The notes below the pieces were generated by a model that saw nothing but the letters and a program-made list of their open reading frames with translations, ran no database searches and was not told the origin of the DNA. A program made the position numbers and the translations under genes. Source: Leucoraja ocellata (taxonomy: Eukaryota). Taken from it: a stretch of 64,000 nucleotides of DNA. The stretch's first letter is position 1. Each line of letters opens with the position of its first letter. Shown here in pieces: positions 1-64,000 of this stretch. Where the stretch lies: assembly GCA_036785375.1 (NCBI GenBank), contig JAWMAR010000211.1, positions 3,162,001 to 3,226,000 on the forward strand, in the 5' to 3' direction.

Positions 1-208
1 ATAATTTGTGCGTCATATGCTCACCAATTAAACCTAACCCAGTGTGTTGGTAATCTTACATTTTTTCTAAATCCTTCTCATGTGTCCTTTAATATTCTTA
101 GATAGTTCTTATTCTGCCATTACTATGCATGTAATATATTTTTAATTCATTTTGCTCCATATTATTTGTTTCGTTTCTCCCCAACAGGCTAGTATAAATG
201 ACAAGCAG

Positions 209-490
209 TCACGGTGGCGCAGCGGTAGAGTTGCTGCCTTACAACTAATCCAGCGCAGGAGAACCGGGTTCGATCCCGATTACGGGTGCTGTCTGTTCAG
301 AGTTTGTACGTTCTCCTCGTGACCTGTGTGGGTTTTCTCTGAGATCTTCAGTTTCCTCACCCACTCCAAAGACATACAGGTTTGTAGGTTAATTGGCTTG
401 GTAAATGTAAAAATTGTCCCTAGTGTTAATGTGCGGGGAGGCTGAAGGGCCTGTTTCCATGCCGTATCTCTAAACTAAACTAAACTAAAA
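209..490 (+). mobile_element. HE1-like tRNA-derived V-SINE
   Basis: A-box GGTGGCGCAGCGG, B-box GGTTCGATCCC, V-domain (GTTCTCC..GTGGGTTTTCT..TTTCCTC..CACTCCAAAGAC), CR1-type tail GGGCCTGTTTCC..GTATCTC(TAAAC)n. Confidence 0.85.
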
Positions 491-664
491 TTACCCACCA
501 CATGTGTGGCTCTCCCATTGACACTTCAAGGTGACATTCAACTTAAATGATATGTGATCAATTATGATGGTTTTGCAGAACTGATCCCATCTCTTTTCAT
601 CACATTAACATCCACAGGCGTATGAAAATGTGAGTAAGGCTCTGATTGTTCCTTTTGTTTGGTC

Positions 665-978
665 TAGTTTAGTTTAGAGATACAGTGCAGAGATACACTG
701 GCCCTTTGTCCCATCGAGTCTGCACTGACCAGCGATTCCCGCACACTAACACTATCCTATATACACTGGGGCCAATTGTACAATTTTTACCAGGCCAATT
801 AACCTACAAACCCGCATGTCTTTGGAGTGTGGGGGAAAACCACAGCTCCCAGAGAAAACCTAAACAGGTCACAGGGAGAACATACGAACTCCATACAGAC
901 AGCACCCATAGTCAGGATCGAACTGAGGTCCCTGGCGCTATACGGCAGCAACTCTACTGTTGCACCACCATGCTGCTG
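665..978 (-). mobile_element. HE1-like V-SINE, full length
   Basis: Reverse complement of the 209-490 family, from the (GTTTA)n tail to the tRNA head. Confidence 0.85.
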
Positions 979-1226
979 TCCACGACTTTAGGCACTGGTG
1001 ATGCAAGCACTGTCCTGTTCCTTCTTAGAACAATGGACTGGTTTCTGTTCCTTCCTTAGTCTCTCTCTATTTTTATACATTACATATTTTCATGTTCTCA
1101 TAATACCATCGACTAATTTTATTGTTTTATCTGAGTTCACACTTTTTGCATTTTTCTATTGATTATCTAATACTCCACTTTGTTTGTAATTTCATTTCTT
1201 ACTGATAGAGAGGAGAATAGAATAGA

Positions 1227-1748
1227 GAAGGGGAGAAGGGGAGGGGGAGAGAAGGGGGGAGAGAAGGGGGGGGGGGGGGGGAAAGGAGGAGTGGAGACAC
1301 TTTTAAGAAACCAGAGAACTTTTAATAAGCCAGAGATACACAGCTGTGAAGTTTGGCGGGCATTTAACATTACCAGTCGGTTATCCTTGGTTCTGAAAAA
1401 TCGTGCTTGCGTTTTTTTTCTCCCAATGAGCCAATGAAAATGACCGGTCCGCAAAGGCGATGAACTAAACTACCTACGACTACCTCGACCACACATAACT
1501 ACATGGCGACCCCACTACAACTGCACCTACAACTACAGGATTATCGATTATCTCCATTGCGACCAATTTTCAACATGTTGAAAAATTTGCAGACCATACT
1601 GAGGCCGCGACTAGTTCCCAGAATGCGGGAACTCCTCGCGACCATGAAGGAGACTCACCAGAGACCACCAGCGAACATGTGGCGACCATGTGGCGAGCGC
1701 AGAGTCTCTTGCACTTACCTAAAAAGTCGCCTAAGTGGGACAGGCCCT
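1227..1748. mobile_element. PIF/Harbinger-type MITE, subfamily A (left end missing)
   Basis: Right TIR CGCCTAAGTGGGACAGGCCCT; body colinear with 40496-41267; central palindrome TTTTCAACATGTTGAAAA at 1567-1584. Confidence 0.75.
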
Positions 1749-1772
1749 ATATAGTTCCAGTGTGTGGCTGAA

Positions 1773-1871
1773 AAGAGTCTGAAGCAGGGTCTCGACCCAA
1801 AATGTCACACATTCCTTCTCTCCAGATATGCTGCCTGTGCTGCTGAGTTACTCCAGCTTTTTGTGTCTATC
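1773..1871 (+). mobile_element. Penelope-like pLTR fragment with degenerate hammerhead, TSD-flanked
   Basis: GTCTGAAGCAGGGTCTCGACCCAAAATGTCAC..; direct repeat TG(T/C)GGCTGAA at 1763-1772 and 1872-1881. Confidence 0.65.
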
Positions 1872-2189
1872 TGCGGCTGAATGAAGTTTGGTTTATTTTG
1901 CATCGAACAGTATAGTCATCAACAGATGAAATCAGAAGACTTTGGCCACGTTTTGTAATGATGCATTGTTCAAAATGTCTTTGCATTTGATTCCAAAATG
2001 CGATATGAACATTGGGTCTTGTTTCAATATTCAGCATCATTATCCCTCACATTTAAAGCACTATTAAATATAGCAAGATAATAGATCCAAAATGTTTGAA
2101 ATTATACTGCCATGACAAATGCACTATTAATATTTTAGTGTTTTGTAATTATGAGCTGCATATTTTAATGACTTGATTTCACACACCGA

Positions 2190-2497
2190 CGGCATGGCGG
2201 CATAGCGGTAGAGTTGCTGCCTCACAGCGCCGGAGACCCAGCTTCGATCCTTACTATGAGTGCTGTCTGTATGAAGTTTGTATGTTCTCCCCGTGACCTG
2301 TGTGGGTTTTCTCCGGGAACTTCAGTTTCCTCCCACACTCCAAAGATGTACAGGTTTGTAGGTTAATTGACTTCGGTAAAGATTGTAAATTATCCCGAAC
2401 GTGTAGGATAGTGTCAGTGTGTGAAGATCTCTGGTCGGTGCGGATTCGATGTGCTGAAGGGCTTGTTCTCGCCCTGTATCTCTAAACTAAACAAAAC
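2190..2497 (+). mobile_element. HE1-like V-SINE
   Basis: tRNA-like head, V-domain, (TAAAC)n tail. Confidence 0.85.
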
Positions 2498-2705
2498 TTT
2501 TCAATATTGATCCTTTATATAATCATTGCAATTCATCAGTTTTACCTAACATCTCGTGTAGTACTCTATAACAACATAATATCCAAATTAAATTTCCCTG
2601 TTCCCAGAGCAGTTAATAGCTTTAGCTTGTTGTCATCACAGTTTTTTTTGTTCAATCTTTGTTCTTTGTCAGGAATGTTCTAAGCAGAAGTTCTAGATTT
2701 CTGAT

Positions 2706-2795
2706 ATTATTATCATTATTATTATTATTATTATAATTATAATTATATAATATAATATAATATAATATAATATAATATAATATAATATATATATT
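2706..2795. repeat. (ATT)n / (TATAA)n microsatellite
   Basis: Direct inspection. Confidence 0.95.
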
Positions 2796-2897
2796 ATTTA
2801 TTACATTAATTGTCAAAGTGTGTGTTTGTAGATTCAAATATTCTTATCTTAAGGGTCTTGTCTGACCATCAGCAAGTCTGAGGTGTCTACTTGATAA

Positions 2898-3552
2898 TGG
2901 GCCTGCCCCTCTTTGGCGATGTTTCAACGGACTGCCGCCGACTGTCAAGTTGCTGGCAGTCGCTTGAAAAATCGGCAACTGGAACGGCGACTGTCAGAAT
3001 GGAACACACACACACACACACACAACGCTCCCTTCACCAGCCCGTTATGCAGGTGGTGGGCAGGGCAAGTGGGGGGAGCACTGTCTAAAATATTCACACG
3101 GTGCAAAACCAAGATGAACCAGACACACCAGATGAACAGGAAGGTTGGCGCTGTAAAAAGACAGCATAAGCACAGTGTACGGTAAGTCCTTTAAAGGAGG
3201 TGGGAGGGGGGGTGGGGGGGGGGGGGGGGGTAGAGGGGGGCTACAACCTACGAGAACCTCCGAGAACCTTCGACCTCCTGGCAACCAACTAAGACCTCCT
3301 GGCGACCCACCTAAGGCACGAGAATTCTCGCTACTCTCCATGGCGGCTTCATTCTAGTTGTCGCTAATTTTTCAACATGTTGAATAATTCACGGCGACCA
3401 TAATGAGGCTGTGGCTCGTTCCCAGTATGAGGGAACTCCTCGCGACCATGAAGGCGACTCCCCGGCAACCACCCGCGAACATGTGGCGAACATGTGGTGA
3501 ATGCATAGTCTCCTGCAGTTGTCTAAAAAGTCGCCTAAGTGGGACAGGCCCA
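2898..3552. mobile_element. PIF/Harbinger-type MITE, subfamily A
   Basis: TGGGCCTGCCCCTCTTTGGCG ... CGCCTAAGTGGGACAGGCCCA termini; left flank TAA; internal poly-G; central palindrome near 3369-3386. Confidence 0.8.
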
Positions 3553-3733
3553 TGTCTTTTTCTTCCCAATTTCACTGAGTTGCAGGGGTTATTTAATGCC
3601 AACAGGAATAAACATTCACTTCTAAAGCATCAAAACATCCTATTCTTGAAAAATTAGTGTACGCTTCCATTGTGTCTCTTCTTGGCCAATTAAGTTTTCA
3701 CAAGATGTAAAGATGGTTGACGTAGTAAATTTA

Positions 3734-4026
3734 AAGGCCTGTCCACTGTATGAGGTAATTCAAGAGTTCTCCCGAGTTTTCCCCTGATTCAAACTCGGAG
3801 GATGTCTCGTAGCGGCTCATACGGGTAATGGTGTTGACATTTTTCAACACTGTAAAAAATGCCCACGAGTAGAAAATACCTACATGGTGATGAAAAAAAT
3901 GGTTACTTTTTACTCGTACGAGACATCCACGAACTCCTACAGACCCGCTACGGATATTTCCCGCGTTCGAATCAGGGGAAAACTCATGAGAACTCTTGAA
4001 TTACCTCGTACAGTGGGACAGGCCTT
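3734..4026. mobile_element. PIF/Harbinger-type MITE, subfamily B
   Basis: About 55-bp imperfect TIRs AAGGCCTGTCC(C)ACTGTAYGAGGTAATTCAAGAGTTCTC..TTTTCCCCTGATTC. Confidence 0.8.
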
Positions 4027-4160
4027 TAGGGTACGGAAGGAGGCCATTTGTCCCATTGTTACCCTGCCAGTTACCAAAATCTACCCAATCTAATGCCATC
4101 TTCCTGCATAATATGCATAGACTTGCAGGTCATTGATCCTCATATAAGTATCCATGCACT

Positions 4161-4380
4161 TTAGTTTAGTTTAGTTTAGTTTAGTTTAGAGATAAAACGC
4201 AGAAAAAGGCCCTTCGGCCCATCCGAGTCTGTGCCAACCAGCGATCCCTGTACACTTACACTATCTTACACACACTAGGGACAATTTACAATTATACCAA
4301 ATCAATTAAACCCACAACCCTGTACGTTGCACTACACTTTGGAGTGTGGGAAGAAACTGGAGATCGTGGAGAAAACCCAC
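4161..4380 (-). mobile_element. HE1-like V-SINE, head missing
   Basis: (TTTAG)n tail then AGATA..GGCCCTTCGGCCC.. V-domain, reverse strand. Confidence 0.8.
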
Positions 4381-6319
4381 TTATTAAATGTGAATCGGTT
4401 ATTTACCTCCACCAACCATTTACTGTGAATTCCAGGCACAAACCATCCTCAAGGTAAAAAATAATTCCCTCAGCTCTTCATTAATCCTTGCATCAATTAC
4501 TTTGGCTATTGACACCCTTGCACAAGCCTTAGCCCTCCGATTTTAGGACCTTCTCATTTACTTTATCTGCACCCCTCGTAAATGTATAGAATTCCTTTTA
4601 CCTTCCACTCAGCATCATCTGTTCCAAAGAACATAACTTTATTTAATCATTCCTCAAGGTTATAACTATTGTCCTGGGATCATCCTCGTAAATTCATTCT
4701 GCATCATCTCCAGTGAAAAATCGATTGAACATCAATGAATCGTTCGGAGCTAACAAAAGCCATTGCCGCAGTTAGCAGATGAACAGATCTATTTAAACAG
4801 CAGTGCCAGCTCAGTATAAATCTTGCCTTCTCTGTGTTTGGAATAGAAGTATCTGCAGGTTTTGTGACTGCACAATGTCTTGAAGTCTTTCATCAGTGTT
4901 ATACATAAAATTCTTAATCAGCATACACACTTATATTTAGGTTAGAACATTGGGTTCAGTGTCACTGTGATGAGAACACATGCTGTTAAATGGTTATTTT
5001 GGTTTTTGCCACATCCAGCCCCACTAGCATTGAATTCCCCACAGTCCCTCCATGAGACCAGGCATTGTTCTCAAAATGCGTGGTACCATTCTCTCAAATC
5101 CAGAAGAAACAAAATGACAGTCATGCACAACCTCAATTAATTTGAGCTGTGGCCAAGATTTTGGGGTCCTTTAATTTCACCATTGAGCCCAGGACTGAAG
5201 GGCTCCCTTTGCTCCTCCTCAAACATTCAGCATGAAGCCACCGAGAATCGTTGAACCTTTTGCATCTCATGGTGGCAATGTTCATTAGAAGTAAATGCCG
5301 ATGAGGCTTGCCTTTCACAATAGACTTGGTCTTACGGGAAAGGCAATGGATAAGCAAAGGAAACGATTGCTCTCTGTCCCTTGCCTGAGATAAAAATCCA
5401 ATCCAGACTGCTGGGGCCAGTCGTAAAACGGTCTGATCAGTGCTTCTGAACCAATTTGGATGCATTGATTCTTCCTAATAGTAGCACTTATTAGCGATGA
5501 TTGTTCTCAACACCAGAAATGTAATCATTTTTTTAAAGTCACTTTTATTTCAATTCCTCTCTCTCCTCTCTCTAACAGGAAAACGTGCTAATTTAAACTC
5601 AGCCAGTTCACGTGGAAATATAATGTAACACTTCGCAAAATTAAACATTGTCACTGTGTATAATTCCATGGTTATGTACAATATTCCTGTGGTTTATATG
5701 CTCATGGAAGCAAGTTTTGCTTTGTACATTAGTTGTCAGCAAGGCATAGAAATAAAGCATGGACCTCATTAAATTAATGGCTTCATTCTTTTCAGTAGCA
5801 GTAAAATATATCTGCACAAGAAATAAGGTGAAATAAGTTATGCTAAAATATGATATATTAGCTACATTGTCTATCATGGACTATTTTTGATACTGCTACA
5901 TTGGAGACAATTACAAAAGATGCCACATGACATCTGTGGTAATAAAACATGCCTACTGCTGATTCAGCATGCAAATATATAACTAATCCGTGGTTTAAAT
6001 CCATGTAGACGCTATAGTCTGAAGATGTATATCTTTTGCATGCACACTCTAAATAGAAGCACATTTCTGGAGCATTACATGTACCCCCAGCCAACAATCC
6101 TTCAGAAGCTGTGGAGTTCTCTGGCTGATGAAACATCTCATACATCAGATTGGCTTAGTAGAAGAAGGGGATCTTTACGAACTTTTCCTGTGGGTTTCTG
6201 AAGGTCTTCTCTTGTTGAAGATTGCCCATAGGAGGAGGAATGTCTTGCACTCAGACGGTGATTTGGGTGATGCAGCATACCTGGGACAAATGCTCCCAGG
6301 AGGCAGTGGCCTTGAGAGG

Positions 6320-6742
6320 CCGGGGGGCTGATCCCCGCGGCCAGACTCAGGGTCAGCGCCGCCATGCTATCAGGTGGTGGTTAAGGACTGGTGCCAGCGG
6401 TTGGGAAAGGGCGCCAGCGGTTGTTGTAAGGACCGGTGGTCAAGGACGGGCCGACAGAGGATGCTGGAGGTCAGACGGGTGCCGGACGCATCGCAAGAAC
6501 AAAGAGGGACCTAGCATGTGGGGAGGGGGGTAACTGCCGAGAGAACATAGGGCATCCTGGTGTATTGGGGGGGGGGGGGGGGGGGGGGGGTGCCGGAAAC
6601 TAAGGGGGTCTTTGTAACTGTGTTGGCGCCCTGTACAGTGTGAGGCGACTTTTTCTATGCTTGTGTAGGTAAACAGAGAATCTCACCGTGATATGTCACA
6701 TGTGATAATAAAGTTTCATTCATCCATTTATTCATTCATTCA
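6320..6742 (+). mobile_element. GC-rich non-autonomous retroelement with Rex/Babar-like 3' tail
   Basis: GC-rich body, poly-G tract, ending GTCACATGTGATAATAAAG(TTCA)n. Confidence 0.5.
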
Positions 6743-7606
6743 AGATCAGTCACTGGATGGAGAGCTTCAAGAAAGTTCATGCTTTTACACAAACTCTAAA
6801 GGCCAAACACAATTCTTAGCATTTGCACTGCGACCACTACCACAAGAACGTGTTAATATTTTTTTCACATTACGCATTATTGCATCCTTCACACTGCCCT
6901 TCACTCCTCAGACATATCCAACAACACTTTAGATACCTGAAGCATCAGACGTGTACATGCAGAGTTCCCAATGGACTAATTTATGCTCAGCTTCCTTTCT
7001 CTTCCAGGTCTTGACTAGGTCTGTATAGAGTTACGTAACTTGAGGAAGCACTTCTGGCTATTCTCATGAGGGCAGTGACCACAATCAGATCAGGCACATC
7101 TTGACTGGAGCTCCAGCTTCTTGCCTATCATTACATCTAGTGTTTGGTTTGGTGGAACAGTCAATCTCCTTTTGGAACTTAATCCCAAGAGATCCACATC
7201 TCCACTGCATACATGGCTGTACCTCTGACTTCCCGCCGGAGATGAATAACATTCTATCATATCGTATCGTACCCCCACCTGCCCCACCTGCAGATACTGC
7301 CGAGGGCACCAAATGCAACTCGGAGAATGTGCCAAATATACAGCTATTCCTGATCGATAATTCACAAACCTTTACTTGAGGGCATGCTCAATGTGATTTG
7401 ACCATAAAGATCTTCTCTAGTGGGCACAGATACTGCATCAAATCTTCTAAGCATTATGATTCCATGCTCACTGGAGTGAAGATATACCTCACCGTCATTC
7501 CCTGTCTGTGTGACATCTTAAGAAAACCAAAGGTCCACCTTGCCTTTGGTAAAAAAAGGAGGAAGAGCGAAATTGAAATGATGTCCATTATTGCACCAAA
7601 AGGGCA

Positions 7607-7802
7607 CCATAGAGTCATAGAGTGGTACAGTGTGGAAACAGGCCCTTTGGCCCAACTCGCCCACACTGGCCAACAATGTCCCAGCTACACTAGTCCCACT
7701 TGCCTGCGCTTGGTCCATAATCCTCCAAACCTGTCCTATCCATGTACCTGTCCAACTGTTCCTAGCCTCAACTACCTCCTCTGGCAGCTTGTTCCATACA
7801 CC
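7607..7802 (-). mobile_element. HER1/CR1 LINE 3' end (related copies at about 11400-11622, 29978-30140, 49355-49635, 54392-54530)
   Basis: (CATAGAGT)n tail, ACAGTGTGGAAACAGGCCCTT..; the related copy at 11402-11620 (-) translates to WNKLPEEVAEA..FKKQLDRYM, typical of the CR1 ORF2 C-terminus. Confidence 0.75.
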
Positions 7803-10786
7803 AACTCAAAGACTGTAGTCATATGTAACTTGGAGGGCAGAGTAGGATGCAACTTCAATACCTTTACAAAGATGATGTCTCACAATGAAGGTGGACTCAC
7901 CTTCTCACCACTTTAGAAGTGATATATCCAGCAAAACATCATCCTCATCATGTCTGATTAGACAGCCTTAAATAGGTCACAATTACCAGTGTACTGCAGG
8001 TATCGTCAAATTTTAATGCTGGATATGTAGCTGCATTTTCCACAGATATATTATGCATTGAAGAGAAATACAACATGAACTGCAAAATTTTCCTTAGTGT
8101 ATAACTTTCTTTGATATCAAATGTAAATAGTGTTTGTAACATCATACCTGATAAAAGGCCAGAACAATAAGAAGATGTGATTTATGATATTTAACTGAAC
8201 CTGATTTATTTCTGTTTAGAAATATTATCAGGAGTTTTATTACACAATCTCTTCATTTGTAATGCTTGTACATTGAGTTTAGCGCCTCGGGACATTGACT
8301 TAATGGATAATACTTCTGCTATTACTTGACATTAAAATTACATGCTGCAATAATGACATTTGAGAGAGACACGTACTCTTGCGAATGTAATCTATGATTT
8401 ATTACCAAACCATAACTTGGTGCAGAAGAATTTCTTATATTTTACACTGCTTAGGAAAGTGTGTGAACTGTTCTTTTTATATGAATATCAAATTATGGAA
8501 TCTTGATACACTTAGTAAAAAATCTTTACGATTATTGTAATGCCTCCATTTCCGGCACAAAAGTATATTATTTTCAGCATATTGAAGGATATAGCAAATA
8601 CATTTTCTCAAGCGCAGACTTTTATTTTGCCCAAGGCAGCTCTTAATTAGACTATTTATTGCAAATGGCAATGAGAAATTAAACACAACACATGCAGAGT
8701 TTTAGTTTGTTGATTTGGTATGAATTGCAGAAGAGCTGTAGTCCTTAACAAATCATTAACCCAGAGAAACAACCAATTTACAAATTGCTCACATTATATC
8801 ATTTTAAACTCTTTTATTTAGGCTCAGCATGAGAACAGTGACTAATTGATGACAGTGGTGTGCAAAATTATGTTGATCCTGTCAAATTTAGGAAATCAGG
8901 CACAGGGAACCATTAAATAAAAACAAAGTGCTGGAGTAACTCAACGGTCAGGCAACATAATTGTAATAAAAAGGATCTGCAGATGCTGGTTTATGCCAAC
9001 ACAGTGACAAAAAGCTGGAGTAACTCAACGGGTCAGGCAGCATCTCCAGAGACATGGATAGGTGACGTTTTGGGTCAGCACCATTCTTCAGATTAATTGG
9101 AGGAGGGGTGAGAAAGGTGGAAGAGAGGTAGGGGCATTCAAGGTGTGGAAAGTGATAGCTGGCTACAGGTGAGGGGGAACGGGGGTGGGGGAGGTGGGTG
9201 GGGAGGGCGGTGGGGGGTGGAGGGATTGCGGGGGTGGAGGGATCGCGGAGGTGGGGGGGAGGGGGGGGGATCGGTAGGCTGTTGGGGGGGAGGGGGGTGT
9301 GATACATGGATAATCTAAGGCCAGAGATGAAAAGACATAAAGAGTGAGATGAGGAGATAAGGACAGAAGGGGTGTGAAACATGAAAAGGGCTTGTCCATT
9401 GAAGAAAGATGTGCAGTTGGACCATTGCTCATTGGGGTTTAGAAAAATGAAAGGTAATTTTATTGAAACAGGTAAGATTCTGTTGGGGTTTGTGATGGTC
9501 GGTGCTGAGAGATGTTTCTGCTCATGAACTATTTCAGAACAAAAAGTTACCCATTTAAGATGGAAATGGAAATGGAAATGCAAGTGCCATGAATCATTTG
9601 AATCCTCCACTCAAGATAGTTGAAGGCTGTATCATTGAATATACTCACGGCCAAGGTGGACAGATTGTTGGTTTATGAGGAAATGAAGAGTTGTGGGGAA
9701 CTGGCAGGAGGGTGGAGGAGAGGTCTAGGTTAAATCAGGTATCATTGTGTTGTATGATGGAGAAGGCTTGAGAGGCATAAGGTGTAAGGTTGCTTCTCTC
9801 AAGTTCCTATATCTGATCTCTGGGATCAGCTAAGGGCCAGGAGACAGGAACCAGAGACTCAGGGATCAAACTGGGCCAACTCAGTCTGGGGTCTATGTCC
9901 AGATCCAGAACCATATCTAGCTGTCGGCATGTTATTGTATTACACTGAGCAACTATATTATTGGCAAGGGCTGCAATTGTATAATATGGATGCATCACTG
10001 GTTTGCCATTTAACAGTGTGATACAGTACTGATTTAGTTTATTGTCACGTGTACCGAGGTACATTGAAAAGCTTTTGTTGCGTGCTAACCCATCAGCGGA
10101 AAGCTAATACATAATTACAATCAGGCCATTCACAGTGTACAGTTACATGATAATAGGAATAACGTGAGTATTGTTTACTACAAGATAAATCTAGTATAGT
10201 CTGATCAAAGATAGTCCGAAGGTCCCAATGAGTTACTATCGGACCATCTTCCAATCAGTCTTTGCTGGCTTTACCTTGCACTAAAGATTATTCCTTTATC
10301 ATGTATCTACACACTGTAAAATGGATCGATTGTAATCATGTATTGTCTTTCTGCTGACGGGATAGCATGCACCAAAAACTCTTTACTGCACCTCGGTACA
10401 CGTGACAATAAACTAAACTGAACTGAACTGAACTGGATAATAGGCAGAATTTTGCAAAATTCAGATGGTTCTGTGTTTTATTCAGCTCTCAGATTCAGAT
10501 TCAATTTTAATTGTCATTGTCAGTGTACAGTACAGAGACAACGAAATGCATTGCAGAGACAACAAAAGGTTTTATTCATCTGTTTTGTGGGCACTGCTTG
10601 TTTTGATCCATGAAGGCCCTGCTGCATATAGGAACATCACTGAGCATCAGGCTGGCTTGGTTCCGATTGATAATAGTGTTTGCTGTAGAAGGCAAGATGC
10701 TTCCTGGAAATTCTGGGACTGATCTCCGCACCATTGAAGGGATCATCAGCAAGTGCTGCCACCAAAAAGGAAGGTAATATCATGAA

Positions 10787-11703
10787 AGACACAAAATGCT
10801 GGAGTATCTCAGCAGGAAAGGCATCATCTCTGGAGAGAAGGGATGGGTAACGTTTCGGATTGAGACCCTTCTTCAGACTGAGAGTCAGGGGAGGGGGAGA
10901 TACAGAGATAAGGAAGTGTAAGGTGTGAGAACAAGACATCAAAGGGGGTGGAAATCAAAGAAAATTGAGAATAGATCATTGTTAGTTAAATGTAATCGGG
11001 GACAGTCAGAGTGGTGGGAGAACTGGGAACGGGGAGGGATGGAGACAGAGGGAAAGCAAGGGTTACTTGAGGTTAGAGAAGTTAATGTTCATACCGCTGG
11101 GTTGTAAGCTGCCCAAATGAAATATGAGGTGCTGTTCCTTCAATTTGCGCTAGGTCTCACTCTGACAATGGAGGAGGCTCAGGACAGAAAGGTCAGATTG
11201 GGAATGGGAGGGGAAGTTAAAGTGTTTAGCAACCGGGAGATCAGGTAGGTTTAGGCAGACTGAGCTAAACTACTCCTGGTTGGTAGTGTCCATTGTCAGA
11301 GTGAGGGCCAGCGCAAACAATGATCTATTCTGCATTTTCCTTGATCTCCATCCACTTTGATGTTTCGTTCTCACCCCTTACACACCCTTATCTCTGTATA
11401 GTCATAAAGAGTCAGAGAGTGATAAAGTGTGGAAACAAGCCCTTCGGCCCAACTTGCCCACACCTGCCAACATGTCCCAGCTACATTGGTCCCATCTGCC
11501 TGCACTTGGTCCATATCCCTCTAAACCTGTACTATCCATGTACCTGTCTAACTGTTTCTTAAATGTTGGGCTAGTCCTAGCCTCAGCTACCTCCTCTGGC
11601 AGCTTGTTCCATACCCCCACCGCCCTTTACCTTCCTCTCCCCTGACTCTCAGCACTTTGTGTTGATCTTCGGTTTAAACGGGCATCTGTAGTTCCTTCCT
11701 ACA
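10787..11703 (-). mobile_element. Penelope-like element remnant (GIY-YIG C-terminal fragment + pLTR + inverted tail) inserted into a Rex/Babar remnant
   Basis: Direct repeat AATATCATGAAAGACA at 10776-10791 and 11704-11719; hammerhead core on - strand near 10846-10880; itself interrupted by a CR1 3' end at about 11400-11622. Confidence 0.7.
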
Positions 11704-12841
11704 AATATCATGAAAGACAAACACCACCCTGGCCACGCTCTCATCTCGCTGCTACAAGAATGGGTGACGTTTCAGATTGAGACCCTTCTTCATAAAGAAC
11801 GAGGAACTTGTGAACCATTAACATGGGTTGAAGAACAGGCTCGGCCCACCAATCATTGAGCTCTTGAACCACCAGCGTATCCATAACCACAACCCGACCT
11901 CAGCTACAATCTACTATGAACTTTGTTTATGTTGCACTACATGTTTTGGTTTACACTTTCACCATCTGGTTATCTACTACAATTGATCATTTATAATATT
12001 ATTGATTATTGTATTTGTTGTGCTGTTGCGTTAATGTGACTGTTGAGCTGCAGAAAGTGAGAATACCATTATTCCATACCCAGTGTACAAGACTAATAAA
12101 CACACTTGACTCTTTACTCTTGCAAATTTTAAAAGAAAAGCAGTTACATCAGGTGCATCGACCACAGCAATATTCCTATCATCCATCATAGCTGTGTGGT
12201 GTACTGCATCTCCAACCATAATTGTTGATCTCTTGTTGAACCTGCCCAGTTTCGCCTCTGTTTTCATCCTATGTCAGAGCTTTTTTGTCAGAGCACAATA
12301 AATTATATCGTTTATTGTGTTACTTTTATTCGTATGGCTGTAACAAGACAATGGCCGTGCCGCTGTGTTTGGCTGCTTGTCGCCACTTCTTGCCGCTCCT
12401 GTTTGCCCTGACTCTGTTTGTGTCCATCTGCTCTGGTCTATACAGTGCTTTGGTCAACGTGAGTTGTTTTTAAATGTGCTTAATAAATAAATGTATTATA
12501 TATATTTTTTTTGTCACTTCGTCATGGACTACATTACAAGGATCTAAATCATTTACACAAGATGTTTTACATTTTTTATAAATTTAAACAATATTTATTT
12601 CATTGTTTCATCTGTGCTTTGGAGGCTTCCCTCTGTTGATGGTTTCCTTGTTCATATGTTGCGATTTTCATTTTTACTGTCTTGGTGGTAATTTGCCAGA
12701 ACAAATAACACCTATTCCTACCCCACCCTACGCCCCAACTCTAAGCTTTAAAACACCCTCCGCTTTTCTTTCCTTTGGCCTCAGTGAAATTCGGTGAGTT
12801 TTGTATGTAGTGAACGAATTGCCCCATCAGTTGCGCAGTAA

Positions 12842-13070
12842 AGGGCCTGTCCCACTTGGGCGTCATTTGCGCGTGACGCGGATGTCGAGCAAAGATTTTG
12901 TACATCACAAAATCCTGGGGCGCCGCGCGCGTCACTGCCTACTTCACCACACACCATGCGCACCATGCACGCACCACGCGCGCATCACATGCGCATCACG
13001 ATGCGCGCCATGACGCGTAAATTATGTTGCATAAATGACGCGCAAATGGCGCTCAAGTGGGACAGACCCT
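12842..13070. mobile_element. PIF/Harbinger-type MITE, subfamily C (CpG-rich)
   Basis: TIR AGGGCCTGTCCCACTTGGGCGTCATTTGCGCGT / ACGCGCAAATGGCGCTCAAGTGGGACAGACCCT; flanks TAA/TTA. Confidence 0.8.
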
Positions 13071-14017
13071 TTAGTATGAACAGAAATCTACCTCAGAGTT
13101 TATGGATCACTGTGGGGAGAGAAGAAAATGTTAGTGGGAGGTAGAAAGTCCAAAAGGCCAGGAATACAGATGTTTGGTATAATCTCTGGACATGAGAAGT
13201 GGAACAAATATGTAATGACTGATATGCATGGATATACTGTATTTCCTGGTCTTAACCATTAACAGATATATTATCTATAAAGTACCTTCCTTTGACATTT
13301 ACATTTCTATTGATATGGTTCATGAAGGACAAACAGCCACTAAAATATTGTTGCAAACTGAAACACAGCTGGGTGTAATGGTAAAACCATTTTCTGTTTC
13401 TCATAAAGTATTGAATTTCTATAATATTCAATCACGAATTTAAAGCTTTTAGTGCTGCAGAAAAATCAGCGTTACCTCTTCGTCTTTTCATGAGAAATGA
13501 AAGCTTTGTCGTGAAGCCAAAACAAGCTGAAGAGAAAGATGCAAATTATTTTAGGAAGTTATTAACTATTGCTCAAGAAAACAATTGTATGCTTGTGCAA
13601 TTTTGAAATAGACACTCCTCATAATTCTAGATACCATTAAGTATTAAGTATATACATGATTTATTAAAATGCAGTTTTTATTACCAAATTTAAAATCATT
13701 AAAAATGCATGATTATATTGTAAGCATGTTACATAACATGCATGTATTATTTATAAAGTGGTTGTTCCATTTATTTTAGCTCTAATTGTTCAGTAAAATA
13801 ATGTCCCCCGTTTTGGCATTGATTACATTGTTATGTGGTTTGTCTGTCATTCGACTCTTTCTGAACAGCCATTTTCATTAGTGTGCAGTGCAGGCTGAGT
13901 TAGAAACCCAACTCAGAACGCTTTGGACTTAACTGATTTGGTCTTTTGCATTCAATTCAATAGTACAATATGCAAAGAACAACAAGTAATGTTTAAACTG
14001 TTAATTGTCGGATGCTA

Positions 14018-14287
14018 TGTAGGACGACTAGTTTCATGGTCGTCTTGTTGAGTCTCATTGTCTGTAACCCGTTTTTCCCTAGCCCACACCTAACAATGGC
14101 CTGTTTCCTTTATCATCGTTACTTTTTTTGCATATTTTGAATTTATTTGTTCTATACAATCTATATATCCATCTATATCTCTCATTTCCTATTCCCCTGA
14201 CTCAGTCTGAAGAAGGGTCTCGACCCGAAATGTTACCTATTCCTTCTCTCCAGAGATGCTGCTAGAGTTACTCCAGCATTTTGTGCC
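14018..14287 (+). mobile_element. Penelope-like pLTR unit with hammerhead motif, TSD-flanked
   Basis: TAATTGTCGGAT(G/T)CTA at 14002-14017 and 14288-14303; CTGAAGAAGGGTCTCGACCCGAAATGTTAC at about 14207-14236. Confidence 0.75.
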
Positions 14288-15124
14288 TAATTGTCGGATT
14301 CTACTGATTTGCTCTAGTGGGCCTGCAACTAAAATATTATCTGTGTTTGATGTAATGGCCCTTCGACCCGCCATTCAGAGTAAATAAGTTTTTAAGCCCA
14401 TGGCTTTAAAAACAATCGTTTATTACTTTTTTTTAAATCCTCATAATCTTCATTGTTTTGCTGCTGGCTGGAAAATCCAGCCAATCAATTTAATATTCTG
14501 ATTTGCACATGTAAATATACATTCTGTTGCCCAGGAATGTTCCCCAATGGGAGCATTTAAACCACCCTAGAGAAAAGGAGCATATATGATGCTTTATTTA
14601 CATTAACTTAAACGGAACTGAACTCCAGCGATGACATGATCCAAATTGAGCAGAATAAGCAGCAGGACATCTCTTCAGCAACTTAAAGTCAGCACTTTCC
14701 ACTGATAGAGTTACTTGAAAATTCATCCCCAAACATTAGCAAATGTCTGACTCTGTTGCCCAAACTGTAGTTGCTGCTTAGAGAAAGAATGAACTATTGC
14801 TCACAACATCAGCCAGATAATCATTACAGCTTATACACAGAAGCTGGAGTCATTCAGCGGGACAGCCAGCATCTTTGGTAGAAGAAATGGGTGATGTTTT
14901 GGGTCGAGACCCTTCTTCAGACGAAGACTAGTTGGCTGGTGGGATAAGATGCATGGTCTATATGCATCTCCTGATCTTGTCCCTTCAGGTCATTATACTT
15001 TCTACAGCTGCTGTATCTAAGTCTTGATGGTTGACTGCTGGGTCTGGCTATTACAATGTTCTGCTTCCACTGGAACTCCTGCAAATCTGGAAAGACTTGC
15101 ATCTCCATGGTCAATGTTAGAAGT

Positions 15125-15955
15125 TACATCAGAGGCTGGTTATCTCAAATTGTTGAATTTATTATTGAGTTCCATGTGCTGCAACATGCCTAGGTAGAAC
15201 ATGAGGTGCCATATTTATGTCTGACAGTGGCTTCATTTGAACAGAGTAAGGAGCCAAAAATAGACACCATGAGCACCAAATGCAGTACAGTAAATTGGAA
15301 GAAGTACAAATGAATTGCTGCTACACCTGGAAATAGTGTGTCTGGTTGATGTAATGATGTAAAGGGAAAGGTGTTATACCAGGTGCTATACAGGTGTGGG
15401 CTCCTATATGTCAGTGAGACCAAACACAGACTGGGCGATCTTTCTCTGAATGCCCAGTCCGCCTTGGCCTAAGTATCTCCCGGTTGTCAGAAATTTTAAC
15501 TCCCCTTCCCATTTCCAGACTGACCTTCCTGTCCTGGGCCTCCTTCCCTCTCAGAGTGAGGCCATGTGCAAATTGGAGGAACAACATCTCATATATTACT
15601 AGGGCAGCTTACACCCCAGCGGTAGGAATATTGAATTCTCTAATTTCAAGTAACCCTTGCATTCCCTCTATCCCTCCCTCCCCATCCTAGTTGTCCTAGT
15701 GTTTCCACTGTCACATCCTTGTAACCCTTCATAGTCACTTCTACCACAGCCAACAATGGGCCATTGTGGGCTTTACCATTCCTTGATGATCTGTTAACAT
15801 CCCTGCTTTGTTCCGGCCTTTTCTTACCTCCAGTTCCCTGCCCGTCTACTTTTGGTCTGAAGAAGGACCTAACCCGAAATGTCACCCATTCGTCATCTCC
15901 AGAGATGCTGCCTAACCCACTGAGTTATACCCACTTCGGTATAAACTGGCATCTT
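15125..15955. mobile_element. Penelope-like element remnant (inverted then forward GIY-YIG/pLTR segments)
   Basis: Degenerate match to the 50894-51640 element (GAGACCAAACACAGACTGGGCGA, AAATTGGAGGAACAACATCTCATATT, pLTR). Confidence 0.6.
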
Positions 15956-16643
15956 TCCTTTCATTGTGAGTGCAGTTCATTCAGTGTGCCCGTTTTGAGG
16001 GAAGGGGCGTGGTATTAAATTCAGGCCTTACCTGATTTAGAATAAAGATGAGCTCACTTTTCCTTATTCAACAAAGCAACTGTACCTCCCAAGTCGGTCA
16101 TCTGCAGACTGGATATAAACTTTTCGATTTCTTTATCAAAGTTAATAAGATGGGGATTCAGTGCCAACATTTGTGGATCACCGCGTATCACCTCCTAGTA
16201 ATCAGAGAACATTCCTTTTATTTATAATCTCTCCCTCTCTTACTACCAAACTAACTATTGACCAATGTCACCAATTACCTTCAATACTGTGCACTCTTAT
16301 TTATTATAATAATACTATTTTCTGAACCTCTGAAATGCCTAATGGTAACCAGTATACAACCATAGATATTTCCCTGTCTACCATGCTCCCATAAAATGTC
16401 AACACAGTTTGGCAGAGCTATCCTTAATATGTCAATGTTTATGCTTTGTGGTTAGTAAAAACCTCTTCAAGTGTTCAGTCATTTCATCACCAATGTTAGA
16501 TGAAAACATGAGTTATATGAGAAAAAAACATACTAGTAAAATGGGAGTTTCTCTACAGCATGGACATCAAGTGATGAAAAATTAAGATTCAATCATCTTA
16601 GAAGTAGGAAGAAATATCTTTAATTGGACATCATTGGACTTTA

Positions 16644-16890
16644 GGGAGGAACTGCTAAATGCTGGTTTAATCCAAAGATAGATACCCAATGCCGGAGTAA
16701 CTCAGCGGGTCAGACAGCATTTCTGGAGAAAATGAATAGGTGACATTTCGGGTCCAGTCCCTTCTTCAGACTTCAGACATTCTTCAGACTCCAGTCTGAA
16801 GACGGATCTCGACCCAAAACGTCACCTAATCCTTTACTCCAGAGATGCTATTTGACCCACTGAGTTACTCCAGCTTTTTGTGTCTATCTT
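16644..16890. mobile_element. Inverted Penelope pLTR pair, 12-13-bp TSD
   Basis: Arms are reverse complements; TCATTGGACTTTA at 16631-16643 and 16890-16902. Confidence 0.8.
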
Positions 16891-17289
16891 CATTGGACTT
16901 TATCTTGCACTAAATGTTGTACTCTTTATCCTCTAAGCCAAGAGCATGATAAGCACAATTGCTATGTCACTAGCAGAAAATGCTAGGGATACTCAACAGA
17001 TCAGGCAGTATCTGAAGAGAGTTGAACAGAGTTAACCATCAAGGTCATTGACTCATTGACTGAACCTTAAAATGTGCCATTTACTGCTTCCCGTTTTGCA
17101 GGCACTGAACCATGAATTGACCCAAACTGCCAACCTTTGCTCAGCATGTTGCAATGATGATCCTAGAGCTCCAAGTAGATGGATTGCTAGATTTCCAGCC
17201 CTCATTGCAGGTCTTCCATAATAGCAGAATTCACAAGGTGCTGAATGATTCCATCAGCTGCCCACAAACTGCATACTATGTCTATCTGT

Positions 17290-17495
17290 GTAATTGCAGA
17301 TTTTGTTTTACACCCAAGATGGACACAAATTGCTGTAGTAACTCAGCGGGACCGGCAGCATCTCTGAAGAGGAATGCATGACGTTCGGGTCGAGACCTTC
17401 AGACTAAAAGGGTCTCGACCCAAAGCGTCACCCATTCCCTCTCTCCAGAGATGCTGCCTGCCCCCTGAGTTACTCCAGCATTTTGTGTCTACCTG
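17290..17495. mobile_element. Inverted Penelope pLTR pair
   Basis: GTAACTCAGCGGGACCGGCAGCATCTC ... GAGATGCTGCCTGCCCCCTGAGTTAC inverted arms. Confidence 0.7.
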
Positions 17496-18356
17496 TTGAT
17501 TTGCAGATGTCATCAGGCCAACCCTGCTGCAAAGCAACCTGAGAGGAATTATTATTCCAACATATTGTGTCTTATCTATTAAATGATCATATCCCTTCAA
17601 GTCCAACTTAAAACCTTCAAGGACAGATGGTGCATTGAATTTCCTTCATCTCCTTGAGTGAGCTCCAAATCAGAGCCATTTCAGTCCAGGATCTGACTCT
17701 ACCTTGGCACGAGGAATGGAAAACTGTGCAGAAAGTTTCACAAAGTTACATAATACTTGAAGACTATTAAAAAAAAAGTGGACTAACAGTGCAATATTCT
17801 GGGGAATTGCACTTTAAATGAGTAACTAAAATATCAAAAAATATTTTGTCAATAACACAATTATGAACATGTAGAAGGCAATTTTGCACCACAAAATTAA
17901 ATGTTAAAATATTGATTTGGAAACTAGATTCCAAATCAATACTTTAAAAATGTTATTTTATTTTTGGAACAATATCAAATATCTTTTCAAATTTTCTTCC
18001 TTGGAAATATATACGATACAAAATAATTCAATTTTAGTATTCTACAACCCAGGAGAAGTATCATGCAGCGCAAAGCATGGAGTATAAATCATATTTTCTT
18101 ACAGGTTTTCATGACCTGGGAGTGTGACTTTCACTAGATTCCTGATGTGAATAAGAAAGTCACAGTAAAAGTAATTCTACGCTAAGTTTCACGGTATATG
18201 AAAAAATTATATGTGTATTAAATATGTATGATCATATCTCTGCAGAAACATGTCAATTACAATAGCTGGACTTTGCTTATGTCTAGTTCTCATGGACAAA
18301 TCATTGGATGAATTTGATGCACATGAAGAAACAGATTTAAAATATGATTGTTTTAA

Positions 18357-18745
18357 GGTGTAGGAAGGAACTGCTGATGCTGGTTGACACTGAAGATAGA
18401 CACCTGAGACAGTTGGGATAGGCAACGTCTCTGGAGAGAAGGAATGGGTGACGTTTTGGGTTGAGACCCTTCTTCAGACTGAGAGTCAGGGGAGAGGGAG
18501 TCTAGGGATATGGAAGGGTAAGATGTGAAAACTTACCCTTCCATGCCTCTAAATTGTTTAAAGGTACCGGACATAGGCTTTATAGTGTCCTTGTAGTAGG
18601 AAGGAACTGCAGATGCTGGTTTACACCGAAGATAGACACAAAATGCTGGAATAACTCGGCTGGACAGGCAGCCTCTCTGGTAAGAAGGAATGGGTGATGT
18701 TTTGGGACTCAAACCCAAAATGTCACCCATTCCTTCTATCCAGTG
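18357..18745 (-). mobile_element. Two adjacent Penelope pLTR remnants
   Basis: Two AGGAAGGAACTGC..GATGCTGG starts (about 18360 and 18597), each followed by pLTR body. Confidence 0.65.
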
Positions 18746-19194
18746 TCAATATAGTGTTGTATATCTAGATTTCATTACATACATTATTTATGTTTAACTT
18801 TGCATATCTAGAAAGTGGAATAAGCATCTGATGAGATGTTTAATCTACCAGATAGATCACAAGCATGCACTAGAAAAAGGTTAAGGACCCAAACATGGCG
18901 AGCCCTTTTTTTTTGCTGCATTAATGGGAAGGAACTCATAACTCCATAATTTCCACAGATCCAAAGCCATAACAGAGATCACCCATGGCAGAGAACTCCA
19001 CAGCTTGGAAAAGTAGGTTCTCATTTGATCACGAGTTGGATGGGAAACAGAATTATGCACATGGAACCATTGATTATCAGCACACAGAATTGTCCTCTAT
19101 GTAAATATATTTTTGGGCCAACAATTGGTCTGGTCTGACATTTATCCATTCCATTCAAGCGGAAAAGCCCATAAGGAATTCTATGAACTATTGC

Positions 19195-19805
19195 TCAGTT
19201 CAGTTTAGTTTATTGTCACGTGTACCGAGGTACAGTGAAAAGTTTTTGTTGTGTGCTATCCAGTCAGAAGAAAGACAATAGATATCTGAGCCAGTTACAG
19301 TGTATAGATACATGATATGGGAATAACATTTAGTGCAAGGTAAAGCCAGCAAAGTCCAATCAAGGATAGTCTGAGGGTCGTCAATGAGGTAGATAGTAGT
19401 TCAGCACTGCTCTCTGGTTGTGATACGATGATTCCGCTGCCTGATAACAGCTGGGAAGAAACTGTCCCTGAATCTGGAGGTGTGCATTTTCACACTTCTA
19501 TACCTTTTGCCTGATGGGAGAGGGGAGAAGAGGGACTGGCCAGGGTGCGACTCATCCTTGATTATGCTGTTGGCCTTGCCGAGGCAGCGTGAGGTATAAA
19601 TTGACTCAATAGAAGGGAGGTTGGTTTGTGTGATGGTCTGTACTGCGTCCACAATTTGCTGCAATTTCTTGCGGTTTTGGATGGAGCTGTTCGGAAACCA
19701 AGCCGTGATGCATCCTGATAAAATGCTTTCTACGGGGCATCTGAAGAAGTCTGTGAGAGTTGTAGGGGACATGCCAAACTTCCTAAGCCTTGTAAGGAAG
19801 TAGAG
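19195..19805 (-). mobile_element. Rex1/Babar LINE 3' fragment
   Basis: ORF 19401-19772(-): ESILSGCITAWF..SIIKDESHPGQSLFSPLPSGKRYRS..RFRDSFFPAVIR; 3' UTR ends CACGTGACAATAAAC(TGAAC)n. Confidence 0.85.
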
Positions 19806-20679
19806 GTAGACTAGAGTATAAGCGCTGAGTATCCGTCACTGTGGTGGGCTACAAAGAGGCGAGCAGTACACAGCAGCGTATTTTGCTTGGATCAAGGCTG
19901 AATTCCAGACATGTTAATGGATCTGAATGCTGTATATCAGGTGTGATATTTAAGCAAGAATAAATAATTAACAAAAGAAGCTAGCCTATGCATTGATCTC
20001 CACCCACTGTTGACTCAATATGACAACGATTTCATCAGTATTGTACAGTTACCGCAGCTCTGTTGAGCCATCACTTTTACTGATCTCCTCTCTGTCTTTG
20101 TGCCAAGCACCAAACAAAATCAAAAGCCCATTTTGCCCAATCTGCTTCCTGCAATTGTAAAAGGTCATTAAACATTAGCTTTAATACTGCTGTGCTGGAA
20201 ATACATATTCAGGACATGATTGTGTGTGCCCCATTGGAATTGTGTCCAATAGCTTCTGTGAGATAAATATTTAAAAAAAGGGTCAGAGATAATCTCTGAA
20301 TATTATCTCTGAGGAGGTGGCAACTGAATATTTTAAACTGTTTACTGTTTTGCATAGCTGAATATTAGACAACTTATGCAACATTGAGAACACTTTCTTC
20401 ACCACTTCTGATATTTTCTCTTGATAATTTCCCACTTTTCCCTTCTTAAAATAGTGAGTACACATCAGAAAAGCATTAGCTGCAATGTGGTTTGGGGTTT
20501 AGTGAGGTTTTGAAAGACATTCTGACTCCTTAGTTATTTTGTAGACTTTACTCATGCCGCTTGGAACCTATCTTAACCTGAAAGTTGCCACCATCTCCTG
20601 AGCATCACCTCACCCATCAATACCTCTCAAGCAATTGTTAGAAAAGAAGAAAATCTTCACCTTTCTCTCACTTTCACCT

Positions 20680-20920
20680 TCTGAGGTTACGTCTGCACCA
20701 GGGTGGGGACTGCGCACTCCCCACGGGCACCCTGGGGGATTTCCGAGACCGCGGGGGTGGAATACATCCTTGACAAGGATTGTAATATCGTTGTTTAATT
20801 TTCAGTATATTGATATTTAAGTATATTTGTTTGACTTTGTGCTATGGAGGTGGGTATTTTGTATTAGAAATATTGTTATACTTGTAACTAATTGATTTAA
20901 ATTATTTTGGGTTATCAAAA
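20680..20920 (+). mobile_element. L1/Tx1-like LINE 3' end
   Basis: Frameshifted translation GYVCTRV..TGTLGDFRDR..GVEYILDKDCNIVV* followed by a T-rich 3' UTR; family call is from recollection of Tx1 ORF2 ends. Confidence 0.5.
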
Positions 20921-21630
20921 TATGATATACAAGCTGAATATACAGTGATGATGCTTCGTCAGGTTAACACCTTTCATGTTTAACACCTTCAAAATCTCAT
21001 GCTGGCTCCAGCTTCTCACCGTATACAATTATCCTGCAAGGCAGCCTGGCTTCATATGTCTTTAACACACAGGAAGAACTTAAATTAACTGGAGGAGCCA
21101 GTACCTCGAAATTACGTCTGTCTCTGTTGTTCCAAAGCCATTTTAACTTTCTCACAACATGTCAGCCACTAAGTATTCAAACTTGGAAACGATGAGTCTA
21201 CTTGCGAAGAAATGCAAATATTTTCAGCATCTGTACTTAAAATTTTCCCCAAAGCAATGGCCCCACATCACTTGTGGTACGATGGCACAGCTGGTAACGT
21301 TGCTGCTTCACTATGCCAGAGACCTGGGGTCAATTCTGACCTTGAGTGTTGTCTGTGTGGAGTTTGCACAATCTCCCATGTGACCACGTGGGTTTCTTCT
21401 GGTGTTCAGTTCAGTTCAGTTCTGTTCAGTTTAGTTTATTGTCACATGCACTGAGGTGCAGTGAAAAGCTTTTGTTGCGTGCTATGTAATGTTGTGTTTA
21501 TTTTTAATCGGTGTGCTGCAAATGGCAATTTAAATTTCACTGCACTAATTGGTATATGTGACAATAAATGTCCTTTGTCGTTTGTCCTTTCCAGTCAGCA
21601 GAAAGACAATACATGATTATAATTGAGCCA

Positions 21631-22310
21631 TTTAGTTTAGTTTAGTTTCGAGATACAGTGCAGAAACATGCCCTTTGGCCTACCGGGTTAGCACCGACCA
21701 GCGATTCCCGCAAATTAACAATATCTACACACACTTGGGATGATTTTTACATTTACCAAGCCAATTAACCTACATACCTGTACGTCTTTGGAGTGTAGGA
21801 GGTTGTAGATTGATTATGCATGTTAACACATAGTTAGCATCATTAACCAATCTCCATCCTTCCCCCTAAAAACTAAATGTGAAAGGGCACCCATACCGTG
21901 GAGTTAAACATGCTCGCCATATCTATCTGGCGGTCTACTGACACAGCCCGAGCGCGTCCGGACCAGACCCTCTGTAGACGAACTCCAGACACGCTATGTG
22001 ATCCAAAGTCATCTTTAATCAGCACTTAAACTTTAACAGCATGAAGGATGGTTAGATGTCAGAACATGCCAACTGCTGCTCGAACTGCCAGAAGCAAGAG
22101 TTAATATAAACATTATAGCGGGGTGGGGTTAATGATGCTAACTATGTGTGATTGGTTAACATGCATAATCAATCTACATCCTTCCCCCTGAAAACTAAAT
22201 GTGAAAGGGCACCCATGCCACACTTGGGCCGTGTCAGTAGACCGCCAGATAGATATGGCGAGTATGTTTAACTCCATGGCAACTCTACCGCTGTGCTATT
22301 GTGCTGCCCC
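21631..22310 (-). mobile_element. HE1-like V-SINE split by an LTR-derived insertion
   Basis: Tail and V-domain at 21631-21802; head remnant GCAACTCTACCGCTG at about 22279-22310; middle of the SINE is missing. Confidence 0.7.
21973..22189 (-). mobile_element. 206-bp 3' LTR of an LTR retrotransposon with polypurine tract
   Basis: TGTAGA...TCTACA termini (21973-22178); on the - strand AGGGGGAAGGA lies immediately 5' of the TG, with a TATA-like motif and ATTAAA inside. Confidence 0.7.
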
Positions 22311-23156
22311 TTTGTCCTGGCAACTTCTGCCTTGCAAGTATCTGAAACATAAAATCATCGATCATTCAATATAGAAACATATCATTCCTCTGATGACTAT
22401 TAAGCACTTATTTTATCCTTTCCCATTTTATTCTCCCACATACCCATCGACCAGCATTAGAGTCTACCACACACCTAGGTGCCGTTTACAATAGCCAATT
22501 AATCTGCCAACCCCTATGTCTTTAAAATGTGGGAGAAACTGGATCACCTTGAGGAATCCCATGCCATTTTGGGAGAACATGCAAACTCCACACAGCAGTG
22601 CCCAAGGTCAGTATTAAACCAGGATGTTTGGAGCTGGTTGGTGGTTGCTCTTTGAACTGTGTCACTCTGCAATCCCGCATGGAAACCCAATGCAAGGCAG
22701 GTCAAATGATTACAGAAATGTTATATTTCGGTGATTTTCCAATGAGTTCTACTTGTATCTCAGGGAAACTGTGAACTTCCATGATTTCAATGGGAGTTGA
22801 TGCTTATTAGTAAATATCAGCTGTACTTGCATTCATTGCTTTGGATATACCCAAAGTGAATAAGCTAGACAGACACTCAAAGACACTTCTTTAATAATCT
22901 ATTAATAGTTTATGCATTGCAGAACATGAAAGTTTAGAGTGAATAATTAACAAAATGAAAGGAGATGTAAGCCTTTCCACCAGTGACGAACACTAGTAGT
23001 GAAGAATGAACATAGCTGGTACCATAGAAGACAGTTCTGATTTTGGAGAAGCTGACTGAAGGCTAATTTACTAAGTACGCACTACTGGCAGGAAATCTCA
23101 CTGCTGTCAACACATATCACAGAGGCACCCAGCACACAATCCATTGTCCTTCCTTA

Positions 23157-23447
23157 GTTTTTAATTTACTTTAGTTTAGAGATACAGCGTGGAAACAGGC
23201 CCTTCGGCCCACCGAGTCCGCATCGACCAGTGAACCCCGCACACTAACACTATCCTACACAATTTACATTTTATACCAAACCAACTAGCCTACAAAGCTG
23301 CACGTCTTTGGAGTGTGGAAGGAAACTGAAGATCTCAGAGAAAACCCACGTGTTCACGGAGAGAACGTACAAAGTCCATACAGACAACACCCCTGGTTAG
23401 GATCGAACCCGGGTCGCTGGTGCTGATGCTGCGCCACCGTGCTCCCC
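23157..23447 (-). mobile_element. HE1-like V-SINE
   Basis: Reverse-strand tail, V-domain, B-box GGATCGAACCCGGG. Confidence 0.85.
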
Positions 23448-23510
23448 CTCTAGAAATAATGCATGGGTTGTGGTCATTGTTCATGGTAATTTTGGTGGTT
23501 TTCTATCTAA

Positions 23511-23587
23511 ATTTGGCTACATTTGGCTATATTTGGCTACATTTGGCTATATTTGGCTATATTGGCTATCTAAAAATTGGCTATATT
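23511..23587. repeat. 10-bp tandem repeat (ATTTGGCTAY)n
   Basis: About 7 units visible. Confidence 0.9.
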
Positions 23588-23838
23588 TAAGAGAGTTAGA
23601 TGTGGCCCTTGTGGCTAAAGGGATCAGGGGGTATGGAGAGAAGGCAGGTACGGGATACTGAGTTGGATGATCAGCCATGATCATATTGAATGGCGGTGCA
23701 GGCTCGAAGGGCTGAATGGCCTACTCCTGCACCTAATTTCTATGTTTCTATGTTTCTATGATCATATTGAATGGCAGTGCAGGCTTGAAGGGCGGAATGG
23801 CCTACTCCTGCACCTATTTTCTATGTTTCTATGTTTCT
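23585..23838 (+). mobile_element. CR1 3' end with tandemly duplicated ~80-bp terminus
   Basis: RELDVALVAKGIRGYGEKAGTGY*; ATGATCATATTGAATGGC..(TTTCTATG)n occurs twice. Confidence 0.8.
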
Positions 23839-25344
23839 AAAGTCTTGACTGCACAATGATAGCAAGATATTTGTTCCTTTCCTCAGTTGCTCAGTAGCTG
23901 TTCGGAAGCTGATCTCTGGCAAGCCTCAGTTGGCATTGATCCAAGTGACTGGTATCTTAGTGCCAATATATCAGAGACTATGTCTGTGAAGTGAATGTGC
24001 AACACCTTGGCTGACTTACCAACTTTCTTAACTGTGCCCCAAATCACTTTCAGACATTGGATTTTAATTCTAAGGAATTTGAGGACAAACGGTTGTTCAT
24101 TTTTGAAATCAATTATCATCTGAAGATCCTCTGCGGTATGATGTTAGCACTTTGCCTCTTTGCTGAAATTATAAAATCCTTCTGACAGCTTGTCAGGAAG
24201 CCCTGCTTGAAGTTTGCATCTTTGAAGTATCTGGTCGTCAGTGATATGCAGCAGTTTTTATGTCATTGAAACGCTTGAATATGACAAACCCCACCATAGC
24301 TTAGAATAGAAGTCAACTTGCATTTCCCCAGTGTAAGACTGAGACTGTAAAATGGTAAAGAATGAATCTCATTTATTGATTTAGAATCTGGAAAGAAATG
24401 TTACTTATTCAGCGATTGTAGATGATTACCATCATGCATTTTAGAAAACCTAAAACCATGCAAATGGTTTTGCACAATTTCTGGTGCATGGAATTCATTA
24501 CAAGAAGTTGAGAATGAAATGTGAGATTAAAGAGCCATTTCTCAGGGATTGTAGTGCAGTAAGCCTCGAATATAGCAGACTGGTGACTTCAATGAGCGAT
24601 TCACTTACCCAATGCAAAGTGTAGAAAAATGCTAATGTGTTTATTGGCAAAGCATCAACTCGCACTTTTAACTCGTTTATTGGAGTTATTGATCATGAAT
24701 GACAATTTGACAAATAGGATGCACATGAAATGCCATGGATCACATTTGCAGCATTTTTTGTTAGCTAAGCAGAGGAAATGATAATATTTCATGCCACAAA
24801 TATAATTATCTCCAGCTCCTTCAAGTCAAGAGATTATGACTTTGAAATGATTGTGTGACTGACGAACTGTTGGAGAGCCCCCTAGTGCATTCATCAAAAT
24901 TGATTGAAAGGAAACGTGCTGGATTTTAATGTTTCGGAGAGCATCGGTTTGAGAGACTCTGGGAAGGGATGACTCCCATGAAGTTGAAGACATGTCGGGA
25001 AGCTGAGCCCAGCGTGCAAATTTCCACAGTTAACGGCAGTGGATTAGATTGTCTTCCTTTAACCCTCTTGGGAGAGGTGCGATAACCAATTTCAAAGGGA
25101 TAATCAGTCAATCACAAAGACATGATCCTGGTGTTTGCAGCTTAGAGATGGGTTCATGGATGTCTGAACTCACCTGGAAACTCACCTGGAAAGCAAAGTG
25201 TGAAAACGGCATCAATTTAGAAGGCAATACAAGGCAACTCTGGACAGCTGTACTAATTATCTGCACTGTAGAGCTCTGATCAATCTAATCCACACCAGCA
25301 CTCCTAATGTTGCATTCTTTTGGATGGAGCTCTGATCAATCAGT

Positions 25345-25968
25345 GCATCGAATGTATCCGCTGGTCCAGGTGTGGACTATACCTCGCTGAGACCAAGCGC
25401 AGGCTGGCTGATCATTTTGCTGAACACCTCCACTCAGTCCGCCTAAACCTACCTGATTTCACGGTTGCTAAACACTCTAACTCTCCCTTCCATTCCTCGA
25501 CCTTACTGCCTGGGCCTCCCCCATTGTCAGAGTGAGGCCCAACGCAAATTGGAGGAACAGCTCCTCATATTTCGCTTGGGCATCTTACACCCCAGCGGTA
25601 TGAATATTGACTTCTCTAACTTGCTTTCCCTCTCACTCCATCCCACCCCCTTCCTAATCCTCCAACCAGTCTGACTGTCCCACTTATTACATTTTATTTC
25701 TGTAACCTTCGTTGTCACTATCTCCTTACTAACAATGTCGCAATACTACAATTTCCCTGAATGCATCTCCTTTGATGTCTCATTTTCACACCATACCCAT
25801 CCATATCTCTGTGTCTCCCTCTCCCCTGACTCTCTGTCTGAAGAAGGGTCTTGACGCAAAACATCACCCATTCTTTCTATCCAGAGATGCTGCCTGTCCC
25901 GCTGAGCTATTCCAGCACTTTGTGACTATCTTCAGCGTAAACCAGCATCTGCAGTTCCTTTCTACACA
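25345..25968 (+). mobile_element. Penelope-like element 3' part (GIY-YIG remnant + pLTR)
   Basis: CIRWSRCGLYLAETKRRLADHFAEHL..KLEEQLLIFRLGILHPSGMNIDFS; ends CAGCATCTGCAGTTCCTTTCTACAC. Confidence 0.8.
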
Positions 25969-26640
25969 TCACATTTTCTTTGTTGCCGCTGCAATTTGTC
26001 AACGAGCAAATGTAAAGAAGACAAATTGAAGAGTGCCTGGAGTTCCCTGTAACCTTTGTCCCAGATTCTCTGCTGTTAATCTCATCTTCCCTTTTTGCTC
26101 TTGCTCACGTGCTGTATGAGATGCCTGGTGTAAACCTACCAATCGTTCTTTCTGACATGGAGATTCTCGACCCGAAACGTCACCCATGCCTTCTCTCCAG
26201 AGATGCTGCTTGTCCCGCTGAGTTACTCCAGCATTTTGTGTCTATCTTCAATTTAAACCAGCATCTGCAGTTCTTTCCCACACTACGTATTTGGAGATAT
26301 GGTGTAATGTAGGGTAACAGATAGTCTTGTGGGAAATTAAATACATTAATTTAAGGAACGCTCAGCCTGTGTGAGCCAACCTGATCTTCCGGTTGCTGGA
26401 CACTTTAATTCTCCTTCCCATTCCAACACAGATCTTTCTGTCCTCGGTCTTCTCCATTGTCAGAGTGAGGCTGAACGCAAATTGGAGGAACAGCATCTCA
26501 TAATTTGCTTGGGCAGCTTAGAGCCCAGTGGTATGAATATTGATTTTTCTCACTTCAGGTAGCCCCGGCATTCCCTCTCTCTCAATTGCTCCCCCACCCA
26601 ATTTGCACTAGCTTCTCATTTTCACCCTACAAACAGCTTA

Positions 26641-27065
26641 TGGGCTGGTCCCACTTAGGCTATTTTTAGGCGACTGCTGGCGACTGTCATAGTCGTAGCA
26701 GGTCGCCGAGAAACCAACGACTGGACCCCCCCCTTCGACAAAAAATTAGAAATAAAATCATTACTTTAACAAAGAAAAAACGAAGTCAGCACCGGCGACA
26801 ATCTACGTTAACCTGGCGACAACTATAACAGCACCTACGTCAGGAGAAGTCAAGCTACGCTCATTGGTGTCAAAGCCACAGTTGCCGACTGTCTCCGAAA
26901 ATGTTTCAACATGTTGAAAATCTAGAGGCGACCAGAAAGATGCTACGACTCTTTGGGCGACTGAGGAGACGACTCACGACCACACAGGTGACACCCCGGC
27001 AACCACGTGGCAACAGCCTAGTCGCCTGTAGTCGCCTAAAAATTTGCTTAAGTGGAACAGGCCCA
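26641..27065. mobile_element. PIF/Harbinger-type MITE, subfamily D
   Basis: TIR TGGGCTGGTCCCACTTAGGC / GCTTAAGTGGAACAGGCCCA; perfect TTA TSD (26638-26640, 27066-27068); central palindrome 26903-26920. Confidence 0.85.
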
Positions 27066-27170
27066 TTACAATGGCCTGTTTCCTTTATCATTACTTTTTT
27101 GCATATCTTTCATTCATTGTTCCTTATCTCTCCACATCACCGTCTATATCTCTCGTTTCCCTTATCTCCA

Positions 27171-27210
27171 ACCAGTCTGAAGAAGGGTCTCGACCCGAAA
27201 CGTCACCCAC
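27171..27210 (+). ncRNA. Minimal type I hammerhead ribozyme motif in Penelope pLTR (core intact)
   Basis: CTGAAGA-A-GGGT CTCG ACCC-GAAA-CGTC^: CUGANGA and GAAA boxes, stem II, palindromic ACGT stem III, GUC cleavage triplet (C27204). Confidence 0.7.
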
Positions 27211-28024
27211 TCCTTCTCTCCAGAAATACTGCCTATCCCACTGAGTTACTCCAGCATTTTGTGTCTAAGGTCATAATATTGAGTCGCTGCTAGCAAAACA
27301 CGTTGAACTGAATTGTGAAATGACTCAATGGCCATTTCTGGTTGTCCATCTTTCCCAGGTGTTCTGCGATCTTTGCTCCTGAGACTGAGGGGATGTGTCA
27401 AATACAGTAGAATGATGCGCATTTGTTGTGGATAAGTATAAGACCGAGGCATAGGCAGAATTAAGCTGAGTGCCATTGTCAATTAGATGGGAATAGATGA
27501 TGGATATTATTGGGTGTACCTGCAAGCCAAATTGGAGGGATGAGAGAGCTGCCGGACTGGATTTAAGAGGATCAATTTGTGTGTTGGGATTAGAGATCAA
27601 ATTAGAGGTAAAACCCAGTATGAACCTGAGATGACTACACCTATATTAAATCCGATCCCAGGACAAGAATTTTAAATTTATTTTTGCTTCCCAAACTGTT
27701 TAAGCGTGTCAGGCTAGAGTTGAATAGCCAAGCTCAAAATAAAGTGCTGCATCTGGTGCATTAATTTATAATGAGCCAGCCTGGCACACTTTGACTGGAA
27801 CTGCCAGTTTAAATGGATCCCATTAAAGTGAGCTTGTGTTTCACCTCAGGTTTGAGGTCGATTGTGTTGATTGTGCCATTTCTGCTGTGTTGAGTCCATT
27901 AAAGTTCTCTCAGTATTGAATCAACAAAGTAGACCGCTGGGCTCCTATTGCAAATATCGTAGGAAACCTCCTGCCACATCTTAATTATTTTACTGTGGAT
28001 TGTTTAATGTTTAAAGAGCACCAG

Positions 28025-29941
28025 AAGATAACTAAAAAGACAACACAGGGAGAAAAGATGAGGTACAAAGGTAAGCTAGCCTAGAATATAAAGGAGGATA
28101 GTAAAAGCTTGTTTAGGTATGTGAAGAGGAAAAAAGTAGTTAAGACCAAACTTGGACCCTTGAAGACCGAAAAAGGTGAATTTATTATGGGGAACAAGGA
28201 AATGGCAGATGATTTGAACAGGTACTTTGGATCTGTCTTCACTAAGGAGGACACAAACAATCTTCCTGACATAGTAGTAGCCAGAGGATCTGGGGAGACG
28301 GAGGAACTGAAGGAAATCCACATTAGGCAGGAAATGGTGTTGGATAGACTGATGGGACTGATGGCTGATAAATCCCCAGGGCCTGATGGTCTGCATCCCA
28401 GGGTACTTTAGGAAGTGGCTCTAGAAATCGTGGCTGCATTGGTGATAATTTTCCAACGTTCTATAGACTCAGGATCAGTTCCTGTGGATTGGAGGGTAGC
28501 TAATGTTATTCCACTTTTTAAGAAAGGCAGGGGAGAGAAAACAGGGAATTATAGACCAGTTAGCCTGACATCGGTGGTGGGGAAGATGCTGGAGAATTAT
28601 AAAAGATGAAATAGCCGCACATTTGGATAGCAGTAACAGGATCGGTCCGAGTCAGCATGGATTTACAAAGGGGAAATCATGCTTGACTAATCTTCTGGAA
28701 TTTTTTGAAGATATAACTAGGGAAATGGACAAGGGAGAGCCAGTGGATGTAGTGTACCTGGACATTCAGAAAGCATTTGATAAGGTCCCACATAGGAGAT
28801 TAGTGGGCAAAATTAGGGCACATGGTATTGGGGGTAGAGTGCTGACATGGATAGAAAATTGGTTGGAAGACAGGAAACAAAGAGTAGGGATTAACGGGTC
28901 CTTTTCAGAATGGCAGGCAGTGACTAGTGGGGTACCACAAGGCTCGGTGCTGGGACCGTAGCTATTTACAATGTACATCAATGATTTGGATGAAGGGATT
29001 CAAAGTAACATTAGCAAATTTGCAGATGACACAGAGCTGGGTGGAAGTGTGAACTGTGAGGAGGATGCTATGAGAATGCAGGGTGACCTGAACAGGTTGG
29101 GGGAGTGGGCAGATGCATGGCAGATGAAGTTTAATGTGGGTAAATGTGAGGTTATCCACTTTGGTAGTAAAAACAGGAAGGCAGGTTACTATCTAAATGG
29201 CGTCAAGTTGGAAAAGGGGAAGTACAACGTGATCTGGGGGTCCTTGTTCATCAGTCTATGAAAGTAAGCATACAGGTACAGCAGGCAGTGAAGAAAGTGA
29301 ACTGCATGTTGGCCTTTATAATAAGAGGAGTCAAATGTAGGAGCAAAGAGGTCCTTCTGCAGTTACACAGAGCCCTAGTGAGACCACACCTGGAGTACTG
29401 TGTGCACTTATGGTCCTCTAATTTGAGGAAGGACATTCTTGCTATTCAGGGAGTGCAGCACAGGTTTACAAGGTTAATTCCCGGGATGGCGGGACTGTCA
29501 TATGCTGAGAGAATGGAGCAGCTGGGCTTGTACACTCTGGAGTTTAGAAGGATGAGAGGCGATCTCATTGAAACATATAAGATTGCTAAAGGCTTGGACA
29601 CACTAGAGGCAGGAAACATGTTCCCGATGTTTGGGGAGTCCAGAACCAGGGGCCACAGTTTAAGAATAAGGAGTAAACCATTTAGAACGGAGACGAGGAA
29701 CTTTTTCTCACAGAGAGTTGTGAGTCTGTGGAATTATCTACCTCAGCGGGTGGTGGAGGCAGGTTCTCTGGATGCTTTCAAGAGAGAGTTAGATAGGGTT
29801 CTTAAAAATAGTGGAGTCAGGGGATATGGGGAGAAGGCAGGAATGGGGTACTGATTGTGGATGATCAGCCATGATCACATTAAATGGCGGTGCTGGCTCG
29901 AAGGGCTGAATGGCCTACTCCTGCACCTATTGTCTATTGTC
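28025..29941 (+). mobile_element. CR1/HER1 LINE, 5'-truncated, disrupted ORF2 (reverse transcriptase)
   Basis: KSPGPDGLHPRVL, NYRPVSLTSVVGK, YLDIQKAFDKVPH, GVPQGSVLGP, YINDLD, FADD; stops at 28409-28411 and 28959-28961 plus frameshifts; (CTATTGT)n tail. Confidence 0.95.
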
Positions 29942-31888
29942 TTTTGATTCCGACCTGCAAGATTTTATAGTCTTCAATGTCACAGAGTGATACAGTGTGG
30001 AAACAGGCCCTTCGGCCCAACTTGTCCACATCGGCCAACATGTCCCAGCTTCATTAGTCCCACCTGCCCGTATTTGATCCATATCCGTCCAAATCCATCC
30101 TATCCATGTACCTGTCTAACTGTTTCTTAAATGTTGGGATATCGTATTCGAAGGCATCACAAAATCTGGTAGCTTTGTAGTCTGAATCCTTTCTGCCAAC
30201 TTGGTACGGTGCTCACTATCCAAAATCATTTAATTAGAATCATAGCCACACAGCATGGTAGCAGGCCCTTCAGCCCAACTCGTCCATACCGGCCAAGATG
30301 TCCACCTCAGCTTGTTCCACTTGCTCGAGTTTGACTATATCCCTCTAAAACATTTTCAGCATGGAGAGATTTCCAGCATTGCATGCATGGAGTTTCACTG
30401 CTCAGGTACCAGGAAGAACAGCAATGATGCAGGAAGTCACAGGCTGATTAAAAGTGACTGGTGGATGCACATATGTGGGCATTGGACAATGATGCTGACT
30501 GCCACCATTTCTGGTCTGTTGCACCAGATCCAAATAAAACAGAAAGCAGACTTTTCCAGTGAGAAAGGACGATGATTTTTTAAAAAATCTCCCTTTATAG
30601 AGGTAATAAATCCGGCAGATCTGCTTCATTAACTATTTGTGTTTCCATTGGTAGAATCTGAGTAAATAGCACCTGGAATTAATTGTCAGTGTGGAGGGAT
30701 GTGCAGGGAAATAAACAAAAATGTCTTTTGCAATTTGTTGACACACGGAATGTGAGTTGCTTTTGTGTATTGTTAGTGAAATTAAAACTGGGGTTTAATG
30801 CATCCAATAATTTGAAAATGAAATTATGCTGATTGGGAAACTATGGAAATAATTCCACAGTGGGGAAGAACTCATCAACGGTATGTTTTACAACATTGAC
30901 AAGACATTAAGGTTCCATTGACTTACGGAATATAGTGTAAAGGTACAGAATACCATAGAGTCTATTCTTGTATACGGAAAATATTTTATTTAAGTAGATT
31001 GCGTGGCAAGGCATTGGCAATCAGGCTGCTTTGCAATATAATGTTGCAATGCCGTTTTGTTCTGTAATTCATCACTTGGTAGAATCTGGATTGCCATCTG
31101 GCAATTGCCAAACACAGGCAACGATCCTCCCCAAGAGATGAGGAAAAAATTAGAAGGTGAATCACCTTGTTCTTGCACTTCCTGTTAACCAGTTAATTGA
31201 TGCTAAAAATCTGGCAAAATGCCCACGTCTATGCTTACAGAGTGGAAAGTGATAGATGAGAGGAAAAGTGGCTAATGACATTATATATTTCAGTTTTAAA
31301 GTGTATTTATATGGAAGCTTTGTCTCAGGAACACATTTTTCCCAGCTGTTATCAGGCAAAAGAGCGGTCCTCTCGGCAGCTGCAGTGGAGTCGTTACTCC
31401 CATCTACCTGATTTGGGTAGGAATGTTACAAAATTTTGAGATTTTTAAATTAAACCCTGTAATTTATCCCATAAGATAAAGCATAAAAAGAACGTTAATT
31501 TCACACCTAATTCACTTTCATATCTTCAGTATTAAAATAATTATGGTCATTTTCATACTCGGAAATTAGCATCTTGTTCCCTATTGCTTTTCCATTAATT
31601 GAACACAAAAGCTCTTATCGAGGACAGTCAATTGACATAAAAGCCCATAACTTTGTTAAAAATTAAGTGAACTGAATGAAATTTTCAATTATAGATTGAA
31701 ACATTCTGAAACAAATATGGTACATCTTACCTGGATAGCCTGAAATTAAAGTATATAATTAGTTAATTACCTAATTAGGTAGCTAATTACAAAATTAACC
31801 GTTGTGACAGAAATAGTAATAAACACCCAGACTGCCTTGAAAATTCAAAAATGTGATATTCTCAAGATCAAAACTTTAATATTATTGT

Positions 31889-32150
31889 GTTTAAGAAGGA
31901 ACTGCAGATGCTGGAAAATCGATTGGTACACAAAAATGCTGGAGAAACTCAGCGGGTGCAGCAGCATCTATGGAGAGAAGGAAATAGGCAACGTTTCAGG
32001 CCGAAACCCATCTTCAGACGGAGCAAAGGAATTGGGCAATGTTTCGGGCTGAAACGTCTGAAGAAGAGTTTTGGCCCGAAACGTTGCCTATTTCCTTTGC
32101 TCCATAGATGCTGCTGCACCCGCTGAGTTTCTCCAGCACTTTTGTGTACC
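31889..32150. mobile_element. Inverted Penelope pLTR pair, 14-bp TSD
   Basis: TTTAATATTATTGT at 31875-31888 and 32151-32164; inverted arms, each with a hammerhead-like core. Confidence 0.85.
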
Positions 32151-32499
32151 TTTAATATTATTGTAATGTTAAAACAAATAGTAAATACCCAACAAAAAAA
32201 TAATCTTCATCAGTGTCATAAAGTCAATTAAACTCATCTAAATTTAATTACTAGATCTAAACATCTATCCCATTCTTAAGAAAAGGCTAAAAAAAAAATT
32301 TAAATAGCCAAAGTATCTAAATAACAAACTGATCCCATTCACACAAGAATTCACAATATAACATGATTTTTAAATCCCTCTTTGTCAAGAATTGCTATGC
32401 CAAATCAAAGGAATTGAAGGTTTAATCCCCATAAATTTTACTCTGTTGGTTTATAACACTGCAGCAGGCAAGGGCCATTTTACACAGACATCTGTTCAA

Positions 32500-32792
32500 A
32501 ATCCACAAACATCCACTCTCAAGATAATCAAAATCCTTATTCTTTGCACAATCATGTCATGAACATCTGAATGATCTATATGTTGTGTAATTGTCTATAT
32601 ATGATCAATATTTTCATACTAAATATCTGACAAAAACTATGTACTGTGGAAGTTTTTTGTCAGATATTTAGTATGAAAATATTGATCATGGATAGACAAT
32701 AACACACAATATAGATAATTTAGATATTCTTATGACATGATTGTGCAAAAAATAATGAATTTGATTATCTTGAGAGTGGATGTTTGTGGATT
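32500..32792. repeat. About 140-bp-arm inverted repeat (hairpin) with 12-nt spacer
   Basis: 32500-32638 vs 32651-32792; the innermost ~36 bp are perfectly complementary. Confidence 0.9.
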
Positions 32793-33522
32793 AAGATACA
32801 GAGATCGGATTGTTGCCGCCGCCATGATTTTGCGCAGTCACACGCAAGACAGGGCTGGTACGGGGCCTAAATAACATATTTTGCATCATCAGATTAAAAT
32901 GAAATTACACCAAAAACTAGATAGGATGTTAAATAAACGCCCGACAGAACATACCTTTTGCTTTGTCCTGAACTTGCGATCCGTGATTTTTAAGGCATTT
33001 TAATCTGATGATTTTCAACCAGCGATTCAATAGTTAAACAACATTTTTAAAAAACCACGAACGAGATCACAGAACAAAATTTCCTCATAAAGCTTGTTTT
33101 AATAGGAAATCCCTCCCTGACAACCAATAAAAACCTGCATTTTACTAACCCAATCCCACAACCTCTCGAGTCGCATGCACAGGCAGTGAGCAGATCAAGA
33201 GCACCACTGATGGCAGGAATTTGTAACAACACTAATTGGAGACCTCCGAACTATTATTAATCAGACTTTATCGGACTTCAATGTTCGATGATGCATAAAT
33301 TTTGCACCCTTGATTCTTTATCTGCGCACTGTGGATGACTTGATTGTATCCAGGTATTCTTTTCTTTGACTGGATAGCACGCAAACAAAAGTTTTTCTCT
33401 GTACCTCAGTACACGTGACAATAATAAACTAAGCCAAACTAAACCAAACCAAACCAAACCTAAGTGAAGTGAAGTGAAGTGAACCAAGCAAGGTGGAATG
33501 TTTTTGGTGCTTTACCCTACTG

Positions 33523-34400
33523 TAGGTATGTTGCAAAGCCTACCTGAAGCATTGCTGAAGATCTGTCCCAGCCCGTGTGCGCGATTTTGGCGCCGTTTAG
33601 AGAAGTGCGGGTTTAAAACCTGATTTTCCCTAGGCTGTTCAAATCGAGGTTTTTCAGCCTAGTTAATTATTAACGAAAAATCGCTGGAAGATTCCGTAGC
33701 TGGAGCTATTTTCAGTTTTAAGGGTTTTCTTTACTTGTTATAGTAGGTTAAAAATTAACCTCTAAACCCCCGACCGCCGACAACGGGTCGGATCTCATAC
33801 AAGGGAAAACGGAAGGTAGGCTGTTTATTTTTACGTTAAAAAGGGCTTCTTAAGATCCCTTTATACAAAGTTTAATGTTGCGAGTAGCTAATTTGGGCCC
33901 CATTATATCCCGCAGTATTTTTCTGGGCATTTGGGGCACAAATCTAGCGCAATGTGAACGTTCTGAACCAGCGCGTTCCACAGGATCCCACTGAAAAGCT
34001 GATTTAAATTGACTTTAATTTACAGCAATTGAACACTAAATTCCTTCCATTTGTCCTATAAATTAATGCAAATGAGATTTAAAAATCATGTTTTATTGTG
34101 AATTATTTGTGAATATTATTTGGACACTTAGGCTATTTAAAAATGTTAATCATTTATTAAGAAATGGATAGATGTTTAGATCTAATAATTGAAGTCTGAA
34201 ATTAGCTACAATTGGGTAACTAACTAATTATATGCTTTAATTTCAGGTCATCCAAGTAAGATTATTTTATATTTGTTTCAGAATGCTTCAATCTATGATA
34301 ACTGAAAATGTCATTCAGTTCTCTTAATTTTTAAGAAAGTTATGGGCTTTTGACTATGCACGATCACAGCTTTTTTGTTATGTCCATAGAAAATCAATAG
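33523..34400. mobile_element. Related TAG-terminated DNA transposon fragment, opposite orientation, truncated
   Basis: Starts TAGGTATGTTGCAAA; about 34050-34400 is a diverged reverse complement of 31581-31790 + 32245-32400. Confidence 0.55.
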
Positions 34401-34611
34401 TATGTTCTCCCCATGACCTGTTTTGGTTTTCTCTGAGATCTTCGGTTTCCTCCCACATTCCAAAGACATACAGCTTTGTAGGTTATTTGGCTTGGTAAAT
34501 GTAAAAAAAAAAATGCCCCTAGTGTGTTTAGGATAGTGTTAATGTGTGGGGATAATCTGGTCGGCGCAGACCTGGTCAGCCGAAGGGCCTGTTTCCGCGC
34601 TGTATCTCTAA
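34400..34611 (+). mobile_element. HE1-like V-SINE, head missing
   Basis: V-domain and GGGCCTGTTTCCGCGCTGTATCTCTAAA tail. Confidence 0.8.
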
Positions 34612-35310
34612 AATATTTTTTAAAAGATGTTTTTACTGGTTTGTTCATAAGGTTATGTTTAACATAATGGTTGTTTAACATAACCATATATGAATTTTTC
34701 CTTGTGTTCATTCCATAATGAAACAGATAAACACTTTGAGGTGGCAAAGGATACATGGATTATCATTTGCAGTGCAGTTGCCCCTTCTGTTTCTAATGCA
34801 CTTCAGGTTCATGCCTCCTGTGTGTTGCAGTAATTGGCCACCGTGAATAGCATGAGACCTATGCAATGAACAGCTAGAGTTACTTGACAATAGCCATAAA
34901 CTCAACTTGCATCTTGTAAAGTGAACGTGGGTACATTTAGGCAACAGTATGTATTTTTGAAACTCAATCTGCCATTTGAAGAAAGGAGATTAATTTCTAA
35001 TTCTAAATTCATTTCACATGTGACGAATAAAATTGACTTTGACTTTGACTTTTAGCTACAGTACATGGGAGAGAGGAGGCTCAGGTTTTCTGGGATCCCA
35101 TATTTTTGTTAACTTCTTTCTCAACATGTCCTTCCATTTGCTATGTTTAATACAATATACACCTTGGTTTCTCTGCACCTGCACATTTTTAGTAAAGTAC
35201 TATTGTTAGCATGTATTATCATTTCCAGCTCTTTCTGCGAGAATAAAATCTCCTCTGGTTTCTCTGTATTAAACTGTATCTACTACTCATCTGCTCGTTT
35301 TCCAGCCTTA

Positions 35311-35885
35311 AGGGGCTGTCCCACTTGGACGACCTAATCCACGAGTTTAGAAGACACAAGACGAGTTGAAAAAAATATCAAGGTCTTGTTGACTCGCCAA
35401 TGTAAAAGACCTCCTACGACTATGTCTATGACCTCCTACGACTATTTCTACGACCTCCTACGACCCCCCTCGACCTCAGTCTTCCACACCTAAGACCAAT
35501 TACCACTAGCTATGAGTGGAAAATGATCACATGATAAAATTATGTCATGTTTGCATTCTTTTTCCTCGGGCCAGTTACTGACCTACTACTACCTACAACT
35601 ACCTACAACTAACATCACGACCTACCAAGACCTACCTACGAGTAAAAAGTATCAATTTTTTCCATGCAACCTTTTTTTTACTCGTGAACATTTTCAATTA
35701 GGCTGGAAAAAACGCCACGACCTACTTGAGACCACGAGTATGTGGAGACCACTCACGAGCATGAGGAAGAGTTACAAAGACCTCCTATGACCTCCTACGA
35801 CCTCGTGTCGACCATGCTGCGAATATGAGTCAAGGACAAACTTGGCAGAGGTCGCCAATTAGGTTGTGAAAGTGGGACAGAGGCT
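35311..35885. mobile_element. PIF/Harbinger-type MITE, subfamily E
   Basis: AGGGGCTGTCCCACTT ... AAGTGGGACAG; TTA TSD; internal CTACGAC repeats; reverse-complement relative of 55769-56295. Confidence 0.8.
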
Positions 35886-36040
35886 TTACTATGCTCACTT
35901 GCTGCCGATAACTGTCTTCCTTACCGATCACCATATCTTCAAGATTGGTGCCTCTTGCTAATTTTGAAATTTTCCTCACATTCACATAACCCCAACATAT
36001 TAATACATATTGACTCTTGAAGTACAACTAATAATAGAAA

Positions 36041-36345
36041 TGTTTAGGAAGGAACTGCAGGTGCTGGTTTCTTCCTAAGATTGACATACAAAGCTGGAGT
36101 AACTCTGCGGGTCAGACAGCATCTCTGGAGAGAAGGGATAGGTGAAGTTTCGGGTCAAGACTCCTCGTCAGACTGAGAGTCAGTGGAAAGGGAAACTAGA
36201 GATATAGACGGTGATATAGAGAGATATAAAACAAATGAATGAAAGATATGCAAAAAAGTAACGATGATAAAGGCTATTGTTAGCTGTTGTCTAAGTGAAA
36301 AAGAGTTATGGACAATGAGACTCCACAAGACGACTGCAGCTATTG
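36041..36345 (-). mobile_element. Penelope pLTR
   Basis: AGGAAGGAACTGCAG start; hammerhead-like core on - strand near 36141-36175. Confidence 0.7.
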
Positions 36346-36354
36346 CAACCCTGG

Positions 36355-37125
36355 ATGGGGGAGGGTACCATTGACTATCAGAGGGGACTGTGTGGAGAGG
36401 GTGGCGGATTTCCGCTTCCTGGGAATCCATATTGAGGAGGACCTGACATGGAGCGTGAACACCACTGCGCTGCTGAAAAAGGTCCAGCAGAGACTGCACT
36501 TCCTGAGGGTGCTCAGGAAGAATAACATCACTCAGAGACTGCTGCTGTCCTTTTATCGGTGCTCCATTGAGAGCATACTAACCTACTGTGTATGCGTGTG
36601 GTACACCAGCTGCACAGCGGCTCAGAGGAAAGCGCTCCAGAGGTCCATTGACAACGCCCAGAGGATTGTCGGCTGCCCTCTCCTTACCTTGGAGGACTTA
36701 CACAGTTCCCGCTGCATCAAAAAATCCCAGAGTATTATAAAGGACATTTTCCACCCCGAACACTCCCTGTTTGAACTGTTGCCGTCAGGCAGACGGTACA
36801 GATCTACAAGGACAAGGACGGACAGACTAAAAAACAGTTTTTACCCCACTGCTATTAAAGCACTAAATGTAGCCGCCAAGGAACGCAGGGTTGATACATA
36901 CTAAGGGACTGTGGTACACTATGAAATCGACAGAAGGATGGAGGGTTGGGAGTTTATGCGTGCTATTTTCATGATATTTATTTTAGTTGTTTATCTTTTA
37001 ATATTTTATCTTGTATGTATCGTTAGCTTTTAGAAATGTTTGAATGGTGCACTGACTGGCTGACATTTTTAATTTTCGTTGTACATGGTTCATGTTACAA
37101 TGACAATAAAGAAACTATTCTATTC
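36355..37125 (+). mobile_element. Rex1/Babar LINE 3' fragment (open ORF2 C-terminus)
   Basis: VERVADFRFLGIHIEEDLTW..QQRLHFLRVL..FYRCSIESILTY..HPEHSLFELLPSGRRYRS..RLKNSFYPTAI; tail TGACAATAAAG..(CTATT)n. Confidence 0.9.
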
Positions 37126-37955
37126 GAAGGAAAGAGTTCACTGTATTACCGATCGTAATAATATTGTGCCAAAAACAAACTGCTGGAGGAACTCAGAGTG
37201 TTAGCAGTATCTGTGGAAGGAAGTGGACAGATGATGTTTCTAATATTGCACTTTAAATGCAATGTTTTTCAGGTTAGATAACCACGGCAATGGACGTTGA
37301 AATGGCTGTTTGGACAACATAATAGATGAATTAAATGGAATCAAAATCCGGCGTTTTAATAATTATGTATAATGCTATTGTTTTTAACCACCCTGAACTA
37401 GCGATTTTCTCTAACCACATTTCTATTTTGTGTGTGGCATGGCATACTGATACCCATTGATGATTCATACATTGTGTAGAATAAATATTGAAAATCTTGA
37501 CAGGAGTCATTTTGCTGAATTCATGTTAGTCTATTATAACACAAGCACGTAGGTGTTGATAGATTACATGATTGGTAATAGGACATTGCCTGTTGTTTAC
37601 ATTGATATGTTTGACTCCTCACTTTCTTATATAAACTATTAAACTGTTTCTGAGTTTCATTTATCTAAACACAATAGAGGGTAATTTTACAAGTCTGCAC
37701 TCACGATAAGAAGCCTTAATGCGAATCTGAGGATGTTCAGGGATGAATTTAAAAGTTAAAACCAGCAGAGGCCATTGTGAATTTACAAAATGCTTGTCAT
37801 GAACAAGACACAATACAAGTGGCATAGACTCAAAAAGAACAGAACTGGTTATTTGTACCTGAACAGAACATAGCTGTTTTTCTACATTAAATTCTAAAAA
37901 TCAACTTGAATTATCAGACGCCTGCCTGGAAATTGAACTCAGGTCATTAGTGTTA

Positions 37956-38200
37956 AGGGCCTGTCTCACTTGCTGGTTTTTTTTGGTGACTACGGGCATC
38001 ATTGACTGGTGTATAAGGTCACCGAAAAATTTGCGCCGTGATGCGGCGGCGACGCAGCGTGACGACGTATGACGTGCGGGGTTTTTCCAAGTGTCGCAAC
38101 ATTTATTTGCGCTGCTGGATTTCGAAATGTTCTAAATATTTTGGCGACACTGATATGATGCTGGCAGTCACCGAGAAAATCGCCATGTGAGACAGGCCCT
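37956..38200. mobile_element. PIF/Harbinger-type MITE, subfamily F
   Basis: AGGGCCTGTCTCAC / GTGAGACAGGCCCT with perfect TTA TSD (37953-37955, 38201-38203). Confidence 0.85.
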
Positions 38201-38424
38201 TTAGTCACACTGTCGACTAGTGTCAAGACACTGTATTTTGCCTTTGAAATTCATTTCATTAAAGACATTGGAATGAATTTCAGAGGCAGACAGCAATTCA
38301 CTGTACACTGAATAGCACATTTAGCCTTATTGACTAGAGAAGTGTTTCCAGGTAAAATGTTCCCTGTGGATTGTCAACAGCATCTGTCCGATTTTTGTGG
38401 TGACTATTATTAAAAAGAACATGA

Positions 38425-38577
<153 letters not shown>

Positions 38578-38703
38578 CTTCAAGAAATAAGTAATGCCCT
38601 TTCAAAGAAATTCATTCCGAAAGAAATTCTGACACAGGAAAAATAATGTTTTTTTATATAATTTGACATCAATACACATTGGTCTGTATAAAGCTAATAC
38701 ACC

Positions 38704-38709
38704 ATTAAA
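38704..38709 (+). promoter_or_regulatory. Candidate polyadenylation signal ATTAAA (alternatives: AATAAA near 39838 and 40008)
   Basis: First canonical-type hexamer after the DNTT stop; no transcript evidence. Confidence 0.3.
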
Positions 38710-38984
38710 TGTCAAACTTGAACTGTGAATTGGCCTCTCATGTCCAGCAGCAGGATGTGGCAATACCTAAATTGCAGATGAAACTATTTTACGGGAAGCT
38801 TCACAACTGCTTAATGTACCTTTAAAGTGATGGAGATGTAAGGTTGTACACAGTCGTATGGGCGACCTATACCTCAATGCCATTCTCCCTCGTATTGATC
38901 TTTAATTTTTGATTTACTTTGCTTAGAAAGCACTAGATCCCAGATGTAAGCAATTTTACTGCCCCATCATCTACAGCCTTATGG

Positions 38985-39650
38985 AAGTCATAAGGCCATA
39001 AGCAATAGGAGTGGAATTAGGCCATTTGGCCCACCAAGTCTACTCCATGATTCAATCATGGCTGATCAATCTCCTCCTCCCAACTCCATTCTCCTGCCTT
39101 CTCCCCATAACCCCTGACACCTGTACTAATGAAGAATCTATCTATCTCTGCCTTAAAAATATTCACTGACTTGACCCTCACAGCCTTCCGTGGCAAAGAA
39201 TTCCACAGATTCACCACCCTTCGACTAAATAAATTTCTCCTCATCTCCTTCCTAAAAGAACGTCCTTTAATTCTGAGGCTATGAACTCTGGTCCTAGACT
39301 CTCCCACTAGTGGAAACATCCTCTCCACATCCACTCCATACAAGCCTGTCACTATTCTGTATGTTTCAATGAGGTCCCCCCTCATTCTTCTAAACTCCAG
39401 CGAGTACAAGCCCAGTGCTGTCAAATGCTCATCATAGGCTAACCTACTCATTCCTGGGATCATTCTTGTAAACCTCCTCTGGACCCTCTCCAGAGCCAGC
39501 ACAACCTTCCTCAGGCATGGTGCCCAAAATTGCTCGCAATATTCCAAATGAGGCCTTACCAATACCTTATAGAGCCTCAACATTACATCCCTGTTTATGT
39601 ATACAAGCCTCCTTAAAATAAATGTTGGCATTGAGTTTGCTTTCTTTAGT
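38985..39650 (-). mobile_element. CR1/HER1 LINE 3' fragment
   Basis: ORF 39056-39631(-): LYKVLVRPHLEYCEQFWAP..ERVQRRFTRMIPG..RMRGDLIETY..RVVNLWNSLP. Confidence 0.9.
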
Positions 39651-40495
39651 GTGAAAGTGTGAATCCCATATTCCTTTTGGAATAACCTTCTGTAAAGCGA
39701 GCTAAAGAATGAACTATTGCTTTCTGCTCATTGCTTTGTATTTTTTTTAATTGTTTCTCCTTGGTTACATATCAAATATCATGGATATTTTGGAAACAAC
39801 ACAATGTGAAATTATGTGCAGAATGCTGCAAAATCTCAATAAATGTTTCATATCTTGCTTTGAACTATTTTTCTCAATGTTATAATTTAAGAAATTATGA
39901 AAGTAATGACGCGGCAAAGCTTCGATTAACTCTCAATACATGACCATAATCTCCGTTAATCTTTGGGAAATTATGGAATACATTGGGTATCTCTGACATG
40001 CATCATAAATAAATAACTAAGTTAGACCATGCATAACTTTCAAAATCGAATCAACAAATGGAAAAGCTGTTGGAATTATATCTGCAACACACTTTTCCTG
40101 CAATGTCACATTTTCACAGTATTTTTTTAATTATATTACAGATGTGCCTTTATTACCAATTCTGCACATTTTAGATTTAACTGACTTCAGTGGCTTCCTT
40201 TGTAGGACTGCCTTTAATAACTGAATTATACAAAATATGTGAAAACTAGTTTTCCCTTAACTCACTACCAATTGAGGTACCGTAGAGGTGCATCAATTAG
40301 TTCTGCTGATATTAAAGTTCCAATAAAAGGGTTTCACCGTGACCTTGGGTTCTGCCGTTGTGGAGAATGCATGTTTTCTCTGTGAGGTGTGGGTTTTGCC
40401 AGGTTTTCGAGTTACCTCCCACATCCCAAACAAATGCTGGCAGGTTAATCACCTTCTTTAAATTGTAGCTAACCTTGGTCATGGCAGGAGAGTTA

Positions 40496-41267
40496 CGGGC
40501 CTGTCCCACTTAGGTGATTGTTCAGCGGACTGCCGGTGACTGTCAAATTGCCAGCAGTCGTCTGAAAAACCAACAACTGGAATGGCAACTGTCAGAGTGG
40601 AACACACACACAAACACATCGCTTCCTTCACCAGCCCGTTATGCAGGCAGGGACAGGGCAAGCAGGGGAGCGCTGTCTAAAAAATTCCCACAGTGCAAAG
40701 CCAAGGTGATACCGCGATGAGCAGGAAGGTTGGTGCTGTAATTAAGACAACTAAAGCACAGCGTACGGTAAGTCCTTTAAAAGATGGGGGGGGGGGGGGG
40801 GGAAGGAATGGAGACAACTTTTAAGAAGCCAGAGATGCACGGCTGTGAAGCTCCGCGGACATTTAACATTACCGGTCGGTTCCTTGGTTCTGAAAACTAC
40901 TGCTTACCTTCTTTTTCCCCCCAATGAGCCAATGAAATTCACCGGTCAGCACCGGCTCCAACCTACGAGAACCTCCGGGAACATTCTACCTCCTGGCGAC
41001 CCACTAGGACCTCCTGGCGACCCACGTACGGCACGAGAATTCTCACTATTCTTCATGGCGGCTTCATTCTAGTCGCCGTTAATTTTATAACATGTTGAAA
41101 AATTTGGGGTGACCATAATGAGGCCGCGACTAGTTCCCAGAATGCGGGAACTCCCCGTGACCATGAAGGCAACTCCCCGGCAACCACCCGCGAACATGTG
41201 CCGACCATTTGGCGACTGCATAGTCTCCTGCAGTCGCCTAAAAACTCGCCTAAGTGGGACAGGCCCA
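40496..41267. mobile_element. PIF/Harbinger-type MITE, subfamily A (longest copy)
   Basis: YGGGCCTGTCCCACTTAGG TIRs with perfect TTA TSD (40493-40495, 41268-41270). Confidence 0.88.
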
Positions 41268-41294
41268 TTAGAAGAGAGTTAATGGGTGTGTGAG

Positions 41295-42012
41295 CGGGTG
41301 GCACCAGCAATGGCTGCCTCGCCAATAGTCTGTCTGTCCCTTCCTTCTTTTGTTGTTTGTTTGTATGTGTTCAATGCATGTTTTAGTGTTCTTTAGCTTG
41401 TTTTATGTGGGGGCTGTGGGGGGGGGGGAGAGTTTGGGGGAAACTTTTTCTAAGCCCTTATCTCAACAAAGATGCAATCCGTATCGTATCTCCTTCTGCA
41501 CTGCGGCCTAACATCGAGGAGTTAACGGCCTTTGCAGGAGACCAACTTTGGGAGCCTATGGACTTACCATCGTGGAGCCCGCGATCCCTTTGCCAAAGAT
41601 CGTCCTCTGAGTTCCAACCATGGGAGCCTGCGGACTTTAACATTGTAGAGCTCGCGGACTCTGGTCAGACGCCGACTTTGGGAGCTCCAAGCAGCAGGAG
41701 CTTCGATCACCCCGACGTGGGAGCTTCGATCGCCCTGACTCAGAGGCTTCAATAGTCGGCTGCGGGGCTTCGATCGCCCCACCTGCGGATGGTTCAACAG
41801 CCCCGACTGCGAGAGAATAACGAGGAAGAAGATTAGACTTCATTGCCTTCCATCACAATGAGGAATGTAGGGAATTCACTGTGGTGGATGATTACGTTAA
41901 TTTTTATGTAGTTGTGTGTCTTGTTGCTTTTTTTTGTATGGCTGTATGGTGATTCGAATTTCACCGTATCTTAGTTGGTATATGTGACAATAAACTGACC
42001 TTTGAACCTTGA
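41295..42012 (+). mobile_element. GC-rich SINE-like non-autonomous retroelement, Rex-type tail
   Basis: GC head, T-rich, G-tract, GGAGCTTCGA repeats, hairpin 41845-41890, tail ATGTGACAATAAAC. Confidence 0.6.
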
Positions 42013-42443
42013 ATAGATTACAAATCAATAAATGGAGGAATGGGACTGATCAGATGCCTTGACTGCTGGCTTTGACTTGATGGGCCTCCTTCGATCTTGT
42101 AAGAAAATATGAGAAGTTTAGAGTATTTCAATTAACTGCATTTGCAAACGCGAATGATAATTATTTCACCAATTGTTACCAAATAACTAACCATTTTGCT
42201 CTTTAGCTTAGGTAAATTTAGTTTAGAGATAAAGCATTGAAACAGATCCTTCGACGCTGTACACACCAGTAATATGTTATTCCGCTTTCTCATCCACTTC
42301 CTACACACTAGGGGTCATTTAAAGAGGCCACCTAACCTACAAAACTGCACGTTTTTGGGATGTGGGAGTAAACCAGAACACCTGTAGGAAACCCACGCAT
42401 TCACAGGGAGTACAGACAAACTCTGCACAGACAGCACCCGATG

Positions 42444-44822
42444 CAGGGCTGCCAACTCTCACGCTTTGAGCGTGACACTCATGCATTTCAGCCAATTCTC
42501 ACGCCCTCACGCTGAAGACGGAATTCTCACGCTGACACGCTGTCTTCAGTCCCTGCACAGTTTGTCTCTTTGCGCCACATGACAGCGATCTGCACGGATT
42601 GGGGAAGCGCGTCGGTCCCGGGCAGCGGGTGTCAGCGTTTTTGTGTGCCGTCTGCGAGCTCTGCGCTGCCGGCTGCTGCGGCAACCTCGCTCTCTCCCTC
42701 CCTCCCTCCCTCCCTCCTGCCCAAAGATCTTATAGTTCCGCTATAGGATCTTTGCTCCTGCCCTTCAACTCACACGGCAGCACCAGCGCCGCCAATCCAC
42801 GCTACACCGTGCCCGCCAGGCTCCCCATTGGGCGGCCCGGGAAAGAGAGGGAGGGGAGAAAGAGAGAGAGAGAAAGAAAAAAAGGGAGGGATGGAGGCAA
42901 AGAGAGACAGGGGGAGGGAATGTAGAAAGGGGATGAGGGAAGGGAAGGAGAAAGGGGAAAAAGAGGGATGGTGAGGAAAGAGAGGGAGGGGAGGAAAGAG
43001 AGGGAGAGGAAGGAGGGAGAGGGGGAAGGAAANNNNNNNNNNNNNNNNNNNNNNNNNNNNNNNNNNNNNNNNNNNNNNNNNNNNNNNNNNNNNNNNNNNN
43101 NNNNNNNNNNNNNNNNNNNNNNNNNNNNNNNNNNNNNNNNNNNNNNNNNNNNNNNNNNNNNNNNNNNNNNNNNNNNNNNNNNNNNNNNNNNNNNNNNNNN
43201 NNNNNNNNNNNNNNNNNNNNNNNNNNNNNNNNNNNNNNNNNNNNNNNNNNNNNNNNNNNNNNNNNNNNNNNNNNNNNNNNNNNNNNNNNNNNNNNNNNNN
43301 NNNNNNNNNNNNNNNNNNNNNNNGTGTCTCCCTGTGTGTCTGTTGTCACATCCTGGCCTTAGACAGGGCTGCCAACTCTCACACTTTGAGCGTGAGAGTC
43401 ACACATTTCAGCCAATTCTCACGCTGATGACAGAATTCTCACGCTGTCTTCAGTCCCTGCACAGTTTGTCTTTTTTCGCCAAATCACAACGATCTGTGCA
43501 GTCTGGGGAAGCGCGTCAGTTGGCGGCTGTGAGTGACGTCGCATCCCTTCTCTTCACTTCTTTCTTGGTTGGATGTGCAGCCGCCAACTACATGAAGCAG
43601 CCGGAGATAAAACTAACCAGGTGAATCGGTTGTAAAACATGGGGAGGACCACAATGAGGCCAAACATCTAGGACAGGGTTTGGCAACCTACGCACACGGG
43701 CTGAATCCGCCCATAACCCGAAAAACCACATTTTTTTTCAATTTGTTCTCAGGTCGGGGCAGGCGAGCCGACCTGAGAACTGCAGCCAGTCCCTGGGACG
43801 CGAGCTGATCTGGGAATGGCAGCCAGTCCCTGGGCACGCAGAATGCCAACTTGATCATTATGGACAAATTGGGCCAGCCACATACATGTTGTATAACTCT
43901 GACTGTATGAAGATCTGAATGGGCTTAGAATGACCATTTAAGCAAAATTGCCCCCACTTTCCCCATTTTGATTCTTGAGATTAATATCCATTTGCTCTGT
44001 TAACAGCGTTAAAGTACTTATGAGGTTGAGTCAGGAAAGGGAACATGTTATTTCTTTTTAGTTTGCTTTAATTTGTTAGTTGATTGTTTGTTGAGTGCCA
44101 TCATTTCTGAAATGGTCTTAAAGTAACTTAACTGTTATAAAGCAGTAATAAGTGATTTTTGTCCAAACAATTGGAACTTGCATAAAATGTTTGCATTATT
44201 AGCAGGACTGCCAACTCTCACGCATTGAGCGTGAGACTCAAGCATTTCACAAAATTCTCACGCTCTCACGCTGATCACAAAATTTCTCACGCTCAAATAT
44301 CTGCGGGTGCTGAAAGTTCAAAATAAAGCAAAAATTGTTTTAGAGGTGAGTAAAAACCATGGGGGGAATATCAGGTGAATGCATAGTCTTTTTCCCAGGA
44401 TATGTGATTCAAGCACTAGAGGGGATTGGTTTAAAGCAGGGCTATCAAACTACTGGCCTGCGGGATGATTTGGGGGGAAAAAAAAGTAGTTTAGTTTCTC
44501 CCATGCAGATGGTGTGATAGGTGATACACGGCGGTGGTGGTCCCAGCACCAACCCCCCTCACCCTTCCCCCCTGAGGCACGGCACACACCTCCCACCCTC
44601 ACCTCTGGCGGCTCTATGTCCGTCGACCGTTCTGTCCACACCCCATGGAGGTTTAACCCCGGCCCGGAGCCAGGAGCGGCCCGGGTGAGTGGGGGCATTG
44701 GTGCTGCCTCCGGAGCCTACTATGGGAGGGGGAACACCCCCTCCCACACCCTCCCCCCCATCGGTCGCTACGCTCCCTCGCAGTTTCCCACTCTCAACTC
44801 TCACCCAATGTTGGCAGCCCTG
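42444..44822. mobile_element. Composite non-autonomous hAT-like transposon, 6-bp TSD
   Basis: TIR CAGGGCTGCCAAC / GTTGGCAGCCCTG; CCGATG at 42438-42443 and 44823-44828; subterminal CTCACGC repeats; extra left ends at about 43363 and 44203. Confidence 0.75.
43033..43323. other. Assembly gap (N run) next to GA-rich low-complexity DNA
   Basis: 291 N. Confidence 1.
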
Positions 44823-44954
44823 CCGATGTCAGGGTCGATCCAAGGCCTCTGACACTGTGAGGCAGCAGCTCTACCAGCTGCACCACTGCGTTGCCAACAG
44901 AACCACTTTGCTCTGTTGAAAATGATCTGATAGCTTAATTAGTTGTGGGCTAAA

Positions 44955-45880
44955 GGGGGCGCTGTTCTGGCGGCAGCCATGGCAGCAGCGCGTCAGCCTT
45001 TCAATTTTATTTTTTATTTTTAGTATGTTTTAAAGTGTGTATTTAGTGGGGTTTTTTGTGTTTAGTGTGGGGGGTGGTGTGGGTGGTGTAAGGGGGAAAC
45101 CGCTTTGGTCGCCTCCTCCATGGAGAGGCGACTTTTTCCAGGTCGCCTCCCCCGTGGCCTACCATCAAGGATCGGCAAGGTCTTTCCCGGAGACGTGCCC
45201 GGGGCTTCAGCGGCAGGCGCAGCGTGGACTCGGTGTGGAGCGGGTGAGCCCTCGCTGGGGCTCGCCGGAGGGGAGTGCTCCGTTTCACTGGCCCGGGGCA
45301 GCCGGTAGCCTGAAGTCGCAGCCTGAAGCCGCGGTCTGCAGAGTTCCAGCTGCTGCGGCGTCTACAGCCCGGGATCCCTCGTGGGGGACCCGGGGGAAGA
45401 AGAAGCCGCCATTGCCGGCCCGCAGATAACTTCTACCGCGGGGCCGGCATGGACTTACCATCACCCCTGGAGGGGAGCTTCGACCTCCGGCCCTGCAGTC
45501 TACGGTGCTTCTGGCTGCGGCGGGGACTTTAAATCTCAACCACCAGCCTGCGGCCTACACAATCTTGAAGCCGCGGTCTCCGGTGAGGAAAGACCGATCC
45601 TGGACTGGACTCTGGACTCTGGTCTTGTCCACGGGGGGGGGGGGGGGGGGGGGGGGGGGGAGGGGGGGGGGGGAATGGAGGAGGACAGGCAAACATTTTT
45701 GTGCCTTCCACCACAGTGATGAATGCTGTGGTGGATGTTTATGTTACATGTTGTGTCCTGTTTATGCATTTTATTATTTTGTTAACCCATCTTTATGCTT
45801 TGTATGGAACTGATTTTTAAATTATGTAAAGCACTTTGGGGTCAATGAAAATTGAATATAAATGTGCTATATAAATAAAC

Positions 45881-45933
<53 letters not shown>
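44955..45933 (+). mobile_element. GC-rich SINE-like non-autonomous retroelement, L2-type tail + (ATT)n
   Basis: Same scaffold as 41295-42012, hairpin 45703-45736, tail TGTAAAGCACTTTGG..AAATGTGCTATATAAATAAAC(TTA)n. Confidence 0.6.
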
Positions 45934-45935
<2 letters not shown>

Positions 45936-46007
45936 AAATTCTAAATGCAAAACGATATTAATAAAATCCAAATGTCTTAAGGTAGAACAGAAGGCCTGTT
46001 TATCACT

Positions 46008-46166
46008 AGGTAGACAAAAATGTTGGAGAACCTCAGTGGGTGAGGCAGCATCTATGGAGCAAATGAAATAGGCAACGTTTCGGGTCGAAACCCTTCTTCA
46101 GACTGAGTTTCTACAGTATTTTTGTCTACCTTCGATTTTCCAGCATCTGCAGTTCCTTCTTAAACA
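46008..46166. mobile_element. Inverted Penelope pLTR pair, ~12-bp TSD
   Basis: CTGT(T/A)TATCACT at 45996-46007 and 46169-46180. Confidence 0.75.
46071..46105 (-). ncRNA. Minimal hammerhead ribozyme motif (core intact, UUCG loop II)
   Basis: Minus strand reads CAGT-CTGAAGA-A-GGGT TTCG ACCC-GAAA-CGTT-GCC. Confidence 0.65.
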
Positions 46167-48065
46167 GTCTGTATATCACTGCATGTTTATACATTGACTC
46201 ATATAACTCACTATTCTGGAAGTAGTAGAAATTGGATACTATCGTGTTGGCCATCATTTTACTGACCTGATACATTCCTAGTTCTGTCATTGGCATCGTT
46301 GCATTTTATAGGTTACAGCTGTCCCAATCTTCCCTCCTCCCAGCTGTGTAAAAAAAGTCATGTAAGATGATATATCAGCAATTCCGATAGTCAGTGTTGA
46401 CTTCAAAAGGCCTGTCTCATTGTCCTCTCCCTAAGGCATACTTAAGATCGACTGTCAGCTGGCAAATTCAAATGTGATTTCTCCCATCTAGCAAGTTGCC
46501 TGAGGAGGAGTGATGGGGGCGGGAGTGCTTTCCCATCTTCATAGATGAAGCCTGAACAATTCATTGGGTTCGCGCTCCAGGTTTCAAGGTACAAGCCGCG
46601 ATGTAGCATCGAGTCAGAAATGAGCCAAAGCGAAAAGCTATTCATTACAGTAAAGTACCTAAGTCTTCACAAATGAATATTTATGAAACTGCAGCCCAGT
46701 CTATAAATACTTTAAAGCCTTTCAATAGAAAAATCACAATGTGTAAATTCTGCTCAACTATAGTTGCCAATAAATAGGAGAATACCTTGAGACATCTCAC
46801 AAAGGTATTGAAAGTGGAAAGCGATATTTTATCAAACATTTCCTCTTAAAAAGGGACCAGCCCTCATATGCCGGTTAGGATGATGAAATCATAACCTACT
46901 TACTCTCCCTTTCTCTTTCTTTTCATCTTACTTTCTTTCTGTTTCTCTATCTAGCTTATTATGCCTTTTTTCTGCACGGCCAAACATTATTTTCCTTGTT
47001 TGACTTAAGAATAAAATGTCTGTAAAACCTAAAATGAACAATGGACAGACCCAAAATGCTGGAGTAACTCAGCGAGACAGGCAGCAACTCTGGAGAATAT
47101 TGATGTTTCGGGTTGGGACCCTGAATTATAATAAATTTGCAGCATAAAAATAATTATAACAAATGCAAATATCAAATAGTTTCTTTTTCACAATTTCAGA
47201 ATCTAGACATAGTGTAACTTCATCATTGATTTTTCTGTTCAATTGTTTTCATCTTTGTGACTTTCACACCATTTTACATGTATTTTTCATCTTCTGGCCT
47301 GCAAGAATTTTTAAAGCATTACAGTAATATCTTCATCATGTTTGTCAATTTTTAATTTCTTAGAGTCCAAATTAGAATTGTGCTACAAAACTTTATCTTG
47401 GATTCAAGGTGGAAATAAATCTACTGGGCAAAGTGGGTCAGAGCAGATTTTTGACACTTCACTCTCCAATTCCCATAAATTATCTAAATTCTAATTAAAT
47501 TGAGTGTTCTTATAATAGTTTTAAGGAAAGAGTATGGTAACCAAAAGTATCTAAGTAGAACATTATAATTAACAGCAAACAGCAACTTTCCCCATCAACC
47601 CAGTTCTTTCCCACAGATAATACACGGGTATCTATCACAGATCATACAACACATTTTATCTGATGAAAGGAAACACTGCAATCATTTTTCACTGTCTCCT
47701 CAATTTCAGGCTATGTGTCAAAAAATCAATGGCCCAAATATTGACCCAGAGGCGAAAATCTCTGGCTGAAAGCCAACATTTTTGCTTTCCACCATGTGGT
47801 ATATTTTGCATTGTCATTGCAGTCGTTGCAATTGCATTATCATTGTTTTAATCTCATGAGCCACAGTTTTCCCAGTGTCTTTAATGTGGCACTTTCTCAA
47901 CAAACATTTGCTCAGCCTAGGTGACCAATTTACAGAGCACTTGCATGCAAAAGCAATTGAGATTTCCCCGTTGCATGCCAGTTCAATTCCCCGACCACCT
48001 GCCGCTATCTCCAAACTCTGTTCCTCTTCCGCCATTACTCAGCTCCATCATCCATCTTGGCATCT

Positions 48066-48490
48066 TGAGCGTTTGACGGCACTGGGCCTGTATTCGCTGG
48101 AGTTTAGAAGAATGAGGGGTACCTCATTGAAACGTACAGAATAGTGAAAGGCTTGGATAGAGCGGATGTGGAGAGGATGTTTCCTCGAGTGGTCATAGCC
48201 TCAGAATTAAAGGATGTTCTTTTAGGAAGGATATGAGGAGGAATTTCTTCAGTCAGAGGGTGGTGAATCTGTGGACTTATTTGTACAAAAGGCTGTGGAT
48301 GCCAAGGCAGTGGATATATTTAACGCAGATACTGATAGACTCTTAATTAGTACTGGTGTCAGAGCTTACGGGGAGAAGGCAGGAGAATGGGATTAGGAGG
48401 GAGATATAGATCAGCCATGATTGAATGGCGGAGTAGACTTGATGTGCCGAATGGCCGAATTCTACTCCTGTTACGATGATCTTATGATCT
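48066..48490 (+). mobile_element. CR1/HER1 LINE 3' fragment
   Basis: ERLTALGLYSLEFRRMRG; same subfamily as 38985-39650. Confidence 0.85.
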
Positions 48491-50596
48491 TCATTCTTAG
48501 TGTTGATGCAAGGTTTCGACCTGAAAGGTTGACAATTCCTGTCCCAACAGATGCTGCTCAATCCGCTGAGTTCCTCCAGTAGATTGGCTGTGGCTCTTGC
48601 TCAAAATAACTTAATTGGCCTTATTTTTTTAAAATAAGGATTTCCCCTTTCCCCTGGTTCCTGCTGCATTTGCACTGTGCAATGAAAACCATAAAACCTT
48701 TATGCTTCATGATGTAGATCGAGGATTGCTTTTATTGATCCCTGGTTGCGTAAATAAAGGAATCTTCCTCAAAAGTATTCCAAGGTTTCTGCTGGAGGTC
48801 TCCACATGTTGACTCAGGTATATCATCACCCTGGCTGTGATGGCTTTAAGCGATAATAAGTTCATCAACTATTCGATAGAAGAGCCATGTTTAATGTGTT
48901 TCATTATTCGGCAAAATTGTTGAAATCTCCCGAGTGTACGTTATATAAAAGCTCTTGTGCTCAGCCAAGTAACTGATGAAAGGGTCATGCTCAGTGAACC
49001 TATTTCACTTCTAGCTATCTGCCTCATCAAGTAACAGTCCATTATCGTGCAGGGAATGCCTTTAGAATGAAACTAATCGTGTTGCACCGAGAGACATTTC
49101 ATTGTTGCAAACTGAGCAATATCGCTGTTTTAATGGCTCAGGAGTTCCAGGCAGTGTGGAAGCTAATGTAACTTTTGGGATCAGAATTATAAATACTATG
49201 TAGAAGATATTTCCAGTCTAGCTCGGAAAAAAAAACACACACAACTTTTGTCAAAGTACAGTTCCATCAAATTGCTTTTAAATTAAATGGCATGTGGAAA
49301 CAATGAAAATGCAAGCAGTCCGATAAATGTGAGCTGGAATGGTGTTGAACATCTTATAGAAGCATAGAGTGATACAGTGTGGAAATAGGCCCTTCGGCCC
49401 AACTTGCCCACACTCGCCAATATGCCCCAGCTACACTAGACTTGGTCCATATCCCTTCAAACCTGTCCTATCCATGTGCCGGTCTAACTGTTTCTTAAAC
49501 GATGCAATAGTCTATGCCTCAACTACCTCCTCTGGCAGCTTGTTCCATACACCCCACCACCCTTTGTGCAAAAACGTTCCCCCTCAGGTTCCTATTAAAT
49601 CTTTTGCCCTTCACCTAAACCTATGTCCTCTGGTCTTCATCTTGATGAAGATGGAAAAAGAAATACTCTCAAAGATTTTTTTTTAAACTGCTGAAAATAA
49701 TATTTTGAAAGAATGCGGAATGAGCATAGATGTTCCACTTTGGGTTTCAAACTTAGCGGATTCACCATCAGAGTGGATGTTATGAGTTCTGTGTATCAGC
49801 TTTTTAACTATCATTACATCAGTTTAAAGGATGAGAAATCAGGACTGGTTGTTATCTGATTTGCTGATCTAAACAGCCATACTTCCCATTAACAGGACTA
49901 AAATGAATTAATTTTTACATTCATTTTTTGGGATCTGGTCATGGCTAGCATTTATTGCTCATGCTTGATTAGCAGGGGGGAGCTGACTTCTTTAACTGCT
50001 GCCGTCCTTCGTGTGAAATTACTCCTTCAATGCTGTGGGGTCGGGAGTTCTAGGATTTGCACCCAGCTACAATGGAAATCTGGGAAGAAAGAACTGCAGA
50101 TGCTGATTCAAATCGAAGGTAGACACAAAATGCTGGAGTAACTCAGCGGGACAGGCAGCATCTTTGGAGAGAAGGAATGGGTGACATTTCGGGTCAAGAC
50201 CCTTCTTCTGGTGGTATATTTCCACCAAAATGGTATCTGAGATGGAAGGGAACCTGCATAGTATTTATTCCAAATTGCCTGATGCCTTTGTTCTTGGTGG
50301 TGAAGATTGTGGTTTAGGGAATATCTATCAGAGTAACCTGAGTTAGTACCTGCAATGCGTTTTAAAGCTGGTATGCCCTGCAATCACTGTGCACCAACAG
50401 AAGGGATAATAAATGTTAAAGATGGATAATAAAGTACCATTGGGACAGGTTGCCCTACCCTGACTCTGTGTATTCACCCTATCAATTATCCTAATGATTT
50501 TGTACACCTCTATAAGATCACCCCTTATCCTCCTGCGCTCCACGGAATAAAGTTCCAGCCTGCCCAACCTCAGCCTATAGTTTTGAGTTCCTAAAT

Positions 50597-51640
50597 TAGA
50601 AAGGAAAAAGGAGGAGGAGGAGGAGCCCGAGGGCTGAGGATGGGAGGAGACAGCAAGGGCTAACAAAATTGGGAGAATTCAATGTTCATGCCCGCAGGAT
50701 GCATACCCCGCAACACTGCTCTCTCTCCCCATCCCCCCACTCGCAACAAGGGCAGAGTCCCCCTAGTCCTCACCTTTCACCCCACCAGCCGTTACATACA
50801 ACAATACATACCGTCACATACATACATATCCTCCGTCAGTTTTGCCACCTCTAACGTGACCCCACCACTCGCCACATCTTCCCATCTCCCCCCATGTCTG
50901 CCTTCCACAAAGACCGCTACCTCCGTAACTCCCTTGTCAATTCTTCCCTTCCCTCCCGTACCACCCCCTCCCCGGGCACTTTCCGTTGCAACCGCAAGAG
51001 ATGCAACACTTGTCCCTTTACCTCCTCCCTCGACTCCATTCAAGGACCCAAACAGTCGTTCCAGGTGCGACAGAGGTTCACCTGCATCTCCTCCAACCTT
51101 ATCTATTGCATCCGCTACTCTAGATGTCAGCTGATCTATATCGGTGAGACCAAGCGGAGGCTTGGCAATCGTTTTGCCGAACACCTCCGCTCGGTCCGCA
51201 ATAACCAACCTGACCTCCCGGTGGATCAGCACTTCAACTCCCCCTCCCATTCTCCATGCAACCTCTCTGTCTTGGGTCTCCTCCATGGCCAGAGTGAGCA
51301 ACACTGGAAATTGGAGGAACAGCACCTCATATTCCGCTTCAGTAGTCTGCATCCTGCGGGCATGAACATTGAATTCTCCCAATTTTGTTAGCCCTTGCTG
51401 TCTCCTCCCCTTCCTCAGCCCTCGGGCTGTCTCCTCCCATCCCTCAGCCCTCGGGCTCCTCCTCCTCCTTCTTCCTTTCTTCTCCCCGCACCCCCCCCCA
51501 TACTCCATCAGTCTGAAGAAGGGTTTTGGCCCAAAACGTTGCCTATTTCCTTCGCTCCATAGATGCTGCTGCACCCGCTGAGTTTCTCCAGCATTTTTGT
51601 GTACCTTCGATTTTCCAGCATCTGCAGTTCCTTCTTATTC
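50597..51640 (+). mobile_element. Penelope-like element: 5' inverted segment + GIY-YIG endonuclease remnant + pLTR
   Basis: ORF 50894-51391: CNRKRCNTC..NLIYCIRYSRCQLIYIGETKRRLGNRFAEH..HFN..KLEEQHLIF..GMNIEF; 50597-50704 is an inverted copy of about 51348-51480. Confidence 0.9.
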
Positions 51641-52660
51641 ACTGTAAAGATCCTGACATGGTTTGACTTTCCAAAATACAACACCTCACATTGATCTGCA
51701 CAGCTGATCAAGACCATGCTATAATTTTTGATAACCATCTTCACTGTTGATAATACCCCCTACTTTAGTGTCATATGAAACCATACCATTATTGCTTTGT
51801 ACATCCTCATCCAAACCATTGATGAGAAACAATTTTCCTCCACCATCTTCTGCTTCCTTCCATGAAGATAACTCTAGATCCAGTCAGCTATCTCTTCCTG
51901 GATAGTATGCAGTCTAACCTTCCAGAGCAGTCCACCATGTGGTACCTTACAAAAGGCCTTGCTGAAGTCCAAGAAGACAACGTCTACGGCCTTGGTCTCA
52001 TCAACCTTCTTGGTTACTTCTTCAAAAACTCAAGCAAATTCATGAGACATGATCTCCCATGTACAAAACCATGCTGAATATCCATAGTCAGCCTCCTGTT
52101 TATCCAAGTGTATATATATATCTTATCCCTCAACATTATATCCAGTAACTTACCTGCTACATATGGTAAGTTATAGTTCCCAGGCTTTTCCCAGTTTCCC
52201 TTCTTAAATAGAGGCACAACGGCAGCCACTCTCTGGTCATCTGGCACCTGTCTTTAATGATGAATCATATATCTCTGCCAAGGTTCCTGCATTTTTCTAT
52301 CTTGCTTCCTACAGTGTCCTTAGATGTATCTGACCAGGCCCAGGAGAGTTATTTAACTTCATACATCTTAGTACATCCTGCACTTCCTTGACCACAACAT
52401 GAACTGTCCTAAAGACATTTCCATTATCTGTCCAAAATCCCCCAGTCTTCATGTCCACGGTCAAAGCAGAGGAGAAATACTATTTAGGACCTTGCCAATA
52501 TCCTATAGCTCCACACATACATAACCACTTTGGTTTCTGAGAGAGCCTATTCTTTCTGTCGCTCTTCTCCATGATGTACATAAAACATCTATAGATTTTC
52601 CTTAATCTTATCTGCCAGAGCTATGTCCTTCCCCATTTTTACCCTCCTGATTTCCTTCCA
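51640..52660 (-). mobile_element. Old CR1 LINE RT fragment
   Basis: VVPLFKKGNWEKPGNY..IQHGFVHGRSCLMNLLEF. Confidence 0.75.
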
Positions 52661-52679
52661 GGAAGTATGCTTGTCACTA

Positions 52680-53165
52680 GAACTTTGGTTTCCTCCCACA
52701 CTCCAAAGTAGTACAGGTTTGTAGGTTAATTGGCTTGGCATAAATGTAAATTGTCCCTAGTGTGTGTAAGATAGAGTTAATGTGCAGGGATCGCTGGTCG
52801 GCGCGGACTCGGTGGGCCAAAGGGCCTGTTTCTGCGCTGTATCTCTTAGCTAAAATATACAGCATGGAAACAGCCTACACTGACCCATTGTGCAGTAATT
52901 CAATATTAATTTTATTATATTGATTCTCTTCACATTCCCATCAACTGCACCCAGATTCCATCGCTCCACTATACGCGAGCCACAATTTACAGTGGCCAAT
53001 TAACCTACCAATGGGATGTGGAAGGAAACCAGAACACTGAAGGAAGCCCGGGCAGTCACAGGGAGAATATACAGGCTCCACACAGACAACACCCAAGGTC
53101 AGGATTGAACCTGGGTCTCTAATGCTATGAGGAAGCAGCTCAACTACCTGCACCACCATGCTACC
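52680..53165. mobile_element. Two V-SINE copies tail-to-tail (52680-52848 +, about 52930-53165 -)
   Basis: V-domain and tail on +; B-box and V-domain on -. Confidence 0.7.
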
Positions 53166-54530
53166 ATATGCATGTGACCCAAATACTCGGGGACCAAAGG
53201 CAAACTCTTGGCATACTGAGTACCCAACAGCATTTAGCATAAAACGTGTTCAGAAATTGAATTTCTAGGCCAACTGCATTTAAGCTAATGCAAGTACAGG
53301 AAAATTAATTCAATTCCTTACTGTTCAGTTTCCCCACAGCTTCTATTTTTACATTTTTATTCCATTCTACTTAAAAAATATCTCTGAGGAGCATCACAAT
53401 GACAGCAGTGATGTAGATATGCCATTCTCACCACTATGCCATAATTTACCTGAAAATCAAAGAGATACACAGGCAGGTGAAAGCTTCAGCTTTAACTCCC
53501 AATGTCAGTTTTTAGTTTGATTTTTCTCCCTTCAGTTGAAAAAGCTACCATGTTGAGAAAAGCTTGAATAACACTAATGCGTTTAATATTTTGGATTCTA
53601 TCTTTTGCAGTTAATCATTATATTTAGAACATAAAACATAAAACAATACAGCAGACAATCAGGCCCTTTGACCCACAATATCTGTGTTGAACATGATGCC
53701 AAGTTAAACAAATTCCTTCTGCCTGCACATGATCCATATTCCTCCATTCCCCGTATATCTACGTGAGTCAATGGCTGTTGAATTGAACATAACTATTGTG
53801 CTTTGGATACAATACACTAAATTCGACTGTTTGCAGCAAGCAGCATTCATTTTCATTAACTTTGCAATAATCTTTCTGAATAAGGTTTTGCAATCAAATA
53901 AACAGGATCAAATCAGGATCATGAACGACATCAAATAAGGTTTTTTACAACAAATGTGCTTTTTAGTTGATGATTTTAAACGTCTATTGTTTCTGCCTCC
54001 ACTATCATCTCTGGCAACGTATGTCGGTCACCCACCATGTTCTGTGTAAAACATATGCCCAGCACATCTCATTGAAACCATTCCCCTCTGACCTTAAACA
54101 CTAAACCTCTAGTCTTTGACATTTTCACCCTGGGAAAATGGTTCTGACCGACAACCTTATTTATGCCTCCCATAATTTTATATATGTCTGTCAGGTGTCC
54201 CCTCAACCTCTGACATTCCACAGAACCAATCCAAGTTTCTGCAACCTCTCCTTATAGCTAATGCCCTCTTATCCGGGCAGCATTCTGACATAGGTATTTG
54301 GGACCCTCCCCAAAGCCTCCACTTCCTCATGTATTGGGGTGGCCGGCAACTTGGTAACATTTTATCTTTTTCAATGAGAGTGAAATCTGTATCATAGAGT
54401 CATAGAGTGATACAGTGTGGAAACAGTCCCTTCGGCCCAACTTGCCCAACATGTCCCAGTTACACTAGTCCCACCTACTCGCATTTGGCCCATATCTCTC
54501 CAAACCTGTCCTTTCCATGTGCATGTCTAA

Positions 54531-55183
54531 TGGGCCTGACCCACTTAGGCGATTTTTCAGCGGGCTGCCAGCGACTGTCAAATTGCTGGTGACAGTCAAA
54601 TTTCCGGCAGTCACCTGAAAAACGATGAACAGGAAGGCTGGTGCTGTAAAAAGACGGGTAAAGCACAGTGTACGGTAAGTAGGGGGGGGGGGGGGGGGGG
54701 GGGGGGGGAGAGTGTGGGAGAGGGGGGAGAAGTGGGGAGAAGGAGTGGAGACAATTTTTAAGAAGCCAGAAATACACGGCTGTGAAGCTCGGCGGACATT
54801 TAACATTAGCCAGTTGGTTATCCTTGCTTCTGAAAACTGCTGCTTACTTTTTTTTCCCAATGAGCCAATGAAATTCATCGGTCAGTACCGGCTACAACCT
54901 AAGAGAGCCTCCAAGAACCTACGACCTCCTGGCGACCCACGTACGGCACGAGAATTCACGTTACTCTCCATGGCGGCTTCATTCTAGTCGCGCTAATTTT
55001 GAAACATGTTGAAAATGTTGTGGCGACCATAATGAGGCCGCGACTAGTTCCCAGAATGCGGGAACTCCTCGCGACCATGAAGGCGACTCCCCGGCAACCA
55101 CCCGCGAACATGTGGCGACCATGTGGCCACTGCATAGTCTCCTGCAGTCGGCTAAAAAGTCGACTAAGTGGGACAGGTGCCCT
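54531..55183. mobile_element. PIF/Harbinger-type MITE, subfamily A
   Basis: TGGGCCTGACCCACTTAGGCG left TIR after TAA; colinear with 40496-41267. Confidence 0.8.
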
Positions 55184-55199
55184 TTATCATTATATTTAA

Positions 55200-57380
55200 A
55201 GGTCTTCATTCAGGAGTGGTACTCTCTGCATTAGTCCCAGTGCCACGTGCTAATGAGAGCAGGGCAGGCCAGATGAATACATGGCTGAAATGGTGGTGCA
55301 GGGGCCAAGTGTTCAGGTTTTGTGATAAAATCATGAGAGGAATAGATCGGGTAGATGCTAAGAGACACTTGCCGAGTATAGGGGATTCAAAGACCAGAGA
55401 ACATAGGTTTAAGATGAAATGGAAAAGATTAATAGAAATCTGAAGGACAACTTTTTCACGCAATAGGTGGTGGGGGTAAGGAACAAGCTGCCAGAGGAGG
55501 TAGTTGAGGCAAGGACTATCCCAACTTTTAAACCACCATCTGCAGTTCCTTCTTACACAGATTGTAGGGAAATTACATTAGCTGTAATAATAGGGAGGTG
55601 TTAGTGGGAGTTTATAATTTCACTCATATTGACTGAGTCTCCTTTGGTGTTTAGGACTTGTATCGGGTGGAATTTGTTAAATGTTTCCCAAGAAAATTTC
55701 CTTAATCAATAGATCGAGGGACATACTAGAGATAATAAGCTTCATCTCCTCTTAGGGAATGAAGTAAAAGTGCCTGTCCCACTTGGGTGACCTAATCCGC
55801 GAGTTCTGGTCCTAGGATGTCTTTGTAACTCTCCTTCATGCTCGAGAGTAGTCCCCGTGTACTCGAGGCTTCAGCTAGGTTGTGGCGTATTTTTCAACAT
55901 GTTGAAAAATGCCCACGAGTAAAAAAAAGTTGCCATGGAAAAAATCGATACTTTTTTACTCGTAGATTTAGTCGTAGTAGATCGTAGTAGGTCGACATGT
56001 TAGTCGTAGGTAATCAAGGGTAGTCAAAGGTAGTCAGTGGTGGTCATAGATAGTCTTCATCATCGTCGAAGGGAGATCGAAGGGAGGTCAAAGGATATTG
56101 AAGAAGGCCGTCTTCACTCTCCACTATTCGGTGTCCAATTTTCCCGAAGTTAGTCGAAGCTAGTCAAAGCTGGTCTTCAACATAGACGAAGGAGGTATTC
56201 TACATATTCGAAGGAGGTCTTCAACATGACATTTTTTCAAACTCTCTAAACTCTTCTAAACTCGCCAATTCGGTCGCCCAAGTGGGACAGCCCCATGAAG
56301 ACAAATGACTGATGTATTAAAAATGGAGCCTTTAACACATGGGACCAGTGACCATGATTTTATTTGTTTTAATGTAGTTATAGAGAAGGACAGGAATGGC
56401 CTACAGGTTAAGGTCCAGATTTGGGACACGGCCTATTTTGCAGGTATTAGGCAGGAACTTGCAAAGGTCGATTCAGAGAGCTTCTTTGTAGCAACGTGGA
56501 TGGCTGGTAAATAGGAGGCTTTCAAAAGTGAGCTAGAAAGAGTGCAGAGGCAACACGTTCCTGTTCTGATAAAGGGCAAAGTTGACAAATTCAGAGAAGC
56601 CAGGTTGAAGAGAGATGTTGAGACGTTGGTCAGGAAAATAGTGGCATACATCAGATTTAGTCAGTCAGAATCAGGAAATTTAACTTAAAAAGTTAAGGAG
56701 TACTCTTAAGAAGAATATCAGGAAGGCAAATAGAGGACATGGAGCTGGCAGGCATGGTAAAGTAAGGAAAATCTAAACAGATTCTACAGGTGCACAAAGT
56801 GTAAAAGTGTGTTTCGGCAAAGAATAGGCACCCTTAAAGATCGACGTTGTAGTTCTTGTGCAGAACCACAAGAGATGGGGGAGATATTAAATGAAAACTT
56901 GTTTGTTTTTATTGAAGAGGTCATGCAAGGAATTGAGGCATAGGAGTTGTATTATCTTAGATCATGTGCAAACTATCAAAAAGGTGGTATTGGAGGTTTT
57001 ACAGTGCATTAAGGTGGACAAGGTGCATCTTTAGATCTTGTGGGAAGCACGGGAGTAAGTTGCAGAGGCCTTTGCAGATATATTTGCATCATCTTTAGCC
57101 ACAGGTAAAGTTCCAGAAGACTGGAAGATGGCTAATGCCGTACCTTTATTAAGAAGGACAACAAGGACAAGACAAGGAACTATAGGCCAGAGAACCTGAT
57201 GTCAGTAGTGGGAAAGCTATTGAAGGGGATTCCTAAGGACAGGATCCACCTGCATTTGGATAGGCAGAAATTGGTTAGGGATAGTCTGTATGGCTTTTGC
57301 ATAGGAAATCATGTCTCACAAATCTGATCAAATTTTTTTAAGAGGTCATCAAGAGGATTGATGAGGGCAGGGCAGTGAAT
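55200..57380 (+). mobile_element. Old degenerate CR1 LINE, interrupted by a CR1 3' end and MITE E
   Basis: GTSDHDFICFNV; GTTCCAGAAGACTGGAAGATGGCTAATG and GGAACTATAGGCCAG motifs parallel those in 28025-29941. Confidence 0.65.
55769..56295. mobile_element. PIF/Harbinger-type MITE, subfamily E
   Basis: TGTCCCACTTGGGYGACC TIRs; perfect 22-bp palindrome 55889-55910; GTCGWAG repeats. Confidence 0.8.
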
Positions 57381-57478
57381 CTGCTCCAACATCCTTTTGT
57401 TCATTTAATTCCTTATCGTAATGATACAAGGTACCAAAAATAAACCTCATGTTGCCTTTGGTTCTTCAGGGAGTGATA

Positions 57479-58320
57479 TCTATATAACTAAAAGTCTCAT
57501 ATTGACCACTTCCTGTCTGCGCTGTATATTGATTTTAGAAAACACGCTACCATATATCACCATGATTTTTGGCCATCTTACTCACAGTCCTCCTCCGCTG
57601 AGGCAGCCCTGAGGATTTTTCCGATCGATGAAAAATGAAAAAGTTATGAGTATTTAAAAAATCTTGAGATCAGCTGATTGGTCCTCTCGCCTGTCAATCA
57701 CCATAATGATTGTAACACCCCTACTGGGGAGGAAAGGGGGGGGGGGGGGCAGGACTATACAACCATGGATGCCTCAATGTGAGTCAGTCACTCTGGAAGA
57801 TCACAAAGGAGAATCCACAACTGTGATTGTAAGCTGTCAATTAACTGAACTGTGAGTTTGCAATGTACTTGCAATAAATGATTTGTTAGCCCTTAATGAC
57901 AATGCAATGAGTTGTTTGACAGTTTGGTGGCCTGCACTCTGCTTGAAATGCTATGAAACTGAATATGGTGGCCTGCACTCTGCTTGAAATGGTATGAAGC
58001 TGAATGTGGTGGCCTGCACTCTGCTTCAAATGCTATGAAACTGAGCTGCCAGCCCACCAGGCCTGAGTGACTGAGCTGCCAGCCCTCCAGGCCTGAGTGA
58101 CTGAGCTGCCAGCCCAAGAATCCATTCGGCCAACAATATCCATACTAGCCCTCCAGAAACAAGTCTCTTCGGCCCACAACACCCATACTAGCGCTCCAGA
58201 AATCCCTCCCCCCCCCCCCACTGGCGACCAATGTTGGAATTGGTGGAGTGGTGGAATATTGCGTTGGGGGACCAGCCATCCCGTGTGAACATGGGACCCA
58301 ACGGGTCCCACTTAGTCTAG
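57479..58320 (+). mobile_element. Non-autonomous Helitron (842 bp)
   Basis: A|TCTATATAACTAAAA 5' end; hairpin TGGGACCC-AAC-GGGTCCCA (58292-58310) 6 nt before terminal CTAG|T; no TSD. Confidence 0.85.
57925..58115. repeat. Minisatellites inside the Helitron: 41 bp x ~3, then 30 bp x ~2.5
   Basis: Units start at 57925/57966/58007 and 58040/58070/58100. Confidence 0.9.
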
Positions 58321-58459
58321 TTAGTACTATTATTGAAAACACATTCCCCTATTTAGGCTATCAAAACATTTGGTCATTAATGGAACCTTTCTAAATCCAT
58401 TTTTTAACATTATTTGTTCTGAGCAGGACATCTCTAGTGTTTCTAGCTTATTTATATTA

Positions 58460-59105
58460 TTGAGTATAGGAGCAAACAGGTCCTTTTGCAGTTGTACAGG
58501 GCCCAGGTGAGACCATAACTGGAGTATTGTGTGCAGTTTTGGTCTCCAAACTTGAGAAAGGACATTCTTGCTATTAAGGGAGTGCAGCGTAGGTTCATGA
58601 GGTTAATTCCCGGGATGGCGGGACTGTCATATGCTGAAAGAATAGAGCGACTGAGCTTGTATACACTGGAAATTAGAAGGATGAGAGGAGATCTTATTGA
58701 AACATATAAGATTATTATGGGATTGGACACGCTAGATAAAGACAGGAAACATGTTCCTGATGTTGGGGGAGTTCAGAACCAGGGGCCACAGTTTAAGAAT
58801 AAGGGGTAAGCCATTTAGAACGGAGATGAGAAAAAACCTTTTCACCCAGAGAGTTGTGAATCTGTGGAATTCTCTGCCTCAGGAGGCCAATTATCTGGAT
58901 GCTTTCAAGAGAGAGTCAGATAGAGTTCTTAAAGATAACGGAATCAAGGGTTATGAGAAGAACTCAGGAACGGGGTATTGATTGTGGATGATCAGCCATC
59001 ACAGTGAATGGCGGTGCTGGCTCAAAGGGCCAAATGGCCTACTCTTGCACCTAATGTCTATTGTCTATTGTCTATTGTCTATTGTTTATTGTCTATTGTC
59101 TATTA
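58460..59105 (+). mobile_element. CR1/HER1 LINE 3' fragment
   Basis: QFWSPNLRKDILAIKGVQRRF..RMRGDLIETYKI; (CTATTGT)n tail. Confidence 0.9.
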
Positions 59106-60224
59106 CCGAAGTCCTTCATTCCTGCTACCATCCAATAAATCTCTTCTGCATCGGCTCCAAGGCATTAGCATGTGGCGTATGGGCTTCAACAATTACTGCA
59201 GCCAACATCTCAATAGGTTATTTCACCAATATTTAGCAGCACTCCTTCATATTGTACTTTTTATAGTCCTTTTAATAAAGCCAAAGATCCTAAGAATTAA
59301 CTTGCTCTGCCAGATTCAAAGATGTACTACGTAAGGTCCCATGACTTCTTATTGAAAGAAGCTGAAGAATGTTTTATTCCCCTCTACTGACATAGATATG
59401 ATCGAAAAAGATAAAAATGTCACCATGGCAACAAGCGTAATAATTTTCAACAAAGTATGCATTCAAATTTTTAAACGCATTATTGCTATGCCATTTTTTT
59501 CTAAAAATACCTTGTGGTGGCGGGGAACATTTAATTATTCTTCATACCTCGTTTCCCTTTTCCATGACTCCCAGTCTAAAGTAGGGTCTTGACCCAAAAT
59601 GTCACCTTTTCCTCATCTCCAGAGATGCTGCCTGTCCCGCTGAGTTGCACCAGCATTTTGTGTCTACGTTCGGTTTAATCCAGCATCTGCCGTTCCTTCC
59701 TACACATAGGCATCACTTTATTTTTGTCGGAGGTTATGGGGAGAAGGCAGGAGAATGGGGTTAGGTGGGAGAGATAGATCAGCCGTGATTGAATGACGGA
59801 ATAGACTTGATGGGCCGAATGGCCTATTTCTACTCATATCACTTATGATCTTTCTCTGCACTGGTGGTCCAGGGCAGTTGCCAAACCCAGAAACGTTACC
59901 TATCCATAAGAGTTCTGACCCTTGGGAAACATAACTTCATTCCATTTGTAATCATTGTTTTTGTGAGACTCCTGGGATCAATTGGCTGTTGTGTTTCCAA
60001 AACCACAACAATAACTGTACATCAAAATATTCTTACTTTGCTGGAAGGTACTCTCTGAATCCGTCAATGATTGTGATGGTTCTATATAAATGAAAGCATC
60101 TCATTCAATGTTTGTATCTTAGGGATAACAGAATCAAAATAGTCAATAAAACTTCAGTTATGTCATCGATTAAAATAGCTTTGCTTTATCCATAAGCTCT
60201 CCCACTGTTCCTTCATATCCACAT

Positions 60225-61325
60225 AATTGGGAAAAGGGGAAGTACAAAGGGATCTGGGGGTCCTTTTTCATCAGTCAATGAAAGTAAAAGCCCTGTCCCA
60301 TGGTACGAGTTCATTCCAAGAGCTCTCCCGAGTTTGCCCTGATTCGAACTCAGAGATTTACGGTAATGGCCACTCTTCGGTACTCGGGGATCTCTTGGAC
60401 ATTTTTCAACATGTTGAAAAATCTTCACGCATCTTCCCGTGCTTACCTGCAGTTAGCGAGTCTTCCCGAGTACCTGCCGTTAGCGTTACGAGCCGCTAAG
60501 AGACATCCCCGAGCTCCGAAGTACCCGCTACGTTCATTCTCCGTGCTTACCATGAGTTTATTTATTTATTTATTTGTTTTATTATTTATTTCGATTGTTT
60601 ATTTGATTTTTTTAAACTCGGGAGAGCTCTTGGAATGAACTCGTACCGTGCGACAGGGCTTTAAGCTCGCAGGTACAGCAGGCAGTGAAGAAAGCGAATG
60701 GCATGTTGGCCTTCATAACAAGAGGGTTTGAATATAGGAGCAAAGAGGTCCTTCTGCTGTTGTACAGGGCCCTAATGAGACCACACCTGGAGTATTGTGT
60801 GCAGTTTTGGTCCCCTAATTTGAAGAAGGACATTATTGTTATTGTGAGAGTGCAGTGTAGGTTTACAAGGTTAATTCCCAGGATGGCGGGACTGTCATAT
60901 GCTGAGAGAATGGAGCGGCTGAGCTTGTATACTATGTAGTTTAGAAGGATGAGAGGGGATTTTATTGAAACATATCAGATTATTACGGGTTTGGAAATGC
61001 TAGAGGCAGGAAACATGCTTCTGATGTTGGTGGAGCACAGAACCAGGGGCCATAGTTGAAGAATAAGGAGTAAGCCATTTAGAACGGAGATGAGGAAACA
61101 CTTTTTCACACAGTGAGTTGTGAGTCTGTGGAATTCTCTGCCTTAGAGGGCAGTGGGGGCCGGTTCTCTGGATACTTTCAAGAGAGAGCTAGATAGAGCT
61201 CTTAAAGATAGCGGAGTCCAGGGATATGGGGAGATGGGAGGACAGGGTACAGATTGGGGCTGAATGGCGGTGCTGGCTCAAAGGGCTGAATGGCCTACTC
61301 CTGCACTGATTGTCTATTGTCTAAT
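60225..61325 (+). mobile_element. CR1/HER1 LINE 3' fragment interrupted by MITE B
   Basis: Colinear with 29205-29941 once 60288-60664 is removed. Confidence 0.9.
60288..60661. mobile_element. PIF/Harbinger-type MITE, subfamily B-related
   Basis: ~45-bp TIR AAGCCCTGTCCCAYGGTACGAGTTCATTCCAAGAGCTCTCCCGAGTTT; TAA TSD supported by the empty site AAAGTAAGCA in the CR1 copy at 29261-29270; palindrome 60401-60422. Confidence 0.9.
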
Positions 61326-62304
61326 GATTATTCTCATTTGTTCATTTGACCCCATTTTAACAATCTTTAATTATCAATTTGATTCCTCCTTTGACCCACT
61401 TGTATTATATTAGCTCTTTTAAAAAAATCTATAATAGTTTCATGTATCATAATGGATTCCCTCCAATTTTTCTTTATCTTTCCTGAATAATTTCAGCAAT
61501 GGGTTAGCAACGTTCACCAGAACTACTTCTCAATAATGTACCCACTTTGCCACAGATCTACATCTGAGTTACAAAGCACTTTACCAGGTTAAATTTACCA
61601 GATTAAATTGTGCAGGGAAAAAAAACAAAAATGCTGGAATTACTCTGAAGATCAAGAATCCTTTGTTGAGAAGGAAACAGGGTTAATGTTTCAGAACAAA
61701 GACCATTTGTCAAAATCTGCCATGGGTTCAGCAGGTAGATTCCCCAACATAAGTGTTGGGGAAATCGATAAGTTTCTTTACTGTCACATGCCTCAGTACA
61801 GATGCAGGAAATGTGAAATTTTAAGCAGAAAATATTGGAAATATTTAGCACATCAGATGGTTCTGAAGAAGGGTCAATTGAAACATTGAATCTGTTTCTC
61901 TTTCCACAGATGCTGACTGGCCTACTGAGTAATTCCAGTATATTCTGTTTTTATTGTAAGCATACTCTGAGCGCTGTCAGGAAGTCAATGATAGGAATGT
62001 TAACTAAACTAATTAGGTAAATTGTACAAAAGAAACTAGTGGATCTTGACTTGACTTGGCCAATCTTTGCAAGTTAGTGTGGAATGTCTTAGAGCAGAGA
62101 ACATAGAACAGTACAGCACCGGAACAAGCTCATTGGTCCATGATATCTGTTTCAACCATGATGCTAGGTTAATCTAACCCCATCTGCCTGCACATGATCC
62201 ATATCCCTCCCATTCCTGCATGTTCATGTGCGTCTCCAAGTGCCTCTTAATACCACTATCATATCTGCTTTCACTATCACCGCTGAAAGAATTGGAATTG
62301 CTCT

Positions 62305-63082
62305 GATAGTGGCGGCGCTGGTGAACGGCTGCGGCTTGCCTGCTGTCCGTTTGTTTTTACTTTTTTGTGTTGTGTTTTTTTGTTTTGTCTAGTTAAGTTT
62401 TTGGTTTTTAGGTTGTGTTTATGTGGGGGGGGTGTTTATGTGTGGCGCTCCTGTGAGGGCGGCCTGGCGAGGGGCTGAGACTCTCCTGTGAGGGGCTGTG
62501 GCGCTCCCGTCGGAGTGGCCCAGCCCAAGGGTGGAATGGCGTTCCCGTTGGAGCGGCCCAGCCCAAGGGTGGAATGGCGCTCTCGTCGGAGCGGCCCTGC
62601 TCGAGGGAGGAACCGCACTCACGTGAGGGCGATCCGGCTCGGGGCTGGAACGGCGCTCCGGTGGCTGGGATGATGTTCTGGCAGCGGTGACCTGAGTCTG
62701 GGGTTCAGCCGCGAGCCAGCGGCTGCGTCCGCTGGACTGGAGGGCGGCAGCTCCGACCACCCTGGGCCGCGGTGTTTGAGCCGGCCCGTTTGCGGGGTTC
62801 GGTGAGCCGCGGGACTGGTTGTACCATCGCCCGGTGGGGAATCGCCTCAGCGCAGAGGGAGAAGAGGAGGGAAGAGACTGCAGCCCTAAGATTTTTGCCT
62901 CCACCACAGTGAGGAGGTGCTTAGAGGATACACTGTGGTGGATGTTAATTTGTGTTTATTGTTGTTTATTATTGTATGATTGTATGTATGACTGCAGGCA
63001 CGAAATTTTGTTCAGACCATAAGGTCTGAATGACAATAAAGGTATTCTATTCTATTCTATTCTATTCTATTCTATTCTATTT
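62305..63082 (+). mobile_element. GC-rich SINE-like non-autonomous retroelement, Rex-type tail + (CTATT)n
   Basis: Same scaffold; hairpin 62897-62944; tail GAATGACAATAAAGG(TATTC)n. Confidence 0.6.
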
Positions 63083-63104
63083 AAGATTACAAAAGTGCAG
63101 GGTG

Positions 63105-63256
63105 TGTATTAAGGAACTGCAGATGCTGGTTTAAACCGAAGATAGACACCAAAAGCTGGAGTAACTCAGTGGGTCAGACAACATCACTGGAGCAAAGGAA
63201 TGGGTGACGTTTCAGGTCGAGACCCTAAAGAAATGTCACCTATTCCTTTTCTCCAA
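63105..63256. mobile_element. Inverted Penelope pLTR remnant
   Basis: AAGGAACTGCAGATGCTGG.. followed by short inverted AAATGTCACCTATTCCTTTTCTCCA. Confidence 0.7.
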
Positions 63257-64000
63257 AGTACAGATTACACAGGTGTGATAATAAGACCGTGATGATGACA
63301 ATTATGTTTGTCAGCTATGATAACCAGTGATTCATTTCCAGTTTAATATAACCTGTGCAATTTTCTTTATTCATTAGCACTGATTTTTGCATGGAAACTT
63401 CCCAACATCTGAAATGAAACAATTATATTTAAATTTATCAAATCTACAGAAAGAGAGATATTATTTCCGCTTAAAATCTGAAAATGTGATTATCTGGAGT
63501 TACTAAATGCAAAAGAAAGAACTTCCTACAATACAATAAAAGCAATCTTTAGATTTCTAATGATGATTTTATTGGTATTCATTATAGAGGATTATTGAAT
63601 GATACTCTCGGATCATATGCCTTGTAACCTTTAATACATGGAAATGTAGCCTTATTAAAGGAAGTAAAATGAAATGAACCGCAGGTGTGGATAAAAAGAA
63701 CCAGCATGTGATTTGTAAAACACTTGTAATCATCTTGAGAAAACGGAACGGTAATTAGGAACAATTTTGTATATCTTTATTCAGTCTGGCAAATTGTAAT
63801 CTATTAGTATCTCATAAATATTAAACAACATAGTGAATTCTATTGTCAAGAAGTGGTTCAAAGAAGATATGTAAAATGATAACTCATTTAATAACATCCA
63901 CCAAAGCTCCAGAAGGGAAAGATTCCATCAGATCATCCTTTGAATTTAAGAGAGGGTGAATTGTTAAATAAGCCAATGATAACCTAAAAACATGGTGTAC

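Follow-up and report, generated by a model that had tools for sequence, protein, structure and literature searches.

This locus raises the question of whether a hammerhead ribozyme motif carried by a transposon remnant, lying in the sense direction upstream of a DNTT (TdT)-like exon, would cut the pre-mRNA of its host gene. A preliminary description of the window (the whole 64,000-nt stretch of Leucoraja ocellata DNA analysed here) had assigned the motif at 27177 to the minimal type I hammerheads of Penelope-like elements (PLEs) and had proposed that dispersed + strand copies pair within one pre-mRNA and cut it. The assignment is borne out by a consensus match, GIY-YIG endonuclease ends upstream, the loci of relatives and covariation. 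The proposed cutting is not: we hold it very probable that 27177 is a PLE-family 3'-end minimal hammerhead within a truncated insertion, that its core is likely intact by chance, and that it would not cut host RNA usefully.

On the + strand, 27177-27204 reads CTGAAGA-A-GGGT-CTCG-ACCC-GAAA-CG-TC, as had been described, with C27204 at position 17; in the context 27172-27210 the motif is preceded by CCAGT and followed by ACCCAC. The minimal type I hammerhead motif (27175..27206, +) matches the min-HHR consensus in the supplement of PMC4209133 and comprises a 2-bp helix I (27175-76 with 27205-06), the CUGAAGA box (27177-83), an extra A (27184) between positions 9 and 10.1, a 4-bp helix II (27185-88 with 27193-96; G10.1-C11.1 = G27185-C27196) and the GAAA box (27197-200), followed by a palindromic CG and then UC. 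An ACGU palindrome occupies 27200-27203, where CG is the majority state of the family, and no stable helix III is present; the cut site is predicted after C27204. The covariance-model scan for hammerheads proposed in the preliminary description was performed with Rfam, which returned 0 matches at the gathering score across the whole window and 17 matches, no hammerhead among them, when 25000-33000 was searched to E 10; the sub-threshold matches at an inverted pair of copies were chance miRNA-like hairpins only. A canonical type I hammerhead, as described by the Rfam models (helix I of ~6 bp, loop contacts), was rejected on the 2-bp helix I and the lack of gathering-score matches, and a longer helix I, sought by eye and by folding, was not found in the window family.

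The pattern CTGANGA...GAAA occurs 20 times in the window (6.5 +/- 2.4 in shuffled sequence; 0 of 100 shuffles reach 20), and a family profile made from 18 copies detects 34 fragments across the 64 kb and 0 in 5 shuffled windows. The motif forms the head of a repeat of ~150 nt. In family context, 19 copies can be aligned to the 28-nt motif allowing at most 6 substitutions, and the strict pattern of the preliminary description is matched exactly in only two of them (27177+ and 46101-). Both core boxes and UH are kept in eight of the 19 (14207+, 27177+, 32058+, 10876-, 16769-, 32017-, 36171-, 46101-), among them all six cores previously listed as intact or near-intact; 32017- and 36171- had been overlooked. 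In four of these eight (27177+, 10876-, 32017-, 46101-) helix II is also paired throughout and the CG palindrome retained, and helix I measures 2 bp (GU/AC or GU/GC) in 15/19.

The copies are dispersed or inverted, and none of 44 tandem-repeat rows in the window belongs to the hammerhead family. Single copies with intact core boxes lie at 14184..14340 (+; core at 14207, with UG in place of the CG palindrome) and 36030..36199 (-; core at 36171-, palindrome lost), and a 5'-truncated copy at 26159..26287 (+) has no CUGANGA and keeps GAAACGUC. Inverted arrangements are found at 16629..16912, which joins 16769- (core boxes intact, 3/4 helix II pairs) to 16796+ (G12A), at 31877..32159, a head-to-head pair of 32017- and 32058+ that belongs to a second subfamily and would form a long hairpin whichever strand is transcribed, and at 45963..46170, where the intact motif 46101- is accompanied by an inverted partial copy. 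The second subfamily (51513+, 32058+, 32017-, 46101-) has GUU as its cleavage triplet and U-G pairs in both helices, and is probably younger, given its mutual identity of 89-96%. Scanning metagenome and viral contigs with the exact pattern gave 0 matches in each.

These copies are the 3' ends of a PLE. The longest PLE fragment (50681..51651, +) holds a broken ORF end with a Cx4CxxC linker and a GIY-YIG domain, followed by a dead motif at 51513 (G12A). Its open stretch 50855-51391 (+) encodes the linker (CNRKRCNTC) and the GIY-YIG domain, which Pfam recognises at E 4.4e-4, below the gathering score; its Atlas matches score 0.96-0.97, with GIY-YIG on 13-56% of members. The nearest longer relatives are from Mobula (64%), Rhincodon (60%) and Chiloscyllium (56%), in keeping with a cartilaginous-fish host, a 982-aa relative at 37% carries both RT and GIY-YIG, and Cx2-5CxxC linker equivalents are present in 4/4 relatives. 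The window contains no RT core of the PLE ORF: the longest fragment begins at residue 223 of a relative (P0023) whose RVT_1 match spans residues 1-121. In tblastn, six matches in the window reach the C-terminus of the 50855 ORF. Five have the motif 3' on the same strand, about 125-215 nt away (10876-, 15857+, 25838+, 51513+, 27177+), and the sixth is a short inverted piece. Besides the longest fragment, such ends include 10741..11275 (-; GIY-YIG end 11275-11069, intact motif 10876-), 15359..15969 (+; GIY-YIG end, motif 15857 with core boxes kept and helix II broken) and a second 3' fragment near 27177 at 25347..25976 (+; GIY-YIG end, dead motif at 25838 with G12A and CG -> CA).

The PLE copy that contains 27177 is preserved in two parts. 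A 5'-truncated 3' fragment of the GIY-YIG ORF lies at 26359..26559 (+; 68% to the 50855 ORF by tblastn, across 66 aa, and 57-65% to chondrichthyan PLE proteins), and the 3' non-coding end (pLTR region), shortened at its 3' end, lies at 27069..27268 (+; 77-81% identical to 14093-14290 and 36083-36273). Between them a MITE-like element of 425 nt (26641..27065), which has terminal inverted repeats and has duplicated a TTA target, has split the copy; from the duplication we take it to be of PIF/Harbinger type. Because of this insertion 27177 lies 621 nt from the endonuclease end, and once the MITE and the duplication (428 nt) are removed the spacing is 193 nt, as at 10876-. Ends related to this MITE occur at 3553, 41268 and 55177, and relatives of the MITE-like family lie near 1234-1752, 3239-3553, 40494-41268 and 54530-55187. 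Other elements in the window include LINE-type fragments at 28569-29854 (+), 39056-39727 (-), 36299-36904 (+) and 19401-19835 (-), with an RVT_1 match at 28569 and an ALKBH8_N Pfam match at 36299, probably a LINE-derived stretch; at 42444-43520 an assembly gap of 291 N lies between the two copies of a 173-nt direct repeat (80% identical), next to a GA-rich tract.

Several family copies stand as head-to-head inverted pairs, as PLE insertions typically do (PMC8557442). EN+ PLEs are described as truncated and inverted and as carrying a hammerhead at the 3' side, and among them the Cx2-5CxxC linker marks the Neptune and Nematis clades (PMC8557442); by its linker alone the element would be placed as Neptune/Nematis-type.

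For an independent comparison, 80 loci with relatives of the endonuclease were collected from metagenome contigs; almost all come from a single data set and apparently represent one family, with best matches at 44-53% identity. Of the 44 loci that were usable (ORF end present and at least 200 nt after it), 40 have the same motif in the sense direction no more than 300 nt past the ORF end, and none has it in antisense. A covariation alignment of 10 rows was picked from intact copies (5 from the window and 5 from related loci). All 60 of its 60 helix cells are paired, against 0-47% in slid controls, and three of the six helix pairs are changed on both sides between the two families, with compensatory changes at helix I pair 2 (G-C -> C-G) and helix II pair 4 (U-A -> C-G); because two families are compared, this covariation represents few independent events in the alignment. 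All catalytic positions are common to the window family and its distant relative. From the pairing and the double changes across two families, it follows that the 2-bp helix I is part of the design. In one related-PLE locus (L039, minus strand, position 209 of the reverse complement) there is a different minimal hammerhead, whose helix I has 6 bp.

Damage to the copies was then assessed by position. CpG positions had changed in 36/141 cases and other positions in 165/1444; judged by these counts, CpG decay is the chief damage to the copies. The loss of G12 through such decay had been proposed before and is seen at 1779, 16796 and 51513, with G12 -> A in 8/18 aligned copies overall. The divergence of 27177 3' of the cut site is 11.7%, and that of other copies 5-26%. 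Non-CpG differences are fewer in the core (4/180) than elsewhere (161/1264; p = 2e-6), counted in copies that had been chosen for a recognisable core, and we read this as selection on active source elements together with the choice of copies by core. Some of the low core mismatch may reflect selection after insertion, a contribution we discount because private mutations do not differ significantly between the core (4/180) and elsewhere (52/1264; p = 0.30); that G12 is freely lost likewise argues against it.

The assignment of 27177 to a DNTT intron was examined from the 3' end of the gene. The last coding exon of a DNTT (TdT)-like gene (38491..38577, +; 28 codons, behind a NAGNAG acceptor) matches the TdT C-terminus with 38 bits to TdT chains and 27 to polymerase mu, and 27177 is sense to and upstream of it. 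The tandem NAGNAG acceptor (38485-38493) could yield isoforms with or without one glutamine, an ATTAAA that might serve as poly(A) signal follows the exon at 38704-38709, and the copy 46101- is situated past the DNTT stop codon. Neither tblastn with 20 relatives, several of them full-length (20 of 22 proteins, P0001 and P0002 having been dropped for repeat-like matches), nor a short-motif search found other DNTT exons in the window, and an LGWTGS match at 18655 was rejected as an exon, being the reverse strand of a repeat copy. The earlier placement of 27177 in the last DNTT intron therefore holds as to the exon downstream on the + strand, but the penultimate exon is absent from 1-38490 by tblastn and the intron is presumed. 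If the gene is contiguous, its last intron would plausibly exceed 38 kb and contain 24 of the 34 fragments.

Orientation within this region is balanced, with 11 sense and 13 antisense fragments in 1-38490 (p = 0.84). The depletion of intact sense copies expected under the preliminary description was not seen in 1-38490: among copies covering the core, core boxes are intact in 4/7 sense and 4/9 antisense (p = 1.0), a test on 7 + 9 copies with very low power, too small to detect a modest bias.

Folding was used to estimate whether 27177 could adopt the hammerhead state. In the predicted fold CUGAAGAAGGGU pairs with its own 3' flank and buries the core, the probability of helix II is at most 0.01, and the hammerhead-compatible state lies 8-9 kcal/mol above the ensemble, energies that leave out tertiary contacts and chaperones. 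Monomers of the related family are penalised too (6.0-8.5 kcal/mol), though their predicted folds retain helices I and II, so the penalty of 27177 is partly a feature of the class. Pairing of the core and the 5' strand of helix II with the 3' flank (the 27177-27222 region) is predicted in 10/18 copies, and might serve the monomer as a built-in off state.

Since the core of one copy cuts its partner in a dimer, cleavage at C27204 requires the core of another sense copy. G12A rules out 25838 and 16796 as partners, 26159 has no CUGANGA, and helix II is broken in 15857, whose dimer calculation with 27177 was discarded because a 1-nt deletion shifts the register. The core at 32058 has a helix II mismatch and is held in a hairpin with its inverted twin 32017 (31877..32159; -49.8 kcal/mol, z -6.0; ddG 37-39 kcal/mol with flanks), and dimers with it carry a predicted penalty of 33-64 kcal/mol. 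The only plausible sense partner on these models is 14207, 12,970 nt upstream, for which helix III would include a wobble; even when a 20-nt linker stands in for the 13 kb, the 14207/27177 dimer is predicted to lie 16.9 kcal/mol above the free ensemble. With the buried core and the 32058 hairpin, this penalty speaks against the claim that dispersed + copies pair within one pre-mRNA and cut it. In published experiments a single min-HHR was uncleaved and dimers and trimers were weakly cleaved in vitro (PMC4209133), and in a zebrafish intron three full monomeric hammerheads lowered mRNA less than 3-fold, a fast engineered ribozyme being the only one to reach a 20-fold cut (PMC11856399). Cleavage of DNTT pre-mRNA at 27177 is thus predicted to be unlikely.

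How, then, would the motif act? On the model drawn from the literature, an active element would have two pLTR motifs in tandem, whose ACGU palindromes would join as helix III; each core would cleave the other motif after H17 and in this way free the element RNA from a longer transcript. Reverse transcription would start at the 3' end and often yield 5'-truncated or inverted insertions, so that most copies left behind would consist of the pLTR only and later decay. In a solo copy such as 27177, helix III would be missing, helix I would span 2 bp and a hairpin of the core with the 3' flank would compete, and we predict for these reasons that DNTT pre-mRNA is spliced uncut.

Four other readings were weighed against this one. 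It is exceedingly unlikely that sense copies in the last DNTT intron, or a PLE transcript in trans, dimerise and cut TdT pre-mRNA after C27204, lowering TdT output: the perfect core of 27177 runs in the same direction as the DNTT-like exon, 14207+ keeps its core boxes and could form all 10 dimer pairs (one as a wobble), a very long intron would be long-lived, and the fast engineered ribozyme in a zebrafish intron had a 20-fold effect (PMC11856399), but a junction with 4 bp in helix III and 2 bp in helix I would have to hold the two copies together, and both the dimer penalties for 14207 and 32058 and the modest effect of zebrafish monomers and of min-HHR dimers in vitro (PMC11856399; PMC4209133) count against it, as do the balanced strand counts, the similar retention of core boxes in the two orientations and the upstream exon absent from the window. 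Equally improbable is that the min-HHRs dispersed through very long introns form a latent cleavage network, in which 27177 would be cut once a second core is supplied by the intron or by a de-repressed PLE in trans; if true, it would tie transposon activity to the loss of host pre-mRNAs such as TdT.

The two remaining readings deny the motif a ribozyme role in the host or altogether. It is very unlikely that any effect of the 27177 copy on DNTT RNA would come from use as a cryptic 3' splice site, though a pyrimidine tract with a CAG end stands one base before the CUGA box (27153-27176), an AG occurs there in 11/18 copies, seven of which, including 27177+ and 14207+, have it behind at least 13/17 pyrimidines, and in D. 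virilis Penelope the 5' end of helix I is where an intron terminates (PMC4209133); no AG stands at the equivalent place in the related family, and 27177 has lost the branch-point-like CTGAC stretch present in other copies. Equivalents of this splice-like tract, often with CTGAC, are seen at 14207+, 10876-, 18477-, 36171-, 51513+ and 59576+, and through splicing the active element might gain a longer helix I. We give scarcely any credence to the motif being merely hammerhead-like, a protein-binding or promoter element of the pLTR that never cleaves even in active elements. The 2-bp helix I would suit such an element, as would the predicted pairing of the core with the 3' flank, the lack of an Rfam hammerhead match in the searches above and published statements that the role of such motifs is unproven (PMC4209133, PMC8557442); yet catalytic positions are all common to a distant family while both helices covary, and related min-HHRs cleave in vitro as dimers (PMC4209133; PMC6765202). 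The reading of 27177 as the minimal hammerhead of a truncated PLE end is preferred to all four.

Dimer cleavage by such motifs is reportedly the title claim of Lunse et al. 2017. The finding adds a cartilaginous-fish family to a motif class described in 2014. In that year Cervera and De la Pena described PLE min-HHRs, present as solo copies in their thousands per genome, together with the model of dimer action (PMC4209133), and further background is given in PMC6155905 and PMC11167929. No description of the window family from cartilaginous fish was found in the searchable literature, beyond which lie most subscription papers and repeat databases, and supplement file 2 of PMC4209133 returned no cartilaginous fish under the terms searched. 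With 34 fragments in 64 kb there is about one PLE end every 2 kb, so that the motifs form a dense background and intronic location alone carries no weight. If dispersed copies cut host pre-mRNA, a transposon remnant would shape TdT expression, and with it antigen-receptor junctional diversity, and intron-wide selection on repeat orientation would be expected; nothing found here points toward such cutting.

Among known systems, the closest likeness is to the PLE min-HHRs (PMC4209133), which share CUGANGAH, the G10.1-C11.1 pair, the extra nucleotide after position 9, GAAA-palindrome-UH without a loop 3, a short helix I (2-bp examples stand in the Culex, Drosophila and Oikopleura rows of the supplement), the location at PLE 3' ends and the predominance of solo copies genome-wide; the window family differs in a 4-bp helix II, at the short end of the range, and in a core often predicted to pair with its 3' flank. 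With Neptune/Nematis EN+ PLEs it shares the C-terminal GIY-YIG after Cx2-5CxxC, 5' truncation, inverted junctions and a near-3' hammerhead (PMC8557442), whereas the window has no RT domain and the clade is the one suggested by the linker. Non-LTR retrozymes likewise carry type I hammerheads of PLE origin, and PLE-derived retrozymes are reported from one chondrichthyan genome and as under-represented in Xenopus introns (10.64898/2026.07.22.740005). That under-representation is one published hint toward the sense-cutting model, and concerns tandem retrozymes and apparently not orientation (10.64898/2026.07.22.740005). Retrozymes of this kind are head-to-tail tandem repeats, whereas the window copies form no tandem array. 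The RECK-type human hammerheads and the CPEB3 ribozyme are single conserved loci that fold as monomers. What 27177 has in common with these domesticated intronic ribozymes is a motif of a self-cleaving class set in the sense direction, in its case within a presumed intron (RECK-type, PMC6155905; CPEB3, HDV-like); unlike them, it is one of many decaying copies of a repeat and has no helix III alone.
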